The notes under the pieces: generated by a model
The model's database searches: none
Seen by the model: only the letters and a program-made list of their open reading frames with translations
Told to the model about the DNA's origin: nothing
Made by a program: the position numbers and the translations under genes
NCBI GenBank assembly: GCA_027068765.1
Contig: JAMOMC010000172.1
Location: 5,123 to 69,122, forward strand
Length of the DNA stretch: 64,000 bases
Reading direction: 5' to 3'
Source of the DNA: Campylobacterales bacterium
Lineage (GTDB): Bacteria; Campylobacterota; Campylobacteria; Campylobacterales; QNZT01
Shown here: positions 1 to 64,000 of the stretch, piece after piece
Position numbering within the stretch: position 1 is the first letter of the stretch
Layout: each line of letters begins with the position of its first letter

Positions 1-287
1 AAGCTAAAAGGATTTTAAAGCTTCAAAGTGGAAGTAGCACAACTATCATAACTTGTATGATTTATGAAAGGGAAGAGTTATACTTTTTAGATATCTCTTC
101 AACCAATTATCAGTTTGAAGTGTTTGAAAAAGAGGATTTGGAAAATTATCTAAACTCAGGTGATTGGAGAGGGAAAGCTGGGGCTTGTATGGTTGAGGGG
201 TTTTGTAAAAAATATATAAAAGATGTTAAAGGACTAGAGAGTAATGCCATGGGGCTTGGCATTGAGAGGCTTCTTCCTTTTGTATGA
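1..287 (+). CDS. maf: Maf-like nucleotide pyrophosphatase, C-terminal fragment (5' end upstream of window)
   Basis: The frame is open from base 3 to the stop at 285-287. The C-terminal 'SGDWRGKAGACMVEG...AMGLGIERLLPF' resembles the Maf 'KAGAYGIQG...V(M)GLP' C-terminus. Confidence 0.65.
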   Translation, partial: AKRILKLQSGSSTTIITCMIYEREELYFLDISSTNYQFEVFEKEDLENYLNSGDWRGKAGACMVEGFCKKYIKDVKGLESNAMGLGIERLLPFV

Positions 288-1368
288 AAATGAGTTAAAA
301 GCTATTAAAAAATCAAATCGTTTTAGAGAGAGGGAGATATTTTGTGAAAATTTGCAAGATTTAGCATCTAATGATTATCTTGGTTTTGCTGAAGATAAAG
401 AGCTTTTAGCTTTGGCATATGAGAGAGTTTTAAGATACAAAACCCATTCCCCAAAAGCATCTCAGCTTATAAATGGCTATCATCCAATTCATAAAGAGTT
501 TGAAGAGTACCTTTGTGAGTTAAATGGTTTTGAAGCAGGTATTGTTGTTGGGAGTGGTTTTTTGGCAAACCTCTCTTTGATTGAGGCACTTTGTCGTAAA
601 AAAGATATTTTAATCTTGGATGAGCTATATCATGCGAGTGGAATTTTAGCTTCAAAACTTGTTTCATGTGAAGTTGTTTTTTTTAGACACAATGATATAT
701 CTCACTTAAAAGAGATACTTAATTCAAATAGTTATAATCGTGCAGTTGTTTGTGTTGAGGGCATTTACTCAATGGATGGAGATATATTAAAAAAAGAGAT
801 TTTTGATATAGAAGATATTTTGCTTATAGTTGATGAAGCTCATAGTTGTGGGGTTTTGGGAGATAATCTTTTGGGAGTGTATGACTATTATGGTATAAAA
901 ATCAAAAAAAATCATATTAAAATGGGAACTCTTGGTAAAGCTTATGGTAGTTATGGGGCTTATATTTTAGCTGATAGTGAAGTTGTCTTATATCTTCAAA
1001 ATAGGGCAAAAGCCATCATTTATGCTACTGCACCATCTGTTTTTGATATATCTTTGGCATTAGAGGCTACTAAAAAAATAGAATCTCAAAAAAAAGAGTT
1101 GCTAGGAAAAATTAAAACTATTGTAAGATTAGTTGATGAAGTGTTTGAAATCAAGATAGATGGATTGATTTTAAAATTAGATGTGGGGAGTTCTAAAAGA
1201 GCTATTTGGATTAAAGAAGAAGCAAAAAAAAGAGGTTTTTTGATAGGGGCAATTCGCCCACCTACTGTAAAAAGTGCTATTATTCGTCTAATTCCAAGGC
1301 TTTCTTTGGATATGGATCTGCTTAAAAAGTTTTTTCTGGAGCTTAGAGATGAAATTTATAGTAAATAG
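244..1368 (+). CDS. bioF: 8-amino-7-oxononanoate synthase (class II PLP aminotransferase family)
   Basis: Motifs 'SNDYLGF', 'DEAHSCGVLG' and the PLP-lysine context 'GTLGKAYGSYG' are present, and the length (~370 aa) fits. An alternative TTG start at 280 would reduce the overlap with maf. Confidence 0.8.
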   Translation: MPWGLALRGFFLLYENELKAIKKSNRFREREIFCENLQDLASNDYLGFAEDKELLALAYERVLRYKTHSPKASQLINGYHPIHKEFEEYLCELNGFEAGIVVGSGFLANLSLIEALCRKKDILILDELYHASGILASKLVSCEVVFFRHNDISHLKEILNSNSYNRAVVCVEGIYSMDGDILKKEIFDIEDILLIVDEAHSCGVLGDNLLGVYDYYGIKIKKNHIKMGTLGKAYGSYGAYILADSEVVLYLQNRAKAIIYATAPSVFDISLALEATKKIESQKKELLGKIKTIVRLVDEVFEIKIDGLILKLDVGSSKRAIWIKEEAKKRGFLIGAIRPPTVKSAIIRLIPRLSLDMDLLKKFFLELRDEIYSK

Positions 1369-2044
1369 ACTTTTGATAAAAAGTAAATCCCAAGAGCTTG
1401 TAAATATCTCATTTGAGATAAAAGAGTCATTTGCATTAGTTGGACAGAGTGGGAGTGGAAAATCTCTAACCTTAAAAGCACTTTTAGGAATGTCTGCTAA
1501 AAACTTAGATGTCAAGTTAGATATAGAATCTAGTTTTAAGATAAAAAGAGGTGAAAATATATCGATAGTTCCACAAAACCCATTTACAGCACTCTCTCCT
1601 TTGACAAAAATTGCTAAACAGTTTATGTTAGATAGAGATAAGGCTGAAATTTTTATGCAGATGGTTGATTTGGATATAGATTTTTTAAATCGTTATCCAT
1701 CTGAGCTTAGTGGTGGACAACTTCAGCGTGTAATAATCGCTATGGCACTCTCAACAAATCCTAAACTTTTACTTCTAGATGAGCCAACAACGGCACTAGA
1801 TTCTGATACAAAAGATGCGATATTGAAACTTATAAAAAAGCTTCAAAAAGAGGTGGGTTATAAAATTTTATTTGTAACTCATGATATTGGAGCGACTAGG
1901 GAGTTATGCCAAGAGATTGCTATATTAAAAAATGGTACAATAGTTGAAGAGGGCAAAGTTAAAGATGTTTTAGAAAATCCTAAAAGTTCATATGCTAAAG
2001 AGCTTATAGAGTCAAATTTTAAAAATAGGAAAAAAAGAGTATGA
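1349..2044 (+). CDS. ABC transporter ATP-binding protein (Dpp/Nik-type, short)
   Basis: Walker A 'GQSGSGKS', signature 'LSGGQLQRV' and Walker B 'LLLLDEPT' are present. No cognate permease is adjacent. Confidence 0.8.
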   Translation: MKFIVNRLLIKSKSQELVNISFEIKESFALVGQSGSGKSLTLKALLGMSAKNLDVKLDIESSFKIKRGENISIVPQNPFTALSPLTKIAKQFMLDRDKAEIFMQMVDLDIDFLNRYPSELSGGQLQRVIIAMALSTNPKLLLLDEPTTALDSDTKDAILKLIKKLQKEVGYKILFVTHDIGATRELCQEIAILKNGTIVEEGKVKDVLENPKSSYAKELIESNFKNRKKRV

Positions 2045-3987
2045 AGTATGTACTAAGAGCATTTATAGCACTTTTTCTTTTGGGAATTATCTCAGTTGTG
2101 ATGGCATTTTTATATTTTTCAAATGAGATAAAGCTAGATGCAGATAAATTAATCTACTACAATCCAGATACAACCACAAGAGTTTATGATAGACATGGCG
2201 AATTAATAGCAAATCTTTTTAATAAAAAGCATAGACTTTATGCCTCTTATGAAGAGATACCACCTAGACTCATTGAAGCTCTTATAGCTATTGAGGATAC
2301 AACTTTTTTTGAGCATAAAGGTGTAAATTATGAGGCGATTTTTAGAGCGGCCATAAAAGATATAAAAGCTATGAGTCTTAAAGAGGGAGCTTCAACATTG
2401 ACTCAACAGCTTATAAAAAACACCATTTTAACTAATGAAAAGAAGTTTAAAAGAAAGATAAATGAAGCGATTTTGGCTTTGAAGTTAGAGGGTGAGCTTA
2501 CAAAAGAGGAGATTTTAGAGAGGTATCTAAATGAGATTTACTTTGGTCATAGATATTATGGGGTTAAAACAGCGGCTCTTGGTTATTTTAGAAAAGAGTT
2601 ACATGAGTTAAATTTAAAAGAGATAGCGATACTTGTTGGGCTTCCAAAGGCACCAAGTACATATGATCCTACAAGACACTTAGATTTGTCACTTAGTCGT
2701 GCAAATACGGTTTTGTTTCGTATGAACTCTATTGGTTGGATTACAGATGAAGAGTATCAAAAGTATGAGCAGTTTCGTCCAAAAATTTATGATGATACTT
2801 TAACAAAAAATAAAACTCCTTATGTGATTGATCAAATTATAAGGGAATTAAGAGCTGAATACCCAGATCTTAGAACTGGTGGTTATGAGATATATACAAC
2901 TATCGATTTGGAGCTTCAAGAGCTTGCTAAAAAGTCACTTTTAGATGGCTATAAAGAGATAATTAAAAGAGGAGAGGGTCAAGAGGTTGATTATAGTGAT
3001 TTAAATGGTGCGATGGTTGTTTTGGAAAATAAAACAGCAGAGGTTTTAGCTCTTGTTGGTGGAGTTGATTATAAGAAAAGCTCTTACAATAGAGCAGTTC
3101 AAAGTATAAGACAACCTGGTTCATCATTTAAGCCATTTATCTATCAAGTAGCTTTAGATGCAGGGTACTCAACTCAGAGTAGATTAACTGATATTTCAAG
3201 AACTTTTAAAGATATAAATCAAGAGGATGAAAAAGAGTGGAGACCCAAAAATTATTCTAAAAATTATGCAGGAGTTTTGAGCCTTCGTCAAGCATTGGTG
3301 CACTCTAGAAACCTTGCTACTATAAATTTAGTAAATGAGTTAGGACTTAGTAGTGTTCATAGGGCGATTAGAAAAATGGGGTTTAAAAATATTCCAGCTG
3401 ATTTGTCTATGTCACTTGGAACTTTTGGTATATCTGTATTGGATTTTAGTGGATTTTATACGATTTTTTCAAATTATGGAAAGAAGTTAGACCCAATTTT
3501 AGTTAAAAAAGTTGTAACGGGGCAGGGTGACGAGAAGAGTTATACTGCAAAAAAAAGTGAAGTTGTATTGCCTTCGCAGAGTTTTTTAACTACATCAATT
3601 TTAAGAGATGTTGTAGTTAAAGGAACAGGCACAAATGCAAAAGTTAAGGGGATTGAGTTAGCTGGAAAAACAGGTACTACAAATGAGTATAAAGATGCAT
3701 GGTTTTGTGGGTATTCTCCACAAATTCAAACTCTTGTATGGTTTGGAAAAGATGACAATCGACCAATGTACAAAGAATCAGGAGGAAAAGCATCAGCACC
3801 TGTGTTTGCATCTTTTTATAGAGAGTATTTAAAGATTCATCCTGAAACTAAAAGAGTATTTGATATACCAAAAAAGGTTAGGGTTGTGAAGGTCAAAAAC
3901 AAGACTGAGTATTTTACAATAATCTCAAAACCACCTAAAAATGGCAGTGAACAAGGAACAACTCCAGAAGATAAGCTTCTATTTTAG
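2041..3987 (+). CDS. Class A penicillin-binding protein (PBP1A, glycosyltransferase + transpeptidase)
   Basis: N-terminal TM helix. GT51 motifs 'EDTTFFEHKGV', 'GASTLTQQL' and 'RKINEA'. Transpeptidase motifs 'SSFKP' (SxxK), 'SRN' and 'KTGTT'. Confidence 0.9.
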   Translation: MKYVLRAFIALFLLGIISVVMAFLYFSNEIKLDADKLIYYNPDTTTRVYDRHGELIANLFNKKHRLYASYEEIPPRLIEALIAIEDTTFFEHKGVNYEAIFRAAIKDIKAMSLKEGASTLTQQLIKNTILTNEKKFKRKINEAILALKLEGELTKEEILERYLNEIYFGHRYYGVKTAALGYFRKELHELNLKEIAILVGLPKAPSTYDPTRHLDLSLSRANTVLFRMNSIGWITDEEYQKYEQFRPKIYDDTLTKNKTPYVIDQIIRELRAEYPDLRTGGYEIYTTIDLELQELAKKSLLDGYKEIIKRGEGQEVDYSDLNGAMVVLENKTAEVLALVGGVDYKKSSYNRAVQSIRQPGSSFKPFIYQVALDAGYSTQSRLTDISRTFKDINQEDEKEWRPKNYSKNYAGVLSLRQALVHSRNLATINLVNELGLSSVHRAIRKMGFKNIPADLSMSLGTFGISVLDFSGFYTIFSNYGKKLDPILVKKVVTGQGDEKSYTAKKSEVVLPSQSFLTTSILRDVVVKGTGTNAKVKGIELAGKTGTTNEYKDAWFCGYSPQIQTLVWFGKDDNRPMYKESGGKASAPVFASFYREYLKIHPETKRVFDIPKKVRVVKVKNKTEYFTIISKPPKNGSEQGTTPEDKLLF

Positions 3988-4995
3988 ATAAAATTCTCTA
4001 TACCAATCTATAAACTTAGAAATTCCTTCTTTGAGAGGAGTTTTTGGTTTATATCCTAAATCATTGATAAGTTCACTTGTATCTGCATAAGTGCTGTAAA
4101 CATCTCCAGGTTGCATATCCATTAGGTTTTTTTGAGCTTTTTTTCCTATTTTTTGCTCTAAAATTTCTATAAAATCCATAAGTCTTATCGGAGTATTATT
4201 CCCAATATTATAAATCTTATATGGAGTTTTATCTGAAGCTGGGTTGTCAATGACTCGTAATACTCCCTCACTTATATCATCAATATAGGTAAAATCTCTC
4301 TCCATTTTTCCGTTGTTAAAAACATTTATAGGCTTGTTTTTTAAAATTGCTCTTGTAAAAAGAAAAGGAGCCATATCAGGTCTGCCCCACGGCCCATAAA
4401 CTGTAAAAAACCGAAGCCCAGTTGTTGAGATATTGTAAAGATGGCTGTAAGTGTGAGCCATGAGTTCATTTGATTTTTTGGTAGCAGCATATAGTGAGAT
4501 TGGGCAAGAGACATCATGTTTGGTGCTAAAGGGTTGCTCTTTATTTAAACCATAGACAGAGGAGCTACTAGCATAGGAGAGTGCTTTTATATCATTTTGT
4601 CTGCAACACTCTAAGATATTCATAAATCCTACGATATTGCTTTGTATATACTCATGAGGATTTTCTAAGGAGTATCTAACACCAGCTTGTGCTGCTAAAT
4701 GGCAAACATCTGTAAAACTCTCTTGTTTAAAAAGTTTCTCCATCTGTTCTCTATCTTCAAGGTTTAATTTTATAAAGCTATACTCTGGATAGATTGAGCT
4801 TTTTATTAATTTTCCATACTCTATATCTTCTTCTTTTATACCTGTATCTTTTAATCTGCCATATTTTAAGGCTACTTCATAGTAGCTATTTATATTATCA
4901 AGTCCGATAACTTCATCACCTCGTTCTAGTAGTTTTTTAGCCAAATTGTGACCGATAAATCCAGCTGTTCCTGTAAGAAGTATCTTTTTAGACAT
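3979..4995 (-). CDS. NAD-dependent nucleotide-sugar epimerase (UDP-glucuronate 4-epimerase-like)
   Basis: Rossmann motif 'GTAGFIGHNL' and SDR catalytic 'YAATK' (YxxxK). It is the last gene of the export operon. Confidence 0.75.
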   Translation of the reverse strand: MSKKILLTGTAGFIGHNLAKKLLERGDEVIGLDNINSYYEVALKYGRLKDTGIKEEDIEYGKLIKSSIYPEYSFIKLNLEDREQMEKLFKQESFTDVCHLAAQAGVRYSLENPHEYIQSNIVGFMNILECCRQNDIKALSYASSSSVYGLNKEQPFSTKHDVSCPISLYAATKKSNELMAHTYSHLYNISTTGLRFFTVYGPWGRPDMAPFLFTRAILKNKPINVFNNGKMERDFTYIDDISEGVLRVIDNPASDKTPYKIYNIGNNTPIRLMDFIEILEQKIGKKAQKNLMDMQPGDVYSTYADTSELINDLGYKPKTPLKEGISKFIDWYREFYLK

Positions 4996-6056
4996 TAGTA
5001 GACTCTTAAAACTGATGTATCAAAACTATAGATAAAACCTATCTTTGCATAACCATACTTTTTTGTATATCTATTTTTTGTATATCTGTTATAAAGATAA
5101 GGTATGACACCGTTAAATTGGTGAAGCATGGCTTTTCCACCGATAAAAACAGTAATCTTATCATTTAGTTTTCTGCTAATTGAGCCTTTAAAGATATGAT
5201 TGTCATCTGTGAGTTTTACATTATCTTCTCTTCCAAATATATTTAGATACTCATATCCACCTTCAAAGAGAAAATCTTGATAATTGTAAACATAGTTAAA
5301 CCCAAAAAAAATGGACTCTTCATCTCTTTTTAAATCTGTTCCTTCAATCTCTACATTAAGTATATCTTGTATGATATTATGTAGTACTATATCACTCTCT
5401 ATAGAAGTTGTTTTTACTCCTGCATAGAGATTTAAAATAGAGTTTTGAAATTCCAAATTTCCAACAGCTCTTATAAAAAAAGATAAATCACTCATATTTG
5501 CAATTTTCATAAAAGGGACTATACCGCCTCTATTTACTATATATAGTGTACTTCCTTTATAAGAGACTCCACCATCTTTAAATACCATAGTTGTGCCTGG
5601 TCTAATCTTTTGTATCATGGAGTTTAAAAATGAGTCATTTTTTAAACTAATATCATCACTGCTATTATGTGTGAAACCAAGGTCAACTGAGAGAGGAAGT
5701 AGAAGATTTTCTATATACGGATTTAAATTTATTTTGCCAAATATTTCATGTTTTTTGTTTTTAAGTTCTGTATCTCCATAATTTATACTTAGATATTCAA
5801 AATTATAGTAGATACTATTGTATGAGTCAATACCGTAACCTAAAGAGATATCTAATCCACTCGCATCTCCAATAGAGCCAACATTTACGCTTCCTAATTC
5901 ACTCTCTTTTATATTAAAAACATCAATTGTATCGTTTATCTTATTGTAATTTAACTTTGTTTTTAACTCTCTTTCATTTAGTAGATTTAAGCCTATTTCA
6001 TTAGCACTAAGAAAACTTATAGTTAGTAATAGAAAAGTAGTTGCTATTTTTTTCAT
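4995..6056 (-). CDS. Outer-membrane beta-barrel protein, paralog 1 (polysaccharide-export associated)
   Basis: Signal peptide 'MKKIATTFLLLTISFLSA', alternating beta-strand pattern, and C-terminal 'GYAKIGFIYSF' with terminal aromatic residues. Clearly homologous to the 6077-7000 product. Confidence 0.6.
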   Translation of the reverse strand: MKKIATTFLLLTISFLSANEIGLNLLNERELKTKLNYNKINDTIDVFNIKESELGSVNVGSIGDASGLDISLGYGIDSYNSIYYNFEYLSINYGDTELKNKKHEIFGKINLNPYIENLLLPLSVDLGFTHNSSDDISLKNDSFLNSMIQKIRPGTTMVFKDGGVSYKGSTLYIVNRGGIVPFMKIANMSDLSFFIRAVGNLEFQNSILNLYAGVKTTSIESDIVLHNIIQDILNVEIEGTDLKRDEESIFFGFNYVYNYQDFLFEGGYEYLNIFGREDNVKLTDDNHIFKGSISRKLNDKITVFIGGKAMLHQFNGVIPYLYNRYTKNRYTKKYGYAKIGFIYSFDTSVLRVY

Positions 6057-6076
6057 AAATTTCCTTTAAAAATATT

Positions 6077-7000
6077 TTAATGATTTGGAAATTTTAGATC
6101 AAAGCTATAAACAAATCCTATATTTGCATATCCAAATTTTGTATCAAACACATTTTTAGTTTTTTCATTGTATAGATATGGGATTATACCGTTGTATTGA
6201 TTAGTATAATATTTACTGCCAATAAAAATTAAAATTTGTCTCGATAAGGCATAAGAGAGAGTTAGATTAAAAACATTGTTACTACTTTCAATATTTTGCA
6301 CACTTCTGTTAAAAAGTCTAATATACTCATATCCACCCTCTATAAGATAATTTCCTAATTCTACGGTATATTGAAATCCTAAATTTAGGGAAGTTTCATT
6401 TCTGTTAAGAGAGAGTAAATCTAGTTTTGTGTTGATATTTGTATATTTTAATCCAAGATAAAAATCTAAAATACTTGCTCTTATTTTTGAACCAGCCAAA
6501 ACTCTTATATAAAATGAGTTATCGCTCAAATCATTCATATTTGAAATTTCTAAATTTGAGCCTGAAATTTTCAAATCATTTGCCCCATTATGTATAAAAC
6601 CTAAATCTGTTGAAAAAGTATCTATAAATGAGCTTGGATTGTGGTAGATGCCAAGTTTTGTAAAAAAGTGCTGTTTTTTATTTTTTAAACTTTCACTTGC
6701 ATAGTCAAGATTTTGATACTCAAAGTTGTAAAAGAGTGATATATATTCAGAAAAACCATAACCAAGGGTAAAGTTAAGACCATTTAAATCTCCAATGCTT
6801 CCATGTCTTGAAGCACTCCCAACATTATCATCTCTTATATTAAAAATATCAAAATTTTTACTAACTACATTGTAGCTTGCACTAATGTTTGCTTTTTGAA
6901 AAGGAAGTACATATGAGCGAATATTTTGTGATGTGGCTTGTACATCTAAAGCCTTTACAAATGAGGCAAATAGAAACAATATTAGCAAAGTTTTAATCAT
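6077..7000 (-). CDS. Outer-membrane beta-barrel protein, paralog 2
   Basis: I place the start at ATG 7000 because it is preceded by GAGGAG and yields the signal peptide 'MIKTLLILFLFASFVKA'. It shares 'SIGD..GL...LGYG', 'YNFEY', 'LKNKK', 'EGGYEY', 'GIIPYLYN' and 'GYANIGFVYSF' blocks with paralog 1. Confidence 0.6.
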   Translation of the reverse strand: MIKTLLILFLFASFVKALDVQATSQNIRSYVLPFQKANISASYNVVSKNFDIFNIRDDNVGSASRHGSIGDLNGLNFTLGYGFSEYISLFYNFEYQNLDYASESLKNKKQHFFTKLGIYHNPSSFIDTFSTDLGFIHNGANDLKISGSNLEISNMNDLSDNSFYIRVLAGSKIRASILDFYLGLKYTNINTKLDLLSLNRNETSLNLGFQYTVELGNYLIEGGYEYIRLFNRSVQNIESSNNVFNLTLSYALSRQILIFIGSKYYTNQYNGIIPYLYNEKTKNVFDTKFGYANIGFVYSFDLKFPNH

Positions 7001-7025
7001 GAAGTTTTCTCCTCTTTTTTGAATC

Positions 7026-7973
7026 TCAAAACGATAACTCACTTTCTCTCTCAGGGGAGCTTCTTATAAATTCTTTAAAGAAGATAAAAAAGATTCCCAA
7101 AATGATAGAAGTTATAAAAGCAACTATAATAATCAAAGCTCTTTTAGGACCTGCTTTATCTTTTATATAGGGTACTTGTGGTTTAGTTAACTGTTTTACC
7201 ATATAGAACTCTCCAGCTTGAGATAGTACCTTTTTTTTCACTAATGCTGAAAGAAGAGAGTTTATATTGTCTCTAAGATCTATATTTTTAGATGCTAAAA
7301 GCTCTTTTTCATAATATGCAACTTGATCATCTAGTTCTTTTAAATCTAATTTTTTGATATAAGTACTCATCTCTAACAGATATATATCTATTAGCTCTTT
7401 TGCTACAAATCTATCTTCAAACTTTGCACTGAGTGTTATAGCACCTGATTCTTTATCCGTTGAAGTTGATAAGATATTTTTTATCTTTAAGTATGTATTG
7501 TATGTTAACTCTTCTTGGTCTATCTCTTTATAAGCATCTGATTTAAAAAAATCGTATATCTCTTTTTTATTTGCAGCAAAGACGAAGTTTTTCTCAATAT
7601 TTTTTAATTTTAGCATCTGGTTGATTTTATATTTTTTAATTATATCTTTATTAAATGAGTAGTTGCCTAGGAGATTTTTAAAAAGTCCGGAGATGTCTAT
7701 ACCTCCACCTCCACCACCTAAGTTTACTCCCGCCATAGCAGCCATAGCAGCTGCTCCACCACTAATATTTGGTTTATCATTCTCTTTTAAGATAAGTACA
7801 GTTGATGATGTATAGACATTTGGTTTTTTAAGTGCATATATAAGAGCAAAAAAAGTTACCAAAAGAGCAATTATTGCAATTGTAAATTTATTTTGCCAAA
7901 TGGTGCTAAATAGCTCTTTTAAATCTATCTCATCTTCTTCAATATAGTTAGCTCTATTATTTATCTCTTGCAT
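7026..7973 (-). CDS. Wzz/polysaccharide co-polymerase (chain-length determinant) family protein, no kinase domain
   Basis: N-terminal 'DEIDLKELFSTIWQNKF' followed by a TM helix, a coiled periplasmic region, and C-terminal 'PKRALIIIVAFI' TM. It also contains a 'GGGGGG' run. Confidence 0.7.
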   Translation of the reverse strand: MQEINNRANYIEEDEIDLKELFSTIWQNKFTIAIIALLVTFFALIYALKKPNVYTSSTVLILKENDKPNISGGAAAMAAMAGVNLGGGGGGIDISGLFKNLLGNYSFNKDIIKKYKINQMLKLKNIEKNFVFAANKKEIYDFFKSDAYKEIDQEELTYNTYLKIKNILSTSTDKESGAITLSAKFEDRFVAKELIDIYLLEMSTYIKKLDLKELDDQVAYYEKELLASKNIDLRDNINSLLSALVKKKVLSQAGEFYMVKQLTKPQVPYIKDKAGPKRALIIIVAFITSIILGIFFIFFKEFIRSSPERESELSF

Positions 7974-7984
7974 CTATTTTTACC

Positions 7985-10819
7985 TTATAATGCACCAACA
8001 GTTCGCATAGCAGCAACTGTTAGAGTTAATTTATAAAATATATCAGCAACTTCGCCAACCATATCAATACCTTTTTGAAACATAAGTTTTTTGGGTACTA
8101 TGATAACATCTCCTCTTTTAATATCTACTTTATTTGATGAAAATAGATAACTTCCGAGAGTTGCTTTTTCAGCCTCTCCATTTGCATGCATTACATATAT
8201 ATGATCAGTATCAGCAAGCTCACTCAAACCTCCACTTTTTGAAATATAATTTTTTATATCATCTCCAAGATAAACTGATGCCATAGGATTCATAACTTCT
8301 CCACTAACCACTACTGTATCTTTAAATGATGGAATAAATAGTTCATCCTCGTTTTTGAGAGTTAAGTCGTTTGAAGTTCCTTTAATAGAACTATTTATAG
8401 TTTTTGAATTATTGCAACTATTGCACGAGTGTCCTGTTTGTTGATTAGGATTTAAATTAATTGAAACTCTTCCAATTGGAGTTAACTGTTCAGCCTCTAC
8501 TATCAAAGTTTCAACAGCTTGTATACTCTCAGATATATTGATGGAGTTCATCGACTTACTACCAGATGCCCTAAGACTTGCTAAAATTACTTGCTCTTTT
8601 AGTTTTGAAAGCTCAATTTTTAGACTCTCTTTTTGAATTTTGGCAATCTCTTTTCTTGTAAATACAGCTCCATATAAAAAAGCCTCATTTGTATATCCAC
8701 CAGCTCTCTCAATCACAGATGAGAGTTTCTCTCCACTATGTATGATATAACTACCAGGAAACTTAACTTCACCTTTTAGTATAATAAATTTTCTATCATT
8801 CCAATAGGGAATTCGTTTTATATTTATCTCATCATGAGGTTGTATAATAAATGTTGAAATATCTGTCATATTTATATTGAATATCTTCTTTTTTCTCTCT
8901 CCATTAGATACATGGTATCTTATAATCTCACACTCTTTTAAGTAAGCTTTTTCTTTTAATCCTCCAGCACTCTGTATAAAGTTTTCCAAAGTCATAGCTT
9001 CTGATACTTCATATTTTCCACTTCTTATTACTTCACCAGAGATGTATGCTGTTTTTATAGGATATGTTTCAAAAAAATCAAAAAGATATATGACATCAAA
9101 TGCTTTTAAAGCAAAGTTTGGATTATTTTCAAAATCAATAATTTTCACATCAGCCTTTTTGTTTTTGTTGTCATAAGAGACTACTTTAACTCTTTGTTGG
9201 TCAAATGCCCCTTTTGTTCCAGCAGCAAATATTAGATCTTTTAATGTCATACCATCAGTAAAGAGATGTTTCCCACCTTGAATGAGTAAGGCTTGAGACT
9301 CTCCTACTTGTGATATTGTTACATATGGATTAACTCCAACATCAAGTTTATTGTATATATATAGTGTATCTCTATTAAAAAGTGTAAAATCCTCTATCCC
9401 ATCTAAGACATTTGCTAGATTGATACTAAACATCTGTGGAGTTAAATCTTTTCCAATTCTTTTAACTACAGCATAATCGAGTTTGGTGTTTTCTAAAAAC
9501 ATAGTATTAAGCTTGCCACCTCTAATCTCTTTTTTTAATAATTTTGAAAGTTGAATTTGGTTTGATCTAATCTCTCTTTTACCTTTGTTCACTACATTTC
9601 CAACTATTTGGATGAATTTTTCATTTGTTATACCCATCTTTCCTACGTAAATTTCATCACCATCTTTAAGTGTAAATCTACCAGCCTCTTTTAATGTGAT
9701 TTTGTGATATTTAATCTGTTTATTGTTTGTATATCTTTTAATATGAATTTGAAGACCATCACCAGAGCTTTTTAGACCACCTGCAATTTTTAAAATTTTT
9801 CTAAGTGATTCACCTCGTTCAATTTCAAAAATTGCCTCTTTATTTATAGCACCCTCTAACCGTACAAGACCATAAGCTCTAGGGACATGGATAGTATCAT
9901 TTGGTTGAAGCACAACATCTCCTTGATCCAACCCAGCATTTAAAAGGTGATAATAGTCAACAGTAGCTATAGTAGTTCCAGCTCTCTTTACCTTAATTTT
10001 TCGAACAGATCCAACATTTGAGACACCATTTGCTTCTATGAGTATATCTTTGACACTAGAGATTGAACTAGTATTAAAAATTCCAGGAGCATTCACAAAA
10101 CCGGTTAGAGTCACTTGTGCGGTTGAGAATGAGTTTAAATCCACAACAACCTCGCTATTTTTATATGAACTTGAGAGATAGTTTGTCAAAAGCTCTTTTA
10201 CCTCTGCATACTTTTCACCAGCGACATGAACTGGACCAATTTCTGGTATATTTATATTTCCTTGACTATTTACTGTTAGAGAGTGTTTTTTATTTGAAGC
10301 TCCATAAACCCAAAAGGTGATGTTGTCTCCACGATTTATGATATAGCTCGATGGTGCATTGATAGTTTTTTGTGAAATTTTATTTTTATTTCTAAAAAAC
10401 TCTTTTGAAAATCTTTCAAGCTTTTTATTGCTGCTTCTTGTGGAGTGTATAGACTTTATTCTTGATAATTCTTCATTGTTTGTTTTATATCTTTGTGGTG
10501 AAAGTCTTAAATCTAAATCCTTAGTAGTTACTATGGTAGCACTTAAAGTCTCATTTTCTTCTAAAGAGTCTTCAAATGTAGCTTCTGCATCTTCTATCTC
10601 ATTTGTAACTTCACTCTTTTGCAAGGTGTCATTATAAAGACCTTTAGTTGCTACATTTGATTTATGTTGCTTTATCATCTCTTTGGCTTTTGGATTATTT
10701 AGCAAAGATGGATTTTTTGCAACCATCGTTTTGGCTTGTTGCATCTGGCTTGCGGAAAATTCGCCATAAAGCGTCGTTGTCATAAACAGAGCTAAAAGTA
10801 TACTGGAGAGTTGTCTCAT
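7985..10819 (-). CDS. Large polysaccharide export protein (Wza/Poly_export + multiple SLBB-like repeats)
   Basis: Signal peptide, Poly_export-like 'YIINRGDNITFWVYG...VNSQGNINIPEIGPVHVAG', then repeated 'GD.I.VP / L.D.I..AGG' soluble-ligand-binding beta-grasp-like modules along 944 aa. Confidence 0.75.
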   Translation of the reverse strand: MRQLSSILLALFMTTTLYGEFSASQMQQAKTMVAKNPSLLNNPKAKEMIKQHKSNVATKGLYNDTLQKSEVTNEIEDAEATFEDSLEENETLSATIVTTKDLDLRLSPQRYKTNNEELSRIKSIHSTRSSNKKLERFSKEFFRNKNKISQKTINAPSSYIINRGDNITFWVYGASNKKHSLTVNSQGNINIPEIGPVHVAGEKYAEVKELLTNYLSSSYKNSEVVVDLNSFSTAQVTLTGFVNAPGIFNTSSISSVKDILIEANGVSNVGSVRKIKVKRAGTTIATVDYYHLLNAGLDQGDVVLQPNDTIHVPRAYGLVRLEGAINKEAIFEIERGESLRKILKIAGGLKSSGDGLQIHIKRYTNNKQIKYHKITLKEAGRFTLKDGDEIYVGKMGITNEKFIQIVGNVVNKGKREIRSNQIQLSKLLKKEIRGGKLNTMFLENTKLDYAVVKRIGKDLTPQMFSINLANVLDGIEDFTLFNRDTLYIYNKLDVGVNPYVTISQVGESQALLIQGGKHLFTDGMTLKDLIFAAGTKGAFDQQRVKVVSYDNKNKKADVKIIDFENNPNFALKAFDVIYLFDFFETYPIKTAYISGEVIRSGKYEVSEAMTLENFIQSAGGLKEKAYLKECEIIRYHVSNGERKKKIFNINMTDISTFIIQPHDEINIKRIPYWNDRKFIILKGEVKFPGSYIIHSGEKLSSVIERAGGYTNEAFLYGAVFTRKEIAKIQKESLKIELSKLKEQVILASLRASGSKSMNSINISESIQAVETLIVEAEQLTPIGRVSINLNPNQQTGHSCNSCNNSKTINSSIKGTSNDLTLKNEDELFIPSFKDTVVVSGEVMNPMASVYLGDDIKNYISKSGGLSELADTDHIYVMHANGEAEKATLGSYLFSSNKVDIKRGDVIIVPKKLMFQKGIDMVGEVADIFYKLTLTVAAMRTVGAL

Positions 10820-11150
10820 TTTGTTCTATCCCTTTGATATTAAAAATTACTAGATTTTAGCTTTTTATGCTTTATGTGTGAAGAAAAGTAACATATTAAA
10901 ATAAATACTTAAAAAAACAAGAATAAAGCAAAAAAAATAACTTTTTAGCAATATAACATAATTAGTTTTAAATATTAAATATATTCAATATTTTTAGGTA
11001 AAACAATAACTATTTAAACTATGAAATAAGCATTTATAAACCTTAAGTATATCGGTCGGCATTTTTATAAAAATCTTTAATATAAATTTAATATTAAACT
11101 GATACTATACTTTCAAATTCAAGATAAATAAAAAAAGGAGAATTTAAATT

Positions 11151-12521
11151 ATGAGAAAAAGAGTTTTATTAAGTGCGATGTTAGCGGGTGTTTTAGTGTT
11201 GAGTGGATGTGAGAGTAAAGATGTTCCAGGTGCTCCAGGTGCAGAAACTCCAGATACAGAAACTCCAGATACGGTATCTATCAAAACAGGTAATGGTACT
11301 ACAGTTACTGTAGACCCAGTAAAAGGCGGAACAGTTGTCATTAACAGAGATAATACTAGCGGTAAAAATAATGTTGCAACAGTAGTTAGATCTGAGCTTA
11401 AAAAATGTGCAGAGGTAGATACAAGTTTAGTTAACACTCCAGGTATAGCTTGTTCTCCAAAAGAGGGTGTAACATATATATTTGGTACAGACTATGGAAG
11501 ATTAGGACCAGTTGATGAAGATAAAGATACTGTAGATGGTGGTGTGTTATTAAAATATGCTTTAACTGAATTTGGTGGTAAAAAATTTCCTACACCAGTT
11601 GAAGGTAATGCGAGTGAAAATCGTATTCAAGAAGTTTTTATTCCAACAAACTATATTCGTTTAAATGATGCTGCAATTGCTGCAAATTTAAGTGTAGATG
11701 AGAAGTATGAGCTTATCAAAAAAGAGCTTGAAGATGTATGTAACATGAAGTGTCAGTCTGGTGAAAATGCTAATAATCCATTTTTTGGAGTTAATACACA
11801 TATAGATGGTACACCTGGTGGTTTGAGTTCTGATGGTGATGGTAGTGATGTAACAACAGGTAAGTTTATAGCAACATATGTTATGCATTTTACTAGAGGT
11901 ACAGGTGAAAAGTTATTAATGGAACAATATGCAAGTAACAATTATAGTAACTTAGAGTATCTTACGGTATCTTTTGAATTAGATGTGACAAAAGCAGGAC
12001 AAATTAATGATAATGGTACGATGCGTGATATTCTTAGATATACAACAAGAGAGAATACACCAGTTGTTTTTGGTGCTAAAAAGCATGATAGTGCTGGCGG
12101 TGGTTTGGTTGTAGTTACTGAAAATCTAAATATGAATGAGGTTATGAATCTTACTAATGTAGAAGATTCAGATAATACTTGGACAATCAACATGGCAAAA
12201 TATTTTAATAAATTGATTGCAAAAGGTGAAGCAGTAGGTGTTGCTGACTATGCAAAAGAGATTTTGGTAGAAAATGCTACAAATCCTTGGCCTGTAAAGA
12301 TTTATGGAACTTTACATAGAGTGACAGAGAGCGGTGGAGTCTATACAAATACAGATGCTACTAAGAGAAGTTATGTGAGAAATCCATCAAACTTTGATCC
12401 AAGTCTATTTGGATTAACAGCAACAGGTCCTCATGCAGATGTGTATTCTTCTAAAAAAGCAGATAACCAAGCGATAAAATTTAACATCGTTTATCCTCTT
12501 GGAGCTTACAATAAGCCATAG
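11151..12521 (+). CDS. Lipoprotein of unknown function
   Basis: AAAGGAG RBS at 11135-11141. Lipobox 'VLSGC' followed by the 'PGAPGAETPDTETPDT' linker. I recognise no family. Confidence 0.7.
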   Translation: MRKRVLLSAMLAGVLVLSGCESKDVPGAPGAETPDTETPDTVSIKTGNGTTVTVDPVKGGTVVINRDNTSGKNNVATVVRSELKKCAEVDTSLVNTPGIACSPKEGVTYIFGTDYGRLGPVDEDKDTVDGGVLLKYALTEFGGKKFPTPVEGNASENRIQEVFIPTNYIRLNDAAIAANLSVDEKYELIKKELEDVCNMKCQSGENANNPFFGVNTHIDGTPGGLSSDGDGSDVTTGKFIATYVMHFTRGTGEKLLMEQYASNNYSNLEYLTVSFELDVTKAGQINDNGTMRDILRYTTRENTPVVFGAKKHDSAGGGLVVVTENLNMNEVMNLTNVEDSDNTWTINMAKYFNKLIAKGEAVGVADYAKEILVENATNPWPVKIYGTLHRVTESGGVYTNTDATKRSYVRNPSNFDPSLFGLTATGPHADVYSSKKADNQAIKFNIVYPLGAYNKP

Positions 12522-12529
12522 TAGATTTT

Positions 12530-12558
12530 AACAATAAAGCCCAAAAGGCTTTGTTGTT
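12530..12558. terminator. Hairpin between convergent genes (possible bidirectional terminator)
   Basis: 'aacaataaagcc-caaaa-ggctttgttgtt' forms a 12-bp stem with one mismatch/wobble. It lies between the stops of the lipoprotein gene and ychF. Confidence 0.4.
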
Positions 12559-13657
12559 AGACATTAAACCTAAAGTGCATAACATCCCCATCTTGCACTA
12601 TATACTCTTTCCCTTCAAGCCTTAGTTTTCCAGCATCTTTGCTTCCAGCCTCTCCATTATAAGTTATAAAATCATTATAAGCAATAACTTCTGCTCGTAT
12701 AAAACCTTTTTCAAAGTCATTGTGAATTACAGATGCTGATTTTGGAGCAAGCCATCCTTTTTTGATAGTCCAAGATCTTACCTCTTGAACTCCTGCTGTA
12801 AAGTAAGATATAAGACCTAATTTTGAGTATGCACTTTTTATAATCTGTTCCAATCCTGACTCTTTTATGCCAAGTTCTTCTAAAAACTCTGTTACTTCAT
12901 TCTCTTCTAAGCCTACAAGCTCTTCTTCGATTTTTGCACAGAGTTTTATAACTTCAAAATTGCTCTTTTTTGCATGAGTTTTTAAAATTTTTACATACTC
13001 ATTGTCTTCTAAAAGTCCATCTTCGTCTGTATTTGCACCGTAGATAATTTCTTTATTTGATAAAAATCTAAGTTCACTATTTAGCTCTATAAAAACTTCA
13101 TCATCTTTTTTAGAAAATGAAGAGACAGGCTTTAGCTCATCAAGATGCATTTTTAACTCTTTTGCAATCTCAAGTTTTACTTTTGCCTCTTTTTGTAGCT
13201 TTGCATCTTTAGTTAATTTATCTATCTTTTTATCTAGCTGCTCAATATCAGCAAATATAAGCTCACTCTCAATTATCTCAATATCTCTAAGTGGATTTAT
13301 ACCTCCTTCAACATGTACAATATTTTCATCATCAAAACATCTAACCATATGAAGGATGACTTCCACTTCCCTTATATTTGAAAGAAACTTATTTCCAAGT
13401 CCCTCACCTTTGCTAGCCCCCTTAACAAGACCGGCAATATCTACAAAATCAATAGTTGAGTTTATAATCTTTTGTGGATTTACTATCTTTGCTAACTCTC
13501 CAAGTCTCAAATCAGGTACACCAACTATTGCCTTGTTTGGCTCAATTGTGCAAAAAGGGTAATTTTCTGCTTGTGCGTTTTGTGCTTTTGTTAGAGCATT
13601 AAAAGTTGTTGATTTTCCTACATTTGGGAGTCCTACTATTCCTACACTTAATCCCAT
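12557..13657 (-). CDS. ychF: Ribosome-binding ATPase YchF
   Basis: G1 motif 'GLPNVGKST', a coiled-coil insert, and a TGS-like C-terminus 'GKEYIVQDGDVMHFRFNV'. Confidence 0.9.
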   Translation of the reverse strand: MGLSVGIVGLPNVGKSTTFNALTKAQNAQAENYPFCTIEPNKAIVGVPDLRLGELAKIVNPQKIINSTIDFVDIAGLVKGASKGEGLGNKFLSNIREVEVILHMVRCFDDENIVHVEGGINPLRDIEIIESELIFADIEQLDKKIDKLTKDAKLQKEAKVKLEIAKELKMHLDELKPVSSFSKKDDEVFIELNSELRFLSNKEIIYGANTDEDGLLEDNEYVKILKTHAKKSNFEVIKLCAKIEEELVGLEENEVTEFLEELGIKESGLEQIIKSAYSKLGLISYFTAGVQEVRSWTIKKGWLAPKSASVIHNDFEKGFIRAEVIAYNDFITYNGEAGSKDAGKLRLEGKEYIVQDGDVMHFRFNV

Positions 13658-15136
13658 TTACGATGCCTTTTTAGATATTAATAATTTATGCTCACACATC
13701 TTTAACCAATACAGACACATTCTAACACCAGCTCCACTAGCTCCTACTTGGTTATAACCCCAGTTTTTGCTAACATATGCTGGACCTGCTATGTCAAGAT
13801 GAAGCCACTTATCTTTTAGTTTTTCATCTACAAAGTTATCTAAAAACATAGCAGCAGTGATTGCTCCTCCATATCTTGTTGAGCTGATATTTGACATATC
13901 TGCAACTTCACTCTTTATCGTTTTTCTAAGATATCTGTTAAAAGGCAAAGAGCCAGCTAACTCACCACTTTTAGATGCAGCTTTAATTATCTGATGTTTT
14001 AAATCACTACTATGCCCCATAACTCCAGTTGTATACTCACCAACTGCAACTACACAAGCACCAGTTAAAGTTGCTATATCAATAAGATAATCAGGCTCTA
14101 ACTCCCCAGCATAACAAAGACAATCAGCCAAAACAAGTCTACCCTCTGCATCTGTGTTTCTAACCTCTATTGTTTTACCATTTTTAGCTACCAATACATC
14201 ATCAGGCTTAAAAGCATCTCCACCTATCATATTTTCACATGCTCCAATTATGGCATGTATTTCAAAAGGTACTTTAAGCTCAGCCGCCCCTTTTAGTATG
14301 GACAACACAGCTGCCCCTCCACCTTTATCAGCTTTCATACTAACCATATGTTCGCTAGGTTTTAAACTAAGTCCACCACTATCATATGTTAATCCTTTTC
14401 CAACAAAAACAAATTTTGCTTTTGCATCTTTTGGTTTATAAGTTAAGTGTATAAATCTAGGTTTATGAATACTTGCTCGACTAACTGCTAAAAATGCACC
14501 CATTTTTTGATCTTTTAAAAACTCCTCATCACCTATAAAACACTCAACATCATCAAGCTTATTGGCTATATCTTGAGCTCTTTTTGCTAATATTTTTGGT
14601 GTCATATCATCTGGAACAGTGTTTACTACTTCTTTGGCTTCGTTTGTAGCATCACAGATGATGATAGCCTCTTTTATAGACTTCTGTGCACTCTCTAAAG
14701 TAATCTGTTTTTCATTATAGTCTTCTAGAGATATTGTGATAGTTTTGATAGTTTTATCTATTTTTTCACTTTTGTATCTATCAAATGTATAACTTTGTAG
14801 CTTTATTCCCTCTACTATTGCTTTTATATTTGTAGGTAATTTATTATGTAGGTAAGAGCCGATTTTTATACTTTTGTATTTTGATTTTGTGATAGCTCTA
14901 TAGCCAACTGCTAATGCTAATCTAATTTCATCTCTATCAAATGAGCTAACTCCGATATAAACACGATGTAAATGAGGTAAATATGCAACTTCTTCACTTT
15001 TTCCCTCAAATGATAAAGTTTCTAAAACTTCCAAATCCTTAATCCACTTATGTTTTAAATTTCCTTCAACTACTAAGATAAATTCACAATCAGCTTCTAT
15101 ATCTTGTAGTTTTTCCTCTGTTACTATAAATTCCAT
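13658..15136 (-). CDS. pepA: Leucyl aminopeptidase (M17)
   Basis: 'NTDAEGRLVLAD' M17 signature, 'GKGLTYDSGG' and 'MKADKGGGA'. Confidence 0.9.
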   Translation of the reverse strand: MEFIVTEEKLQDIEADCEFILVVEGNLKHKWIKDLEVLETLSFEGKSEEVAYLPHLHRVYIGVSSFDRDEIRLALAVGYRAITKSKYKSIKIGSYLHNKLPTNIKAIVEGIKLQSYTFDRYKSEKIDKTIKTITISLEDYNEKQITLESAQKSIKEAIIICDATNEAKEVVNTVPDDMTPKILAKRAQDIANKLDDVECFIGDEEFLKDQKMGAFLAVSRASIHKPRFIHLTYKPKDAKAKFVFVGKGLTYDSGGLSLKPSEHMVSMKADKGGGAAVLSILKGAAELKVPFEIHAIIGACENMIGGDAFKPDDVLVAKNGKTIEVRNTDAEGRLVLADCLCYAGELEPDYLIDIATLTGACVVAVGEYTTGVMGHSSDLKHQIIKAASKSGELAGSLPFNRYLRKTIKSEVADMSNISSTRYGGAITAAMFLDNFVDEKLKDKWLHLDIAGPAYVSKNWGYNQVGASGAGVRMCLYWLKMCEHKLLISKKAS

Positions 15137-15154
15137 TATTCTCCCTAATTATTT

Positions 15155-16360
15155 TTATTTGTCAAAATCTAAAAGCTCTTTAGCTTGCATCATATCTTTG
15201 TCTCCTCGACCTGAAAGATTTACAATTATAATCTTATCTATAATTTTCTGTTTTGGTATCTTTTTTAGATATGCAATTGCATGAGAGCTCTCTAATGCTG
15301 GTATTATTCCCTCAGATTTTGAAAGCCAAACAAATGCATCTAATGCTTCATCATCTGTTATTGACTCATATTGGACTCTGTTTTGCTCTTTTAAAAAGGC
15401 ATGTTCTGGACCAATCCCAGGATAATCTAATCCAGCTGAGATAGAGTGAGCCTCTTGTATTTGTCCATCTTCATCTTGTAGAAGATAACTCATCTGACCG
15501 TGTAAAACTCCACGACTCCCTTTTGCTAAGCTTGCTCCGTGTTTGTTATCTAGTCCAAATCCACCAGCTTCAATACCTATACAAGTTGTCTCTTTATCTT
15601 CTAAAAAGTGGTTGAAAATTCCAATAGCATTACTTCCTCCACCAATACAAGCGATTACGAAATCAGGTAGTTTATCTTCTACTTTAAGTATTTGAGCTCT
15701 TGCTTCATAACCTATGATCGATTGAATATCTCTAATCATCAATGGATAAGGGTGAGGACCTGCTACTGTTCCTATGATATAAAAAGTATCTCTAGCATTT
15801 GTTACCCAATGCCTTATAGCTTCATTCATAGCATCTTTTAGAGTTTTGCTTCCACTTTTTACTGAGTTTACCTTAGCACCTAAAAGTTTCATTCTAAATA
15901 CATTTAACTCTTGTCTTTTAACATCTTTTTCACCCATAAATATCTCACACTCTAAGCCAAAAAGTGCACATACAGTAGCCGTGGCAACTCCGTGTTGACC
16001 TGCTCCTGTCTCTGCAATTATCTTCTTTTTGCCAAGCTTTTTTGCTAAAAGTGCTTGAGCTACTGTGTGGTTTATTTTGTGGGCTCCTGTGTGGTTTAAA
16101 TCTTCTCTTTTTAGGTAAACTTTTGCACCAAGCTCCTGTGAGAGGTTTTTTGCAAAATAAAGAGGATTAGGGCGACCAACATATTGTTTATAGTAGTAGT
16201 CAACCTCCAACCAAAAATCTTTATCAAATCTTATCTTTTTATAGTTTTCATCTAATTCAAGCAATGTTGGCATTAGTGTCTCTGGAACATATCGTCCTCC
16301 AAAGATGCCAAAGTGTCCATTTTCATCTGGGTCAAATTGTGAAGTTTTTGGTATATACAC
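15155..16360 (-). CDS. trpB: Tryptophan synthase beta chain
   Basis: '[10 protein letters not shown]', the PLP-lysine motif 'HTGAHKINH', and 'GGGSNAIG'. Confidence 0.9.
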
Positions 16361-16914
16361 TAGAGAATCTCCAAAACAGAGTAAACAGTAGTCTCTTTTT
16401 TAAGCTCCACATCACCCTTTAAAAATTGAAGATTTATGATAAAGCATGCCTCAACACAATCTCCACCGGCTTGTTTTACTAAAGTTGCGGCTGCTTTTGC
16501 TGTACCTCCCGTTGCTATTAAGTCGTCTATAAGAAGAACTTTAGGTGAACTTTTTTCACAAGAGAATGCATCTATATGAACTTCTACTTCATCAAATCCA
16601 TATTCTAGTGAATATTTTTCAGAGATAGTAGTATATGGAAGTTTTCCCTGTTTTCGAATAGGTACAAATCCAACTCCAAGTCTATCAGCTAAAGGTGCTC
16701 CAAATATAAAACCACGACTATCAATGCCTGCAATAAAGTCTAAATCATAAGATTTATATCTCTCTTCTAGGTGATCTAGTAAAAAACCAAAAGCCTTTTT
16801 ATCTTTTAAAAGTGTAGTTATATCTTTAAAAGTAATCCCTGGTTTTGGAAAATCTTCAATATCTCTAATTGTACTTAAGAGATACTCTTTATCGTTATTA
16901 TTTAACTCTTTCAT
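16360..16914 (-). CDS. apt: Adenine phosphoribosyltransferase
   Basis: PRPP-binding '[14 protein letters not shown]' and '[12 protein letters not shown]'. Confidence 0.9.
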
Positions 16915-16922
16915 AAAAATCC

Positions 16923-17006
16923 TTATTTAAACATGGTGAATTTTAGTGCTAAAAAAAGAACTAAAATAATCCCAAATGCTATAAAACCTACACTCTCTAT
17001 GCCCAT
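16923..17006 (-). CDS. Possible 27-aa hydrophobic micro-protein ([27 protein letters not shown])
   Basis: ATG at 17006 is preceded by 'AAAGGATGAAATT'. It encodes a single predicted TM helix and fills the otherwise empty gap between two same-strand genes. It is below the ORF-track size cutoff. Confidence 0.3.
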
Positions 17007-17017
17007 AATTTCATCCT

Positions 17018-17350
17018 TTATATTAATGCTTCTATTCTATCTTCAAGCTCTTTTATCTTTTTTGTTAATTGATCATTTTCTAACTTATTTTGTGAGTTTC
17101 TAGCCCTTAGAGTTTTTATATCATTTCTAACTTTGTTTAATTCCTCGGTTAATATATCGATATTTCCAATTGCTCGTTGGAGTTGTATACGGTATTTTCT
17201 AATCATCAGTTTTGAATCGTCTATATTGCCTTTTTTAATTTTATTGCTTTTTTCTTCTCTCTTATATAGAGCTTTATTATAATTTAACATAATCAAAAGA
17301 TAGATAATAATAAATATCAAAATAGTATAAAAAAGCCACTCTCCAAACAT
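17018..17350 (-). CDS. Membrane-anchored coiled-coil protein, unknown function
   Basis: N-terminal TM 'WLFYTILIFIIIYLLIML' followed by a heptad-rich, K/E-rich tail. Tightly packed after rpiB. Confidence 0.5.
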   Translation of the reverse strand: MFGEWLFYTILIFIIIYLLIMLNYNKALYKREEKSNKIKKGNIDDSKLMIRKYRIQLQRAIGNIDILTEELNKVRNDIKTLRARNSQNKLENDQLTKKIKELEDRIEALI

Positions 17351-17779
17351 CTACAACTCAATCTTCTTTACTCTATTTGCATGTCTTCCACCTTCAAAAC
17401 TACTCTCACTCCAAGCTTTGCAGATACTCTCAATCACACCAAGCCCAACAACTCTTTGCCCAAAACATAAAACATTGGCATCATTATGCTCTCTTGCCAT
17501 TTTTGCTGTAAAACTATCATGGCATAGTGCTGCTCGTATATTTTTATGCTTGTTTGCAGCCAAACTCATACCAATACCTGTCCCACAAATTAATACTCCT
17601 TGAGTACCTAAATCATTTAAAACATTTTCACAAAGTTTATGAGCAAAATCTGGATAATCAACTCTACTATCATCCATAGGTCCTAAATCTATAACTTCAT
17701 TTCCTAAATCTTGAAGTATCTTTTTAACATTTTCTTTTATGCAAAATGCCGCATGGTCAGTTGCTATATAAATTTTCAT
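17351..17779 (-). CDS. rpiB: Ribose-5-phosphate isomerase B
   Basis: 'GVLICGTGIGMSLAANK' and 'HNDANVLCFG'. Length is 142 aa. Confidence 0.9.
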   Translation of the reverse strand: MKIYIATDHAAFCIKENVKKILQDLGNEVIDLGPMDDSRVDYPDFAHKLCENVLNDLGTQGVLICGTGIGMSLAANKHKNIRAALCHDSFTAKMAREHNDANVLCFGQRVVGLGVIESICKAWSESSFEGGRHANRVKKIEL

Positions 17780-17826
17780 TAATTTACCTTTATTGGTCGC
17801 GATTATATCTAAAATGGGATAAAAAT

Positions 17827-19038
17827 CTATTTTTTGATAGAGATTGGAATTTTGATTGTAAACTCTGCCCCTTTTAACTCTTCATTTTCATATGTGTAAG
17901 TTACATTTTTCGCCTCTATTTTTCCACCCATATGATTTTCAACAATCTCCCTACTCATCCAAAGACCAATACCAGTTCCGTCATTTTCAATTTTTGTTGT
18001 AAAGTATGGTTTAAAAATATCCTTTTTGTTTTCACTTTTAATACCTCCTGCACTATCTTTGATAATTATGTGAGCTTCATTTTCTATTCGTTTTGTAGAT
18101 ATAAATATAAACTTTTTTAAATCTTCTTGTTCATTTAGAGCATCTTTTGCATTATTTAGTATATTTATAACAGCTTGTGAAAGCTCACTCTCAAAACCTG
18201 TTATTTTGACACTATTTATATCTTTTACAATTGTTATATCTCCATTTTGTAGAGTGTAAGAGAGAAGTTTAAGACTACTCTCAATTACAGAGGCACTCTC
18301 AAAAACATTTAAATCTTTTTGTGGTTTAAAAAAGTTTCTAAAATCACTTATTGTATTTGAGAGTATATTTACATAATTTTCAATATCATCAAGTTTTTCA
18401 TCAACTTGTTTTTTACATTTCTTTATACCTTGTTCATTGTCAAGTTCAAACTTATCTAGTGCAAACTTTGTCTTTAAACCAAGTGTAGTTGCAGAGATTG
18501 CACCAAGAGGTTGTCGCCATTGATGTGCAATATTTGCTATCATCTCTCCCATGGATGCCATTTTGGCTTGTTGAAAAAGAACTTGGTCTTTTAGTCGTAA
18601 GCTTTGTACTTGTTGTTGTACTTGTTGTTCTAGGTTCTCATTTAAGTGTTGTAGCTCTTTTGTTGTTTTTGAGAGATTTAGGTGGGTTTTTACTCTTTTT
18701 AAGAGTACTTCTGTATAAAAAGGTTTAGTGACATAGTCAATACCACCTTCTTCAAAACCTGTTATGATATCTTGTTCTTCATCTTTCACGGTTAAAAAAA
18801 TTACGGGTATCTCTTTTGTTGTTTCGTGGAGTTTTAATTTTTTACAAACTTCATATCCATCAAGCTTTGGCATTATAATATCTAATAAAATTAGATCAAT
18901 ATCACCACTTTTTGCTAACTCTAACCCTTTTTCTCCATCTTGTGCATAGACTAAGTTATATCCCTCTTTGCTTAAAATTCCCATAGCCACTTGTAAGTTT
19001 TTGGCATTATCATCGATGAGTAGTATTTTAAAATTCAA
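17827..19038 (-). CDS. Response-regulator receiver fused to histidine kinase (REC-HisKA-HATPase)
   Basis: REC motif 'ILLIDD...LLDIIMPKLDG...TVKDEE'. H-box 'IAHQWRQPL'. ATPase G-box 'DGTGIGLWMS'. Confidence 0.8.
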   Translation of the reverse strand: MNFKILLIDDNAKNLQVAMGILSKEGYNLVYAQDGEKGLELAKSGDIDLILLDIIMPKLDGYEVCKKLKLHETTKEIPVIFLTVKDEEQDIITGFEEGGIDYVTKPFYTEVLLKRVKTHLNLSKTTKELQHLNENLEQQVQQQVQSLRLKDQVLFQQAKMASMGEMIANIAHQWRQPLGAISATTLGLKTKFALDKFELDNEQGIKKCKKQVDEKLDDIENYVNILSNTISDFRNFFKPQKDLNVFESASVIESSLKLLSYTLQNGDITIVKDINSVKITGFESELSQAVINILNNAKDALNEQEDLKKFIFISTKRIENEAHIIIKDSAGGIKSENKKDIFKPYFTTKIENDGTGIGLWMSREIVENHMGGKIEAKNVTYTYENEELKGAEFTIKIPISIKK

Positions 19039-19424
19039 GCTATCTCCTTTTTTAACTCAATTAACTGTGAGTGTAAAGCTACTTTTGTTTTTAACTCAAT
19101 ATCTATGAATGGTTTGATAATATAATCAACCCCTCCAACTTCATATGCTTTTTGTATATCTTCTAAAGAGTCACGCCCTGATAAAAATATAATGACAATA
19201 TCTCTTGTTTGCTTATCTTTTTTTAATATTTCACACATTTCATAGCCATTCATAAAAGGCATCATGATATCTAATAAAACTATCTCAATATTGTGCTCTT
19301 TTACAAGCTTAAGTCCCATGATAGCACTTTTAGCATAAAACATTTGATGCCCGTCATTTTTGAGCATATTCATTGCCATTTGGATATTTTTAGGGGTGTC
19401 ATCTACTATTAGTATCTTGCTCAA
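19035..19424 (-). CDS. Single-domain CheY-like response regulator
   Basis: 'ILIVDDTPKN', 'LLDIMMPFMNG' and 'KPF'. 4-bp overlaps with both neighbours. Confidence 0.85.
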   Translation of the reverse strand: MSKILIVDDTPKNIQMAMNMLKNDGHQMFYAKSAIMGLKLVKEHNIEIVLLDIMMPFMNGYEMCEILKKDKQTRDIVIIFLSGRDSLEDIQKAYEVGGVDYIIKPFIDIELKTKVALHSQLIELKKEIA

Positions 19425-22400
19425 GCTTTATCCTTTTGTAAAATATTTTCTAATTTTGCTATTAGATTTGGAAAAGAGTTCATCATAAAATCTATCCTCT
19501 CTATATCAAAACTTTCACAATTTAGCTTCAACTCTTTTGCATAAGTTAATAGAAGATTGTTAGGATGCAAATTTGCTAAATCTATCAAGTTGGTGGCAAA
19601 CTCTAAAATTAGTGAAAAATCTCCCATATCTTTTATCTTAGTCCATTTTTTAATATAAACTTCTTGAAGTATTTTAACCGTTTTTGGCAAATCTACATAA
19701 GTATTTTCTTCTATAGATGCATCTTTTTTTTGTTTTAATTCATATGTATTATAAGTTAAAAATTTTGTTAATTCCAAAATTAATTCATCATATGATACAG
19801 GTTTTCTAAGATAACCATCAAATTTATACTCTTTAATTTTTTGCATATCTTTTCCCATTACTGAAGCGGTAATTGCAACTACTGGTATATCTTTTAAAAG
19901 AGAGTTTTTTTTGATAATTGATATAGCTTCGTAACCATCCATTATGGGCATTTTTATATCCATGCAGATTAAATCAACTTTGATACTTTTCAATTTCTCT
20001 AAAGCATCTTTCCCATTTTGTGCTTCATAGATTTTTAAGCCATAATTTTTAAGAGCAGATTTTATAAGTTTTCTGTTATCTTTTATATCATCTACAACTA
20101 AAATAGTTGCAGAGTTAAACTCTATACTTTCAGCTATAAATTGTGGTTGTTTTTTTTCATTTTCAATTAAACTTACAGAAATATCTTTAAGATAAACGGT
20201 AAATTTTGAGCCCTCTTTTAGCTTGCTTTGAACCTCTATATCTCCATTCATAAAGTTTAATAGTTTTTTACAAATTGTTAATCCTAATCCTGTACCTCCA
20301 TATTTTTGATTTTGTCCTTTTTGTTGCTCAAATGAGTTAAAAATACTCTTAAGATTTTTTGCATCTATACCTATGCCTGTATCTTCAACAATTAAAGCTA
20401 AATCAATCTTACTCTTTTTCTCATCATCAAATATCTTTTTTACAGATAGTTTAATAACTCCACTATCAGTAAATTTTATAGCATTTCCAATTATATTAAA
20501 TAAAATCTGTCTAATTCTAGCACTATCTAAAAGTAGATATTTAGGAATACTATCATCTATCGCAACTTCAAAATTAAGATTTTTTTGCATAAGTTTTATG
20601 GAAAATATAGACTCCATCTCTAAAACCAATTGCTTGATATTTACACTCTCTAGTATAATTTCTAATTTTCCAGCTTCAATTTTGGATAAATCTAAAATAT
20701 CATTTATAATATCTAAAAGTGCAGATCCTCCTCTTTTTATGGAGCTTAGATAATCTTTTTGTATAGGGTCTGTTATGAGTTTTTCTAAGAGGTTTGAAAA
20801 ACCAATAACAGAATTCATAGGTGTTCTTATCTCATGAGACATATTTGCTAAAAATTCTGATTTTGATAAATTTGCTAATTCTGCTTGTTTTTTGGCTTTT
20901 GATAACTCTTTTTCCATCTTCATTCTTTGAGTTAAGTCAACACCAATTGTAAGAAGAGCATCTTGACCATCATACATAATTGGTAAAATAGATATCATTA
21001 TGTTGTCAATATCTCCATTATAATTTTTTAGTTTTATAATTTTTTCTTTTACAACTCCATCTTTTTTTAAAGTCTCTATAACTTCTATTCTCTCATTTGT
21101 ATCAACATAAAACTCTAAGATATTGTAATTTTCAATATCTTCACTTGAGAGATTATAATCTTTTATAGTTTTTGGATTTGCTAAGAGTATTTTCCCTTCT
21201 ATTGTGGTTACTACAACATATAAAAGTATATTATCTATGAGGGTTCTTATCTGAGTTTCACTCTCTTTTAGTGCTATATTTAGTTTTTTTCTTTTTTTAA
21301 TTTCAGATGCAAGTTTATAATTCCATACAATTATAGCTATCAAGATAAGTAAAAAAACACCAAACAGTTGATATAAAATAGTATAATCAACATTTGTGAC
21401 AAATTCTATTTTTTGCCACCTATTAAGGTTCTCATTATTTTTAATTTCACTCATAGATTTTTCTATGAGTGATCGAAGAAAAGGTTTATCTTCGTGTATA
21501 AAAAGTGTTGACTTCATCTGTATAGAAGTTTTTCCTACAATTTTAAGAGTGTTAAAACCTTGAGCTTTGATTAAATACGAAGCGGCTGGCATAGACAATA
21601 AAATAGCATCATATTTCTCATACACTAAACCACTTAGTGCATCTTTTGGATTTTTTACCTGAATAAATGGTATATCTTTATAGTTTTCAATGAGTTTATG
21701 AGTATATCCATAATCATTTACAATAGCAATTTTTTTATCTTTTATATCTTTTAAATCATCAATAAAACTATTGTCCTCACGCATAATTATAACAATAGGT
21801 ATAGTAGAATAGGGTGTAATTGGTTTGTAGTTTTGTTTTAAAATCATATCGTCAATTTCACCAGAAATTATATCAAGTTGATGTTTTTGAGATAAATCTA
21901 ATGTCTCTTGCCAACTACTTGTAATTTTTGGTTTTATTTTTATACCAATTTTTTTCTCTAACTCTTTTAAATACTCTGCAACTATTCCAATATACTCTCC
22001 ATTTTTATTAAAAGCTTCAAAAGGGAGCCAATTTGGATTTCCTGCAAAAAAGATAGTTGGATTTTTCTCTAACCATCTCTTTTCTGCTTGAGAGAGTGAA
22101 ATTTGTTTAGATATATTTTTAAAATTCTCTTTATAAAAGAAGTCATTATCTATTTTTGGATTTTTTACCAATCCTAATTTGTAGTAAGTTTGTGCAACAT
22201 TTTGATACTTATATCTGTTTATATTACCTAGTTTTTTAAAATTTGGCATAATCATCTGATAAGTGCTTTTTGCTTCAAGTTTTAAAAGTTCTTTATCTGC
22301 TTTTGGTGCATATGTTTTTAAAATTATATCAATTATCTCATCTTGGTTTTCAAGAGCATATTCCCAACCTTTTAGAGTTGCTTTTTTCATTTTAGCAACT

Positions 22401-23068
22401 CTTTTTGGATGAGTGGATAACTCTTTTTGACTTGTAAAAAAATTATCTCCATAAAAATCAATTCCATAACTTTTTGGGTCAATTATATTGACTTTTACAC
22501 CTTTTTTAGCAAGATAAAATGGCTGTGAAGTAGTGTATGCTGAAATAGCATCAACTTTTTTATTGATTAAATCTTCATATGAGCTAAAAGGTACAATGTC
22601 TATATTTTGCAAGCTACCAATTGCATTTAAAAACATAGCATTTATTGGAGTGCCTCCATATCCATCAAAAGCATAAGAGATTTTTTTGCCTATCATTTCG
22701 TATGGTGTTGTAATTTGTGACTCATAAAGCGAGATTAAAACAAGAGGAGATTGTTGAAATATTTGTGAAATTAGTACAACATTTTCACCTTTAAGCCTAT
22801 GAATTGCAAGTGTACTATCGCTTACACCATATTGGGACTCTCCATCTAAAACTTTTTGTATAGGGCTTTTTTGAAAATCTATCTCTTTTAGTGTAACTTC
22901 GAGCCCCTCCTCTTCATAGAAACCTTTATAAATAGCAGCATAGTAGCCTGCAAATTGAAAAGAGTGTTTCCATTTTAATTCAATTGAAACCTTTTGTTTT
23001 ACGCTAATTTTTGCATTTAAAGTGGAGAAAAATAGTAAAAATGTGATGAGAATAGAAATATTTTTCAC
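19421..23068 (-). CDS. Hybrid sensor histidine kinase with two periplasmic solute-binding domains, PAS, HisKA, HATPase and REC
   Basis: Signal/TM segment, an NMT1/SsuA-like SBP ('LKWKHSFQFAGYY') and a type-3 SBP ('FFAGNPNWLPFEAF'), then TM and PAS. H-box 'MSHEIRTPMNSV', N-box 'GNAIKFT', 'DTGIGI', 'GGTGLGLTI'. REC 'VVDDIKDN...MDIKMPIMDG'. The ~130-aa C-terminal helical tail has no obvious HxxKG. Confidence 0.85.
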   Translation of the reverse strand: MKNISILITFLLFFSTLNAKISVKQKVSIELKWKHSFQFAGYYAAIYKGFYEEEGLEVTLKEIDFQKSPIQKVLDGESQYGVSDSTLAIHRLKGENVVLISQIFQQSPLVLISLYESQITTPYEMIGKKISYAFDGYGGTPINAMFLNAIGSLQNIDIVPFSSYEDLINKKVDAISAYTTSQPFYLAKKGVKVNIIDPKSYGIDFYGDNFFTSQKELSTHPKRVAKMKKATLKGWEYALENQDEIIDIILKTYAPKADKELLKLEAKSTYQMIMPNFKKLGNINRYKYQNVAQTYYKLGLVKNPKIDNDFFYKENFKNISKQISLSQAEKRWLEKNPTIFFAGNPNWLPFEAFNKNGEYIGIVAEYLKELEKKIGIKIKPKITSSWQETLDLSQKHQLDIISGEIDDMILKQNYKPITPYSTIPIVIIMREDNSFIDDLKDIKDKKIAIVNDYGYTHKLIENYKDIPFIQVKNPKDALSGLVYEKYDAILLSMPAASYLIKAQGFNTLKIVGKTSIQMKSTLFIHEDKPFLRSLIEKSMSEIKNNENLNRWQKIEFVTNVDYTILYQLFGVFLLILIAIIVWNYKLASEIKKRKKLNIALKESETQIRTLIDNILLYVVVTTIEGKILLANPKTIKDYNLSSEDIENYNILEFYVDTNERIEVIETLKKDGVVKEKIIKLKNYNGDIDNIMISILPIMYDGQDALLTIGVDLTQRMKMEKELSKAKKQAELANLSKSEFLANMSHEIRTPMNSVIGFSNLLEKLITDPIQKDYLSSIKRGGSALLDIINDILDLSKIEAGKLEIILESVNIKQLVLEMESIFSIKLMQKNLNFEVAIDDSIPKYLLLDSARIRQILFNIIGNAIKFTDSGVIKLSVKKIFDDEKKSKIDLALIVEDTGIGIDAKNLKSIFNSFEQQKGQNQKYGGTGLGLTICKKLLNFMNGDIEVQSKLKEGSKFTVYLKDISVSLIENEKKQPQFIAESIEFNSATILVVDDIKDNRKLIKSALKNYGLKIYEAQNGKDALEKLKSIKVDLICMDIKMPIMDGYEAISIIKKNSLLKDIPVVAITASVMGKDMQKIKEYKFDGYLRKPVSYDELILELTKFLTYNTYELKQKKDASIEENTYVDLPKTVKILQEVYIKKWTKIKDMGDFSLILEFATNLIDLANLHPNNLLLTYAKELKLNCESFDIERIDFMMNSFPNLIAKLENILQKDKA

Positions 23069-23103
23069 TTATACACATCCCAATCTTGAAAAATTTAATG
23101 TCT

Positions 23104-24852
23104 TTAATTTGGTATTGTACTTTTTTGACTAATTAAAGTAGCTGATGGTTCAAAAAAGTAATAGCCTTGATATTCATCTATATCAAACTCTTGTAGTTTT
23201 TCGAAAACCTCTTTTGAGTGGACAAACTCTGCAATTACTTTTATGCCTAACTCATTTGCAGTTTGAGTGATTGCTTTTACCATTGTCTGTATCTGTATAC
23301 TTTTGTCAATGTTTTTTATTAAAGAGCCATCAATCTTTAGATAATCTGGACTCGTTTGTATAATATTTCCAAAGTTTGAAAAACCGCTACCAAAATCATC
23401 AATGGCAATTTTAACTCCATATTTCCTAAATTTTTTGATAAATTTTTGCAATATTTTATAATCTTTTATATCTTCGCTCTCTACAATTTCAAAAATTAGT
23501 CTATCTCCAATATCATGGTTTTCTAATACATTTTCTATTAATGAGACTATACTACTATCAGTAAAATCACTGTATGTAAGGTTGACAGATAAGATACAGT
23601 GATTTTTGATGAGATGTTCAAGAGCTTTTTTTACCATTGTTTTTGATAGATTTGAGTACTGTTTTGTAGCAATTGCAGTATCAAGAAAAAAGTACGGGGA
23701 TACAAGAGTCTCTACCTCATTCTCTACCTCTTTTAATCGCATTAAAGCTTCATGTTTTACAATTTTGCCTTGACAATTTACAATTGGCTGAAAAACTGGG
23801 ATAATATTGTTGTTATCTAAAGCATATTGTATTTTTCTTTTCCAGCTTATTGTATTTTGCATCTTTTTTAAAGTATTCATTGAGGTTTTATAAATTATAT
23901 ATGGTTTTTTATCTGTTTTTGCAAATTTTAATGCAATATCTGCATGAGTTAAAAGATGATCTTTCTCAAATGAAACACCAATTGTTGCATCTATGTAAAT
24001 TTCCTCTTTAAGCTCTTCCATATAAAGTGGTAGATGTATTATAAATTTGCTAAGTCTTGTTATAAAGTTTTTAAATTTATCCTCGTTTTCTTGTTTACTA
24101 CAAATTGCAAACTCATCTCCTGATGTTCTATAGAGTGTATAATTTGCCCCCAAGGTGTGTACTTCTAAAATATTTGCAAACTGTCGTATAGTTACATTAC
24201 CTATATTGGTTCCATATAAATCATTTATAAATTGCAGGCGATCTATATCAATGAGAGCTAACATCTCATACTCATTTTTTTCAATATCTCTACTAAGTGC
24301 TAAACGATTTTTAAGACCTGTTAAGTGGTCGGTGTAAAGCTGCTTTTTTAGCTCATTTGTTCTTTTTTTTATCTCAACTTCTAGATGCTCATTTGATGCG
24401 ACTATTTTGGCAGTGTAAAGTTTTGAGTTTTTTTCATTATTTATATTTTTTGATATTTTATATAGTGCTTTTAGGAGTTGTTTTTCTTGCATAGGTTTTA
24501 GTAAAAAACTATCTATTCCTAAATTTATTAGTTTTAAAAGAGTTGCAGGTTCATCCTGAGCAGATACTACTGAAATATACTGTTTTATATTAATTTGATG
24601 TATTTGTTCAATCATATCTAAGCCATTTAAATTTGGCATGTTTATATCTGTTATAACTATATCAAAATAGCGATTTTTTGTATATAACTCATTTTTGTAA
24701 GCATTTAAACCTTCTTTTCCATCTGTACATAAGGTAACACTTGCAAATAGCATCTCATATAACTCAACACTCTGCTCTATGATTGATGCATCATCTTCAA
24801 CATATAGTAAGTGTAAGTTTTTGGTATAAAAATGTAGTTCTTTAAAGTCCAT
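23104..24852 (-). CDS. REC-GGDEF-EAL c-di-GMP turnover protein
   Basis: REC 'LLYVEDD...TDINMPNLNG'. GGDEF domain with variant 'SGDEF'. EAL domain motifs 'HEALMRL', 'DDFGSGFSN' and 'EYQGYYF'. Confidence 0.85.
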   Translation of the reverse strand: MDFKELHFYTKNLHLLYVEDDASIIEQSVELYEMLFASVTLCTDGKEGLNAYKNELYTKNRYFDIVITDINMPNLNGLDMIEQIHQINIKQYISVVSAQDEPATLLKLINLGIDSFLLKPMQEKQLLKALYKISKNINNEKNSKLYTAKIVASNEHLEVEIKKRTNELKKQLYTDHLTGLKNRLALSRDIEKNEYEMLALIDIDRLQFINDLYGTNIGNVTIRQFANILEVHTLGANYTLYRTSGDEFAICSKQENEDKFKNFITRLSKFIIHLPLYMEELKEEIYIDATIGVSFEKDHLLTHADIALKFAKTDKKPYIIYKTSMNTLKKMQNTISWKRKIQYALDNNNIIPVFQPIVNCQGKIVKHEALMRLKEVENEVETLVSPYFFLDTAIATKQYSNLSKTMVKKALEHLIKNHCILSVNLTYSDFTDSSIVSLIENVLENHDIGDRLIFEIVESEDIKDYKILQKFIKKFRKYGVKIAIDDFGSGFSNFGNIIQTSPDYLKIDGSLIKNIDKSIQIQTMVKAITQTANELGIKVIAEFVHSKEVFEKLQEFDIDEYQGYYFFEPSATLISQKSTIPN

Positions 24853-24981
24853 AAATTAAAATCCTAATATGTTGTGAAATAACTATTTTAAAACATGGAT
24901 TGTATCATGTAATAGATTAATTTTTTCTTTTAAGATTTTAATTTAATTTTATTAGTTTTTATTATAATTTAGCATCCTTGC

Positions 24982-25644
24982 TTAGATTTTAAATTTTTGT
25001 ATCGTAAACTCTCCATCTTTATAACTTAAGTAGTACAATAAATCTTTTTTTACCTCTTCGCCTATGAGGTATCTTATGGCTAGATTTGCTTGTAAAGATG
25101 CTACTTGCATGATGATAGGAGCCGCTATGCCTCCTGGTTTTCTATCTGTGATTTTAAATGCATCAAAACTAGCTTTGTCAAAAAAACATACTTGTCCGTG
25201 AAACTCTTCAACTGAGCCATAAATCCAAGGGGTTTTTGTCTCTTTGGCCCATTCTCCTATAGCTTTTCGTGTTGGAAGATTATCCATAGCATCTATGATG
25301 AGATCTACTTTGTGACCCTCTTTTTTAAACTCATCAAAACTCATAACTTTTGGTATGGTCTTGGTATATGGAGATTTGCTTTGTATTAGTTTTGAGATGC
25401 ATTGAGCTTTTTGCTTATTTTCATCTTCAAGTGTAAAAGCTATCTGCCTGTGTATGTTGTGAAGTGTTACATGGTCAAAATCTATGAGATATATGGTTCC
25501 AATCCCTATTGTCCCAAGTGCAAGAGAGAGTGAACTACCAAGTCCACCACACCCTATAATAGCAATTGTCTTATCTTGTAAACTATCTTGAGCCTCATCT
25601 CCCCAAAGTTGAATTTGTCTTAAAAAATACTCATCTCTTGTCAT
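24982..25644 (-). CDS. ThiF/MoeB/HesA-family E1-like adenylyltransferase
   Basis: 'IAIIGCGGLGS' nucleotide-binding loop, 'DFDHVTLHNIHRQ', and ~220 aa length. Confidence 0.8.
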   Translation of the reverse strand: MTRDEYFLRQIQLWGDEAQDSLQDKTIAIIGCGGLGSSLSLALGTIGIGTIYLIDFDHVTLHNIHRQIAFTLEDENKQKAQCISKLIQSKSPYTKTIPKVMSFDEFKKEGHKVDLIIDAMDNLPTRKAIGEWAKETKTPWIYGSVEEFHGQVCFFDKASFDAFKITDRKPGGIAAPIIMQVASLQANLAIRYLIGEEVKKDLLYYLSYKDGEFTIQKFKI

Positions 25645-25719
25645 GGTTTCTCCTTCGTTTAGTTATATTATCATTTTTATAGTTAATAATTGTAAAAAGT
25701 AAATTTGATATCTATTTAA

Positions 25720-25768
25720 TTTTTGCACATCTTTATGATTAAAAATTAATCATAAAGATGTGCAAAAA
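25720..25768. repeat. Perfect 49-nt palindrome (23-bp arms, 3-nt centre) in a divergent intergenic region
   Basis: I read 'tttttgcacatctttatgattaa-aaa-ttaatcataaagatgtgcaaaaa' directly. The arms are exact reverse complements. Confidence 0.9.
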
Positions 25769-25810
25769 AGATTTATAAAATTATATAATAAGAGAAAAAA
25801 AGATTTAACC

Positions 25811-27391
25811 ATGAAACAATTAACTCCATTAGAGAGTTTTATAAACTATAAAACAGATACAGATAAACAGTGTGGAAATTACCATATAGAGATTGCAGAG
25901 TTAAAAGAGAATGAGCAGTATAGATTTCATTTTGATATGAGTGTCTGTATCGGTTGTCACTGTTGTGAGGTGGCTTGCAATGAGCAAAATGCTAACTCTG
26001 CAGATATAAAATGGCGTCGTGTTGGTGAGATGGAAGCGGGAGTTTTTCCAAATGTAAAGCAACTTTTTAACTCAATGAGCTGTAATCACTGTATAGATCC
26101 TGAGTGTTTAAAAGGCTGTCCTACAAACTCATATATAAAGTTTGAAAATGGCATAGTTTATCACGATGATGATGTTTGCATAGGATGCCAATACTGTACT
26201 TGGAACTGCCCTTATGAAGTCCCTATTTTTAATCCTGATAGAGGTATAGTTACAAAATGTCATATGTGTTACGAAAAGTTAGATGCAAAACAGACTCCAG
26301 CTTGTGTTCAAGCTTGTCCCGCAGGGGCGATAGAGATAGAGATTGTAAATGTTGATAAATGGTTAAAATCAGATATCAAAAAAGAGGGGGTAGCACCACA
26401 TCTTCCAGATATCTCTATCACAAAACCAACTACTAGATATACACTTCCTAAATTTGATGAAGATGTAAAGCCAGTGGATGAGCATATCTTAAAACCAGCA
26501 CACAAAGAGTTACCACTTATCTTCATGACTATCTTTTCACAAATCTCAGTTGGCGGATTTTTGGCTCTATTTTTAGGACATATTTTAAATATTGAATTTA
26601 ATTTAGAGAAGACAAATCTCTGGCTGGTAGTTGTGGTCTTTTTACCAATTGCAGTAGGTCTACCTCTTTCAGCTTTACATCTAGGTCGTCCAATTATGGC
26701 TTTTAGTGCTATGAAAAATATCAAAACTTCTTGGCTATCTCGTGAAGCTTTAGCTCTTGGTTTATATGCTTTTGGTGTTTTTTTGGTAGTTATTTTGTAT
26801 TATTTTGAAATTTTTGGTATTTTGATGACTCTTTTACAAGCTTTAGTTTTGAGTATGGGAGTTTATGGTATTTTTGCTCAATCGATGATATATCGTGTTA
26901 AAGCTAGACCATCTTGGGATAGAGTCTCAACTACAAAGAGATTTTTTGGATCAGGATATGTTGGGTTTTTGCTTGTGGGTTTTGTGATGCTTTTAGATGG
27001 AGCTAATGAGAGTGTTATGGCTATTTTGGTACTGATGTTACTTTTTGGGGGTTACCAAATTTATGCTATTTATAAAGAGGTATACTTTTATAAGTGTCTA
27101 GATGTAAATAGTATAAACTTTTATCAATTAAATAGAACAAAAAAACTTCTCGAAGAGAAATTTAGAAAGTATAAAAATATTAGGCTCACTTCGATAGTGC
27201 TATTTGCTTTAGTATTTCCACTTTTTGCTATAGTTTTTATAGTGAATGAGTCATTTGTGTTTGCTCTATTTTTACTTTTTATCTCAATTGCAGGAGCGAC
27301 TGTAAGCGAACTTTTAGGTCGTTATCTCTTTTTTGTTACGGTTGTACCTTTGGGTTTAGCAGGGAATTTTTTTGCTGGAAATCAGAGATAA
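25811..27391 (+). CDS. Fused DmsB-like 4x[4Fe-4S] ferredoxin + DmsC/YnfH-like membrane anchor
   Basis: Cys clusters 'CIGCHCCEVAC', 'CNHCIDPECLKGCP', 'CIGCQYCTWNCP' and 'CHMC...ACVQACP', followed by ~8 hydrophobic helices. I prefer ATG 25811 because the GTG at 25760 lies inside the palindrome. Confidence 0.75.
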   Translation: MKQLTPLESFINYKTDTDKQCGNYHIEIAELKENEQYRFHFDMSVCIGCHCCEVACNEQNANSADIKWRRVGEMEAGVFPNVKQLFNSMSCNHCIDPECLKGCPTNSYIKFENGIVYHDDDVCIGCQYCTWNCPYEVPIFNPDRGIVTKCHMCYEKLDAKQTPACVQACPAGAIEIEIVNVDKWLKSDIKKEGVAPHLPDISITKPTTRYTLPKFDEDVKPVDEHILKPAHKELPLIFMTIFSQISVGGFLALFLGHILNIEFNLEKTNLWLVVVVFLPIAVGLPLSALHLGRPIMAFSAMKNIKTSWLSREALALGLYAFGVFLVVILYYFEIFGILMTLLQALVLSMGVYGIFAQSMIYRVKARPSWDRVSTTKRFFGSGYVGFLLVGFVMLLDGANESVMAILVLMLLFGGYQIYAIYKEVYFYKCLDVNSINFYQLNRTKKLLEEKFRKYKNIRLTSIVLFALVFPLFAIVFIVNESFVFALFLLFISIAGATVSELLGRYLFFVTVVPLGLAGNFFAGNQR

Positions 27392-27406
27392 TGTTAATCT
27401 GATTTC
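27378..27406. terminator. Hairpin between convergent genes
   Basis: 'gaaatcaga-(11 nt)-tctgatttc' spans the stop codon of the Fe-S/anchor gene. Confidence 0.35.
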
Positions 27407-27438
27407 TGCAATTATGATATTTTATCAAACTTAGGCTG

Positions 27439-28254
27439 CTATTTTAACCTTTTATCCATATTTATAATTATCTCTTTAAGCTCTCTAACTTCAACTTGAA
27501 GTTTTTCAATGTCATTTAACTTTTTTTCTTGTTTCTCATCATCTTTTATAGTAAATATCGCATCTACTATAATACCTATAAAAAGGTTTATCATTACAAA
27601 AGTAACAACCAAGATATAGATAACAAAAAATATCCAAGCAAGAGGAAAAACTTCCATAACAGGACGAACAATCCCCATAGACCAACTCTCTAATGTCATG
27701 ATTTGAAAAAGTGTATACATCGACTCACCAAGAGTTCCAAACCACTGAGGAAAAGCATCTCCAAATATATCTGTTGCCATGATAGAAAATACATAGAAAA
27801 ATAGTAAAAGCATGATAGATATAGAGAAAATTCCAGGAATTGCCCCTAAAAGTGCAGATACAATAGTTCGCATCTGCGGAATAATAGTAAGCAGTCTAAA
27901 TAGCCTTAAAACTCTTAAAGTTCTAAGTATAGCCCACTGTTCACCTGCTGGAACTAGGGAAATCGCCACTACAAAAAAATCAAATAGACTCCAAGGGTCT
28001 TTAAAAAAACTAACTCTATGAACATATATTCGCAAAATTATCTCAATAGTAAAAATAGCAATAATACTCTTATCTAAAAAATTTATAATACTTCCATAGT
28101 CAGCCATTATGGGTTTTGAAGTTGCAATACCTAATATAATTCCGTTAAATATAATTAAGCTAGTTATAAAGTATCTAAACTTTTTTGACTCTATAAATAT
28201 CTCTATAATTTTATACAATTTTAAATCCTTTTGAAAAAAAGGATATTTTAGCAC
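27439..28254 (-). CDS. Bacterial voltage-gated sodium channel (NavAb/NaChBac family)
   Basis: S4 '[20 protein letters not shown]', selectivity filter '[16 protein letters not shown]', 6-TM layout and a C-terminal coiled coil. By recall it closely resembles the A. butzleri NavAb sequence. Confidence 0.9.
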
Positions 28255-28343
28255 AGAAACCTGAGTTCACATACTTAGAAGTACCAAAAAAATTATATAA
28301 GCCATGGAGATAAAAAAAGATACAATACAACAAAGGAGTCTTT

Positions 28344-28787
28344 ATGGAAGCACTTTACCCATATGCACAGATAATACATTTGATTTTAGCCATAATTTTT
28401 TTAGGTTATGTTTTTACAGATTTAGCGGTTATTTCAGCACTTAAAAATAGATTTGATAAAGATACTCAAAAAAAAATAACCCAAATATTAGGAGCTAGAA
28501 GTTTTAAAATATTTCCCATAACACTTTTGTTTCTAGTTTTAACAGGTGGGATGATGATGTCTAGGTTTATGAATTTGGATGTAGGTTTTTTTGAGAGTGA
28601 TTTGCAAAAAATGTTACTTTTTAAAATTCTTTTGGTTTTTATTATTGTTGCAGGTGTTTTAAGCAACCTATTTAAAAAATTTACTAAAAGAGAAAAAAGT
28701 AAGTTTATGAAAGATGATTTTCATAAATTAGTTATTGTTTTAGGGGTTTTTATTGTTGTTTTTGCAAAGTTGATGTTTTTTGTATAA
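28344..28787 (+). CDS. Small 4-TM membrane protein, unknown function
   Basis: Four hydrophobic segments. GGAG RBS 6 nt upstream of the start. Confidence 0.5.
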   Translation: MEALYPYAQIIHLILAIIFLGYVFTDLAVISALKNRFDKDTQKKITQILGARSFKIFPITLLFLVLTGGMMMSRFMNLDVGFFESDLQKMLLFKILLVFIIVAGVLSNLFKKFTKREKSKFMKDDFHKLVIVLGVFIVVFAKLMFFV

Positions 28788-28824
28788 AGTTGTAACCAAA
28801 ATGTAATCAAACTAAGATATTATC
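28781..28824 (+). promoter_or_regulatory. Candidate Pho box plus -10 element upstream of pstC
   Basis: Direct repeats 'TGTATAAAGT / TGTAACCAAAA / TGTAATCAAAC' at 10-11 bp phasing, followed by 'TATTAT' (28818-28823). Confidence 0.4.
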
Positions 28825-28852
28825 CTCTTTAATTTATAAATTAAGGCAAAAC

Positions 28853-29704
28853 ATGGGTGCAAAAAGTTTTAGAAATTTCTCATTTTTATCTGCAACAATT
28901 TCATTTTTCATTCTTTTAGGTATTTTTATCGTTTTAATTAGTTACTCAAAAGACTCTATAGAAGCTTTTGGACTTGGTTTTATATTTGATAATGCTTGGG
29001 AAGTAGGGGAGGATGATGAAGGTGGTATATTTGGAGGATTAGTTCCTATAGTTGGGACTTTGTATGCAACTTTGATTGCGATGGTGCTTGCTGTTCCTAT
29101 CGCTATGGGTATTGCTATCTTTTTAACTGAAGTTGCTCCTGCTTTTTTGGTTAAGCCTGTCTCTATTAGTATTGAGCTTTTAGCGGCAATTCCTAGTATT
29201 ATTTATGGTATGTGGGGGCTTTTTTATCTAGCTCCTATTGTGCAGAGTTTTTTTGGTGGTAGTGGAATTGGTCTTTTGACTGCGGGTTTGGTTTTGGCGG
29301 TTATGATTGTGCCTTTTATGGCAGCAATTAGTAAAGATGCCATGAACACCACACCTGATGTTTTAAAAGAGAGTGCTTATGCTATGGGGGCTACAAAGTT
29401 TGAAGTTGTAAAAGATGTTGTTATGCCTTATTCAAAGGCTGGTATTATTGGCTCTATTATCTTGGCACTTGGTAGAGCTTTAGGAGAGACTATGGCAGTT
29501 GCATTTTTGATAGGTTCAGTTATGCAAATTCCATCATCTATAACAGATGCGACCACTTCTATTCCTGTTGTATTAGCAAACAACTTTGCAGAGGCGGATG
29601 ATTTGGAACTCTCATCGATGTTCTATCTTGCTCTTATCTTATTTGTAGTTAGTTTTATTATTATCTCAGCTGCTAAATTTTACTTTTTAGGAAAGAAAAG
29701 ATGA
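28853..29704 (+). CDS. pstC: Phosphate ABC transporter permease PstC
   Basis: 6-TM BPD permease with 'LGRALGETMAV' EAA-type loop. First gene of the pstCAB order. Confidence 0.9.
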   Translation: MGAKSFRNFSFLSATISFFILLGIFIVLISYSKDSIEAFGLGFIFDNAWEVGEDDEGGIFGGLVPIVGTLYATLIAMVLAVPIAMGIAIFLTEVAPAFLVKPVSISIELLAAIPSIIYGMWGLFYLAPIVQSFFGGSGIGLLTAGLVLAVMIVPFMAAISKDAMNTTPDVLKESAYAMGATKFEVVKDVVMPYSKAGIIGSIILALGRALGETMAVAFLIGSVMQIPSSITDATTSIPVVLANNFAEADDLELSSMFYLALILFVVSFIIISAAKFYFLGKKR

Positions 29705-30510
29705 ATAGACTCTTTTTAAATAAAATAGTTTTAGCCCTCTCAACTCTCTCGGCGATTATTGGGATAGGGTTTTTGTTTTGGATATTGGCAACTTTGAGTA
29801 TCAAAGGAGTCTCTGCACTGAGTTTTGATATTTTTCTAAATGATCTTGTAAATGGAGGAATTAGAAACCTTTTAGTTGGTCAATTTACAATGGCTTTTAT
29901 AGCAACTATAGTTGGTGTACCAATTGGAATGATGGCTGGAATATACTTAAGAGAGTATGGAAATAACAGTACATTCGCTATGATAATTAGAAATTTAAGT
30001 GATATCATGATGAGTGCACCTTCTATTGTAATTGGTGTATTTGTCTATGCAATTATCGTAAGTCCTATGAATGGTTATAGTGGTTTTGCAGGAGCAGCAG
30101 CACTCTCGATTATGATGATACCAATTGTTATCTCTACTACAGACAACATGCTCTCACTTGTTCCAAAAGAGCTAAGAGAAGCAGGAATTGCACTTGGTGG
30201 AAGTAAACATAAAATCATTTTACAGATAGTTTTAAAAGCAGCAAAAATTGGTATTACAACAGGAATTTTATTAGCATTTGCTAGAATTATTGGAGAGACT
30301 GCACCACTTTTGTTTACCTCTGCAAATAGTGCTTATTTTACAATGGATTTAAGTGAACAGTTCCCATCACTTACAGTTAGTATCTACAATCTTGCAAACT
30401 ACCCAGATAGTGAGAGTAGAGATTTAGCATGGGCTGCTTCATTTGTATTAACAATGATAGTGCTTTTTATAAATTTATTGGGTAGATATTTTACAAGAGA
30501 TAAAGGATAA
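29701..30510 (+). CDS. pstA: Phosphate ABC transporter permease PstA
   Basis: '[14 protein letters not shown]' motif. 4-bp overlap with pstC. Confidence 0.9.
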
Positions 30511-30515
30511 AAAAT

Positions 30516-31307
30516 ATGGCTAAACAGATTATTTTGGATATTAAAAATTTCTCTTTTACATATGCAAGTTCACAAAAACCTGCACTTAAAGAGGTTAACT
30601 TACCAATCTATACAAATAAAATAACGGCGATGATAGGGCCTAGTGGTTGTGGTAAATCAACACTTTTAAGATCTTTAAACAGAATCCATGATCTATACCC
30701 TGGAAACACTTATCAAGGAGAGGTAAATCTTTTAAATAGTAAAACAGATAAATATGAAGATATTTTAAAATTAAAAAAAGAGAATGACCTTATCAAGCTT
30801 CGTCAAAGAGTTGGTATGATATTTCAAAAGCCTACTCCATTTCCTATGAGTATTTTTGATAATGTAGCTTATGGGTTAAAACTCCAAGGCATAAAAGATA
30901 AAACTATAATTGAAGAGAAAGTTGTAAATGCTTTAAAAGGTTCAGCCATTTGGGATGAAGCAAAAGATAGATTAAAAGAGAGTGCAATGGGGCTTAGTGG
31001 AGGGCAGCAACAAAGACTCTGTATAGCTCGTGCGGTTGCACTTGTTCCTGAAATATTACTTCTAGATGAGCCTACATCTGCATTAGATCCTATCTCAACT
31101 GGAGCTATTGAGGAGCTTGTGAGTGAGCTTAAAAAAGATATATCTATAGTTATAGTAACTCACAACATGCAACAAGCTAGCCGTCTTAGTGATTATACAG
31201 CTTTTATGTACTTAGGAGAGATGTTAGAGTACAATAAGACAGATAAGATTTTTTTAAATCCAAAAGAGAAATTAACTGAAGATTATGTAACAGGAAGGTT
31301 TGGGTGA
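30516..31307 (+). CDS. pstB: Phosphate ABC transporter ATP-binding protein PstB
   Basis: 'GPSGCGKST', '[14 protein letters not shown]', '[12 protein letters not shown]' and 'VTHNMQQA'. Confidence 0.95.
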
Positions 31308-31972
31308 TGTTAGGAAACTATAAAAAGATATTAGAAAAATCAAGAGCAAGAGTACAAGAACTTGCTCTTGATGTATTAAAAGCTAGTGAAGATGTCTTTG
31401 AAGCATTTAAAAATGGAGATATTGAAAAAGCAAATGCAGCAAAAGAGCTGTTAAAAGATACTCACAATAGAAACAATAAAATTGACAATGAAATTATCAA
31501 AACTTTAGCACTTTTTTCTCCTGAAGCTAAAGATTTAAGAGTTGTTATAGCTTATCTTAAAATCACAAGCGAGTTAACAAGAATCGCTGACTATATAAGA
31601 AGTTATGCAAAAAGTTATAAGATGCAAGTTAGTGGTGAGTTTGATTTGGATGATTTGAAACAAGATACAATTTCTTTTCAACAAAGTACACTAAAATCAC
31701 TAAAAGCGGCAGTAGAATCTATAAAAGTAGAGTCTGTTGATGCTTTAGAAACTCTTTATAGAAAAGTAAATGTTGAAGAGAGTAAATGTGATGATATTTT
31801 AAGCATTTTAGAGAAAAATACACTTGGGCAAATCTGTATAAATCCTGAAAATGCAGGAGATTATGTGATGTTTTTGCAAAGTATGAGAAAACTAGAGAGA
31901 GTCTCTGATAGAAGTGTAACTATCGTAAAACTAGCCTATTTTGCCCAAAAAGGTGGAAAGTTAAAATTGTGA
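31304..31972 (+). CDS. phoU: Phosphate signalling complex protein PhoU
   Basis: Two-repeat helical protein ('ELTRIADY' and 'LERVSDRS'). Position after pstB. Confidence 0.85.
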
Positions 31973-32643
31973 TTAATTCTCATATTGTAGTTATCGAAGA
32001 TGAAGAGGATTTGTTGGAGCTTTTAGAGTACCGTTTACAAAAAGAAGGTTATGATGTTACTGGGTTTTTATCGGTCAAAAAAGTTGAAGAGTTTCTTTTG
32101 GAAGAGGATGTAAATTTACTTATTGTTGATAGAAATCTTCCTGGTGTTGAGGGAAGTTTGTTTGTAAAGAAATTACGAGATATGGGATATAAAATACCTG
32201 TAATTTTTGTAAGTGCAAAAGATAATGATTTAGATATAGAGGAGGGATTTTTAAGAGGTGGGGATGACTATATAACAAAACCTTACAATATGAATGAGCT
32301 TGTGCTTCGTGTTAAATCTCTGCTTCGTCGTACAAATATAGAAGATGCTGGAAAACTAATTTATAAAGATATCATTTTAGATTTAGATGAGAGAGTAACT
32401 TATGTAGATGGTGAAAAAATAGAGCTTTCTAAGTTGGAGTTTGAGCTTTTATCTTATTTTATACAAAATAAAAATATCGTCTTAAATAGAAATGAACTAC
32501 TTCAAGATGTTTGGCTGGATGAAGATTGTAAGCAAGAAAAAACTGTAAATGTCACGATAAATAGACTTAAAAATAAGATAGATCCTCATAAAAGAAAAGA
32601 GTATATTCAGCCAATTAGAGGGATCGGATATAAATTTTGTTGA
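31969..32643 (+). CDS. OmpR/PhoB-family response regulator
   Basis: REC 'IVVIEDEEDL...LLIVDRNLPGVEG'. Winged helix 'LSKLEFELLSYF...RGIGYKF'. GTG start. Confidence 0.8.
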   Translation: MINSHIVVIEDEEDLLELLEYRLQKEGYDVTGFLSVKKVEEFLLEEDVNLLIVDRNLPGVEGSLFVKKLRDMGYKIPVIFVSAKDNDLDIEEGFLRGGDDYITKPYNMNELVLRVKSLLRRTNIEDAGKLIYKDIILDLDERVTYVDGEKIELSKLEFELLSYFIQNKNIVLNRNELLQDVWLDEDCKQEKTVNVTINRLKNKIDPHKRKEYIQPIRGIGYKFC

Positions 32644-34019
32644 AACTTGACCAATTATATTTTCGCTCTTTTCTTATTTTGTTTATAATTACAGTTTTGT
32701 TAACTTCAACTATCGGTTATATCGTTCTTAAAAATAGTGAGACAAATAGCCATAAAACCATGCTTTTATCGATGATATACCAATTTTCTATTTTAGAAGA
32801 TAGACAAAAATCTAAAGATGAGGCTGTAAAAGAGATTTATGAAAAAACATTAGTGAGAGTAACAATTATCAATCCAAAAGGAGAGGTAATATCTGAAAGT
32901 AGTAGAGATATAAAAGGGATGGATAATCATTTGAATAGAGAAGAGATACAAATGGCTATCTCTAATGATGTTGGGTTTAGTGTTAGATACTCTAAAAGTG
33001 TTGATAAAGATTATCTATATGTTGCAAAAAAGTTTCCGTATGGCTTTATCCGTATGGCTTATGCCCTTGACACTATTAAAGCTAAATTTTTTGATTTTTG
33101 GATAAAGAGTATTGCATTTATCTCTCTTATTTTACTGTTTGCATTTTGGATTGCGCTTAGAATAAATGAAAAAATAGCTCTTGATCTAAGTGCTATAAAA
33201 AATAGCTTAGATAATTTACTGAATAAAAAATATGAGAGTTTGCCAAATACTCCAAAATGTTGTAGAGAGTTTGAGACTATATCAAAGCAGATTGATAAAG
33301 TAGCTTTGAAGTTGCAAAAAAGAGATAGCCAAAAAAATAAAATTACAAAAAATCTAAAACTACACACTAAAAAACAAGCAGATATTATATCTGCAATCTC
33401 TCATGAGTTTAAAAATCCAGTCGCAGCTATAATGGGGTATGCTCAAAGTGTGAGAGAAGATGCTGATTTAAATTTAGAAATTCGAAATAGATTTTTAGAC
33501 AAAGTTATTAAAAATGGAGAAAAAATCTCTTTTATGATAGATAGACTCTCAATGGCTGTAAGGTTAGAGAGTGATGTTTTTGTACCAAATCTTACTACAT
33601 TTAAGATATCTTCTTTGCTTATGGAGGTTAAAGATACACTTTTGCAAAAGTATAAAGATAGAGAGATTATCTTAGAAATTGAAGATATAACAATCAAAGC
33701 AGATAGGTCAATGTTTGATAATCTTCTTTTAAATCTTGTAGACAATGCTTTAAAATATTCAGAAGATGCAGTAATAATTAGAGTAAAAGATGCAAAGTTA
33801 GAGGTGATAGACAAAGGTATAGGTATAAGTGAAGAGAATATAAAAAATATCACCAAACGATTTTTTAGAGTTGATAATCTATCGTGGGATAACTCAATGG
33901 GTGTTGGGCTTTATATCGTTAAATATATACTAAAACTTCATAACATAACTCTTGCAATAGATAGTAATCCTTTAAAAGGTTCAAAATTTTGGTTCACTTT
34001 GAAAAATCTTATTAAATAA
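32637..34019 (+). CDS. PhoR-like sensor histidine kinase
   Basis: Two TM helices, H-box 'ISHEFKNPVAAI', 'DNALKYS', 'DKGIGI' and 'GVGLYIV'. Confidence 0.75.
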   Translation: MLKLDQLYFRSFLILFIITVLLTSTIGYIVLKNSETNSHKTMLLSMIYQFSILEDRQKSKDEAVKEIYEKTLVRVTIINPKGEVISESSRDIKGMDNHLNREEIQMAISNDVGFSVRYSKSVDKDYLYVAKKFPYGFIRMAYALDTIKAKFFDFWIKSIAFISLILLFAFWIALRINEKIALDLSAIKNSLDNLLNKKYESLPNTPKCCREFETISKQIDKVALKLQKRDSQKNKITKNLKLHTKKQADIISAISHEFKNPVAAIMGYAQSVREDADLNLEIRNRFLDKVIKNGEKISFMIDRLSMAVRLESDVFVPNLTTFKISSLLMEVKDTLLQKYKDREIILEIEDITIKADRSMFDNLLLNLVDNALKYSEDAVIIRVKDAKLEVIDKGIGISEENIKNITKRFFRVDNLSWDNSMGVGLYIVKYILKLHNITLAIDSNPLKGSKFWFTLKNLIK

Positions 34020-34080
34020 AAATTTATTTTAGTCGATACTTGTCGTAAGATATAAAAAATAAACTATTGGAGATGTAAAG

Positions 34081-35169
34081 ATGTTTGGACTAAAAAAGAC
34101 AATACTTTTAGATGAGTACATAAAAGAGATAGAAACTTTAAAAGATGAAAATTCTAAGTTAAAAGATACAATTTATCAACTTCAAAATAGTGTAAATTCA
34201 AATAACATAGATGATAAAGAGAGTGAAGATAATAAAAATGAGAGTGAACTGCTCTCTATATTACTTCATAGTTATGAAGATGGTATAACTTTTTTAAAAA
34301 ATGGAGCAGGTGAAAGCTTAGTAATGCTAAAAGATGTAAATAGCTTAAACACTCAAACAGTTGAGATGGTTTCAAAATCAAAAGATGAAACAGGAGATGT
34401 AATATCATCAGTTGAGAGTATTCAGCAGTATACACAGCAGTTAAAAGATAACTCTCATTCACTAAATGATAGTGTTATATCAATTTCACAGATTATTGAT
34501 TTGATTAAAGATATCTCAGATCAAACTAATTTATTGGCACTAAATGCTGCTATTGAGGCGGCAAGAGCGGGGGAACATGGTAGAGGATTTGCTGTAGTTG
34601 CTGATGAAGTTAGAAAGCTTGCTGAGAGAACACAAAAAGCAACTCAAGAAGTCGAGATAAATATCAGCGGTCTTAAACAAAATGCGAATAATATGATTGA
34701 GATTAGTGATACATTTGGTAATGAATCAGATTCTATTATGGGTATGCTAGATACATTTACAAATAATGTAGACCAAGTTGGTATAAATACTGAAAATATC
34801 ATGAATATGACAGAAAACATAACTAGAGAAGCTGCTATTAGTAATGGTAAAATAGAGCATATTCTTTTAAAATTAGGAGCATATCAAGCAATTTTAAATA
34901 ATAAAAATATTAATATAGATACTTATAGTGATTGTGGTTTTGGAAAATGGGTAAATGAAGCTGTTAAAGGATTTTTGAAAAATTGTAAAAATATTAAAGA
35001 GATTGATAAACATCATAAAAATGTACACGATGGTTTAGAAGATGCACTAAAAAGCCATTTTAAAGAGGATAATTTGAAAAAGAGTGTAGAGATATTAAGA
35101 GATGTTGAAAACTCTAGCAAAGTTGCATTTGATGATTTGATAGAGTCGGTAAAATTAGCACGAAATTAA
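34081..35169 (+). CDS. Soluble methyl-accepting chemotaxis protein with C-terminal CZB (zinc-binding) domain
   Basis: No TM segment. Signalling hairpin '[34 protein letters not shown]'. C-terminal 'CGFGKW...HHKNVHD' is a CZB-type Cys/His pattern. Confidence 0.8.
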
Positions 35170-35182
35170 AATAATTTTTATT

Positions 35183-35215
35183 AGATGAACTTGATAATTG
35201 TTATCAAGTTCATCT
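35183..35215. terminator. Perfect 15-bp stem / 3-nt loop hairpin after the MCP gene
   Basis: 'agatgaacttgataa-ttg-ttatcaagttcatct'. No U-tract follows, so it could instead be an operator for the downstream porin operon. Confidence 0.45.
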
Positions 35216-35290
35216 AAACTTAAGGTCTCTTTTGTTAAGGTTTGGTTTCGATAGTGAATATCAAAATTAAAACTTTCAAAGGAAGATGTT

Positions 35291-36559
35291 ATGAATAAAA
35301 AACTAGGAGTTACATTATCATCTATTTTGTTAACCTCTATACTAAATGCACAGACAGATATAGAGAAACTACAAAATGAGATTAATATACTCAAGAAACA
35401 ATCAGATGTATTAGCAGAAGAGCTACTAGATATATCAACTGGTTCATTTACAAAGATAGATGATTCAAAAGCACACAATGGTTTAGGTGCTGCTGCATCT
35501 AAGGTTTACTACACAAATTCACCACTATCAATTGGTGGTTATGGTGAGATGTATTGGGCAAAAGTTGACGGTGAGCGTTCATATGCAGACTTATATAGGT
35601 TTATTCCATATTTTGGTTATAAATTTTCTGATAATGTTATCTTAAATACAGAGATAGAGTTTGAACACGGAGGCTCTCAAAGTGTGAAACTTGATGGTAG
35701 TGATGAAAGTTCTGTAAGTGGGAAAATTCTTTTAGAGTTTATGTATCTTGATTTTTTAATAAGCAAATCAGTAAATATTCGAGTTGGAAATCTTTTAGTT
35801 CCTATGGGTATCACAAATCTAAGACATGAGCCTACTCTTTTTGCAACCGTACAAAGACCAGCAATTGAAAAACTACTAATCCCAAGCACTTGGCATGAAA
35901 ACGGTATACTTGTTTATGGAGATATATCTAATACTGGAATTGAATATACAACAGGTATCATCAATGCATTAAATATTAACAATACTAACACTGTTGATGG
36001 TAAAGAGAAATGGATAAGAACGGGTCGTTTAGGTTCTGCTTATAATGCACCATTTAATGCAGCATTTGTAGCAAGAGCTGACTATAGAGGCATAAATGGC
36101 TTGCTTGCGGGAGGTTCTGTATATGTAGGTGATGGTTCAAATCAAAAAAATGACATCAAAGGGACAACTATGAGTATATTTGAAGTCCATGCTGTATATA
36201 ACTATAGAGGTTTAAATATAAAAGGACTCTACACACAGTCAAATTTAAATGGAGGCGAGAAAATTTCTGCTAAAGCACCTAAAAAAGGTAGTGGATATTA
36301 TGTGAATACCTCTTATGATGTAGGTACTTTGATAGGTATTGATTTTAAGACATTAGTTTTTGCACAATATGAAAACTACAACACAAGAGAGAAACTAGTA
36401 GATGGAAGTAGCTATAAGGCTACAAATATAATCAACTTTGGTGCTAACTTTTTTCCAACTGACCAGACAGTCTTAAAAGCAGATTATCAGATAAAAGATG
36501 ATAAAAACGAGGATGATAAAGTAAACACTGCATCTTTGTCATTTGGATTTCTTTTTTAA
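35291..36559 (+). CDS. Outer-membrane porin (OprO/P-like)
   Basis: Signal peptide and an N-terminal coiled coil 'DIEKLQNEINILKKQ'. 'IRVGNLLVPMGITNLRHEPTLFATVQRP' resembles the porin O/P 'vGqfk.PfG.e......f.eR' block. C-terminal 'SFGFLF'. Confidence 0.65.
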   Translation: MNKKLGVTLSSILLTSILNAQTDIEKLQNEINILKKQSDVLAEELLDISTGSFTKIDDSKAHNGLGAAASKVYYTNSPLSIGGYGEMYWAKVDGERSYADLYRFIPYFGYKFSDNVILNTEIEFEHGGSQSVKLDGSDESSVSGKILLEFMYLDFLISKSVNIRVGNLLVPMGITNLRHEPTLFATVQRPAIEKLLIPSTWHENGILVYGDISNTGIEYTTGIINALNINNTNTVDGKEKWIRTGRLGSAYNAPFNAAFVARADYRGINGLLAGGSVYVGDGSNQKNDIKGTTMSIFEVHAVYNYRGLNIKGLYTQSNLNGGEKISAKAPKKGSGYYVNTSYDVGTLIGIDFKTLVFAQYENYNTREKLVDGSSYKATNIINFGANFFPTDQTVLKADYQIKDDKNEDDKVNTASLSFGFLF

Positions 36560-36568
36560 GGTATATTT

Positions 36569-37084
36569 ATGAAGTGGATATTTTTATTGATTTTAACTAT
36601 CTCGTCTATTTGGGCAAAATCTAATGTTGTAGATGTAGAGTCTATTATTAAAGAGAATTACACAAAAGATGTGAGCATAAAAAGAGATAAGATTATTCTT
36701 TCTAAAAAAGAGCTTGACTCTATCAAACAGATGGCAAAACTTCCTGTTAAATCTAAACTTTATAGATATTACAAAGTTGAGAGTGAAGGTACTGTTGTAG
36801 CTTATGCAATTTTAATTAGTCAAAAGGTGAGAACTAAAAAAGCTACAGTTTTATACTTTATTGAAAACCAAAAGGTGAAATTTATAGAAATTTTATCATT
36901 TTTGGAGCCAAAAGAGTATATTCCAAAAGATACTTGGATGAGTCAATTTGATGATAAGAATTTAACGGATGAATTTAAAATAGGTAGAGATATACCTACA
37001 ATTAGCGGTGCAACTATGAGTGCAAGAAGTTTAAGTGATGGAGCAAGGCTGGCAATTGCTCTTTATAGGATAAAATTAAAGTGA
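36569..37084 (+). CDS. Periplasmic FMN-binding domain protein with flavinylation motif
   Basis: Signal peptide. 'IPTISGATMSARS' matches the ApbE-type [S/T]GA[S/T] covalent FMN attachment motif. Confidence 0.7.
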   Translation: MKWIFLLILTISSIWAKSNVVDVESIIKENYTKDVSIKRDKIILSKKELDSIKQMAKLPVKSKLYRYYKVESEGTVVAYAILISQKVRTKKATVLYFIENQKVKFIEILSFLEPKEYIPKDTWMSQFDDKNLTDEFKIGRDIPTISGATMSARSLSDGARLAIALYRIKLK

Positions 37085-37554
37085 AATTTCTAACTACAAA
37101 AGAGTTAAATGAAAATCCATTTTTAAGATATTTAATAGCTGGATTACTAGCTTTTTTTGTACTATTTTTAATCTCAGATATTGCTCTTCATCATTTACAA
37201 ATTGGCTTAAGCTTTAAAGAAGCTTGCTCTTTGATTTTAGGAGATGAAGAGGAGTTTATAGAGCCTATACTTCTAGAGACTCTTCTTCTTATAGTTCATA
37301 TTGACCTCTTTTTCTCTATGCTTTTACTTCTTTGTCTTACAGCTATATCTATTAGAGTTTTTAAAAGAGGTAATCCAACATTTTTATTTTTAAATACTCT
37401 TTATATATTAGCTATTTTAGCTCCACTGCTTTTAATCTCTAGCTATTTTTTTGGTAAGTTTGTTGTAGTGAGTTGGGTAGTAGTATTTGTAATTTGGCAT
37501 ATTTTGGCTCTTTTTTTATCTTTAAAAACTCTTTATGCGATTTTTAGATTATGA
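37081..37554 (+). CDS. 4-TM membrane protein with conserved His (unknown)
   Basis: Hydrophobic helices; 'ALHHLQ', 'ETLLLIVHIDLFFSM' and 'VIWHIL'. 4-bp overlap with the upstream gene. Confidence 0.5.
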   Translation: MKFLTTKELNENPFLRYLIAGLLAFFVLFLISDIALHHLQIGLSFKEACSLILGDEEEFIEPILLETLLLIVHIDLFFSMLLLLCLTAISIRVFKRGNPTFLFLNTLYILAILAPLLLISSYFFGKFVVVSWVVVFVIWHILALFLSLKTLYAIFRL

Positions 37555-37964
37555 GAGATGAAAGTAAATTTTCACTTGTTATCTTTTATAGTTTAGTTTT
37601 TGCATCTTTAACTATCTTTAGTGGATTGGGACTTTTTGTTTTGGATGAGAGTTGGTCAAGTAGTCAAAGTGAGCTTAAAAAAAGTTTTGAAGGGATGCTT
37701 GAGGTTGTAACTCCTCATCTCTTTGCTATGGCAATTTTTGCTTTTGTAATAAATCATTTTTTACTTTTTATCCAAGGCTTTTGTCAAAAAAAGGCATTAA
37801 AATTCTCAATGTTTATCTATCTTGTTATTGTTTTGATAAATTTTAGTGGATATTTTGCATCTTTGGGATTTGTCGCTTTCATCTGGATAAAAATCTTTTT
37901 TTTACTCATTTTCACCCTTAGCTTTTTATGGGTATTTTATAAAATCTTAGGCTATAATCGTTAA
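37551..37964 (+). CDS. 4-TM membrane protein with conserved His (unknown; distant paralog of the preceding gene?)
   Basis: 'MLEVVTPHLFAMAIFAFVINHF' echoes the 'E....H.(D)LF.M' segment of the previous protein. 4-bp overlap. Confidence 0.5.
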   Translation: MRDESKFSLVIFYSLVFASLTIFSGLGLFVLDESWSSSQSELKKSFEGMLEVVTPHLFAMAIFAFVINHFLLFIQGFCQKKALKFSMFIYLVIVLINFSGYFASLGFVAFIWIKIFFLLIFTLSFLWVFYKILGYNR

Positions 37965-37976
37965 AAACGGAATATT

Positions 37977-39275
37977 TTGAATACTTTAGAAGAGACATTA
38001 AGACATCTTGAAACAAGAAATATATTTTTAACAGGTGGAGCAGGAGTTGGGAAAAGTTATCTTACGAAAGAGATAAAAGATAGTTATGAAAATAGTTATA
38101 GAGGTGTTATTGTTCTTGGAAGTACAGGAATTTCAGCTGTAAATGTTGGAGGACAGACAATTCATAGTTTTTTTGCATTTGGCATCTCATCTAACTTTGA
38201 AGAGTTAGCATCAAATGATAGATACAATAAAAATAGACTAAAAGAGCTTACAAAAATTCTCAAAAAAACTAAACTTTTAATCATTGATGAGATTAGCATG
38301 GTTAGTGCTGATTTGATGGATATGATACTTTATCGCCTTAGAAATGCAAAATTTGGTGGAAAAATTTTGGTTGTTGGGGATTTTTATCAACTTCCTCCTA
38401 TACAAAAAACTAAAAACAGCACCATATTTTCTGAAAATCTTTATGCATTTCAAAGTAGTGCTTGGGAAGTTTTTGATTTTGTTTCACTTGAATTAACCAA
38501 AATTAAAAGAACTTCAAATAAAGAGTTTATGAAAGTTTTAGAAAAAATTAGAGTAGGGGAGTTAGATAATGAAGTTTTAAGATATTTAAATATTTTAAAG
38601 GAACAGAGTTTTGATAATATAAACGAAGCGACCACTCTTCACGGAAGAAATTTAGAGGCTGATTTAGTAAATAGACAAAAAGTGGCTGGGGTAGCAATGC
38701 CTGAGCATGATTTACCTGCAATTACAGAGATAAAAGATAAAAAACTTCATGAAAATAGAATAAAATCTTGGAAAAATTCACTTCCAATTGTTGAAGATTT
38801 AAAACTAAAAGAGGGAATACCTATAATATTTACAACAAATAAATGGGGGAATTTTCACAATGGAGAGAGAGCATTTGTTGAGCATATAGATAGTGATAGT
38901 GTAGTAGTTTCTAAAGAGGGTAGGCTTTTAAAAGTTGATAGATTTGAATTTGAACTTGGAAGATCTGAGATAAATGAAAAAGGAGCTTTAGACTCTGAAG
39001 TTTTATGTACATTAAAACAGTTTCCACTTCGCCCAGCTTATGCCATAACTATACATAAATCACAAGGCATGAGTTTAAATCAACTTATTTGCAATGTTGA
39101 CAATATCTTTGCAGATAGTCAATTTTATGTTGCTTTAAGCCGTGCAGTTGACCCTAAAAAGCTTAAAATTTTATACACAAGAGATGATTTTGAAGTTTAC
39201 TTAAAAAGGGTTGTAAATGTGAGTGAGAGTGTTAAAGAGTTTTATCAAAAAAGTGATATGATAAAACTTGATTAA
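37977..39275 (+). CDS. PIF1/RecD-family SF1 DNA helicase
   Basis: Walker A 'GGAGVGKSY', 'LIIDEISMV', 'VVGDFYQLPP' and 'AITIHKSQGMS'. TTG start. Confidence 0.75.
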   Translation: MNTLEETLRHLETRNIFLTGGAGVGKSYLTKEIKDSYENSYRGVIVLGSTGISAVNVGGQTIHSFFAFGISSNFEELASNDRYNKNRLKELTKILKKTKLLIIDEISMVSADLMDMILYRLRNAKFGGKILVVGDFYQLPPIQKTKNSTIFSENLYAFQSSAWEVFDFVSLELTKIKRTSNKEFMKVLEKIRVGELDNEVLRYLNILKEQSFDNINEATTLHGRNLEADLVNRQKVAGVAMPEHDLPAITEIKDKKLHENRIKSWKNSLPIVEDLKLKEGIPIIFTTNKWGNFHNGERAFVEHIDSDSVVVSKEGRLLKVDRFEFELGRSEINEKGALDSEVLCTLKQFPLRPAYAITIHKSQGMSLNQLICNVDNIFADSQFYVALSRAVDPKKLKILYTRDDFEVYLKRVVNVSESVKEFYQKSDMIKLD

Positions 39276-39983
39276 TTATTTTTGTGCTATAAAAAGTGTT
39301 GAAATATCCATAGAGTAACCTTTAACTTCTTTCATAGTAAATCCAACTTCATTTAACTCAGAGACTAACATCTCTTTTGTCAAAAAACCCTCTATGGAGT
39401 TTGGAAGATATGAGTAAGCTTCATAGTTTTTAGATAAAATCCCACCAACAAGAGGTAAAATTCTCTTCATATAAAAATCTCTAACTCGTGAAGCAATGCT
39501 TGCTTTTTGTAGTTTTGTAAACTCTAAAATCACAAGTAAGCCACCAGGTTTTAAAACTCTATAAAACTCTTCTAATCCCTCTTTTCTATCTATTACATTT
39601 CTAAGACCATAAGAGATGCTAAGTATATCTACACTAGCATCTTTAAAAGGGAGTTTTTTAGCTTCAGCTTCTACAAAACTTGCAACAAGATTTTTCTCTT
39701 TAGCTTTTTGTAGCATCCCAACAGATGGGTCAACACCGATAATCTCTTTTATTAAAATTTTTGAATTTTTTGCTCTTTTATCCCAAAACTCACACATATC
39801 ACCAGTACCACAAGCCACATCTAAAATAGTATCTATCTCTTTTTTATCATAAAATTTAAAACTTTTATCACATGCATCTTTTCTCCAGCTTTTATCTACT
39901 CCAAAACTAAGAACTCTATTTGCCACATCATAAGTGCCAGATATGTTATTAAACATGTTGACAATTTTTTCTTGTTTATTCAA
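39276..39983 (-). CDS. ubiE: Demethylmenaquinone/ubiquinone C-methyltransferase
   Basis: 'YDVANRVLSFGVDKSWR' and SAM motif 'ILDVACGTGD'. Typical UbiE/MenG length. Confidence 0.85.
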   Translation of the reverse strand: MNKQEKIVNMFNNISGTYDVANRVLSFGVDKSWRKDACDKSFKFYDKKEIDTILDVACGTGDMCEFWDKRAKNSKILIKEIIGVDPSVGMLQKAKEKNLVASFVEAEAKKLPFKDASVDILSISYGLRNVIDRKEGLEEFYRVLKPGGLLVILEFTKLQKASIASRVRDFYMKRILPLVGGILSKNYEAYSYLPNSIEGFLTKEMLVSELNEVGFTMKEVKGYSMDISTLFIAQK

Positions 39984-39994
39984 ATTTCTTCACC

Positions 39995-40759
39995 TTATTT
40001 ATAATATTTTTTAGCTTTTGGGATAAGTGCTTTTATCCTATTTATTCTGTTTATATCAGCTGGATGTGTAGATAAAAATTCTGGTGGATTTTTACTATTT
40101 TGTTTTAATTTTCTCATATTATCCCAAAATCTTACAGCTTCATCTGGATTGTATCCAGCTTTGGTCATAAGATATAGACCAATCTCATCAGATTCATACT
40201 CAAACTTTCTACTAAAAGGTAAAACCATCCCATATGTTTCGCTCACACCATATGCTTGGTTAATTACTTGTGAGTATTGACCGCCACCTATTGTTTTTGA
40301 AGCTATCTCTTTTCCTACTCTTCCAAGTTGTATCATGCTCATTCTCTCAGCGCCATGACGAGCTATCGCATGAGCTACTTCATGTCCCATAACAACTGCT
40401 AGTTGATCCTCATTTTGTACAGCTTTGAATAAACCAGTATATACAAATACTTTTCCTCCAGGCAGAACAAAAGCATTTAAAACATCCTTTTCAATTACAA
40501 AAAATTGCCATTTATAATCTGGCTGATTTGCAACTGCTGCTATCCTTTTTCCAACCTTTTGTACAAGAGCATTGATTTTTCTATCTCTGCTAAGAGCCTC
40601 TTTTTGTAAAATTTGTTGAGCTGATTGATAACCCATTTGCATCTCTTGTTGTGGAGAAAATATTATCATCTGTTTTCTGTTTGTGTAAGGTGTTTTACTG
40701 CAAGATGTAAAAATTGCTAAAACCAAAACTAGCAAAATCGCTTTTGAAATACTCTTCAT
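39995..40759 (-). CDS. M48-family zinc metallopeptidase lipoprotein
   Basis: Lipobox 'IFTSC', 'HEVAHAIARH' (HExxH), and a downstream 'E..SDEIG' third-ligand region. Confidence 0.8.
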   Translation of the reverse strand: MKSISKAILLVLVLAIFTSCSKTPYTNRKQMIIFSPQQEMQMGYQSAQQILQKEALSRDRKINALVQKVGKRIAAVANQPDYKWQFFVIEKDVLNAFVLPGGKVFVYTGLFKAVQNEDQLAVVMGHEVAHAIARHGAERMSMIQLGRVGKEIASKTIGGGQYSQVINQAYGVSETYGMVLPFSRKFEYESDEIGLYLMTKAGYNPDEAVRFWDNMRKLKQNSKNPPEFLSTHPADINRINRIKALIPKAKKYYK

Positions 40760-40780
40760 TCAAATGCCTTTTTGTTTTGA

Positions 40781-42190
40781 TTATAACAAATTACTGCTTT
40801 TGTTTTTAAAGTTTTTGAAAGCTGTTTTAAACTCATCTACTTTTTTTGACATTGAGATAGAACTCTCATTTTCAATTGTTTCCAAAAGTTTATCATAGTC
40901 TTCTGGTTTGTGTTTTAAGTTTTCTAAATATGTATATAAAATTATCCGTTTTTTCTTTAAAACCTCAATATTTATAAGTTTTGTTAATACTTTGTCGTTG
41001 TCGTTGTTGTCTATTAACATATCAAATTCATTATCTATGATTTTTAGAGCTGTAAATGATTTTTTGATTCTTTTATAACTTTTTAAACTCTCGCAATCTT
41101 TGTATGTTTTACACAATAAATCTATCTCATTATGTAATTTTAAAATTTTTTCATTAAGAGTATTTTCAATTGCTAATTTAGCTTCATTTTTTAAAAACTC
41201 TCTACTGCTCTCTTTAATCATTAACTCATATTGTCTAAATATTATAGAAAATTTCCGTGTATTAAAAAATAGAGTTATTTTACTTTTTTCTTTAGAAATT
41301 TTTTCTTTAATATTTTTTTGAAACCCCTTCATCTCTTTTTTATCTATTAAAGACTCCATTTGGGCTAACTCTTTTTGAATAAATTTAAGATCTTTATGAG
41401 TTTTTAGTGCAATTTTCATAATTTTTAGATGAGATATAACCTTTTGAATGATATTTTTATCAAAAATATTTTCATACAAAGACAATAAAACTCTACTTTT
41501 TTTAATTGCCTTATCAAACTTTTTTAAACCTTTTTTGCCACCTGTTTCAACTATAAGGTCTTTAGAAATTTTTAGCTCAGTTAATAGTTTTAAAAGTACA
41601 ATTCTAAGAGCATCACTTGTGTGCATTTTATCAAAAATTATCTTTTTTAAATCTTGATTTCTACCAAGCTCTATATCTTTAAAAATTGAATAAATATCGT
41701 AGCTACTTTTATTTTTTTCTCCTAAGAGTGCTAAGTTTTTCTCTAAATAGTAATCATTAGATGTTATATCTTTAATAATATAGTGCTTAAATGTATCTGG
41801 AATTTTAAAATTCTCCAAATCACTCTTTCTATTTAGAATAATTTCAAGAGTGTAAATGTCACTCAATTTATCTCTATATTTATCTATGTAATACTCATTT
41901 TTATTGTCTAATATTAAAAAACGACTCTTTTTTATTTTGTAACCAATAGCTTTTTTTTTCATCTTCTCATAAAGCTCTTTTGTTATTTTTCTTCTTCTTT
42001 TATCAAGTGAGCCTAAAGTTCCATTTTTTGTAGTTTTATAAAAATATGGAGGTATGTGACTATATTTAGTCTCTTTGCAAACTTTAATATTTGTAAAAAA
42101 AATTGAAACCTCTTGGCTTTGCAGTTTTAAATCATCTATCAAAGTATCGATAGTAGAATTTAAAAGATATTTTTTCTTTATCTGATACAT
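40781..42190 (-). CDS. Hypothetical protein, possible divergent CYTH + CHAD architecture
   Basis: The N-terminal 'YQIKKKYLL' sits where CYTH has 'EIERKFL'. 'IKKSRFLI...YIDKY...LEII' and 'DITSNDYYLEKNLA' follow the CYTH strand order. The K-rich helical C-terminal half is CHAD-like. Eye-level evidence only. Confidence 0.4.
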   Translation of the reverse strand: MYQIKKKYLLNSTIDTLIDDLKLQSQEVSIFFTNIKVCKETKYSHIPPYFYKTTKNGTLGSLDKRRRKITKELYEKMKKKAIGYKIKKSRFLILDNKNEYYIDKYRDKLSDIYTLEIILNRKSDLENFKIPDTFKHYIIKDITSNDYYLEKNLALLGEKNKSSYDIYSIFKDIELGRNQDLKKIIFDKMHTSDALRIVLLKLLTELKISKDLIVETGGKKGLKKFDKAIKKSRVLLSLYENIFDKNIIQKVISHLKIMKIALKTHKDLKFIQKELAQMESLIDKKEMKGFQKNIKEKISKEKSKITLFFNTRKFSIIFRQYELMIKESSREFLKNEAKLAIENTLNEKILKLHNEIDLLCKTYKDCESLKSYKRIKKSFTALKIIDNEFDMLIDNNDNDKVLTKLINIEVLKKKRIILYTYLENLKHKPEDYDKLLETIENESSISMSKKVDEFKTAFKNFKNKSSNLL

Positions 42191-42310
42191 CTTATTCCTT
42201 ATAATATACTATTATACAAAAAAAAGTTACTTTTCAAGAATATATTTGTATAAATGGTAAAAAAGTCATAATTTTGTTACTATTTTGGATGTTTTTAGTC
42301 GGAGCTTCAT

Positions 42311-42342
42311 TTAATTGCAGCATAAAAAAATGCCACAATTAA
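42311..42342 (-). terminator. Hairpin downstream of the PG-binding lipoprotein gene
   Basis: 13-bp stem (two G:U pairs on the minus-strand RNA) with a 6-nt loop, 11 nt after the stop. No clear U-tract. Confidence 0.35.
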
Positions 42343-42352
42343 AATAGTTTGT

Positions 42353-43453
42353 TTAAAGACCTAATGAGTTTAAAGTCTCTTTTGTTAGTGCACCAGTTGA
42401 GAGTCCATTTGCTCTTTGATATTTTTCTAATGCCGCTCTTGTTCTCCATCCAAAAATTCCATCAATTGGACCTGGACTTATGCCTGTATCTTTTAATGCT
42501 TTTTGAACACTTCTGATATTTGGCTTTGACATATTTGTTTTACAAAGTACAGGTTGCCACTTTAATTGTGCATCTGATACTTTTACCTTTTTTGTAATTG
42601 TCTGATAGCTCTCAGGAACTAAGCTCTTTTTTACAGATGCTGGCTCTACCAACTCTCTTACTTTTACAGTTTTATAAACAGCAGGAATAGGGATAACTCT
42701 TGTAGTTGCAGGATTGTCTAAAATAGTTCTTTTTACTGTTTTATATTTTGGAGGAATAGGTATAGATTTTGTAGTTGCTGGAGTTTTAAGAACCCTTTTT
42801 GTTACAGTTTTGTACTGTGCTGGAACATTTACAAGACATAAAATTTCACCTGTTAAGTTATTTAATTTTTCAACTGGACCTCTGCCTTTTCTCCAAGCAG
42901 TATGAGCATCTTTTACTAAAATTTTCTCTGTTATAGTTTCGTAGGTTGCAGGAACGGTAACTAATCTTTCACTAGCTTCTGAGACTAAAACTTTTTCAGT
43001 TATTTTTTTGTAAGTTGCAGGAACAGCTACCAATCTCTCACCAGCCTCTTTTACAAGTATCTTTTTTGTAGTTGTTGCATATTTAGCGGGAACAACTGTA
43101 ACATTTTCACTAGCCTCTTTAGCTAAAACTTGCTCTTTTTGTAGCTCATATTTTGCAGGAATTAAAACTCTTGCAAAACACTCACCAGCTTTTGCATTTG
43201 GTGGGTATAAAGAGCCTCCGCTACTTACTGTAACTTCTCTAGTAACAGTTTTACCAGTATTAGCTCTAGCTTCTAAAATTGCTACTTGAAGCGCTGCAAT
43301 TTGCCTATCTTTATCATCTTCTACAGAAGTAAAACTTTGTGGGGCTTTTACACCTGGTGTTTTGCAAGCTTTTTTCTCTGCACAGCCACTTATACTTAAA
43401 GCAACCGCTGCGGATAATAAAATCGGTATGCTTTTTCTCTTATCTATATTCAT
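42353..43453 (-). CDS. Repeat-containing lipoprotein with C-terminal peptidoglycan-binding domain
   Basis: ATG 43453 is preceded by AAGGAG. Lipobox 'SISGC'. About 8 tandem ~22-aa 'VPAxYKT(V/I)TxKVL' repeats. C-terminal PG_binding_1-like 'VQKALKDTGISPGPIDGIFGWRTRAALEKYQ'. Confidence 0.7.
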   Translation of the reverse strand: MNIDKRKSIPILLSAAVALSISGCAEKKACKTPGVKAPQSFTSVEDDKDRQIAALQVAILEARANTGKTVTREVTVSSGGSLYPPNAKAGECFARVLIPAKYELQKEQVLAKEASENVTVVPAKYATTTKKILVKEAGERLVAVPATYKKITEKVLVSEASERLVTVPATYETITEKILVKDAHTAWRKGRGPVEKLNNLTGEILCLVNVPAQYKTVTKRVLKTPATTKSIPIPPKYKTVKRTILDNPATTRVIPIPAVYKTVKVRELVEPASVKKSLVPESYQTITKKVKVSDAQLKWQPVLCKTNMSKPNIRSVQKALKDTGISPGPIDGIFGWRTRAALEKYQRANGLSTGALTKETLNSLGL

Positions 43454-43543
43454 TTTAGAACTCCTTAAATTCAATAGCTTGTATTATGTTATAAAATTAT
43501 TGAGTATCTAATAATATAAACATATTACAAAATAAATTTTATT

Positions 43544-43990
43544 TTAATTTAATAAACTTTTTACCTGTGAGCTTACGCTTTTTCCATCAGCTAAATTCCC
43601 AACTTTTTGCATAGTTAGTTTGATAACACTTCCCATATCTTTCACTCCACTAGCTCCACTTTGTGAAATTATATCTTCTATTATCGATTTTAATTCACTT
43701 TCATCTAACTGTTTTGGTAGGTAGCTTTTTAACAAATTCGCCTCTTTAACCTCTTTTTCATATAATTCATCTCTTTTTGCTTCTTTATATTGTTTAGCTG
43801 CATCATCTCTTTGTTTTATCGATTTTTGTATGATTTTAAAAATATCATCATCACTTAACTCTCTTCTCTCATCAACTTCAACTTGTTTTAATGCACTCAT
43901 CAAAAATCGTATTGTTTCTCGTTTGAAAACATCTTTTGCTCTCATTGCATCTTTTAAATCACTCTGTAATTTCTCTTTTATTTGACTCAT
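43544..43990 (-). CDS. GatB/YqeY domain protein
   Basis: 'LKDAMRAKD', 'ETIRFLMSALKQVEVDERR' and 'EEIIS...GMGSVIK'-type C-terminus. Length 148 aa. Confidence 0.85.
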   Translation of the reverse strand: MSQIKEKLQSDLKDAMRAKDVFKRETIRFLMSALKQVEVDERRELSDDDIFKIIQKSIKQRDDAAKQYKEAKRDELYEKEVKEANLLKSYLPKQLDESELKSIIEDIISQSGASGVKDMGSVIKLTMQKVGNLADGKSVSSQVKSLLN

Positions 43991-44050
43991 TTTTATCCTT
44001 TTGGAATAGTTTATGCTTCATTATAACCAATGAATAATAAGGATTAAAAA

Positions 44051-44779
44051 ATGAAACTTAGTTTAAGTTTAATTATAGCTATATATATCGCACTATTTGC
44101 AGGATGTACAACTCATCAAGTAGAACCTAGAATTTCGATGAAAGCACCTGTTTATGTAGAACAAACTACTAAAAGAGCTTGTGGAAACAACTGTGATAAT
44201 GGCTTTAGCCAAAATGAAGGAAGTATCTATGCAAAAGGTGCGAGTACTCTATTTTCAGATAAAAAAGCAATGGGAATAAATGATATAGTAACAGTGGTTA
44301 TAGAGGAAAATACAGCTCAATCTTCTCAAGGAAATAAAAAAATTAGTGATAATTCTCAGAACAATATTGGTGGAGGAGTGTTTTCAGGAGCAAGTGGTGG
44401 CATCTCAAATTCAATTGCAAAAAATTTAAATGCGGCAACTGATATAGGTTTTAAAACAGCTTCAAATAGTAATTTCAGCGGTTCAGGAACACAATCTAGA
44501 AATGAAAAATTTACAACAACAATAAGTGCTAGAATTGTAAAAGTTTTAAAAAATGGAAATTATTTTATAGATGGAAGTAGGGAGCTTTTGCTAAATGGTA
44601 CTAAGCAGATGATTAGAGTTACAGGAGTTATAAGACCTTATGATATAGATCAGTTAAATACTATCGATTCAAAATACATAGCAGATGCAAAGATCCACTA
44701 TGAGACTGAAGGAGATATCAAAGAGGCTACTAGGCGTCCTTGGGGTTCTAGACTTGTTGATACAATTATGCCGTTTTAA
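44051..44779 (+). CDS. flgH: Flagellar L-ring lipoprotein FlgH
   Basis: Lipobox 'LFAGC', 'GINDIVTVVIEENTAQSSQG' and 'ITARIVKVLKNGNYFIDGSRELLLNG..Q.IRVTGVIRP.DI'. Confidence 0.85.
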   Translation: MKLSLSLIIAIYIALFAGCTTHQVEPRISMKAPVYVEQTTKRACGNNCDNGFSQNEGSIYAKGASTLFSDKKAMGINDIVTVVIEENTAQSSQGNKKISDNSQNNIGGGVFSGASGGISNSIAKNLNAATDIGFKTASNSNFSGSGTQSRNEKFTTTISARIVKVLKNGNYFIDGSRELLLNGTKQMIRVTGVIRPYDIDQLNTIDSKYIADAKIHYETEGDIKEATRRPWGSRLVDTIMPF

Positions 44780-44801
44780 TATTTCAAATTGAAATATTTT
44801 T
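44778..44801 (+). terminator. Rho-independent terminator candidate after flgH
   Basis: 'aatatttcaa-a-ttgaaatatt' forms a 10-bp stem followed by 'ttttat'. Confidence 0.5.
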
Positions 44802-44835
44802 ATAAATTAAATGAAAATTATCCTATACTTCTTGT

Positions 44836-46014
44836 ATGGATGATTTTTTTATAAACTATTTTATAGGTTTTTTCTCGGCATTATTACTGTTTTTTGGATT
44901 TTTTTGGATTTTTTTTCAAAAAAATGAGAGAAGGAGTAGGGCGATTATAAAGCGATTTTATGAATTAAAAGTTGAATATGCAAGATTACAGGAGCAGTTA
45001 GATAGTTCAAAAAATTTAAATGAAAGATTAAAAATAGAGTTTGAAAATATAGCAAACTCCATAATAGAGAAAAACTCTAGAACTTCCCAAGTTCACTTAG
45101 TAAATATTTTACAACCGTTTAAAGAAAATATAAAAGAGTTTAATTTAAAGATAGAAAACTACTATAAAGATGAGAGCAAAGAGAGGTTTTCACTTGTAAA
45201 AGAGATAGAGAAACTAAACTCATTAAACACACAAATGTCACAAGATGCTATAAATCTAACAAATGCACTAAAAGGTGACAATAAAATTCAAGGCGACTGG
45301 GGTGAGTATATCTTAGAGAGAGTTTTAGAAAACTCAGGACTTAAAAAAGGTCGTGAGTATGAGATACAAAAAGAGTTTAAAGATGAAAATGGAAAAAGTC
45401 TTCGTCCTGATGTGATAATTCATTTACCAGATAAAAAAGATATTATAATTGACTCTAAACTCTCACTTACAGCTTATGAGATGTACCATTCAAGTGATGA
45501 AAATGAGAGAGATTTTTATCTACAAAAACATATAAGCTCAATAAATACTCACATAAAACTTTTAGGTCAAAAAGCATATGAGCAGAGGATAGATATAAAT
45601 ACTTTAGATTTTGTCTTGATGTTTATCCCTATTGAAGCCGCTTTTTTATTAGCAGTGGAGATGGATAGGGGGCTTTATGAGAGAGCATATTCACAAAATA
45701 TTATTTTAGTATCTCCATCAACTCTTCTTGCAGTTTTAAGAACTATACAAAATAGCTGGAGATATGCGTACCAAAATAAAAATGCCCAATTAATCGCCAA
45801 AAAAGCGGGTGACATGCACGATAAATTTGTTGGCTTTATAAATGAGATGCAAAATGTCGAAAGTTCACTTCTAAAGGCGCAAAACAGTTACAATGATGCT
45901 TTTAAAAAGTTAAGCAGTGGCAAAGGAAATCTTATAAATAGGGCAAAAGAGTTAAAAGAGCTAGATGGAGTCTATCACAAGAAAGAGACTAAAGAATATG
46001 TTGGATTTACCTAA
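44836..46014 (+). CDS. rmuC: DNA recombination protein RmuC
   Basis: N-terminal TM and coiled coil. 'GDWGEYILERVLE', 'RPDVIIHLPD' and 'IIDSKLSL' form an RmuC nuclease-like core. Confidence 0.85.
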   Translation: MDDFFINYFIGFFSALLLFFGFFWIFFQKNERRSRAIIKRFYELKVEYARLQEQLDSSKNLNERLKIEFENIANSIIEKNSRTSQVHLVNILQPFKENIKEFNLKIENYYKDESKERFSLVKEIEKLNSLNTQMSQDAINLTNALKGDNKIQGDWGEYILERVLENSGLKKGREYEIQKEFKDENGKSLRPDVIIHLPDKKDIIIDSKLSLTAYEMYHSSDENERDFYLQKHISSINTHIKLLGQKAYEQRIDINTLDFVLMFIPIEAAFLLAVEMDRGLYERAYSQNIILVSPSTLLAVLRTIQNSWRYAYQNKNAQLIAKKAGDMHDKFVGFINEMQNVESSLLKAQNSYNDAFKKLSSGKGNLINRAKELKELDGVYHKKETKEYVGFT

Positions 46015-46048
46015 GTAAAGTAAAAAAAATACTTACATAAACTTAGGT
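46009..46048 (+). terminator. Hairpin + T-run after rmuC (convergent with NnrS-like gene)
   Basis: 'acctaagt...acttaggt' 8-bp outer stem followed by 'ttttt'. Confidence 0.35.
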
Positions 46049-46050
46049 TT

Positions 46051-47211
46051 TTAATTTAATTTTTTTCCAAATAACACAACTGGAAGATATTTTACACTCC
46101 AGCTTATAAACAGTACAAGCCAGAGCAAGACTGAGAGGTCAAAAAGTATATTTAAACCACTAAATGAGTAGATAGCTCTTGTTATAACAACAATAGGAGT
46201 TAGATAAAAAAGGGCTTTTGTAGTTTTATCAATAACCATTTGATTTCCAGAGTGTCCAAGAGTTACACGAGTTCCAAAACCTATCATAAGTGTTGTTAAA
46301 AATCCAAGCATAACAAGATGCAAACCAACATAGATAAAATCTTTCTCAAATATAAGTTCTATAAAAGATGCAAAGCTAGAGATAAAAAGAGAGATAGGGA
46401 GCCAAAAGAGTCCAAGATGCAGTATCCATAAGATGCTTTGTGAGTTTTTATATGGTAATTTCCAGCTATAAATCTCTCTTGCTAAGTATAAACTAAGAAG
46501 AAGTAAAAAGATAAAACCTATTTTCAAATTAAACACTTCAAAAATTATAAAGGCAGAAAAAAGAGAAAATGTAATAGGAAGTAATTTTTTATTTTTTTCA
46601 ACCATAACATGAGAAAAAAATGGAATCATTCGCTGTCCAACACTTAAAGCAGTGATAGTTAAGAACAGATAGATAGCAATGAGTTTTGCTAAAGATAAGA
46701 TAGTCTCAGAGTTACTTAAAAATCCTACAAAAAATAAAAAACAAGAGACAACTCCACTAGCAAAACCTATCATAATCCATTTTTGATCATAAAGATCTGG
46801 CATTGGAGAGATCTTATAAATTTGGTAAAAAACTACCATCGTATAGATAAGAGATGCAAAAACAAAAAATACTCCAAAATAAATTAAAACATTAGAGATA
46901 AACGAGCCAATTAAAAAGAGTAAAATTCCCAAAAATAAAAGGGCAAAATTTGTAGTATAAATACTCTTTTCAAGTGCTATAGTTTGGCTAAATCTTGGAA
47001 AGGTTGTAAGTAAAAATCCTAAAAAAAACGGGGTAAAAACAGCAAATATCAAAGAAAAGGAGTGAAAAAAATTTGCAGAGGCAGTAAGTGTTACAATCCC
47101 TTTATAACTAAGAGTAAAAACTAGCATAAAAATGGTAGCATTTACAATACCAAAAGCAAAAAATGCTTGATGTGGCTGTGAAAAAATAAGTTCTAATTTA
47201 CCTCTATTCAT
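46051..47211 (-). CDS. NnrS-family polytopic membrane protein
   Basis: ~12 TM helices, ~386 aa, and an N-terminal 'QPHQAFFAFGI' region resembling the NnrS N-terminus. Family call by recall. Confidence 0.6.
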   Translation of the reverse strand: MNRGKLELIFSQPHQAFFAFGIVNATIFMLVFTLSYKGIVTLTASANFFHSFSLIFAVFTPFFLGFLLTTFPRFSQTIALEKSIYTTNFALLFLGILLFLIGSFISNVLIYFGVFFVFASLIYTMVVFYQIYKISPMPDLYDQKWIMIGFASGVVSCFLFFVGFLSNSETILSLAKLIAIYLFLTITALSVGQRMIPFFSHVMVEKNKKLLPITFSLFSAFIIFEVFNLKIGFIFLLLLSLYLAREIYSWKLPYKNSQSILWILHLGLFWLPISLFISSFASFIELIFEKDFIYVGLHLVMLGFLTTLMIGFGTRVTLGHSGNQMVIDKTTKALFYLTPIVVITRAIYSFSGLNILFDLSVLLWLVLFISWSVKYLPVVLFGKKLN

Positions 47212-47615
47212 GCTAAATACTTTGTAGGAACTTTTATGATATTGTGATTTGTGGGACTCATCTCTTCTCTATCTTTTTCTAAATCTTCTTTATAAACTTG
47301 TAGTTGATCACTCAAAAGAAGAAGCCAAGCAACAAGAGAGTCACTAGCTTTTCCATCTACTTTTCTACACTCTTCTAAAACCTCTTCACCAAGGGTTACG
47401 ATTTTATTTATTTCAACTATTTTTAAATATGCAGAAGAAGATTTTATATTGTGAAAGATGCGAAAAATTTCATCTATATTGTTTTTATAAAGCTCTTTTT
47501 TTTCTAACCCAATTATTAATGGTTCTAATGCTTCAATCATAAATGTATAGTGAGAAAAAAACTCCTCAATAATCTCTAAATCATACTCTATCTCTAAATC
47601 TGTAAAAACACCCAT
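47208..47615 (-). CDS. Single-domain Hpt (histidine phosphotransfer)-like protein
   Basis: 'IFRIFHNIKSSSAYLKI' fits the Hpt 'aHxLKGsa..lG' site. ATG 47615 is preceded by AGAGG. The longer TTG-initiated ORF would overlap the mfd start. 4-bp overlap with the NnrS-like gene. Confidence 0.55.
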   Translation of the reverse strand: MGVFTDLEIEYDLEIIEEFFSHYTFMIEALEPLIIGLEKKELYKNNIDEIFRIFHNIKSSSAYLKIVEINKIVTLGEEVLEECRKVDGKASDSLVAWLLLLSDQLQVYKEDLEKDREEMSPTNHNIIKVPTKYLA

Positions 47616-47675
47616 ATAACCTCTTTTAAATTGACTACTTGCTATTATATTAGCAAAATACAAATAAGGTAAAGT

Positions 47676-50645
47676 TTGCAAGCAACCATATTCGAATACT
47701 TAAAATCCAATCCAAACATAGAAGTTTTAATCATAAAAGATGACAAAGAGGCACAAATAGCTTCTCATTGTGCCTCTTTTTTAGGTTATAAGAGTTTTGT
47801 TTTGCCAGATTTTCGTGCATCTTATGGAGATGATCTTCGCTCATATAAAGAGGAGTTGTTTGAGATAAATATCTCTCTAAGTGCCTATTTTGAGACAAAA
47901 AAGTCTAAAAAGATTCTTATATCTCCTTTTAGGACTTTAGCACATTCACTTCCCAAAAAGTCTCTTTTTCAAAATTTCAATATTGAGTTTGGGCAGAGTT
48001 TAAATCTTTTAGAGTTTAAAGACAAGCTTCTTTACTGGGGGTATAGTTTTGTTGATATTGTGGAGGAAAAAGGAGAGGTTTCATTTCGAGGTGATATTAT
48101 CGATATATTTCCTATCTCATTTTCAAATCCTATTCGTATCTCACTTTTTGATGATGAGATTGAGAGTATTAGAGAGTTTTCTTATTTGAGTCAAAAAAGT
48201 AATAAAGAGGAATTAGAAACTATTAAAATCTCTCCTGCACTCTTTGGGCTTTGTAAAGAGGAGTATGAGCTTCTAGAATCAAGAGTGAGTGAGCTTAAAA
48301 GTGATAGTTTTGTGCAAGATATAAACTCTCTTGGGTTTTGGTGTTTGGAGGAGTTAGCGGAGAATTATCTAAAAAAGATGACTCTTATCTCTGTTTCAAA
48401 TATAACAAAAGAGGTAGAAGAGTATTTTTCTTTTTCACAAGATGCTAAGAAAAAAGAGCAATTTTTAGAGATACCTATTATAAATGAGCCTAAAATATAT
48501 AAAGATATAGAGGTTGCTTCATTAGATGCACTAATAGAGTATCATAAAGATAAAAAGATAACCATAATTGCTAAAAATGAAGGCTTGGCAAAACAGTCAG
48601 TTATCAAAAGTGATGCTAAAATATCTTATCAATATAGTGAGTTAATAATAAACCTTTTAAGTAGTGAAGAGCTTATCATATCTCTAAACAAACCTGAGAA
48701 AAAAAATCGAAAAAATCGAAGTAAAATTGTACTTGATGATCTTAAAGTTGGAGATTATGTTGTTCATGAAAATTACGGTATCGGTCTTTTTAAAGGTCTT
48801 ACAAATACCAAGGTTTTAGGTGTTGTGAGGGATTTTGTTGAGATTTCTTACCAAGGAGATGATAGGCTTTTAATCCCTGTTGAAAATTTAACTCTCATAG
48901 ATAGATATATATCTGATGGTGGTGGTATGGCTATAGTTGATAAGCTTGGAAAAAGTAGCTTTATCAAGATGAAAGCCAAAGCAAAAATAAAACTTTTTGA
49001 GATTGCTAAAGAGATTATCGAAATAGCAGCAAATAGAGAGCTTATTAATGGAGCTAAAATTAGCTCAAATGATGATGAGTTAGAAGTATTTCAAGCAGAT
49101 GCAGGGTTTGTTTATACTCAGTGTCAAGAGAAGAGTATATCTGAGATATTTGAAGATTTGGCAAGTGCTAAGGTTATGGATAGACTCCTTAGTGGAGATG
49201 TTGGGTTTGGAAAAACTGAGGTTGCTATGAATGCAATTTTTGCGAGTGTAAAGAGTGGTTTTCAAGCTGCATTTTTAGCTCCAACTACTCTTCTTTGTTC
49301 TCAACACTTAAAAAGTTTAAAAGAGAGGTTTTCAAAGTATGGTATTTCAGTTGTAAAGCTTGATCGTTTCACAAGCACAAAAGAGAAAAATGAGATTTTA
49401 AAAGGTCTTAAAAGTGGAAGTATCGATGTTTGTGTAGGAACTCACTCTCTTTTTGGAGTAGAGTTTAATAATCTTGCATTTTTAGTTTTAGATGAAGAGC
49501 ATAAGTTTGGAGTAAAACAAAAAGAGAAGTTAAAAGCCCTAAAACAAAACCTCCACATACTCTCAATGAGCGCCACCCCAATACCAAGAAGTTTAAACAT
49601 GGCTCTCTCATCTATAAAACAGTATTCGCAACTTCAAACCCCACCAGATAAAAGAGAAGATGTGAGGACTTTTGTAAAAGAGTATAATGAGAAGCTTTTA
49701 AAAGAGATATCTCTTCGTGAGATTAGAAGAGGAGGGCAGATTTTTTATGTACACAATAGAATTTCAAGCATAGAGCAAAAGAGAAAAGAGCTCCAAGAGA
49801 TATTGCCTGAAGCAAAAATTCTTGTGCTTCACTCTAAGATTTCAGCAGCTGTTACAGAAAAAGAGATAATGGCATTTGAGAAAAAAGAGTATGATATTTT
49901 AATCTCTACAACTATCATAGAATCAGGCATCCACATACCAAATGTAAATACAATTATAGTTGAAAATGCTGATAGATTTGGAATGGCAGATCTTCATCAG
50001 CTTCGTGGACGAGTAGGTAGAGGGAGCAGGGTTGGGTATTGCTACTTTTTAGTAAAAAATAAAGATGAGATTTCAGATAGTTCAAAAAAAAGATTAATCG
50101 CACTAGAGTCAAACTCATTTTTAGGAAGTGGGGCGGTATTAGCTTATCATGATTTAGAGATTAGAGGTGGTGGAAATTTGATAGGAGAAGCACAAAGTGG
50201 TCATATTAAAAATATCGGATATTCACTCTATCTTAAAATGTTAGAAGATGCACTAAGTACACTCTTAAATGAGCAAAAAGTAGAGAAAAAAGAGGTAGAG
50301 ATAAAGCTTGCTGTTAGTGCATATCTAAGTAGTGATTCAGTTGGAGAGGATCGCATAAGATTGGAACTGTATCGTCGCCTTAGCAAATGTGAGAGTGTAA
50401 ATGAAGTTTATGAGATAGAGGAGGAGATGATTGACCGTTTTGGTAAGTTAGATCTTATGACAAAAAGTTTTTTAGAGATAATAGTGATAAAAATTTTAGC
50501 TTCACAAAAGGGGATAAAACTCATATCTAGTTATCAGCAAAACATTACAATTGTTAAAGATGATGAGACAAAAGAGTATCTGAAATCTCCAAGCAAAGAT
50601 GATGATGATATTATCAATACTACTTTGGGGTTTTTGAGGAGGTAA
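47676..50645 (+). CDS. mfd: Transcription-repair coupling factor
   Basis: CarD/RID-like 'GDYVVHENYGIG', Walker A 'GDVGFGKTEVAM', 'VLDEEHKFG', 'LHQLRGRVGR' and a TRCF C-terminal domain. Confidence 0.9.
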   Translation: MQATIFEYLKSNPNIEVLIIKDDKEAQIASHCASFLGYKSFVLPDFRASYGDDLRSYKEELFEINISLSAYFETKKSKKILISPFRTLAHSLPKKSLFQNFNIEFGQSLNLLEFKDKLLYWGYSFVDIVEEKGEVSFRGDIIDIFPISFSNPIRISLFDDEIESIREFSYLSQKSNKEELETIKISPALFGLCKEEYELLESRVSELKSDSFVQDINSLGFWCLEELAENYLKKMTLISVSNITKEVEEYFSFSQDAKKKEQFLEIPIINEPKIYKDIEVASLDALIEYHKDKKITIIAKNEGLAKQSVIKSDAKISYQYSELIINLLSSEELIISLNKPEKKNRKNRSKIVLDDLKVGDYVVHENYGIGLFKGLTNTKVLGVVRDFVEISYQGDDRLLIPVENLTLIDRYISDGGGMAIVDKLGKSSFIKMKAKAKIKLFEIAKEIIEIAANRELINGAKISSNDDELEVFQADAGFVYTQCQEKSISEIFEDLASAKVMDRLLSGDVGFGKTEVAMNAIFASVKSGFQAAFLAPTTLLCSQHLKSLKERFSKYGISVVKLDRFTSTKEKNEILKGLKSGSIDVCVGTHSLFGVEFNNLAFLVLDEEHKFGVKQKEKLKALKQNLHILSMSATPIPRSLNMALSSIKQYSQLQTPPDKREDVRTFVKEYNEKLLKEISLREIRRGGQIFYVHNRISSIEQKRKELQEILPEAKILVLHSKISAAVTEKEIMAFEKKEYDILISTTIIESGIHIPNVNTIIVENADRFGMADLHQLRGRVGRGSRVGYCYFLVKNKDEISDSSKKRLIALESNSFLGSGAVLAYHDLEIRGGGNLIGEAQSGHIKNIGYSLYLKMLEDALSTLLNEQKVEKKEVEIKLAVSAYLSSDSVGEDRIRLELYRRLSKCESVNEVYEIEEEMIDRFGKLDLMTKSFLEIIVIKILASQKGIKLISSYQQNITIVKDDETKEYLKSPSKDDDDIINTTLGFLRR

Positions 50646-50895
50646 TATATGTGTCTGATAAGAAGTCACTTAATTTGATGTTGGTGTAAACCAATAGAGT
50701 ATTTTGTTACTTTCTTTCTTCTTATAAGTAATCATTCACAAATTTTATTTAAAATTATAACATTAAAAAATTTGATTTTTTTGATTTTCTTATATTGCTA
50801 TCGAATTTAGCTTATAAACAATATAAACTTGGAAAAACTATTTAACTTTGCAAATAATTGTGATAAAATATTTCATAGATATGCAAGGGAGAAAT

Positions 50896-52551
50896 ATGAC
50901 AAATACAGAAGTTCTACGGTTTATTATCAGTGGATTAGAAAATAGCCCTGATATTATTTGGAAAGGGGATAAGGAGCTTTTTGAGTTGATTTTTGATCCG
51001 ATTCCATATGGGAATGATATTGAAAATAGACAAAAAGAGGCAAAACAATTTATCTTCGATATATTTCAAAATGTTGGCAAGTTTGATAAAGCAAAATTTA
51101 ATAAACTTGTAAAAAATATAATCTCTGGAGGAAGTGAGGAGAGTTGTAGAAAAAAAATAGTAGCCTTTCTTCAAGAAGAGATAACACGACTAGAAATCAT
51201 AACAGATGTAGATATAGAAAAACTTGTTGAAGCACTTCCTTGTAAAGGTGATTTAGATAAAGGGCAAAAAGAGTATATCTATGATATTTTTCAATATGTT
51301 GAAAAGTTTAATAAAACAAAATTTGATCAACTTTCAAAATCTATAACTTGCGGAAAAGATGAAAAGATAGATAAAGAAGTAGTAATAACCTTTTTGCGAG
51401 AAGAGGTAACACGACTAAAAATTATAACAGATGTAGATATAGAAAAACTTGTTGAGTTTATTCCTTGTAAAGATAGTAAAGAAAAAAATTATAAGACATC
51501 ATTTTCAGGTTGGAAAAAAGAGGGAACTATTTCTAGTATAGGTTGTAAAAGAATTAAAAAAGCTCTACAGAAAAATTTTTATTTTGAAAGTGACTTATGG
51601 TCTAAAGGAGATACTTTTATAAAACAAAGATTACAAGAAGGTATAAATAAATTTATAATTGGTCCTCTTCCATTAGATCCTATAACCCCTTCTTTTACAC
51701 AAGAAGAGTTGGATGACTTATTAAATATTAGAGGTATGAAGTTACAAGAAATTAAACAATATCTAGAAGAACACCCTATTTTATCACAAAATTTTGTAGA
51801 AAAATTGATTTATATTTTATATGATAAAGAATACTATGATCTTTTAGTAGATGAAGTATTTAATAAATTTTATAAAGATGATATAGGGATTAAAAAAATA
51901 AAAGCACATGTTTGGGGTAGTGATAAAATAGGTAAATATTTAGAAGCATATTATTTACTTTCTACTATACCTTCAGACGATGATGATGAAATAGTAAATA
52001 TGAAAACTGCGGCAACCTCAAATATGAGACGACATCAGTTAAATGATGCAAAAACAGACAACAATCAAAAAAAAGAGATTATTGAAACGCTAATCTCTGA
52101 TTACAAAGAAACTTTTGAGTCTAAAGATACTTACAACTACTATCCTGGTATAAATTTAGCCTATATGTCAGTGATATCTATAGCTCTTTTTGGCAACGAG
52201 ATAAAACTAGATGATAGTATTTCTACTATTTATAATAAATCAAAAAAATCTATCGATATAGACAAAAAAAATCTTGATACTTCAAAACAATACTATGCAA
52301 ACATAACTACTATCGAGTTTATGCTACTTAACAACATTGAAAGTTTTACTGTTGAATTAGAACAATTTTTGGACTCTAAAGAGCAAACAATAATTATTAA
52401 AGGGCTACTTCAAACAAGGCGACAGATGCAGTTTTTTATCGATACTCTTGCAAGCTCTGGGATTAGTAAAAATCCTATCATCTTAAATATGCAAAAATCA
52501 ATAAAGATAATTGATGACTTTATAGATGGTTTAAAAGAATTTGAAATGTAA
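50896..52551 (+). CDS. Unknown protein A: duplicated novel N-terminal module + DUF4071/TRAF-binding-TPR-like C-terminal domain (tentative)
   Basis: ATG 50896 is preceded by AGGGAG and aligns with the paralog start 'MTN(T/S)EV'. C-terminal motifs 'YNYYPGINLAYM' and 'KQYYANITTIEFMLL'. I recognise no enzymatic motif. Confidence 0.7.
   Translation: MTNTEVLRFIISGLENSPDIIWKGDKELFELIFDPIPYGNDIENRQKEAKQFIFDIFQNVGKFDKAKFNKLVKNIISGGSEESCRKKIVAFLQEEITRLEIITDVDIEKLVEALPCKGDLDKGQKEYIYDIFQYVEKFNKTKFDQLSKSITCGKDEKIDKEVVITFLREEVTRLKIITDVDIEKLVEFIPCKDSKEKNYKTSFSGWKKEGTISSIGCKRIKKALQKNFYFESDLWSKGDTFIKQRLQEGINKFIIGPLPLDPITPSFTQEELDDLLNIRGMKLQEIKQYLEEHPILSQNFVEKLIYILYDKEYYDLLVDEVFNKFYKDDIGIKKIKAHVWGSDKIGKYLEAYYLLSTIPSDDDDEIVNMKTAATSNMRRHQLNDAKTDNNQKKEIIETLISDYKETFESKDTYNYYPGINLAYMSVISIALFGNEIKLDDSISTIYNKSKKSIDIDKKNLDTSKQYYANITTIEFMLLNNIESFTVELEQFLDSKEQTIIIKGLLQTRRQMQFFIDTLASSGISKNPIILNMQKSIKIIDDFIDGLKEFEM
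51031..51471 (+). repeat. Intragenic tandem duplication (~70-aa module x2) inside gene A
   Basis: Unit 1 (51031-51246) 'QKEAKQFIFDIFQNVGKFDKAKFNKL...TRLEIITDVDIEKLVEALPCK'. Unit 2 (51265-51471) 'QKEYIYDIFQYVEKFNKTKFDQL...TRLKIITDVDIEKLVEFIPCK'. The stretch 'ataacagatgtagatatagaaaaacttgttga' is identical in both. Confidence 0.85.
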
Positions 52552-52615
52552 ATCCAAATAATCCAATATAAAAGTGTTATGATAATATCACACAGATAAG
52601 AAATGAGGATAAAAT

Positions 52616-53265
52616 ATGACAAATTCAGAAGTTGTGCAGTTTATTATCAGTAAGTTAGAAAATAGCTCTATCACTTGGAAAGGTGACAAAGAGCTTTTTG
52701 AATTGATTTTTGCTCCAATTCCATATGGGAATGAAATTGAGAAGAGACAAAAAGAGATAAAACGATCTATTTTTGATATCTTTCAAGATATTGATAAGTT
52801 TGATAAAATAAAATTTAATAAACTTGTAAGAGATATAAGCTGTGGAGATCAAAAAAGACATAAAAAACAGATTATAACCTTTTTAGAAGAAGAGATAATA
52901 AGGCTCAAAATCACAACAGATGCAGATATAAAAAAACTTGTTTCCGTTATTCCTTGCAAAAATTCTAAAGAGAAAAACTATAGAACTCAATTTGCACATT
53001 GGAAAAAAAAAGGAGCTACTGTTACTATACATGATAGGAGTATCAAAAATGCTTTGCAGAAAAATTTTTATTTTGAAAGTGACTTATGGTCTATGGAAGA
53101 TGCAGCTATAAAACAAATATTGCAAAAGGGTATAGACACTAGAATTCTATTACTGAATTAGAACTGTTTTTGAAATTTAAGGAGAGGATAATAATTTGCA
53201 TAGAGCTAACAAAACGACAGATGAAGTTTTTTATCGATACTCTTGCAAACTCTGGAATAGGTTGA
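52616..53265 (+). pseudogene. Tandem, internally deleted and frameshifted copy (A') of gene A
   Basis: ORF 52616-53161 parallels the A N-terminus with a single repeat unit, including an identical run 'cagaaaaatttttattttgaaagtgacttatggtcta'. 53158-53265, in a different frame, reads 'LELFLKFKERIIICIELTKRQMKFFIDTLANSGIG*', matching A's C-terminal 'ELEQFLDSKEQTIIIKGLLQTRRQMQFFIDTLASSGIS'. Confidence 0.7.
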
Positions 53266-53303
53266 AATATAAAAATGTTAATATCAATACGCAAGGGTAG
53301 TAA

Positions 53304-54371
53304 ATGACAAATAATTTCTTTGAAAAACATTCTATTTTAGGGTTACAACCCGAAATCATAAAAAGTGATAAAAGCTATAGTATAGTTCTCTATGGTAACT
53401 CCCCTCTGGCTATAAAGATATTTTATCAACTTGCTATCTTATCAAATCTTCCAAATGAAAACATACTAAATTTATACCTTGTTGATTTGAAAGCTAAGAA
53501 TTTTTATAAAAAATTAAAAAAGCTTTTTAGTGGTATCAAAAAAATAACTCATCTTAATATCATAACTATAGAGTTAGATAGTAAAAATCCCAAATTTTAT
53601 ACCAACAAAATATGGCAAAAAGAGAACTTAACAAATATCATTATTGCAACACAAAATGAAAAGAAAAATTTAAAAATCAAAACAGAGCTCAAAAACTACA
53701 TATCTAGCAAAAAAACTAAAATTTTATTACCTATAGCAAGTCGAACCAATATCAACTCTAAACAAATAGCAAAATTGATTAACTACCTATATCAAGAGAC
53801 AAAATACAACCCAAATCTACTTTTTACACAAAAAGATAAAGATAAAGCAAAAACAATATGGTCAAATAAAATATTATTAAGTGATAAAAAATCAACTAAG
53901 ATGCAAAGTATTCATATAGATACAAAACTATTAACTCTTGGTTTAAAAAAACAAAAAAGCACAAAAACCCCCGAAGAACTTTTAAAAATAAATAAAGAGA
54001 TATTTGATAAAAAATTAGGGTTTAGAGAGATAGATGATCAAAAATTACAAGAGTACTCTCTGAAATTTCAAGATACTAAAAATAACTTTACAGCAATTTA
54101 CTTTCCAAAAGAGTTTAAAAGTCTATTTGAAAAGCTGATAAGAAGTGAACATAACAGATGGAACACTTATCATTATCTAAATGGTTGGAAATATAATAAA
54201 AATAAAAACAAACAACTAAAAGAACACAACTGCTTGATGCCTTTGGAAAAATTTGATAAAGAGTATCTTAAAACTACAGTGATATTTGATATATACTCTA
54301 TAGTTTATATACCAAATTTATTGGCTAGTGTTGGGGTGGAATTAGTTGATATAATGGAAAAAACACTCTAA
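53304..54371 (+). CDS. Unknown protein B: N-terminal Rossmann-like region + C-terminal RyR-like domain (tentative)
   Basis: 'SEHNRWNTYHYLNGWKYNKNKNKQLKEHNCLMPLEKFDKEYLKTTVIFDIYSIVYIPNLLASVG' fits the RyR-domain pattern (H..W......GW.Y......K.H..L.P...L......D...V..IP..L...G). RBS 'AAGGGTAG' lies upstream. Confidence 0.65.
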   Translation: MTNNFFEKHSILGLQPEIIKSDKSYSIVLYGNSPLAIKIFYQLAILSNLPNENILNLYLVDLKAKNFYKKLKKLFSGIKKITHLNIITIELDSKNPKFYTNKIWQKENLTNIIIATQNEKKNLKIKTELKNYISSKKTKILLPIASRTNINSKQIAKLINYLYQETKYNPNLLFTQKDKDKAKTIWSNKILLSDKKSTKMQSIHIDTKLLTLGLKKQKSTKTPEELLKINKEIFDKKLGFREIDDQKLQEYSLKFQDTKNNFTAIYFPKEFKSLFEKLIRSEHNRWNTYHYLNGWKYNKNKNKQLKEHNCLMPLEKFDKEYLKTTVIFDIYSIVYIPNLLASVGVELVDIMEKTL

Positions 54372-54386
54372 AAAAGGTAATAATTT

Positions 54387-54944
54387 ATGGCATACTTTCC
54401 CGCATTTATAAAACTTGACAATTTAAAAATTTTGATTATCGGTGGCGGTAATATAGCTAGTGAAAAACTTGGGCATATGTTGGATTTTACTAAGGATATA
54501 ACAGTAATATCTCCAAAACTATCAGCTACTTCAAGAGAGTTAATAAAAAAGAATTCGCTTTTTTTTATAAATAAAATTTATGAGAAAGATGATATTGATG
54601 GTTTTGCTATAGTTATCGTGGCAGTTGATGATGTGAGTGTTCAAAAAAGTGTTTATGAAGAGGCAAAAAGTAAAAAGATACTTTGCAATAGTGTTGATAG
54701 TGTGGATTATTGTGATTTTATATTTCCTTCATATATAAAAGATGGAGACTTGACAATTGCTATCTCAACCTCAGGTTCATCTCCAGCTTTGGCTAAACAT
54801 CTGCGTAAATTTTTGCAAAAGGTTATGCCAAAGTCTATAGATGATTTTTTAAAACAGATGAAAAGATATAGAGAGAGTATGCCAAAAGGAAAAGAGAGGA
54901 TGGAATTTTTGGATAAAAAGGCTAAAGATTTTTTTAAAACTTAA
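54387..54944 (+). CDS. Precorrin-2 dehydrogenase / sirohydrochlorin ferrochelatase (SirC/CysG N-terminal-like)
   Basis: 'FPAFIKLDN.KILIIGGGNIASEK', 'DFIFPS' and 'LTIAISTSGSSPALAK'. Confidence 0.8.
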   Translation: MAYFPAFIKLDNLKILIIGGGNIASEKLGHMLDFTKDITVISPKLSATSRELIKKNSLFFINKIYEKDDIDGFAIVIVAVDDVSVQKSVYEEAKSKKILCNSVDSVDYCDFIFPSYIKDGDLTIAISTSGSSPALAKHLRKFLQKVMPKSIDDFLKQMKRYRESMPKGKERMEFLDKKAKDFFKT

Positions 54945-55024
54945 TTTAAAGGCAACTCCAATAATCAATTAATTATTTAATTATGCTAATATATAATATT
55001 AATTTAATTATTTAAGGGTATAAG

Positions 55025-56368
55025 TTGAAAAATAGAAAAACTATAATCACTTACGGAACATATGATATGCTTCATATTGGTCATCTAAATATACTAAAAC
55101 GAGCAAAAGCTTTAGGAGATTACTTGATAGTTGGAGTTACGGATGAAAATTATGACCGTTCTCGTGGAAAGTTAAATGTTTCGCAAAGTACAAAAAAGAG
55201 AGTAAATGCTATAAAAGAGTTGGATTTTGTTGATGAAGTTATCGTTGAGACTCATAAAAAGCAAAAAGCTATTGATATGATAAAGTACAATGTAGATATA
55301 TTTGCAATTGGGGATGATTGGGTTGGAGCATTTGACTATCTTAATAAATATACACATGTTGAGTATCTTCCTCGCACTGAGGGCATCTCTAGCACAAAGC
55401 TTAGAAATGAGACTTTTAAGCCTATAAAATTAGGAATTTCAGGACTTGGAAAAGAGACAGGATCTTTTATAAATGAAGCAGAGTTTGTCTCAAATATATC
55501 AATTACTAGAATTTATGATGAAGATTTATCTTCAATAAAAGAGTTTACAAAAACTTCAAATATAAAATATGGTCACGATAACTATGATGAGTTTTTAGAT
55601 ACCTCAATCACTGCTGTTTATATAAACTCATCTGTAAAAGAGCACTATACTCAGATAAAAATGGCTCTAGAAGCTGATAAACATGTACTTTGTGAAAATC
55701 CTTTGGCACTTGAAAAAGATGAGTTAAAAGAACTTTTAGCTTTAGCTAAAATAAAGAAAAAAATTCTTCTTTCAGCTTTAAGAACAGCATTTTTACCTGC
55801 ATTTAATCAACTTTTAAAAAAGATAAACAAAGGTGTAATTGGTGATATAAAAGTAGTTCGTGCAAATCGTTCTACACTTTATAAACAAAGAGATTATCCT
55901 GATGAGTTTATGAAACAAGGTGCTACAAATCTACTTTCTAGTTATCCATCTTTGTTGACTCATAAAGTTTTAGGAAAGAGTAAAGATATAAAATTTTTTG
56001 ATCAATTAGAAGAGGATTATGATATAAGTAACACTATAATTACAACTCATAAAAATGGCACTATTGGTATATCTACAATTGCAACAGGAGTAAAATTGGA
56101 AGAGAGTGCTATGATTGCAGGAACAAAAGGTTATATCTATATTCCTTCTCCATGGTGGCTTATGAAAAGTTTCTCACTTGGTTTTGAAGATGAGAGTAAA
56201 AGTGAGAAGTATGAGTATGAGTTTGAGGGATGTGGGCTTCGTTATATGATTGCAGAGTTTAGCTCTTTGATACAAAGAGGAAAGATAAAATCTAAAAAAT
56301 TAAGTGGAGCTGATATGATGAAGATAAATAGAGTAGTATTAAAATATAATGAAAAAGGAGAGAAGTAG
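55025..56368 (+). CDS. Fusion: TagD-like cytidylyltransferase + Gfo/Idh/MocA oxidoreductase
   Basis: N-terminal 'TYGTYDMLHIGHLNIL' (HxGH) and 'RTEGISSTKLR'. The C-terminal half has 'IKLGISGLGK' and 'HVLCENPLAL' (EKP-like motif). TTG start. Confidence 0.75.
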   Translation: MKNRKTIITYGTYDMLHIGHLNILKRAKALGDYLIVGVTDENYDRSRGKLNVSQSTKKRVNAIKELDFVDEVIVETHKKQKAIDMIKYNVDIFAIGDDWVGAFDYLNKYTHVEYLPRTEGISSTKLRNETFKPIKLGISGLGKETGSFINEAEFVSNISITRIYDEDLSSIKEFTKTSNIKYGHDNYDEFLDTSITAVYINSSVKEHYTQIKMALEADKHVLCENPLALEKDELKELLALAKIKKKILLSALRTAFLPAFNQLLKKINKGVIGDIKVVRANRSTLYKQRDYPDEFMKQGATNLLSSYPSLLTHKVLGKSKDIKFFDQLEEDYDISNTIITTHKNGTIGISTIATGVKLEESAMIAGTKGYIYIPSPWWLMKSFSLGFEDESKSEKYEYEFEGCGLRYMIAEFSSLIQRGKIKSKKLSGADMMKINRVVLKYNEKGEK

Positions 56369-57442
56369 ATGATATATGAGGATTATTATATATTTACTCC
56401 AGGACCTGTTAAGATGTCTAAAGAGATTTTAGAGATAGGGGCGAAGCAGACTCCGTATTTTAGAAATAGTGAGTTTTCTGATGTTACTTTTTATTGTGAA
56501 AATTATCTTTTAGAGATGCTGAATGCTCCAAAAAATAGTAGAGTTATATTTTTGACCGCATCTGGGACTGCTGGTATGGAGTCTGTGGTTATGAATTTAC
56601 TAGATGTAGATGATAATGCACTTGTTGTTAATGGCGGAGGTTTTGGTGCTAGATTTGTGGATATTTGTAATTTACACGATATTAATCATTTTAATTTAAA
56701 AGTTAAAGATACAAATCTTAGTGATATTCAAAAGATTGCTCCACAAGAAAAATTTAATTCACTTATAGTTAATGCTCATGAGACGAGTGTTGGACATATT
56801 TATGATTTAGAGGCTATTGGTAAATATTGTAAAAAAAATAATCTTTTATATATTGTAGATGCAATTAGTATGTTTGTAACAGACTCTTTAGATATGCAAA
56901 AAGATAGTATAGATGCAGTAATTGTTAGTAGTCAAAAAGCGTTGGCTCTTCCTCCTGGGCTTACTATGGTTGTGTTATCTCCTAAAGCATTAGAAAAAGT
57001 AAAAGATGTAAAAAGTTTATATTTTAATTTTAAAGATTATCTTAGAGATGGACAAAGAGGTCAAACACCTTATACTCCAGCAGTTACCATAATGCTTCAG
57101 CTTGAAGCTAGGTTAAAACAGATTCAAAAAGATGGAGGAGTTGAAAAAAGTATCAAAAAAGCTAAAAATTTAGCTGAATATTTTCGTCAAAAAATAAAGC
57201 CTTTACCACTTGTAGCCTTTTCCAAGTTTATGCCAAATGCGATGACGACCCTTGCACCAACAGATGGTAAAAGTGCTTTTAAAATAGTAGAAGATTTGGA
57301 GAAAAATTATAAGGTTATGGTCTGTCCAAATGGAGGAGAGTTAAAAGATAAAATTTTTAGAATCTCACATATGGGTGATATGGATGAGGCTTATATAGAT
57401 ATTTTAATAAATGCACTTTTTGACTATTATGAAAACAATTGA
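56369..57442 (+). CDS. Class V (AGXT/PhnW-like) PLP aminotransferase
   Basis: 'IFTPGPVKMS', 'DAISMF' and the PLP-lysine context 'VSSQKALALPPGL'. The start abuts the previous stop. Confidence 0.8.
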   Translation: MIYEDYYIFTPGPVKMSKEILEIGAKQTPYFRNSEFSDVTFYCENYLLEMLNAPKNSRVIFLTASGTAGMESVVMNLLDVDDNALVVNGGGFGARFVDICNLHDINHFNLKVKDTNLSDIQKIAPQEKFNSLIVNAHETSVGHIYDLEAIGKYCKKNNLLYIVDAISMFVTDSLDMQKDSIDAVIVSSQKALALPPGLTMVVLSPKALEKVKDVKSLYFNFKDYLRDGQRGQTPYTPAVTIMLQLEARLKQIQKDGGVEKSIKKAKNLAEYFRQKIKPLPLVAFSKFMPNAMTTLAPTDGKSAFKIVEDLEKNYKVMVCPNGGELKDKIFRISHMGDMDEAYIDILINALFDYYENN

Positions 57443-58187
57443 TGATAAAACTATAAAAAAAGCTCAACTTATCATGCTTGATATGCTGATAGAATTTGAC
57501 AAAATTTGTCAAAAGCATGAGCTTAAATACTGGTTAGATAGTGGTACACTTTTAGGGGCCATCAGACATAATGGTTTTATACCTTGGGATGATGATGTAG
57601 ATATATCTATGCCTGTGAGTGATTATAAAAAGTTTTGTGAAGTTGCAAGTGGTGAGTTAAAAAAAAGTATGTTTTTACAACACACAAAAACAGATAGTAC
57701 ATTTCCTTTTGACTATATGAAGATAAGAGATACTAGAGCTACGATTGTAGAGTTTCATGAAGAGGGTAGGGATATAAAGTACAATCAAGGTCTTTTTTTA
57801 GATATTTTCCCAATGTTAGTTATAAAAGATAGTAAGTTTCATAATTTTATTTATAGATACTCTTTTATGGTTATCAGATTTTTTTCTGCAAAAAAGTTTG
57901 AAAATAGACACATAAGAGGAGTGTTTGTAAATTTACTTCATAAGATGCATCTTGGTTTTTTAAAAAAAGATACAAAGATTATCTATGGCGGTGAGATGCC
58001 AGATGTAGCTGGAAGTTTCTCTTATGATGAGATTTTTCCACTGAAAAGAATAGAGTTTGAAGGTTTAGAGTTTTTAGCTCCAAATAGATGTGAAGATTAT
58101 CTTTTAGAGCTTTATGGTGAGGATTATATGCAATTACCCCCTTTAGAAAAAAGGAGTGTGCATGCAGTAGAGATCAAGATAACCTAA
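57429..58187 (+). CDS. LicD-family phosphotransferase
   Basis: 'YWLDSGTLLGAIRHNGFIPWDDDVDISM' is the LicD signature. An alternative ATG at 57411 is possible. Confidence 0.8.
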   Translation: MKTIDDKTIKKAQLIMLDMLIEFDKICQKHELKYWLDSGTLLGAIRHNGFIPWDDDVDISMPVSDYKKFCEVASGELKKSMFLQHTKTDSTFPFDYMKIRDTRATIVEFHEEGRDIKYNQGLFLDIFPMLVIKDSKFHNFIYRYSFMVIRFFSAKKFENRHIRGVFVNLLHKMHLGFLKKDTKIIYGGEMPDVAGSFSYDEIFPLKRIEFEGLEFLAPNRCEDYLLELYGEDYMQLPPLEKRSVHAVEIKIT

Positions 58188-58771
58188 TAGTTTTGGTTAT
58201 CGCCTCGTTTTACTTTTTTGCTAAATTCTGTCTGTCCACCAGCTGAGAGAAGTTTTGCTTGACCTATCCAATCTTCTTTTTTTACTCTCCCTTTAAATGC
58301 AAGGTAGTTTTCAATCCAATCAATATTGTCATTTGACCAACCAGCAATTTGTTGAAAATTAAAGATACCAAGTCCTTGTAGTGTATCTTCTATCTTTAAA
58401 CCAATTCCACTAATCTCTTTTAAATCATCAGCTTCTCCATTTATTGGTGCTTGAAGTGAGCTTGGTCTAACTCCTATCTCTTGACCAATTGCACTGTGTC
58501 CAGTATCATTATCTGTAAAAACTGAACTGCCAACGGCAGCAACTGAACTTGTAGATATGTCTTTAGTGATACCTCCTAAGTTGTTTTCATCTAGCGATAT
58601 ATCCTCTTTCATAAAATCTTGTGAGTAGTCATTTAATTTATCTTTTTTGTCATACTCATCACCATCGCATTTACCAATCTTACCCAGTAAATAACCGATA
58701 ATTCCACCTATCAAAGCCGCAACTAACAGACATAAAATAATCTGCATCGCTAATTCCATTATGTTCTCCAT
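58184..58771 (-). CDS. Membrane-anchored protein with C-terminal helix-hairpin-helix (COG3743-like) domain
   Basis: N-terminal TM 'IILCLLVAALIGGIIGYLLG'. C-terminal 'DDLKEISGIGLKIEDTLQGLGIFNFQQIAGW...YLAFKGRVKKEDWIGQAKLL'. Confidence 0.55.
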   Translation of the reverse strand: MENIMELAMQIILCLLVAALIGGIIGYLLGKIGKCDGDEYDKKDKLNDYSQDFMKEDISLDENNLGGITKDISTSSVAAVGSSVFTDNDTGHSAIGQEIGVRPSSLQAPINGEADDLKEISGIGLKIEDTLQGLGIFNFQQIAGWSNDNIDWIENYLAFKGRVKKEDWIGQAKLLSAGGQTEFSKKVKRGDNQNY

Positions 58772-58775
58772 CTTT

Positions 58776-59792
58776 TTAATCTCCTATAATTTTAAATTCT
58801 ACTCTTCTGTTTATCTGTTTATTTTCTAAAGAGTTGTTTTTTACTAGTGGTTGACTTTCTCCATAACCTATAGCTTTTAGTCTATAACCTTTTATCCCTT
58901 TTGAAATAAGGTATTTTCTTATGGCGTCAGCTCTTTTTTGACTCAGTTTTTTATTGTTTTGTTCAGTTCCATCTGAATCAGTATGACCGCCAATTTCAAC
59001 TTTGACCTCTTTATGTTCATTTAATATATCATAAACTTTGTCGATGCTATTTTTGCCTTTAGGGGTTAGAGCATCTTTTGCATATACAAATTCAACTTTT
59101 GATAATTTAAATAGATTATCAAGCTTCTCTTGTATCTCTTTTTTGCTTACTTTTTTGATAATAGGCTCTTTTTGAACAATCTCTTTTGGCTCAGAAGGTT
59201 TTGGAGGAATTTTTTCAATATTTTTTATCTCCTGTTTAACTTCAGATTTTTTTACTTTAATTTTTTCTACAATTAGTTGATTATCAATCTTTATGTTTCC
59301 CGCACCTAGTAGTTTGTTATGAATGTCTTGTTTGACTTGTTGATCATCAACCCTACCACTCATTGTCATTTCTCCTGCTTTGTACTCTAAAAAACCATTT
59401 TTAAATTTTGAAAATTCACTATTTAGAGTTGGTAAAAGTTTTAAAATTTTTATATTTTGAGCATTCTTATCTATGATAATCATACCCTCTTTTACATCTT
59501 CAGAGATTTTTTTGTATTCAGACTTAAGTGTTTCTAAATCCTCTTTTGAGTTAAAAATTCCAGAAATTTTGATACTATCTTTATCTTTTAAGACTTTGAT
59601 ATTTATATCTTTTCCCTTTTGTGATTGCTTCAGCACCGTTTTAGCACCTTCGCTTTGAGTAGTTGTTGGTGTTATTGCAGGTTTAGTAACTGCTTTTGTA
59701 TCATTTAACTCTTGTAGTTTATTCCAAACACAAAAGATGATAAAAAATAGCAAAAGCCAAACCAAAAGCCATAACCATTGACGTCGCGACAT
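58776..59792 (-). CDS. OmpA/MotB-family peptidoglycan-binding protein with N-terminal TM anchor
   Basis: TM 'WLWLLVWLLLFFIIF'. C-terminal 'GHTDSDGTEQNNKKLSQKRADAIRKYL...NRRVEF'. Confidence 0.8.
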   Translation of the reverse strand: MSRRQWLWLLVWLLLFFIIFCVWNKLQELNDTKAVTKPAITPTTTQSEGAKTVLKQSQKGKDINIKVLKDKDSIKISGIFNSKEDLETLKSEYKKISEDVKEGMIIIDKNAQNIKILKLLPTLNSEFSKFKNGFLEYKAGEMTMSGRVDDQQVKQDIHNKLLGAGNIKIDNQLIVEKIKVKKSEVKQEIKNIEKIPPKPSEPKEIVQKEPIIKKVSKKEIQEKLDNLFKLSKVEFVYAKDALTPKGKNSIDKVYDILNEHKEVKVEIGGHTDSDGTEQNNKKLSQKRADAIRKYLISKGIKGYRLKAIGYGESQPLVKNNSLENKQINRRVEFKIIGD

Positions 59793-59844
59793 TTAAATTC
59801 CTTTTTTTCTTTTATTGTAGCAGTTAAAATCTAAAAAACAAAAA

Positions 59845-62145
59845 TTATTTTACTTTTTTTAGGAAAAAAGTGAAAAAATCTGATTGAAACTCACTGTTTC
59901 CTATCTTTTTGTACTGTATAGATGCACCTTCAAAGTTTCTCTCTTGTTGATATAAAAGTCCAAGAGCATATCTACTCTCAAAATTAGATGGATCAGTTAG
60001 TTTTGAAAGCTCCAAAAGTGCAACAGCATTTGCATAATGTTTCGCACCAATGGCAGAAACTGATGCTAAAAACAGAGTATGAGTATCTTCTTGCCCATAA
60101 TTATCAATTAGTTCATTATATATTTGATATGATTTTTCAAAATCTTTATTATATATATTTGCAAATGCTAAAGATTGTAGGTATGGTACACTTTTTACAT
60201 CTTTATATTTTTCTAGCTCCCTTTTTGCTTTATGAGAAATTCCTGCGATACTTAGCATCCTTATATATAATTCACGAGGCAATGCACCCCCATAAAGAAG
60301 TGGATTTAAATCTAAATCATCTTGATTTAAAACTCTTTGAATTGCTCTAGCATAAGCTTTTATATCATTTTTATTGTGTGAGGAGTCAAGATATAGTATA
60401 TTTGAGACGATATCGTTTTTCAATCTACTCTTTAGCCAGTAGGCACTTTTGGAGTAGATGCTTATATCGTTTTGAATGTTAGAGATAATTAGATTTATAG
60501 CATGTGCAAAGATTTGTGAGTTGGTTTCTATATACTCTAGATTTAATACAGATGTATTTAGGGCTAAGTTTATGAGAGCTAAGGCCTCTTTATTATCACT
60601 TTTCTCTTTTAATTTTTCAAGCTCTTTTGCTGGTATCTCTCTAGCCGTCAATTTTGCACAAAAAGCTTTAAATGTTAATGCTTTGTAGTTGTTTAAATCA
60701 AGAGAATAACTTTTTGAGAAGTATTTATAAGCATTTTGAAAATCAAAGATTTGAGCATATGATAGAGCTAAATTATAGTATAAAGCTGAGTGAGAGGGAT
60801 ATAGTTTTGTTGTATTTTTTAGTATCTTATTTGCTTCATATATTTTGTTTTCATTTATTTTTTTTAATGCTTTTGTAATTTCAATATTTATATTTGAGAT
60901 GGTTTTTGAATCTTTTAGATATAAAAGAGCTGGTGTAATATCTCTTATTTCCACTTTTTTTGCACCTTTTTGAATATAGTTTATAGTCTCACTCGCATCA
61001 AAGAGTTGGTAAGGAGCATAATAAAAAAGTAGAGAGTATCTATATTTATTATCTAAAAAAAGTCTTCTTTTAAATTCATTTTGAGCTAAAATTGGATCAA
61101 AAAGAGAGTTTTTAAGCTCTACTTTTATAGGGTATGTCTCTTCAGCTTTTTGTTTAAAGGAATCGTAACTAGCTTTTAAAAGCTCTCCTGAATCTTCTAA
61201 AAGCCCTAATTTGTTTTTTACTAATGCAAGAGCTACATTAGATTTTAAAGGCTCTATCTTACTTGATACTGCATTTTGCAAAGAGTCTTGTGCAAGTTTA
61301 TACTCTGAAGCTCTTGCTTGTAAAAGTCCAATAGCCAAATAATCTTTTGCATAATTTATTTTTTTTAGATGATTTATAGCTTGTGTATCATTTTTGCTTG
61401 TTGCTAAAATTTTACTAGCTATAAAATTTTGTTCATCTTTATAAAAACCTGATGTAGGATTTAAGATAGCTATTAAACTCTCAGTTGGTTCAAGTTTATA
61501 ATAGTTTATAAGAGCTATATAGTATGAATAAAGAGGGGAGCTTTGCACAAAAGGTAGATACTTTTGACTAAGAGCTAAATAGTGAAAAAATGCATCTTTA
61601 TCTTCTAAATATAAAGAGCAAATTGCTGAGTTTAAAGCACTTGGAGTTTTTAGTTTATCGCTCATCATTGAAGAGTCAAAAGATTCTATTGCCTCTTTAT
61701 ATTTTTTTAGTTTTAATTTGGCTACACCGATATTGTAAAAAGAGATGGCTTTATTGTAGTGAGAGAGGTGATTATAGATTGCTAAAGCCTCTTTTATCTC
61801 TCCTTGTTTATATAGTCTGTCTGCTTTTTGGATTAATTTTTGGGCTTTGCTTAACTCATTTTTAGATAACTCTTTTTCTTTTATAGTTTTTATAATTTTA
61901 GTCTCATTTACTTCATGGTTTTGTTTTAACGAAGTTTTTTTCTTAATATAAAAAATTGTAAAAACTACTCCCATTATGAGTATTAGAATTAAAAATGCAA
62001 TTATGAGGTATTTTATAAGTGTATCAGTTGTTATACTCTTTTTTTTTGTCTCATCCTCTTCTATCTCAACTTTTGAACTCTTTTTTTGTTTCGATGTTTC
62101 CTCTAAATCATCATCATCGATGGTTTTAAACTCTTCATCAGCCAT
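59845..62145 (-). CDS. TM-anchored TPR-repeat protein (positional analog of Campylobacter PflB, tentative)
   Basis: Acidic N-terminus, one TM helix ('LIIAFLILILIMGVVFTIFYI'), then many TPR-like A/Y/L-patterned repeats. It sits immediately downstream of serS, as I recall for C. jejuni Cj0390. Confidence 0.6.
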   Translation of the reverse strand: MADEEFKTIDDDDLEETSKQKKSSKVEIEEDETKKKSITTDTLIKYLIIAFLILILIMGVVFTIFYIKKKTSLKQNHEVNETKIIKTIKEKELSKNELSKAQKLIQKADRLYKQGEIKEALAIYNHLSHYNKAISFYNIGVAKLKLKKYKEAIESFDSSMMSDKLKTPSALNSAICSLYLEDKDAFFHYLALSQKYLPFVQSSPLYSYYIALINYYKLEPTESLIAILNPTSGFYKDEQNFIASKILATSKNDTQAINHLKKINYAKDYLAIGLLQARASEYKLAQDSLQNAVSSKIEPLKSNVALALVKNKLGLLEDSGELLKASYDSFKQKAEETYPIKVELKNSLFDPILAQNEFKRRLFLDNKYRYSLLFYYAPYQLFDASETINYIQKGAKKVEIRDITPALLYLKDSKTISNINIEITKALKKINENKIYEANKILKNTTKLYPSHSALYYNLALSYAQIFDFQNAYKYFSKSYSLDLNNYKALTFKAFCAKLTAREIPAKELEKLKEKSDNKEALALINLALNTSVLNLEYIETNSQIFAHAINLIISNIQNDISIYSKSAYWLKSRLKNDIVSNILYLDSSHNKNDIKAYARAIQRVLNQDDLDLNPLLYGGALPRELYIRMLSIAGISHKAKRELEKYKDVKSVPYLQSLAFANIYNKDFEKSYQIYNELIDNYGQEDTHTLFLASVSAIGAKHYANAVALLELSKLTDPSNFESRYALGLLYQQERNFEGASIQYKKIGNSEFQSDFFTFFLKKVK

Positions 62146-62149
62146 ATTT

Positions 62150-63397
62150 TTATCTTATATAAGCTTCAAGGGCTTTTGGTATCAAAACTCTGCCATCACT
62201 TTGTTGATAATTTTCCATTATAGCAATTATAGTTCTCCCAATAGCAAGTGAAGAGCCATTTAGTGTATGGACTAATCTATTTTTTTTACCATCTTTATAT
62301 CTTATTTTTGCACGACGAGCTTGAAAATCTTTTGTATTTGATATAGAGCTTATTTCTCTATATCTATTTTGACCAGGTAGCCACACTTCAATATCTACAG
62401 TTTTAGCCGCTCCAAACCCTAAATCTCCCCCACATAAAAGCACAAGTCTATGATGAAGATTTAAAGAGCTTAAGAGATCACTTGCAGTTTTAACCATCAA
62501 ATTAAAGATTTCTTCGCTATCTGCTGGTTTAGAGATGCAAACAAGCTCAACTTTTCCAAATTGATGTTGTCTTATCATCCCTCTTGTATCTTTTCCTGCA
62601 CTTCCTGCCTCTTTTCTAAAACAGGCTGTATGAGATGTTAACTTTATAGGAAGGTTTTCCTCTTTTAATATCTCATCTCTGTAAAGGTTTGTAACAGGTA
62701 CTTCCGCAGTTGGTATAAGATATAAACTCTCACCTTCAATCTTAAAGAGGTCATCTTCAAATTTTGGAAGTTGCCCAGTTGCTGTTAGTGACTCTTTGTT
62801 TGTTATAAAAGGTACTGACACTTCACAAAAACCTCTTTGAGTATTAAAATCTAACATATAATTTACTAAAGCTCTCTCTAATTTAGCACCATCACCTTTA
62901 AGTACACTAAAACGACTTTTTGAGAGTTTAACACCTCTCTCAAAATCTATCCATTGCTGTTTTTTATCTAGATCCCAATGCTCCTTTGGCTCAAAATCAA
63001 ATACGGGCTTATTGAGGATTTTTTTAATCTCTATATTATCATCTTCACTCTCTCCACTTGGTACACTCTCATCTGGTATATTTGGAATAACAAGGGCAAT
63101 TTCAAAAAGTCTCTCTTCAAGCTCTCTTGTTTTTAGAAGAGTTTTTGTAATTTTATCTTTGTTGTTATCTAATTCTTTTTTTAATTCATCTGTATCTTTG
63201 CCCTCTTTTTTATAGATAGGAAAGAGTTTACTTTTTGAGTTTTGTTCAGCTTGAAGTGTCTCTAAAACGGCTTTTTCTTCTTTTAGTTTTAGTGATAACT
63301 CTTTTAGTGAATTAAGAAGTGTTTTGTCTATATTTTTCTTTTTTAATTTATCACTTATCTCTTCAAAGTTATTTGCTAACTCTTTTAAATCTAACAT
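62150..63397 (-). CDS. serS: Seryl-tRNA synthetase
   Basis: N-terminal coiled-coil arm. Class II motifs '[25 protein letters not shown]' and '[18 protein letters not shown]'. Confidence 0.95.
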
Positions 63398-63405
63398 CTC
63401 ATTCC

Positions 63406-64000
63406 TTATCTATAAATTCCAACAGTATCTCTAATTTTTATCATTTTCTCTTTGGCTATAATTCTAGCTTTTTTAGCACCACTATCTAAAATATCTAAAA
63501 CTTCGTCTCTATTTTCAAGATAGTAAGCTCTTTTTTCTCTTGGCTTTTCAAAATAGTCCCAAATTTTTTCTTTTAAACTCATTTTAAAATGACCATGACC
63601 CTCTCCACCTTTAAGATATCTTAGCTTTAACTCTTCTAATTCATCTTTATTCATAAAGAGTTTACACAGTGCAAATACATTACAATCTTTATACTCTTTT
63701 GGCTCTTCTATGCTAACACTATCAGTTACAATCTTTCCAACTTGTTTTTTAAGTGCTTTTTCACTCATAAATATATCGATAGTATTTTTATAACTTTTAC
63801 TCATTTTAGAGCCATCAATCCCAGGAATAGATGCAAGATTTTCAGGTACTTTAAACTGGGGAAGTGTGAAAATGTCTCCGTGAAGATTATTAAACTTTAT
63901 GGCGATATCTCTTGTTATCTCTACATGTTGGATTTGATCTTTTCCAACAGGAACACTATTTATATCATAAAGTAAAATATCTGCTGCCATTAAAACAGGA
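63406..64000 (-). CDS. trpS: Tryptophanyl-tRNA synthetase, C-terminal part (5' end beyond window)
   Basis: 'GSKMSKSY' KMSKS loop and '[10 protein letters not shown]'. The frame is open to the window edge. Confidence 0.9.

Follow-up and report, generated by a model that had tools for sequence, protein, structure and literature searches.

The 64,000-nt stretch of Campylobacterales DNA analysed here (the window) contains, at 50646-54386, an island that consists only of a full-length gene (A), a shortened tandem copy of this gene (A′) and a gene for an RyR-domain protein; no TIR gene is present at this locus. The features of the island, in window coordinates, are as follows.

50896-52551, plus strand: gene A, 551 aa, with the ORF and its start taken from an alignment with 12 homologues
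Gene A, residues 1-255: N-terminal module (N-module), all-helical, followed by a flexible linker
Gene A, residues about 269-550: C-terminal domain, a helical repeat resembling TPR-S and the ASK1 regulatory region, containing HYYPGINLAY
51034-51472, plus strand: in-frame internal tandem duplication in gene A, with units at 51034-51247 and 51259-51472 and a 225-bp period
52552-52615, plus strand: spacer copied with gene A, containing the motif ATCCAAATAATCCAA (52552-52566), 11 nt, TATGAT (52578-52583) and the RBS GAGGA (52605-52609)
52616-53161, plus strand: A′ ORF, 181 aa, ending in TAG at 53159-53161
A′, residues 1-174: complete single-insert N-module, corresponding by homology to A 1-251 without one of the repeat units
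53136-53153, plus strand: deletion 1 junction, net loss of 688 nt (A about 51650-52339, codons 252-482), frame shifted
53146-53265, plus strand: sensor-domain remnant, non-coding, C-terminal helices corresponding to A codons 484-526 and read in the frame of 53131
53266-53303, plus strand: deletion 2 junction (53268/53269; 94 nt lost, equal to A 52474-52567) and the rest of the spacer
53304-54371, plus strand: RyR-domain partner gene, 355 aa, RyR domain at residues 262-320, starting ATGACAAAT

Comparison of 52600-53300 with 50848-52560 by blastn revealed three blocks of similarity, which relate 52612-52960 to A 50892-51246 (79.2% identity, E 3e-86), 52759-53134 to A 51266-51645 (75.5%, E 3e-73) and 53154-53258 to A 52353-52463 (76.6%, E 5e-20). 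The first two blocks, which together align 52612-53134 with the 5′ part of the gene at 75-79% identity, overlap because gene A holds an internal duplication with a period of 225 bp. The similarity far exceeds that of low-complexity, AT-rich segments, and the original prediction that A′ arose by tandem duplication of gene A and carries an internal deletion together with a frameshift is borne out by these alignments, by the offsets between the two copies and by the shifted frame of the 3′ remnant. The sequence landmarks on which that prediction drew are also real. ATGACAAAT forms the start of A, A′ and the RyR gene alike, with the homology between A and A′ starting 4 nt before the ATG, and a 37-nt run identical in both copies, at 51568 in A and at 53057 in A′, encodes the most conserved motif of the family, LQKNFYFESDLW.

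In the AlphaFold2 model of gene A (mean pLDDT 80.4), a helix at residues 239-255 is followed by a linker with pLDDT <50 (257-265), and the C-terminal domain begins at residue 269. The A′ ORF does stop at 53159-53161, with a TAG, and this codon is preceded by a tail of seven junction-derived codons (TRILLLN). All family-invariant residues of the N-module are present in A′, which is modeled as a compact domain by itself (pLDDT 89.1, pTM 0.73). Judged by these models, the A′ ORF ends at the domain boundary and encodes the whole N-terminal helical module. No fold match to the A′ model was found in the PDB or among the viral folds of BFVD, and the N-module gave no Pfam hit.

Lesions in the downstream copy

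In local alignments, A′ and A are offset by 1489 nt to the left of 53136-53153 and by 801 nt to the right, and the net loss at this junction (deletion 1) is therefore 688 nt. Deletion 1 took out the linker along with most of the sensor domain, and the region of the GIN motif, HYYPGINLAY (A codons 413-423), lies within the deleted part, as had been proposed. Beyond the junction, 53141-53268 corresponds to A 52340-52473 at 77% identity in a frame shifted relative to the A′ ORF, and A residues 487-526 align by tblastn with 53155-53268 (62.5%, E 1e-6). This 3′ remnant was said to lie in a different frame from the 181-codon ORF, and it does: in the frame of 53131 it reads SITELELFLKFKERIIICIELTKRQMKFFIDTLANSGIG and then meets a TGA at 53263-53265, where A has AAA. 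Its derivation from the 3′ part of gene A likewise stands, whereas its assignment to the last ~120 nt of the gene requires correction, as the matching segment (52340-52473) lies 78-210 nt before the stop codon of A.

Two smaller losses accompany deletion 1. The remnant carries a 6-nt deletion, and deletion 2, which is flanked by AAT microhomology, took the last 25 codons of A′, the stop codon and the first 16 nt of the spacer that follows. The same event removed the entire upstream promoter motif from the RyR gene's own copy of the spacer, in which a -10-like TAATAT and an RBS remain. Given losses of 688, 6 and 94 nt and an acquired TGA, the sensor half of A′ is therefore a dead remnant, and the decay attributed to the 3′ part is genuine. 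A′ exhibits two of the properties by which pseudogenes are recognized, namely homology to an intact paralogue and disabling lesions; a third, the relaxation of selective constraint along the entire copy, is not seen. The remnant retains the conserved family residues T.RQM.FFIDT with little erosion, and when set against the duplication, the deletions may therefore be recent.

Exact repeats common to the two copies reach 37 nt in length, and L022, a Logan contig derived from a separate run and the third assembly to include the region, breaks exactly at a 24-nt run common to A and A′. A collapsed or mis-joined repeat, with a second copy that is really intact, might leave such traces, and yet we rate the probability of an assembly or sequencing artefact as close to nil. 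An independent assembly, the ENA metagenome contig L011, matches window 50498-63161 at 99.87% identity across 12,664 nt, with 16 mismatches and no gap; it has the identical arrangement and encodes the same 551-, 181- and 355-aa proteins. The first 79 nt of L022 equal 53225-53303 and span both the TGA and the deletion 2 junction. The lesions are the same in L011 and L022, and so they do not represent an artefact; furthermore, copies that are only 77% identical are too divergent to collapse. An error at ~53140-53160, the weak point named in the original prediction, is contradicted by L011, in which this arrangement recurs without a single indel.

Origin and age of the duplication

The duplicated unit is gene A together with its 3′ spacer, and its end points lie in the 9-nt sequence ATGACAAAT at the starts of the A and RyR genes. 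The 64-nt spacer at 52552-52615 shows homology to its counterpart in a Sulfurimonas MAG (L005), which separates the A homologue from the RyR gene there, and also to the leftover spacer that follows A′ in the window. In the simplest history, unequal exchange between two ATGACAAAT sites would have duplicated gene and spacer. The upstream copy remained full length, later doubling its ~75-aa N-module insertion, and the downstream copy lost first 688 nt and then 6 nt and 94 nt, gaining the TGA in its remnant.

Orthologous loci were compared for single and tandem copies, a check that had been suggested with the original prediction. Related loci with enough flanking sequence carry a single full-length copy. 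In two of these (L005 and L014), the RyR gene lies directly downstream of the A homologue, the RyR orthologues being 72% and 77% identical, respectively, to that of the window; in two others (L006 and L015), the single copy has neighbours other than the RyR gene. The only other tandem case, L013, comprises a first copy represented by its 3′ end, then 197 nt of spacer and a second copy with homology as far as codon 121.

The N-modules of A and A′ share 77% identity in DNA and 64-66% in protein, with a dS of 0.53-0.59 and a pN/pS of 0.36-0.43, and neighbour-joining trees place A, A′ and a third homologue (P0015, encoded at L010 in another strain) in an unresolved trichotomy. The duplication is old. 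Its earlier description as recent fails on the dS of about 0.55, on the trichotomy with the L010 homologue and on the fact that all of the lesions are common to both strains sampled. The internal repeat of gene A, which represents the ~75-aa N-module insertion present twice, is absent from A′ and from the 12 homologues aligned; its units are 76.5% identical by blastn, with a pN/pS of 1.1 between them. Their dS of 0.29, set against that between A and A′, indicates that the internal repeat is therefore younger than the gene duplication.

Spacers from related loci share a putative promoter pattern in which the motif ATCCAAAnAATCCAA, ATCCAAA[A/T]AATCCAA, is separated by 10-12 nt from a -10-like hexamer. 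Most of its 14 occurrences in related loci have such a hexamer, usually with an RBS and an ATG 20-60 nt later. The copy at 52552-52566 is the sole perfect match to the motif in the 64-kb window and is situated directly ahead of A′, and in the single-copy relatives L005 and L014 this element stands ahead of the RyR gene. The promoter was recognized by this comparison of spacers; a generic sigma-70 scan yielded 25 sites against 24.7 expected. No terminator-like site was found on the plus strand between A, A′ and the RyR gene. Taken at face value, the arrangement suggests a new transcription unit composed of promoter, N-module and RyR gene, in which A′ would be the first cistron and would be both transcribed and translated.

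The gene A family and its neighbours

A word-indexed search for relatives of gene A found 13 proteins among 5.8 billion protein clusters, and the same type of search with a 33-member profile returned known close homologues only. An exhaustive profile search yielded 99 representatives (at 50% identity) in 1.84 billion. The hits that carry organism labels fall in five genome loci, all of them in Campylobacterales MAGs, two of which are Sulfurimonas. The family is small and divergent from the Pfam TPR-S family and, among members with an organism assignment, it is restricted to Campylobacterales. Many members of ~400 aa have a compact N-domain of ~85 aa, and the subfamily of gene A is distinguished by the ~75-aa insertion between 'ELFE.L.P' and 'NYK..F..WKK', of which gene A has two. 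Four family ORFs are short (A′, 181 aa; P0063, 121 aa; P0092, 193 aa; P0015, 273 aa); their break points differ, and they look like broken full-length genes. As a separate observation, homology in L010 and L013 ends abruptly by GC-richer sequence, 60-230 nt from the contig ends, reflecting either truncation or a chimeric end.

The C-terminal domain of gene A bears the HYYPGINxAY signature of TPR-S proteins. The match of gene A to the corresponding Pfam family, PF20308, is sub-threshold (E 0.038, 15 bits against a curated cut-off of 27.6), whereas 21 of 33 diverse family members match PF20308 (E up to 0.1; best E 3.8e-10), with P0105, P0107 and P0046 above the curated cut-off. Among TPR-S proteins, the type VIII Thoeris effector ThsI combines a CMP hydrolase with a TPR domain that is proposed to perceive cADPR (bioRxiv 10.64898/2025.12.03.692087). 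One sister-clade locus of the gene A family (L003/L004, the same locus in two data sets) adjoins a TIR gene; in L002 the TIR gene is more distant. Gene A differs from ThsI in having no CMP-hydrolase or other effector domain and in its all-helical N-module without a known relative, and A′ has no TPR-S part at all. Assignment of the locus to type VIII Thoeris itself was rejected, since the island holds no TIR gene and gene A gave no CMP-hydrolase hit in Pfam, NCBIfam or PADLOC.

The top PDB match of the gene A model is the central regulatory region of ASK1 (5ulm; Foldseek probability 1.0, E 0.05), which aligns over 299 columns, and one family member matches the related Pfam entry MAP3K_TRAF_bd (PF13281) at E 1e-3. 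The resemblance is limited by a TM-score of 0.29/0.39 and an identity of 17%, and the target is a eukaryotic protein from another context, whereas gene A has neither a kinase nor a PH domain. A search of PDB sequences with a profile of the family alignment found nothing.

The layout of RNPP/AimR-type receptors is likewise a small N-terminal helical domain ahead of a sensor built of helical repeats. In contrast to these, neither A nor A′ gives a helix-turn-helix (HTH) hit, a ~75-aa insertion occupies the position where the turn would be, and Rgg3 ranks only 29th (E 1.0) among matches to the sensor domain of gene A. We rejected an HTH identity for the N-module and keep it solely as a lead: A, A′ and constructs lacking the 75-aa insertion gave no Pfam hit, no HTH protein was found among the PDB matches of the A′ model, and hhalign against an unrelated HTH_3 protein found nothing. 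The lead itself derives from P0107, which has a sub-threshold HTH_3 match (20.8 bits against 23) over the conserved W..G...F.F..W motif, a region that hhalign links to the family at 65% probability.

The RyR domain of the partner protein matches Pfam PF02026 above its cut-off (34.5 bits against 27.4). A 2026 preprint reports that phage RyR-domain proteins bind or cleave 2′/3′cADPR and names H75, W78, H100 and D117 as ligand residues (PMC13232231). By eye, the partner protein contains an H-x-x-W motif with a further histidine 22 residues later, a spacing like that of H75, W78 and H100 in the phage protein RyDEP. It differs from RyDEP in being host-encoded and 355 aa long, with ~260 N-terminal residues of no assigned nature, and tblastn against 50,697 phage records recovered no phage homologue of the window RyR protein. 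A phage origin or phage mimicry was likewise dismissed for the locus as a whole: neither A nor the RyR protein found anything in the same tblastn search, PHROGs gave weak hits to the RyR domain only, and BFVD offered no fold match to A′.

An RyR gene is adjacent to the A homologue in the window, L005 and L014, and is not adjacent in L006 or L015. In the sister clade, its place is taken by an overlapping upstream gene of ~180 aa without a recognisable family, with a TIR gene (at the L003/L004 locus), peptidoglycan-binding proteins and toxin-antitoxin islands among the neighbours. The ~180-aa partner bears a pattern, GISGHRDL...GADR, that resembles SLOG proteins; a SLOG identity was not adopted, there being no Pfam hit and no PDB sequence match. 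On homology, the system probably consists of a TPR-S-type sensor and an RyR protein that would bind or cleave ADP-ribose-derived nucleotide signals, and the host locus is a plausible candidate for the handling of such signals.

Retention or loss of A′

The 174 N-module codons of A′ contain no stop and no frameshift, and the lineage-specific pN/pS of A′ (0.22-0.28) lies below that of A (0.43-0.48) and near that of the L010 homologue (0.27-0.29). If all of A′ were neutral, the observation of no stop in 174 codons and at least one in 39 remnant codons would have a maximum likelihood of 0.066, and stop codons alone give a Bayes factor of 4-20 for protection of the N-module, values that assume uniform, independent lesions and rest on one stop. 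The probability that one or two secondary deletions should all fall outside the 586-nt promoter-plus-ORF segment is 0.28 or 0.08, respectively, under the same assumptions and with the count of deletions itself being one or two. We consider the chances to be even that the A′ frame has been retained by selection, with a small part of this estimate allotted to a purely transcriptional, anti-polarity reason.

A plain relic would share much of this appearance. A redundant A′ might be on its way out, with the sensor half lost first, the N-module ORF still open for lack of time and the product inert, and we regard this as a serious contender with somewhat less than an even chance. The multiple disabling lesions in A′ are what such a relic would carry, and broken copies are frequent in the family, occurring at codon 273 in L010, at codon 121 in L013 and through a poly-A frameshift in L012. 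In L013, the one further tandem arrangement, the second copy is likewise broken, and no lineage encoding the N-module by itself appears among the 99 family representatives. The barely eroded conserved residues of the remnant fit a recent truncation, and at a divergence time t of <=0.03 an open frame of 174 codons would be unsurprising (P about 0.5); the low pN/pS of A′ could date from its full-length stage. What weighs against a relic is the distribution of damage, in which a two-step TGA and one or two further deletions accumulated within a remnant of ~230 nt, whereas the 586-nt segment of promoter, RBS and ORF contains no disabling lesion, so that even the best neutral case, 0.066, has to be multiplied by 0.28 for the deletions. 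Nor is the nonsynonymous rate of A′ above that of the intact copies, and its ORF ends precisely at the domain boundary. A′ resembles an ordinary tandem-duplication pseudogene in its homology to an intact neighbour, its frameshifting deletion, its stop and its further deletions, and differs from one in that no damage and no relaxation of constraint is seen in its 5′ 546 nt with the promoter and RBS.

The suggestion, made with the original prediction, that A′ represents a truncated isoform containing only the N-module gains some support. The stop at the domain boundary, the promoter and RBS, the pN/pS and the lesion pattern agree with it, whereas the family contains no conserved stand-alone N-module gene of which A′ might be an example, and its other truncated copies do not break where A′ does.

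Selection on the frame need not involve the protein. Deletion 2 removed the RyR gene's own promoter motif, so that the RyR gene would depend on transcription through A′, and translation of A′ could prevent polarity of the Rho type, with the protein itself irrelevant. The presence of the promoter motif before A′ and its deletion before the RyR gene, the lack of a terminator between the two genes and an A′ ORF that is intact despite lesions downstream are all in keeping with this proposal. Between the A′ stop and the RyR start, however, ~140 nt of remnant are untranslated, so that protection from polarity would be incomplete; the -10-like TAATAT together with transcription from the gene A promoter may suffice for the RyR gene; and the low pN/pS and the conservation of invariant residues are left unexplained. 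We consider a purely transcriptional role improbable.

A further possibility is that A′ serves as a silent donor cassette, a gene-conversion reservoir that diversifies gene A. SNPs that separate the two strains concentrate in gene A, a hot spot which makes up 13% of the length but holds 9 of the 16 (binomial P 5e-5), four of them clustered inside 25 bp at 51540-51564. The alleles are not those that a donor A′ would supply: of the five gene A SNPs that can be aligned with A′, only two carry the A′ base in the other strain, and four of the eight alignable with L010 match L010 instead. A′ also offers a single N-module variant, and no conversion tract is visible. Gene conversion from A′ to A was rejected as an account of these SNPs because the second-strain alleles do not follow A′, and we hold the donor-cassette reading to be very unlikely. 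In A′ itself the two strains have zero differing sites, so the comparison carries no population signal for the copy.

If selection does act on the protein, A′ could act as an N-module without a sensor, one that contends with the N-module of A for partners or sites, or occupies them in advance, and in this way could damp or tune the A/RyR system; at the least, A′ could be a translated leader that keeps transcription of the RyR gene free of polarity. The specific proposal that A′ is a selected, sensor-less N-module protein that sets the threshold of a new host TPR-S/RyR system for ADP-ribose signals is one that we advance tentatively and regard as rather unlikely. Truncated immune-receptor paralogues and isoforms, such as Arabidopsis NRG1C and MyD88s, reportedly act as negative regulators. 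Like these, A′ would provide one domain of a multi-domain receptor beside the full-length form, and its expression is predicted; unlike them, it is bacterial and derived by deletion, with a decaying remnant still attached.

The event is ordinary in kind, comprising an old tandem duplication, the loss of a sensor domain and partial decay, all within the range of ordinary gene turnover. A′ provides a well-documented case in which a gene at a fast-turning accessory locus was duplicated, lost a domain and partly decayed, and one whose mechanism can be traced base by base, from the 9-nt microhomology of the duplication and the microhomology of the 94-nt deletion to the capture of a promoter. The setting adds interest, as recent work ties TPR-S-type and RyR domains alike to cyclic ADP-ribose immune signalling. 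Were the tentative threshold-setting role correct, the locus would have been rewired into an operon of promoter, N-module and RyR gene beside the full-length sensor A, and this would parallel, in a bacterium, the restraint that truncated immune-receptor paralogues exert on the related full-length receptors. A functional A′ would mean that deletion can turn a receptor gene into a sensor-less regulator.

Sequence variation within gene A

The all-helical N-module of gene A, the 551-aa gene that lies upstream of its half-deleted tandem copy A′, contains an insertion of approximately 75 aa, which corresponds to the unit doubled by an internal duplication:

51034-51472, in-frame tandem duplication within gene A, 225-bp period

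This duplication is absent from all other family members aligned. Between the two repeat units, pN/pS is approximately 1.1 and dS is 0.29, and the AF2 model of the repeat region has low confidence (pLDDT 54-66).

Gene A (50896-52551) is also a hot spot for SNPs in the comparison with L011, a metagenome contig from a second strain that is 99.87% identical. Nine of the 16 differences fall inside this gene, which represents 13% of the length compared (P 5e-5). Four of the nine are non-synonymous, and four are clustered within 25 bp (51540-51564). No SNPs separate the two strains in A′.

Other apparently broken or tandem copies of the family

On the contig L012, a family member is split at approximately 640-660 by a run of eight adenosines (A8) where the full-length relative P0022 implies seven (A7). 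The resulting frameshift falls exactly after the N-module, leaving an N-module-only ORF of 193 aa (P0092). Possible origins are an error in sequencing, genuine pseudogenization or slipped-strand switching. L010, a contig that shares its sample of origin with L011, carries a homologue that breaks off at codon 273 (1596-1826). At that point it gives way, without transition, to the 3′ end of a tRNA-guanine transglycosylase-like gene that is richer in GC and lies on the opposite strand; the join is due either to rearrangement or to chimeric assembly.

A second tandem case of the family occurs in another metagenome (L013, 2-694), where the 3′ end of a first copy is followed by a spacer of 197 nt, which contains the promoter motif described below, and then by a second copy. 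Homology in this copy stops at codon 121 and gives way to GC-richer sequence; because the contig ends 60 nt past this break, truncation and a chimeric join are indistinguishable.

A conserved promoter-like element

A conserved promoter-like element consists of ATCCAAA[A/T]AATCCAA, followed after 10-12 nt by a -10-like hexamer and often next by AGGAGG and ATG. Its copies are as follows, with window positions first and the remainder on contigs of relatives:

52552-52583, promoter-like element
50754-50785, - strand, degenerate inverted copy with two mismatches
L005, 1934
L007, 6067 (-), 7346 and 9513
L008, 908 (-), 953 and 5965 (-)
L013, 151
L014, 1402
L015, 2853 and 1276 (-)
L019, 952 (-) and 2577

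On the Sulfurimonas-type contigs, the genes behind the element are varied, and many have signal-peptide-like starts. The degenerate copy lies between mfd and gene A, where the island begins on its left side, with no obvious gene following it.

Partner genes of the family

In the sister clade (L001-L004, L007-L009, L016-L020), every A homologue has directly upstream a highly conserved gene of approximately 180 aa, the end of which overlaps the beginning of the A-type gene. Its product carries the motifs GISGHRDL...LADGADR...QYRQVGR...GGT.DIA and has no Pfam match and no PDB sequence match. Among the neighbors in this clade are a TIR gene (in L003/L004), genes for peptidoglycan-binding proteins, and toxin-antitoxin islands.

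The corresponding partner in the window, the RyR-domain protein (53304-54371), has no recognizable family in its first ~260 residues. Residues ~285-315 include EHNRW, with a histidine 22 residues past the tryptophan. This spacing equals that of H75, W78 and H100, the reported ligand residues of the phage RyDEP (PMC13232231).

Follow-up and report, generated by a model that had tools for sequence, protein, structure and literature searches.

A soluble RyR-domain protein of a Campylobacterales bacterium, probably a defence-module sensor of alarm molecules derived from NAD

A 64,000-nucleotide stretch of a Campylobacterales genome (the window) carries a gene, here called B, whose product ends in an RyR repeat. 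The protein belongs to a small family found mostly in Campylobacterota, within which its truncated, soluble form is rare. Because the relatives of B adjoin NAD-cleaving immune enzymes, the probable role of B in a bacterial defence module is to sense alarm molecules derived from NAD, a reading that draws on gene context and on phage homologs. The best explanation of the window itself, which we hold tentatively, is that B and the gene A form a small two-gene conflict/defence cassette in which B is the soluble part that senses a nucleotide. The features of the cassette are as follows.

50848..52551, + strand: gene A (ORF from TTG 50848, 567 aa)
52616..53268, + strand: A', a tandem decayed copy of A (tblastn of A)
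53304..54371, + strand: gene B, RyR-domain protein (ATG start, ORF of 355 aa)
53343..53738, + strand: Rossmann-like domain, B residues ~14-145 (AlphaFold2 topology, Foldseek, conservation)
53739..54077, + strand: helical middle region, B residues 146-258 (invariant Q201, H204, K208, and N230)
54087..54350, + strand: RyR (R12-type) domain, B residues 262-349 (Pfam, HMM alignment, conservation)
54150-54152, + strand: putative ligand contact H283, kept in 45/46 family sequences
54159-54161, + strand: putative ligand contact W286, kept in 46/46
54204-54206, + strand: putative ligand contact K301, K or R in 43/46
54225-54227, + strand: putative ligand contact H308, kept in 46/46

The domain identity, the fold, the residue conservation, the family architecture, and the gene neighbourhoods were observed here. 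The AlphaFold2 model of B, made from a 46-sequence alignment, is compact and very confident (mean pLDDT of 93.8 and pTM of 0.92), and six short-form orthologs show purifying selection, with dN/dS values ranging from 0.09 to 0.22. Searches with Pfam and PADLOC profiles found no killing or enzymatic domain in B, and the domain search revealed no membrane or toxic module in the short form. In addition, no PADLOC model matches the short or long forms of the family, and NCBIfam holds no model for either. The A-B cassette lies between mfd and a siroheme-synthase-like gene, with B ending 15 bp 5' of the latter, and a scan for promoters and terminators gave counts no different from chance.

RyR domain and putative ligand pocket

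The C-terminal part of B matches the RyR profile PF02026 with an E value of 2.5e-8 and 34.5 bits, above the gathering cut-off of 27.4 bits, with residues 262-320 covering profile positions 8-66 of 91. This confirms the RyR repeat that the first-pass annotation had placed at the C terminus of the protein; the two sequence strings that it quoted correspond to B residues 25-63 and 279-349. A phmmer comparison of B with solved RyR repeats likewise identified 6UHI (3e-9), the Bacteroides structure 3NRT (4e-4), and Repeat12/34 of RyR1/RyR3 (~5e-4). The top Foldseek targets of the B model are RyR3 Repeat12 structures with ATP, ADP, or AMP-PCP, such as 6uhh and 9l9b, every PDB match of B in that search having an E value above 0.001.

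According to two independent 2026 preprints, phage proteins with an RyR domain either cleave 2'cADPR, 3'cADPR, and cADPR or bind these molecules with nanomolar affinity, and the residues involved follow the spacing H, W(+3), H(+25), and D(+42) (PMC13232231; 10.64898/2026.06.04.730250). Most of the phage RyR proteins tested are noncatalytic, high-affinity sponges. The catalytic dyad of RyDEP consists of H75 and D117, the Asp lying +42 from the His (PMC13232231). The view that the function of bacterial RyR domains is unknown, expressed in the first-pass annotation, is therefore partly outdated, since the 2026 preprints show that the phage domains bind or cleave cADPR-type immune signals.

The residue roles in the B pocket were transferred from these two studies (PMC13232231; 10.64898/2026.06.04.730250). 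The ligand-pocket pattern shared by RyDEP, RyR Tad, and RyR3, namely, H, W(+3), K/R, and H(+25), is present in B, which aligns without gaps to residues 127-174 of the phage RyR Tad gp68 in an HMM alignment (E = 1.7e-10). The position equivalent to the catalytic Asp (D117/D171) is T325 in B; it is Thr in 37 of the 46 family sequences and Asp in none of them, and the His-Asp catalytic dyad of the RyDEP-type cADPR glycosidases is absent from B. Because the RyDEP catalytic Asp is replaced by Thr, B probably does not cleave its ligand. One helical turn past T325, D329 is nearly invariant (44/46). ATP and ADP, too, are ligands of RyR R12 domains, so that B could have an ordinary adenine nucleotide as its ligand.

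Domain architecture and the B family

In the AlphaFold2 model, the N-terminal domain of B has a beta-alpha-beta topology of the Rossmann type, with strands at residues 25-30, 55-61, 84-90, 109-114, and 139-141. After RyR3 Repeat12, which is the best Foldseek match of the model in the PDB, come the NAD-binding domains of 3-hydroxyacyl-CoA dehydrogenases (E > 0.01), among them 4j0f, with a probability of 1.00 and an rmsd of 3.8 Å over 140 columns. The glycine loop of B reads G31-N-S-P-L-A rather than GxGxxG, and the loop of the family is G-x-[S/G]-x-L-A, with G31 kept in 46/46 sequences and position 33 occupied by S in 34 and by G in 11 of them. D61, at the end of beta2, is kept in only 26/46 sequences, and the combination of GxGxxG with an acidic residue at the beta2 end is not found in B. 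The earlier description of this region as a Rossmann-type fold lacking GxGxxG thus agrees with the model, the Foldseek matches, and the conservation, while its designation as TrkA-N-like is weakly supported. PF02254 (TrkA_N) gives no match in B even at E ≤ 1, and a profile of the B N-terminal domain found no RCK proteins among the PDB sequences; against the TrkA_N domain of the long paralogs, hhalign gave a partial match over 29 columns (E = 1.7e-4, probability of 50%). On these results, the domain was not taken as a true TrkA_N member.

The helical middle region may represent a cryptic first RyR-like repeat followed by a linker. RyR/R12 repeats form a two-fold symmetric pair, as a tandem or as a homodimer, and Foldseek aligns B with the tandem Repeat12 domain over ~205 columns, with target-normalized TM scores of 0.43 to 0.49 and an rmsd of ~11 Å, a structural signal that is ambiguous. 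In sequence, such a repeat in residues 146-260 finds no support (hhalign against residues 261-352, E = 0.67).

The usual form of the family is a protein of ~600 aa with two TM helices, a TrkA_N domain, and then the B module, so that B corresponds to the C-terminal ~60% to two-thirds of the long form. The short form begins exactly at a domain boundary of the long form. The long paralogs carry a genuine TrkA_N domain after the 2-TM segment, and no selectivity filter is recognizable in that segment. The first-pass annotation had missed that B is part of this 2TM-TrkA_N family tied to TIR/DUF4062-STAND genes. The family is rare and patchy, with 74 representatives among 1.84 billion, and its best-matching loci are from Sulfurimonas and other Campylobacterota. 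Intact short forms fall into nine 90%-identity clusters with identities ranging from 56% to 100%, and a metagenome scan for short forms added one locus only. No B relatives were found among the 2.9 million IMG/VR viral contigs, a tblastn search of 50,697 phage records gave one weak match, and no viral structure with the B architecture was found.

Partner gene A and gene neighbourhoods

The likely true start of A is the ATG at 50896, which gives a protein of 551 aa that is 100% identical to the database protein P0055. Alignment shows that an N-terminal unit of ~110 aa occurs twice in A and is followed by a C-terminal helical-repeat domain resembling TPR-S. The predicted fold is all-alpha (AlphaFold2 pLDDT of 78 and pTM of 0.47), and the structural matches are to generic TPR, IFIT, and Rap folds only (E > 0.01). 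Subthreshold matches to TPR-S (PF20308), the profile of sensor proteins from NTP-dependent conflict systems, occur in 14 of 15 A-family members, the best having an E value of 7e-5, and A itself reaches 15 bits against a cut-off of 27.6. A role for A as an enzyme or signal generator was rejected, as no Pfam, NCBIfam, or PADLOC domain was found and the folds are generic helical repeats. Also set aside was the SLOG assignment of "C," an alternative partner of A, for which Pfam gave only subthreshold matches and the PDB profile and NCBIfam searches gave no confirmation.

A' is, by its sequence, a pseudogene remnant and not a second partner. Its intact part is a 181-aa ORF (52616-53161) matching the N-terminal part of A, after which ~A residues 272-502 are deleted and a frameshift leads into a 38-codon remnant of the A C terminus (53155-53268) and a stop. 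In the tblastn search of A against positions 52500-53400, this appears as two matches in frame +3 (64% and 54% identity) followed by one in frame +2 that is 63% identical to A residues 503-542 and ends in a stop. The pseudogene indicates that the island is decaying in part. The adjacency of A and B recurs in five of the seven distinct short-form loci, which have unrelated flanks. This supports the functional link proposed from the position of B after the A and A' genes as far as A is concerned, and the link does not extend to A'. A-family genes elsewhere lie in toxin-antitoxin/defence islands, and in three loci (L052, L058, and L059) TIR genes are near.

Among 26 genome loci of the B family, 15 have beside the family gene a gene containing a TIR_2 or DUF4062 domain, mostly fused to a STAND NTPase in which that domain sits N-terminally. 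In 11 loci, this gene is immediately downstream and codirectional, and it often overlaps. The other 11 of the 26 loci have no TIR/DUF4062 neighbour, and some of these lie among housekeeping genes, for example rpoN, rpoC, and ABC transporter genes. Adjacent TIR genes also occur at short-form loci, namely, L043/L044, L045 (with a 4-bp overlap), and L054, and HipA and toxin-antitoxin genes are further neighbours of the family. DUF4062 acts as a TIR-like NADase whose product is ADPR (10.64898/2026.05.01.722283). The conserved Glu motif is kept in the TIR/DUF4062 partner domains; direct homology between TIR and DUF4062 was not significant by hhalign (E = 0.062), and the NADase identity of DUF4062 is taken from that literature. 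Custom HMMs made from the partner genes found no TIR or DUF4062 gene among the six-frame ORFs of the 64-kb window. The window has no STAND gene either; its large ORFs are ordinary genes, and B is not flanked by phage or integrase genes.

Proposed function, rival explanations, and relation to known systems

What B binds, which way the signal runs, a role in defence, and an interaction of A with B are proposed from gene context and from the preprints on phage homologs. The most likely ligand of the RyR (R12-type) domain of B is a small molecule that contains adenine or ADP-ribose, the candidates being ADPR and a cyclic ADPR isomer produced by a TIR or TIR-like NADase. Binding would involve the pocket residues H283, W286, K301, and H308, and with T325 in place of the RyDEP Asp, the ligand would probably be left uncleaved. 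Once the ligand is bound, the Rossmann/RCK-like domain would bring about another oligomeric state or conformation of B, and the helical, TPR-S-like A would read out this change. In the putative ancestral form of ~600 aa, the B module is fused to two TM helices and TrkA_N and cotranscribed with a TIR- or DUF4062-STAND NTPase; this long form would act at the membrane as an effector that responds to the product of the NADase. Counting against B as such a sensor are the lack of a recognizable killing or enzymatic domain in B or A, the ability of DUF4062/TIR-STAND proteins to act alone through NAD+ depletion, the affinity of R12 domains for ATP and ADP, the lack of a matching PADLOC model, and the absence of TIR/DUF4062/STAND genes from the window and of TIR/DUF4062 neighbours from 11 of the 26 loci.

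A broader proposal, possible but rather doubtful, is a native bacterial pathway running from an NADase through an ADPR-type signal to an RyR-domain membrane protein, with the A-B pair as a soluble offshoot. In this pathway, infection would lead TIR- or DUF4062-STAND sensors to produce a nucleotide derived from NAD. The cotranscribed 2TM-RCK protein would read it with its RyR (R12) pocket and then perturb the membrane; in the window, the RyR sensor would act through the TPR-S-like partner in place of the membrane domain.

The rival explanations share much of this evidence. B may instead be a negative regulator built into the host system, a sponge or buffer that takes up the basal products of TIR/NADase enzymes and thereby prevents autoimmunity or ends signalling, a chemistry like that of the phage RyR sponges but serving the host. 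The mostly noncatalytic behaviour of the tested phage proteins, the retention of the binding residues in B together with the absence of the catalytic Asp, the short form without a membrane or toxic domain, and the tight operons of B with TIR genes in L045 and L043 all fit this explanation. However, a simple buffer would have no need for the two TM helices and RCK-type domains of the dominant long form, the window holds no TIR to buffer, and this reading does not account for the conserved pairing with A. We consider a sponge unlikely. Less likely still, B would serve in housekeeping as a regulatory subunit of the RCK type, sensing ATP, ADP, or NAD(H) and governing an ion transporter whose gene lies elsewhere; its RyR domain would then be a metabolic adenine-nucleotide sensor unrelated to immunity. 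The genuine TrkA_N domain and 2-TM segment of the long forms, the binding of ATP and ADP by RyR Repeat12, the housekeeping surroundings of some loci, and the siroheme-synthase-like gene 15 bp after B speak for it; yet none of the adjacent genes encodes a K+ transporter or channel, a selectivity filter is not recognizable in the 2-TM segment, the family is rare and patchy, its adjacency to TIR/DUF4062-STAND, HipA, and toxin-antitoxin genes is strong, and the flanks of the A-B cassette differ in each genome.

Those differing flanks, which suggest a mobile cassette, and the domain and binding residues shared with proven phage anti-Thoeris proteins would also suit a mobile-element anti-defence gene that neutralizes host or competitor TIR signalling, as RyDEP or RyR Tad does. 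We regard this as improbable: the family has no relative on the IMG/VR viral contigs, only one weak tblastn phage match, and no viral structure of the B architecture; the window has no flanking phage or integrase genes and its context is chromosomal; and the relatives are cotranscribed with TIR/DUF4062 genes and not opposed to them. The evidence is strongly against the short form being a nonfunctional leftover of a truncated long-form gene with an accidental adjacency to A, which we consider very improbable. B does comprise only the C-terminal ~60% of the normal protein, and the neighbouring A' is a pseudogene, but intact short forms persist in nine clusters at 56 to 100% identity, dN/dS is 0.09 to 0.22, the start of the short form coincides with a domain boundary, the AlphaFold2 model is compact and confident, and the A-B adjacency recurs in five of seven loci.

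The phage anti-Thoeris RyR proteins are RyDEP, which is mycobacteriophage DyoEdafos gp78 (PMC13232231), and RyR Tad, which is Pectobacterium phage CB1 gp68 (10.64898/2026.06.04.730250). B shares with them PF02026, an ungapped pocket alignment, and the residues H-x-x-W, K/R, and H(+25), from which B is expected to bind adenine/ADPR-type ligands. The phage proteins are small homodimers; B, a chromosomally encoded protein of 355 aa, has in addition a Rossmann-like domain and a helical middle region, and it carries Thr in place of the RyDEP catalytic Asp. Moreover, the phage proteins are opposed to TIR, whereas the relatives of B are cotranscribed with TIR/DUF4062 genes.

Like Thoeris-type systems, which combine ThsB with an effector such as ThsA SIR2-SLOG or Macro-2TM, the long-form loci pair a TIR or TIR-like NADase with a putative cADPR-binding domain and TM helices, and the logic of the long form is that of the type II Thoeris effectors. 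ThsB stands alone, whereas in the long-form loci the NADase is part of a STAND NTPase that carries TPR or WD40 sensors, and the A-B cassette of the window differs from Thoeris in having no TIR at all. An RyR/RCK effector does not appear among the 29 putative Thoeris types in the available parts of the main text and supplements of a recent survey (10.64898/2025.12.03.692087). The neighbours of most long forms, DUF4062 (NIR/Swarozyc/Evangelion) and TIR-STAND (Avs/NLR-like) proteins, are NAD+-cleaving immune proteins described as self-sufficient, NAD+-depleting, single-gene defences, and an upstream RyR/TrkA (RCK) partner is not mentioned in the accessible portions of the Aravind-lab conflict-system, Thoeris-survey, and DUF4062 literature.

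Bacterial RyR repeat domains were orphans until the 2026 phage work on TIR-made cADPR signals, and the B family is a testable candidate for a host RyR fold on the receiving side of such signalling. If this is true, the family would represent a new effector/sensor class in NAD-derived immune signalling, the phage RyR-fold sponges would be explained as mimics of a host receptor, and a simple bacterial model would become available for the debated sensing of cADPR/ADPR by animal R12. Should the native pathway exist as well, its effectors would form a Thoeris-like class not described before, and cADPR-RyR signalling in animals would have a prokaryotic antecedent in it. The window copy of B is a minimal soluble version suited to biochemistry.

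Animal RyR is a reported target of cADPR, which is a product of TIR (SARM1) and CD38 enzymes, and its Repeat12 (R12) binds ATP, ADP, and dantrolene. The repeat of B is homologous to R12 and has the same conserved ligand residues; R12 is a two-repeat tandem inside a Ca2+ channel of 5,000 aa, whereas B is small and soluble with one recognizable repeat and a possible cryptic one. With the regulatory RCK/TrkA_N domains of K+ channels and transporters (MthK, KtrA, and TrkA), B has the Rossmann fold in common, and it differs from them in that its N-terminal domain lacks a PF02254 match and GxGxxG and that no selectivity filter or transporter partner was found. The long paralogs resemble the RCK-gated channels in having a 2-TM segment followed by a bona fide TrkA_N domain.

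Reading frame and domains of gene B

The ORF that the first-pass annotation assigned to a bacterial RyR-domain protein, gene B, is real, and both amino acid strings quoted there occur in its translation.

Gene B and the segments of its AlphaFold2 model
53304-54371, + strand: ORF with ATG start, 355 aa
Residues ~14-145: Rossmann-type beta-alpha-beta domain
Residues 146-258: helical
Residues 262-349: RyR repeat

The RyR domain claimed for B was recovered by the PF02026 HMM (E=2.5e-8, 34.5 bits versus a gathering cutoff of 27.4) and is its sole significant Pfam domain (residues 262-320); NCBIfam and PADLOC models gave no match. Among PDB sequences, phmmer matched the RyR1 chimera 6UHI (3e-9), the Bacteroides single-repeat protein 3NRT (4e-4), and many RyR1/RyR3 repeat structures. 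The AlphaFold2 model, built on a family alignment of 46 sequences, has very high confidence (pLDDT 93.8, pTM 0.92). Its top Foldseek match in the PDB is human RyR3 Repeat12, in structures solved with ATP, ADP, AMP-PCP, or dantrolene, followed by NAD-binding domains of 3-hydroxyacyl-CoA dehydrogenases; every E value is >0.001, so these matches support the folds of B and leave family membership unproven.

The model topology, the NAD-binding matches, and the glycine loop G31-N-S-P-L-A also uphold the earlier description of the N-terminal part as a Rossmann-like fold lacking GxGxxG. Every family sequence retains G31; of the 46, 34 have Ser and 11 have Gly at position 33, and only 26 keep the acidic residue after β2 (D61). 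The label TrkA-N-like is plausible but unproven: the domain aligns by hhalign with the true TrkA_N of longer paralogues over 29 columns (E=1.7e-4, probability 50%), whereas Pfam TrkA_N gave no match and a profile search of solved structures found no RCK protein.

Distribution and genomic neighborhoods of the B family

A word-indexed search identified 54 homologues of B. Its short architecture is common to nine cluster representatives (347 to 378 aa, 56 to 100% identity), and the remaining homologues are ~600 aa long, with B matching their C-terminal ~370 residues; in the extra ~230 N-terminal residues of these long forms, a bona fide TrkA_N domain accompanies two predicted TM helices. When 1.84 billion representatives were scanned exhaustively with HMMER, 74 proteins were recovered at E<=1e-30, nearly all between 590 and 690 aa long; such few, mostly long matches indicate a rare family of which the short form is a minor derived variant. 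Most genomes carrying the family belong to Campylobacterota (Sulfurimonas, Sulfurovum), and some are Bacteroidales or Gammaproteobacteria, among the latter Shewanella electrodiphila.

The functional link proposed between B and the gene upstream of it, A, is supported by gene order, as the two are adjacent in five of seven distinct short-form loci with different flanks in each. In the window, the cassette, which also holds A', a copy of A, is flanked by mfd and a siroheme-synthase-like gene.

Gene order at short-form loci (B protein in parentheses)
Window, L001, L002 (P0001): A-A'-B
L054 (P0002): A-B, then a convergent homologue of the L043 TIR_2-TM-NMT1_3 protein
L055 (P0004): A-B
L046, L047, L003 (P0005): A-B
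L056 (P0003): A tail, then B
L043, L044 (P0006, P0009): trypsin-like protease, B, B, TIR_2-TM-NMT1_3; further TIR, trypsin, and nSTAND1 genes near
L045 (P0008): divergent TIR, then B, which overlaps a TIR-nSTAND1-TPR gene by 4 bp

TIR_2-TM-NMT1_3 protein genes adjoining short-form B genes
L043, 12555-15101
L044, 3751-6297
L054, 1752-3539, - strand

In this 848-aa protein, a predicted TM helix separates an N-terminal TIR_2 domain from a C-terminal NMT1_3 periplasmic-binding-protein-like domain, a topology in the style of a Toll-like receptor. The L043 and L045 loci form dense conflict islands that encode several TIR proteins, LpoB-like lipoproteins, nSTAND1-TPR NTPases, and trypsin-like proteases fused to Big_9/cadherin-like/CARDB domains, and the two tandem B paralogues of L043 (349 and 378 aa) are 62% identical. 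Three distinct short-form loci, L001, L043, and L046, whose identity to B is 100%, 68%, and 72%, share one metagenome assembly (ENA ERZ27262665), which suggests cassette diversification inside one microbial community.

ORFs were called in 24 related genome loci, and large neighbors were scanned for domains. STAND NTPases (NPHP3_N, nSTAND1, nSTAND5, NACHT) with TPR or WD40 arrays repeatedly adjoin the long forms, their N-terminal domain being TIR_2 in L007 and L014 and DUF4062 in L009/L028, L012, L015, L018, L024/L025, and L026; in L021, the TIR gene is a separate one that overlaps the long form, and an nSTAND5 NTPase lies upstream. HMMs from the partner TIR_2 and DUF4062 domains, run against all six-frame ORFs, added L004, L010, L023, L027, and five more distant loci. 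A gene of this type is present in 15 of 26 close genome loci, and in 11 loci it lies immediately downstream and codirectional (gap of <=106 bp or overlap of 1 to 26 bp). Other long-form neighbors include HipA and JAB-ThiF genes, ordinary genes, and, in L011, a second paralogue.

Genes upstream of long forms
L004, 1731-3317: HipA-like kinase toxin
L011, 6088-7308: HipA-like kinase toxin
L022, 5243-6649: JAB-ThiF (E1-like) protein

In L011 (region 9209-11269 included), two tandem long-form paralogues occur with a TraG/VirD4-like gene, which suggests a mobile element.

Gene A, its decayed copy, and gene C

The mechanical ORF of A begins at TTG 50848, and P0055 and the start of A' indicate ATG 50896 as the likely start, giving 551 aa identical to P0055. 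The predicted fold is all-alpha (AlphaFold2, pLDDT 78) and matches generic helical repeats. No Pfam domain exceeded the threshold in A; TPR-S (PF20308) was matched below threshold in 14 of 15 A-family members (best 7e-5). A alone within its family has a duplicated N-terminal ~110-aa unit. A' is no second partner but a decayed tandem copy of A, with its N-terminal 178 aa intact, ~230 codons lost, a frameshift, and a stop-terminated C-terminal remnant, and it is in the same state on the independent metagenome contig L001.

52616-53268 of the window: A', pseudogene-like tandem duplicate of A

Away from B, A-family genes lie in toxin-antitoxin/defense islands, with TIR genes near them in L052, L058, and L059. 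Wherever B is absent, a small gene directly before, C (168 to 206 aa), overlaps their start.

Locations of gene C
L048, 2288-2908
L050, 7441-7986
L052, 5075-5581
L057, 5471-6010
L058, 5447-6010
L059, 1763-2308

The C family has the invariant motifs GHRD, PLAxGAD, and GGTxD and shows weak, subthreshold matches to YpsA/YAcAr SLOG families that span the full profile length; a profile search of solved structures (PDB) did not confirm this assignment. If C is truly a SLOG protein, A would partner alternatively with a SLOG or a RyR protein.

Putative ligand pocket and possible roles of B

Thoeris TIR proteins make 2'cADPR and 3'cADPR, which the phage RyR-domain protein RyDEP cleaves and its homologues sequester; the ligand contacts of RyDEP, H75, W78, H100, and D117, are conserved in RyR3 R12 (PMC13232231). 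The phage protein RyR Tad (gp68) has an affinity of 43 nM for 3'cADPR and binds 2'cADPR and cADPR as well, with ligand residues H129/W132, K147/H154, and K170/D171 (10.64898/2026.06.04.730250). The B-family HMM aligns with gp68 ungapped over residues 127-174 (E=1.7e-10), placing H129, W132, K147, H154, and D171 at H283, W286, K301, H308, and T325 of B. Among the 46 family members, H283 is conserved in 45, W286 in 46, K/R301 in 43, and H308 in 46, and position 325 is Thr in 37 and Asp in none. Judged by alignment, the putative pocket is kept, with residues like those of RyDEP and RyR Tad, but the glycosidase catalytic Asp is absent, Thr325 standing where the phage proteins have Asp. DUF4062 has been shown to act as a TIR-like NADase yielding ADPR (10.64898/2026.05.01.722283), and the partner domains of the family loci retain a conserved Glu motif.

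On the most parsimonious reading, the B module would serve as a receptor for an adenine/ADPR-type nucleotide. The long forms would couple it to a membrane segment and pair it with an NAD-cleaving STAND sensor, an arrangement similar in logic to Thoeris, the effector being new; the window copy would persist as a soluble protein with the TPR-S-like A as its partner. The main weakness of this reading is that the 64-kb window contains no TIR or DUF4062 gene and that neither A nor B has a recognizable toxic domain. With the pocket kept and the catalytic Asp absent, B might instead be a host-encoded protein that buffers the signal, a minor possibility that does not account for the conserved A-B pairing. 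It is rather unlikely to be a housekeeping RCK-type adenine-nucleotide sensor, a role that the genuine TrkA_N domain of the long forms would favor and that the TIR/DUF4062-STAND neighbors speak against.

An anti-defense sponge of a mobile element is improbable and poorly supported. Phage relatives of the domain do sequester such signals, but no B relative was found in IMG/VR viral contigs, nor its architecture among viral predicted structures. That B is a dead remnant, as A' beside it appears to be, is highly improbable and equally poorly supported; dN/dS values of the purifying type (0.09 to 0.22 among six short-form orthologues) indicate that the short form is not decaying. The observation of the first-pass annotation on B is confirmed, and its interpretation is supported. 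The RyR domain and its chemistry are already known from phages and animals; the literature searched describes neither a cellular RCK-RyR family nor a link of such a family to TIR/DUF4062-STAND genes and to A, and a cellular RyR/TrkA partner is unmentioned in the systematic Thoeris survey and its supplements and in the DUF4062 and Aravind-lab papers covered.

Other window genes
54372-54944: siroheme-synthase N-terminal-type gene, 185 aa, NAD_binding_7 and Sirohm_synth_M
55025-58187: cytidylyltransferase-GFO/IDH/MocA oxidoreductase fusion (447 aa), class-V aminotransferase, and LicD-family protein
19421-24852, - strand: hybrid sensor kinase (1,215 aa), then a receiver-GGDEF-EAL protein

The siroheme-synthase-type gene starts 15 bp from the B stop codon, with no terminator detected there, and transcription may read through from the cassette into this housekeeping gene. 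The cluster downstream resembles a locus for surface decoration (phosphocholine or similar) with no relation to B. The hybrid sensor kinase, which combines two periplasmic solute-binding domains (NMT1 and SBP_bac_3) with PAS, HisKA/HATPase, and receiver domains, and its receiver-GGDEF-EAL neighbor are ordinary signaling genes; elsewhere, the window resembles core chromosome.

Follow-up and report, generated by a model that had tools for sequence, protein, structure and literature searches.

A conserved gene cassette encoding a cytidylyltransferase fusion, an aminotransferase and LicD, with a possible role in phospho-amino-alcohol decoration of glycans

The window, the whole stretch of DNA that was analysed, comprises 64,000 nt from a Campylobacterales bacterium (GCA_027068765.1, contig JAMOMC010000172.1, positions 5,123 to 69,122 of the forward strand). 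Open reading frames at 55025-58187 define three genes on the same strand (Table 1), encoding a cytidylyltransferase fused to a Gfo/Idh/MocA-fold domain, a class-V aminotransferase and a LicD-family protein. The ATG of the aminotransferase gene directly follows the TAG stop codon of the fusion gene, and the LicD gene begins inside the aminotransferase gene, sharing 32 nt with it, or 14 nt with the alternative start at 57429. An earlier sequence-only reading of the locus had described the genes as abutting or overlapping, as is the case, and its domain assignments (a TagD-like cytidylyltransferase fused to Gfo/Idh/MocA, an AGXT/PhnW-like aminotransferase and LicD) were correct by Pfam.

The TTG start of the fusion gene is preceded by an AAGGG ribosome-binding site 7 nt upstream, and alignments with homologues of the fusion begin at about residue 5. 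A public gene call of 433 aa starts at 55067 and would cut off the conserved ITYGTYD strand. The promoter of the trio probably lies in the leader in front of the fusion gene, the one indication being the 80-nt gap. A consensus promoter scan at the trio gave no enrichment over shuffled sequences, and a combined promoter and terminator scan there found nothing informative.

Table 1. Coordinates of features at the locus (positions in the window)
Feature	Position (nt)	Strand	Remarks
AT-rich intergenic leader	54945..55024	+	candidate promoter region of trio
Fusion ORF	55025-56368	+	447 aa, TTG start
Cytidylyltransferase domain, TagD/ECT family	55025..55414	+	aa 1-130 of fusion
Gfo/Idh/MocA-fold domain	55424..56368	+	aa 134-447 of fusion
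CENP motif	55691-55702	+	ENP where EKP is canonical
QGATNLLSSYP motif	55916-55948	+	replaces canonical GGx3(D/E)x3(Y/H)
Class-V aminotransferase ORF	56369-57442	+	357 aa
Class-V (AGXT/PhnW-like) PLP aminotransferase	56369..57442	+	Pfam PF00266, subfamily of PDB 3f0h
LicD ORF	57411-58187	+	258 aa; alternative start 57429
LicD-family phosphotransferase	57411..58187	+	Pfam PF04991

Active-site residues of the three proteins

The first domain of the fusion matches CTP_transf_like (PF01467; residues 8-128, E 2e-18) and carries the motifs HIGH (aa 17-20), RTEGISST (aa 117-124) and DFVDEVI, the first two of which align to TagD. TagD (PDB 1coz, E 8e-35) is far closer than any other solved enzyme. In TagD, K44 and K46 make contacts with the CDP-glycerol phosphates; the fusion has R47 and K49 at the aligned positions, which are likewise basic, although the surrounding loop is unlike that of TagD. 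A loop comparison identified YDRSRGKLN as specific to the fusion family. With the NCBIfam model TIGR01518 the domain scored 121.2 bits, below the equivalog cut-off of 165.4, and all members of the family score 121-133 bits. It is 75-79% identical to the corresponding domain of fusions that have canonical oxidoreductase motifs and no aminotransferase, and equally distant aminotransferase-linked fusions give the same identity. Eight columns distinguish the two classes, all in the oxidoreductase domain and none in the cytidylyltransferase domain.

The second domain matches GFO_IDH_MocA (PF01408; residues 136-249, E 4e-15, 57 bits against a cut-off of 24) and has a Rossmann motif, GISGLG, corresponding to the GxGxxG of the family. 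An AlphaFold model of this part had a mean pLDDT of 82.6, and Foldseek gave TM-scores of 0.87 to 3e9m and 0.84 to KijD10. In HMMER alignments N225 falls on the EKP lysine of 2o48, 3e9m and 3evn, and this asparagine is kept in 106 of 114 close homologues. Mutants of KijD10 at K102 are present in the PDB, thus marking the lysine as a mutagenesis target. Leucine occupies the acid position of GGx3(D/E)x3Y; the tyrosine is retained and is only moderately conserved. The segments containing ENP and QGATN are among the best-conserved parts of the domain, which argues that the site still has a function, possibly non-canonical redox chemistry. When 55 representatives of clusters at 50% identity were compared, all three oxidoreductase motifs were found in only seven and none in 38, and the cytidylyltransferase half was conserved. 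It therefore appears that the oxidoreductase-like domain is often non-catalytic. In the cassette it has probably been retained as a scaffold for the cytidylyltransferase, one that binds a nucleotide or ligand or promotes oligomerisation. The comparison illustrates that pathway logic based on domains can mislead when catalytic residues are left unchecked.

The aminotransferase matches Aminotran_5 (PF00266; E 1.5e-22, 80.5 bits against a cut-off of 21.5) and aligns to PDB 3f0h with E 4e-91. Its PLP residues are intact: the lysine of SSQK (aa 190), the aspartate of IVDAIS and the arginine of FRISHMG. The best NCBIfam match was PhnW-AepZ (TIGR03301), at 177 bits versus a cut-off of 361; TIGR02326 gave 120 versus 401. 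One relative locus, L019, encodes a true AepZ that passes the NCBIfam cut-off with 404 bits, and an aminotransferase orthologue in the same cluster that does not. Because L019 holds both, the two enzymes are not redundant, and on sequence comparison the cassette aminotransferase is a paralogue of AepZ.

The LicD protein matches PF04991 with E 8e-42 (144 bits against a cut-off of 22.6), contains the metal motif DDDVD at aa 60-64 and aligns to FKRP in the PDB with E 6e-07. Its closest NCBIfam model, at 83 bits and below cut-off, is the Mf1 family, that of the Mycoplasma Mf1 glycolipid phosphocholine transferase. No obvious membrane segment was seen on reading the translation. Knowledge of the family and the glycan-locus contexts of relatives suggest that LicD takes a phospho-alcohol from a CDP-linked donor and places it on a hydroxyl group of a glycan.

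Genomic company of the cassette

The order fusion, aminotransferase, LicD on one strand was found in 65/65 metagenomic loci with enough downstream sequence, and the same arrangement was present in nine genome loci and in two further loci (L074 and L076). This is far beyond chance. Strict synteny in the 65 loci upholds the earlier suggestion that the three genes form one functional unit. The fusion by itself is not rare, with homologues numbering in the thousands.

The 207 ORFs flanking the cassettes fell into 145 clusters with no recurrent glycan gene. In Campylobacterales no glycan gene is linked to the cassette, and the lack of a linked acceptor or glycosyltransferase counts against the main reading given below. 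Contexts are unrelated in Ca. Reidiella and another genome, and the cassette is also present in gammaproteobacterial symbionts; CP054491.1 is one complete genome that has it. Its strict order, unrelated flanks and stop/start coupling mark the trio as an autonomous, horizontally mobile cassette. The aminotransferase subfamily extends over vent Campylobacterales, tubeworm-type symbionts, Ruminococcus, Fusobacterium and the source organism of PDB 3f0h.

Ruminococcus albus and Fusobacterium have rearranged versions inside glycan loci. There, and in L012/L019, the aminotransferase and fusion genes lie within polysaccharide or LOS loci, alongside genes for Wzy, WaaL-like proteins, flippases and glycosyltransferases. 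In some aminotransferase-linked relatives an N-acetyltransferase gene adjoins the aminotransferase gene, as would be expected for an amine product; R. albus has a GNAT at this place and L012 a hexapeptide acyltransferase. A pair from B. finegoldii, an aminotransferase and a cytidylyltransferase lacking the oxidoreductase, was considered as support and dropped, since the loop of its cytidylyltransferase is HYKG, which is ECT-like, and the aminotransferase shares only 37% identity. Searching E. coli genomes for distant DNA similarity gave nothing beyond a short match to LicD, which lies in the ribitol-phosphate locus of O118/O151.

Of 118 Firmicute-type relatives, 112 have both canonical oxidoreductase motifs. 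The multidomain fusions that include GDPD, Metallophos or LicD are all canonical, bar one that could not be scored by the motif scan. Relatives with canonical motifs adjoin genes for LicD, TagF-like proteins, GDPD or metallophosphoesterases. A metagenome scan with an alignment of the oxidoreductase domain gave only close relatives, and the canonical-motif contexts include five individually chosen loci; in the seven examined (L013, L015 and L160-L164) no class-V aminotransferase was found. One of these, L162, contains a class I/II aminotransferase and a GNAT, indicating that an active oxidoreductase can coexist with a PLP enzyme. L009, a TagF-type cluster, has an ENP-type fusion and no aminotransferase of any kind; in that setting an oxidase that had to make a keto product would lead nowhere.

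Candidate pathways

Substrate, order of steps, product and acceptor are what we infer here, set against observed domain identities, motif changes, strict synteny, variable genomic context and AepZ paralogy. In our main reading, to which we give a probability of about 0.4, the cassette makes a CDP-activated C3 amino-alcohol phosphate by means of the aminotransferase, LicD transfers it to a glycan, and the Gfo/Idh/MocA part is not the oxidant. The product would most likely be CDP-serinol (CDP-2-amino-1,3-propanediol) or a close isomer. Its amine would be supplied by the class-V aminotransferase acting on a ketone at the level of dihydroxyacetone phosphate (DHAP), whether as free DHAP, ahead of cytidylylation, or as CDP-dihydroxyacetone, once that step is done, and this ketone would be transaminated where relatives without the aminotransferase reduce it. 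We know of no class-V aminotransferase that acts on a nucleotide-linked substrate, which weakens the CDP-dihydroxyacetone variant. At the cytoplasmic face, LicD would then place the phospho-amino-alcohol on a glycan intermediate, with the LOS/LPS core or a sugar chain linked to undecaprenyl as conceivable acceptors, and the outcome would be a zwitterionic phospho-amine decoration. The Gfo/Idh/MocA domain, its catalytic lysine and acid lost, would be kept as a scaffold.

A more specific proposal, which we hold only tentatively, is that the group installed is phosphoserinol or a C3 amino-alcohol phosphate isomeric with it, an undescribed zwitterionic head group of glycans, made through a 'reductase-to-transaminase swap'. 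In an ancestral CDP-glycerol-type synthase the redox residues would have disappeared, so that a pseudo-dehydrogenase domain was left, and an AepZ-like paralogue would have been brought in.

The sequence-only reading had envisaged conversion of glycerol-3-phosphate to CDP-glycerol, oxidation by the Gfo/Idh/MocA domain to a CDP-keto or CDP-aldehyde intermediate, amination by the aminotransferase and transfer by LicD. A CDP-activated head group that gains an amine and is moved by LicD is still the best reading, but the oxidation step found no support and the scheme as a whole is unlikely. A Gfo/Idh/MocA dehydrogenase and an aminotransferase, with an optional N-acetyltransferase, make up the standard amino-sugar route (WbpB/WbpE/WbpD, NtdC/NtdA), and the acetyltransferases of L012 and R. 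albus agree with such a route. It also speaks for the scheme that fold, Rossmann motif and active-site lining are conserved. The cytidylyltransferase domain, which is the same in both classes, would also allow the aminotransferase to act after activation. Set against this are the asparagine and leucine that 106 of 114 close homologues have in place of the catalytic lysine and acid, the lack of any class-V aminotransferase with the canonical-motif form in the loci examined, and the ENP form without an aminotransferase in L009.

The carbon skeleton of the head group could be either C3 or that of a longer ketose phosphate. The latter, a pentulose or hexulose phosphate leading to a CDP-activated 2-amino-2-deoxy-alditol, seems doubtful to us. 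Fusion of a cytidylyltransferase to a reductase, together with LicD, is the known design for CDP-ribitol, as in E. coli O118/O151; CDP-6-fructose is a known cytidylyltransferase product (PMC10918830), and the cassette enzyme falls under the TagD cut-off and has a substrate loop of its own. TagD is nevertheless by far the closest solved enzyme, and the GDPD fusions point to glycerol phosphate. The glycerol link rests on these two lines of evidence, the likeness to TagD being below the equivalog cut-off and the GDPD fusions being confined to the canonical-motif (EKP) class, and this is a weak point of the main model.

A role outside glycan decoration, in which the product would be a head group of lipids or, for instance as an osmolyte, a soluble phosphodiester, is improbable, although it would go well with a cassette that stands alone in bacteria of vents and in symbionts. 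The absence of a linked glycan gene in Campylobacterales and the Mf1 glycolipid enzyme as closest model for LicD would suit such a role, but R. albus, Fusobacterium and L012/L019 place the aminotransferase and fusion genes inside polysaccharide or LOS loci, and the LicD-family enzymes characterised so far use glycans or glycolipids.

Least probable is a standard aminoethylphosphonate (AEP) decoration, in which PEP mutase and phosphonopyruvate decarboxylase would be encoded elsewhere, the aminotransferase would make AEP, the cytidylyltransferase CMP-AEP, and LicD would install it; the PEP-mutase motif EDKx5NS was absent from the window and from every cassette locus (approximately 2.1 Mb and 159 loci scanned, with a Fulvitalea positive control detected), the aminotransferase scores far under the AepZ cut-off, and the L019 paralogues are not redundant. 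These results agree with the earlier judgement that this route is disfavoured. The route draws some support from PhnW-AepZ as best match of the aminotransferase, from a Fulvitalea relative of LicD (37% identity) adjoining aepX/aepY, from the fusion of a TagD-like cytidylyltransferase to the true AepZ of L019, and from known nucleotidyl activation and LicD transfer of AEP (PMC6697681).

If the main reading is true, a compact cassette adds a new zwitterionic substituent from central metabolites; this would account for a gene trio that is very common yet lacks annotation, give a function to the orphan solved structure 3f0h and provide a portable tool for glyco-engineering. If the phosphoserinol reading is true, the modification is widespread, including in gut and oral commensals. 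On bacterial glycans, small zwitterionic phospho-substituents such as phosphocholine, phosphoethanolamine and aminoethylphosphonate have strong effects on how the immune system recognises the cell, on its resistance to cationic peptides and on the adsorption of phages.

Comparison with known systems

A literature search found no paper on CDP-serinol, on phosphoserinol on glycans, on the fusion or on such a pathway, in line with the earlier statement that neither fusion nor pathway was known as characterised. The pneumococcal Gtp1-Gtp2-Gtp3 CDP-2-glycerol pathway was reportedly described by Wang et al. in 2010. As annotated in PMC3493582, it consists of a dehydrogenase, a nucleotidyl transferase and a phosphotransferase. 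Judged by annotation only, this resembles the canonical-motif fusion without aminotransferase plus LicD; unlike the cassette, the pathway has no aminotransferase. No named pneumococcal protein came up when a stand-alone oxidoreductase from a Firmicute was used as the seed of a protein search.

TagD/TarD, the CTP:glycerol-3-phosphate cytidylyltransferases, share with the fusion the HxGH and RTxGISTT motifs; at the K44/K46 positions the fusion also has basic residues, but in a different loop. They differ in that the fusion's domain is below the equivalog cut-off, has YDRSRGKLN where TagD has FNLQKQKKAY, and is attached to a second domain. PCYT2, of the same family, accepts both phosphoethanolamine and glycerol-3-phosphate (PMC8587909).

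The CDP-alditol synthases (Bcs1/TarIJ for CDP-ribitol, and C. jejuni HS5.18/HS5.17 for CDP-6-glucitol; PMC10918830) likewise fuse or pair a cytidylyltransferase with an oxidoreductase, which uses NAD(P)H and has a ketose phosphate as its substrate. A LicD transferase often comes next, E. coli O118/O151 being one example. They are built from IspD/NTP-transferase and SDR or MDR domains, whereas the cassette combines TagD-like and Gfo/Idh/MocA domains, has lost the redox residues and has added an aminotransferase. Both orders of steps have precedents: CDP-ribitol synthase reduces and then activates, and HS5.18/HS5.17 activates the ketose phosphate and then reduces it (PMC10918830).

C. jejuni Cj1437 and Bradyrhizobium RtxA transaminate DHAP to serinol phosphate (PMC12096443 and related). 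They are a precedent for this reaction in the service of a surface glycan, but their serinol is dephosphorylated and amide-linked to glucuronate, being neither CDP-activated nor phosphodiester-linked. Their aminotransferase class is presumably different from that of the cassette enzyme.

The cassette is also close in logic to the Lic and Pnt systems (LicC-LicD for phosphocholine, PntC-AEPT-LicD for AEP; Rice et al. 2019, PMC6697681), in which CTP activates a small phospho(no) compound for transfer to a glycan by a LicD-family enzyme and, in Pnt, an AGXT/PhnW-type aminotransferase makes the amine. The cassette departs from them in its activator, which is of the TagD/ECT type and not the LicC type, in an aminotransferase that is a paralogue below the AepZ cut-off, in having no PEP mutase or decarboxylase gene nearby, and in the extra Gfo/Idh/MocA-fold domain.

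Organisation of the three genes and their surroundings

Reading of the sequence alone had described three genes on the plus strand, encoding a cytidylyltransferase-oxidoreductase fusion, a class-V aminotransferase and a LicD-type transferase. The ORF coordinates, Pfam matches and motifs confirm this arrangement, in a window with a GC content of approximately 30%. The ATG of the aminotransferase gene directly abuts the TAG stop of the fusion gene, and the aminotransferase and LicD genes have overlapping reading frames. All three translations, read by eye, have the appearance of soluble proteins, and both HIGH and RTEGISST motifs are present in the fusion. In public gene calls the fusion begins at ATG 55067 (433 aa) and so lacks the N-terminal strand ITYGTYD. 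This conserved strand, seen in all homologues, is included only when translation starts at TTG 55025, which is preceded by an AAGGG ribosome-binding site. The calls at 55067 are probably too short, and TTG 55025 is the likely start.

The genes flanking the trio are unrelated to it. Upstream are genes for a RyR-domain protein and a CysG-N-like protein, and downstream, on the convergent strand, are those for an unknown protein, an OmpA-like protein, a TPR protein, SerS and TrpS. The RyR-domain gene follows two adjacent ORFs of 567 aa and 181 aa that share a repeated N-terminal module of approximately 110 aa (…EV(L/V)(R/Q)FIIS.LENS…WKGDKELFELIF.PIPYGN(D/E)IE.RQKE…), present in two copies in the 567-aa protein. 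Part of a polysaccharide locus lies approximately 47 kb from the cassette. Its epimerase and Wzz genes show that the organism produces a regulated polysaccharide, and the acceptor glycan could come from this locus.

Features of the window and of related loci, with coordinates
Feature	Coordinates	Strand	Remarks
Fusion, ORF 1	window 55025-56368	+	Pfam CTP_transf_like aa 8-128; GFO_IDH_MocA aa 136-249; weak C-terminal domain match
Aminotransferase, ORF 2	window 56369-57442	+	Pfam Aminotran_5
LicD, ORF 3	window 57411-58187	+	Pfam LicD
NAD-dependent epimerase/dehydratase, two ORFs without Pfam matches, Wzz chain-length determinant	window 3979-7973	-	polysaccharide locus part
ORFs with repeated module	window 50848-53161		567 aa and 181 aa
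RyR-domain protein	window 53304-54371		
TPP enzyme and cytidylyltransferase-AepZ fusion	L019:86-2625		contig CAZFNK010000006.1, uncultured Campylobacterales
TagF-like protein	L009:4513-6330		606 aa
Canonical multidomain examples	P0127, P0129, P0130, P0132, P0248, P0257; L164:5618-10011		

The two halves of the fusion protein

The oxidoreductase domain has a confident Gfo/Idh/MocA fold (AlphaFold mean pLDDT 82.6; Foldseek matches to 3e9m at TM 0.87 and to KijD10, a nucleotide-sugar ketoreductase, at 0.84) and retains the Rossmann motif GISGLG. Its active site is altered in both of the catalytic motifs that define the family. ENP replaces the canonical EKP, with N225 aligned on the lysine of 2o48, 3e9m and 3evn, and QGATNLLSSY replaces GGx3(D/E)x3Y, with Leu at the acid position. 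Asn occupies the lysine position in 106 of 114 close homologues, and the fusion of Ruminococcus albus reads ESP. The canonical EKP and GGx3Ex3Y are found in 112 of 118 Firmicute-type relatives. The checked multidomain proteins carrying GDPD, metallophosphoesterase, LicD or second cytidylyltransferase domains all had canonical EKP, except P0255, whose EKP state the motif scan was unable to score.

Genomic context follows the state of these motifs. In seven canonical-motif loci (L013, L015 and L160-L164) the fusion is accompanied by LicD, TagF-like, GDPD and Metallophos genes, and no class-V aminotransferase was found; L162 has a GNAT together with a gene of the class I/II aminotransferase fold. 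All loci linked to a class-V aminotransferase, R. albus included, have a fusion of the non-lysine form. A single non-lysine fusion, of ENP type in locus L009, lacks any aminotransferase. The place of the aminotransferase after this fusion is taken by a 606-aa protein that matches no Pfam or NCBIfam model; it is a divergent, partly duplicated relative of the weakly TagF-like proteins in L013, L015 and L020. Because motif state tracks genomic context, a role for the domain as an oxidase supplying the aminotransferase is hard to reconcile with the data, and the oxidation step of the sequence-only reading is not supported.

Cytidylyltransferase-oxidoreductase units with canonical EKP also recur beside metallophosphoesterase, GDPD and LicD domains or joined to them, the proteins reaching 1240 aa; this set is possibly a machine for glycerol-phosphate supply and activation. 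Among 55 representatives of 50%-identity clusters (within P0121-P0270), only seven keep all three motifs. In another 38, and thus in most clusters, the Rossmann glycines, EKP lysine and GGx3Dx3Y are all gone, with the cytidylyltransferase half still conserved. Judged from these motifs, the degenerate half looks like a pseudo-dehydrogenase domain retained for a non-catalytic role.

The cytidylyltransferase domain of the window has the full set of catalytic motifs (roles as in PMC8262930) and basic residues where TagD has K44/K46. It falls below the TagD equivalog cut-off, and the loop YDRSRGKLN, common to the whole fusion family, is not in TagD. Its identity to canonical-motif fusions without an aminotransferase is 75-79%, the same as to equally distant aminotransferase-linked fusions. 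No residue of this domain separates the two classes, and all eight class-specific columns are within the oxidoreductase domain. Either both classes share a cytidylyltransferase substrate, which fits activation first of a ketone such as DHAP, or the enzyme is blind to OH versus NH3+ at one position. A member of the same family, PCYT2, uses phosphoethanolamine as well as glycerol-3-phosphate (PMC8587909).

The aminotransferase and the spread of the cassette

The aminoethylphosphonate route is unlikely for this cassette, as had been proposed from sequence. The top NCBIfam model for the window aminotransferase, PhnW-AepZ, gave 177 bits, where the cut-off is 361. A motif scan for the PEP-mutase signature EDKx5NS found none in the window or in any cassette locus, and the same scan found it in a Fulvitalea locus with annotated aepX and aepY. 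The most informative case is locus L019. It encodes a phosphonopyruvate-decarboxylase-like TPP enzyme, then a 489-aa protein that combines a TagD-like cytidylyltransferase with a true AepZ (404 bits, which exceeds the cut-off), and the same cluster carries orthologues of the window fusion and aminotransferase as a pair (aminotransferase 160 bits). Because L019 holds both aminotransferases, they are paralogues with distinct jobs. The nucleotidyltransferase family of the AEP-activating L019 fusion differs from that of the published LicC-like PntC.

Loci of the aminotransferase subfamily support a role in surface glycans. On plasmid pRUMAL01 of R. albus 7 the order is LicD-aminotransferase-fusion-LicD-GNAT-LicD, within a Wzy/flippase polysaccharide locus. 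In Fusobacterium vincentii an O-antigen-ligase-like gene is followed by LicD, an aminotransferase 47% identical to that of the window, a LicC-like nucleotidyltransferase and a metallophosphoesterase. Sulfurovum locus L012 has fusion, aminotransferase and a hexapeptide acyltransferase. Acetyltransferases adjoining the aminotransferase fit an amine product. The nearest solved structure is 3f0h (E 4e-91), deposited merely as 'Aminotransferase'. A class-V aminotransferase-like domain (E 3e-26 to the window protein) also occupies residues 197-471 of PDB 9os7 chain A (555 residues), deposited as 'Methionine--tRNA ligase', a name that may cover less than the whole protein.

Scanning genomes for the fusion gave loci in Campylobacterales (Sulfurovum-like), Thiotrichaceae, Cocleimonas, an alphaproteobacterial MAG, Psychrobacter and Bacteroidales, mostly with the gene order fusion-aminotransferase-LicD or LicD-fusion-aminotransferase. 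The former order was found on one strand in 65 of 80 metagenomic loci, the remaining 15 being cut by a contig end. The 207 ORFs flanking these trios (two genes each side) fell into 145 clusters, with no recurrent glycan gene among them. Unrelated housekeeping genes surround the trio in Ca. Reidiella endopervernicosa and in a second complete contig. Because gene order is kept while the flanking genes vary and are unrelated, the cassette appears to be self-sufficient and horizontally mobile, an uncharacterised and widely distributed system.

Proposed pathway and relation to known systems

In the most likely mechanism, an ancestral canonical-motif form would reduce and CDP-activate a DHAP-level ketone, in either order, and hand the product to LicD or TagF-like transferases. 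Both orders have precedent: reduction comes first in CDP-ribitol synthase, and fructose-6-phosphate is activated first by Campylobacter jejuni HS5.18/HS5.17 (PMC10918830). In the window form the reductase chemistry would be off, and the class-V aminotransferase would aminate the same ketone instead, giving CDP-serinol or a close isomer. LicD would then move the phospho-amino-alcohol onto a cytoplasmic glycan intermediate. The earlier logic of a CDP-activated, amine-bearing, LicD-transferred head group holds, like the disfavouring of aminoethylphosphonate; the oxidation step lacks support. Everything from the substrate onward, the chemistry of the product included, is inferred.

A literature search found no paper on CDP-serinol or phosphoserinol on a glycan. 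Transamination of DHAP to serinol-phosphate is established for the C. jejuni capsule (PMC12096443 and related), but that route ends in amide-linked serinol, unlike the CDP-linked product proposed here. Going by its description, the pneumococcal Gtp1-3 pathway might be an already characterised equivalent of the canonical-motif form. The trio shares the design of a CDP/CMP head group and LicD with the Lic, Pnt and CDP-ribitol/LicD systems (e.g. the E. coli O118/O151 locus), and differs from them in its own cytidylyltransferase family, its aminotransferase paralogue and its altered dehydrogenase domain.
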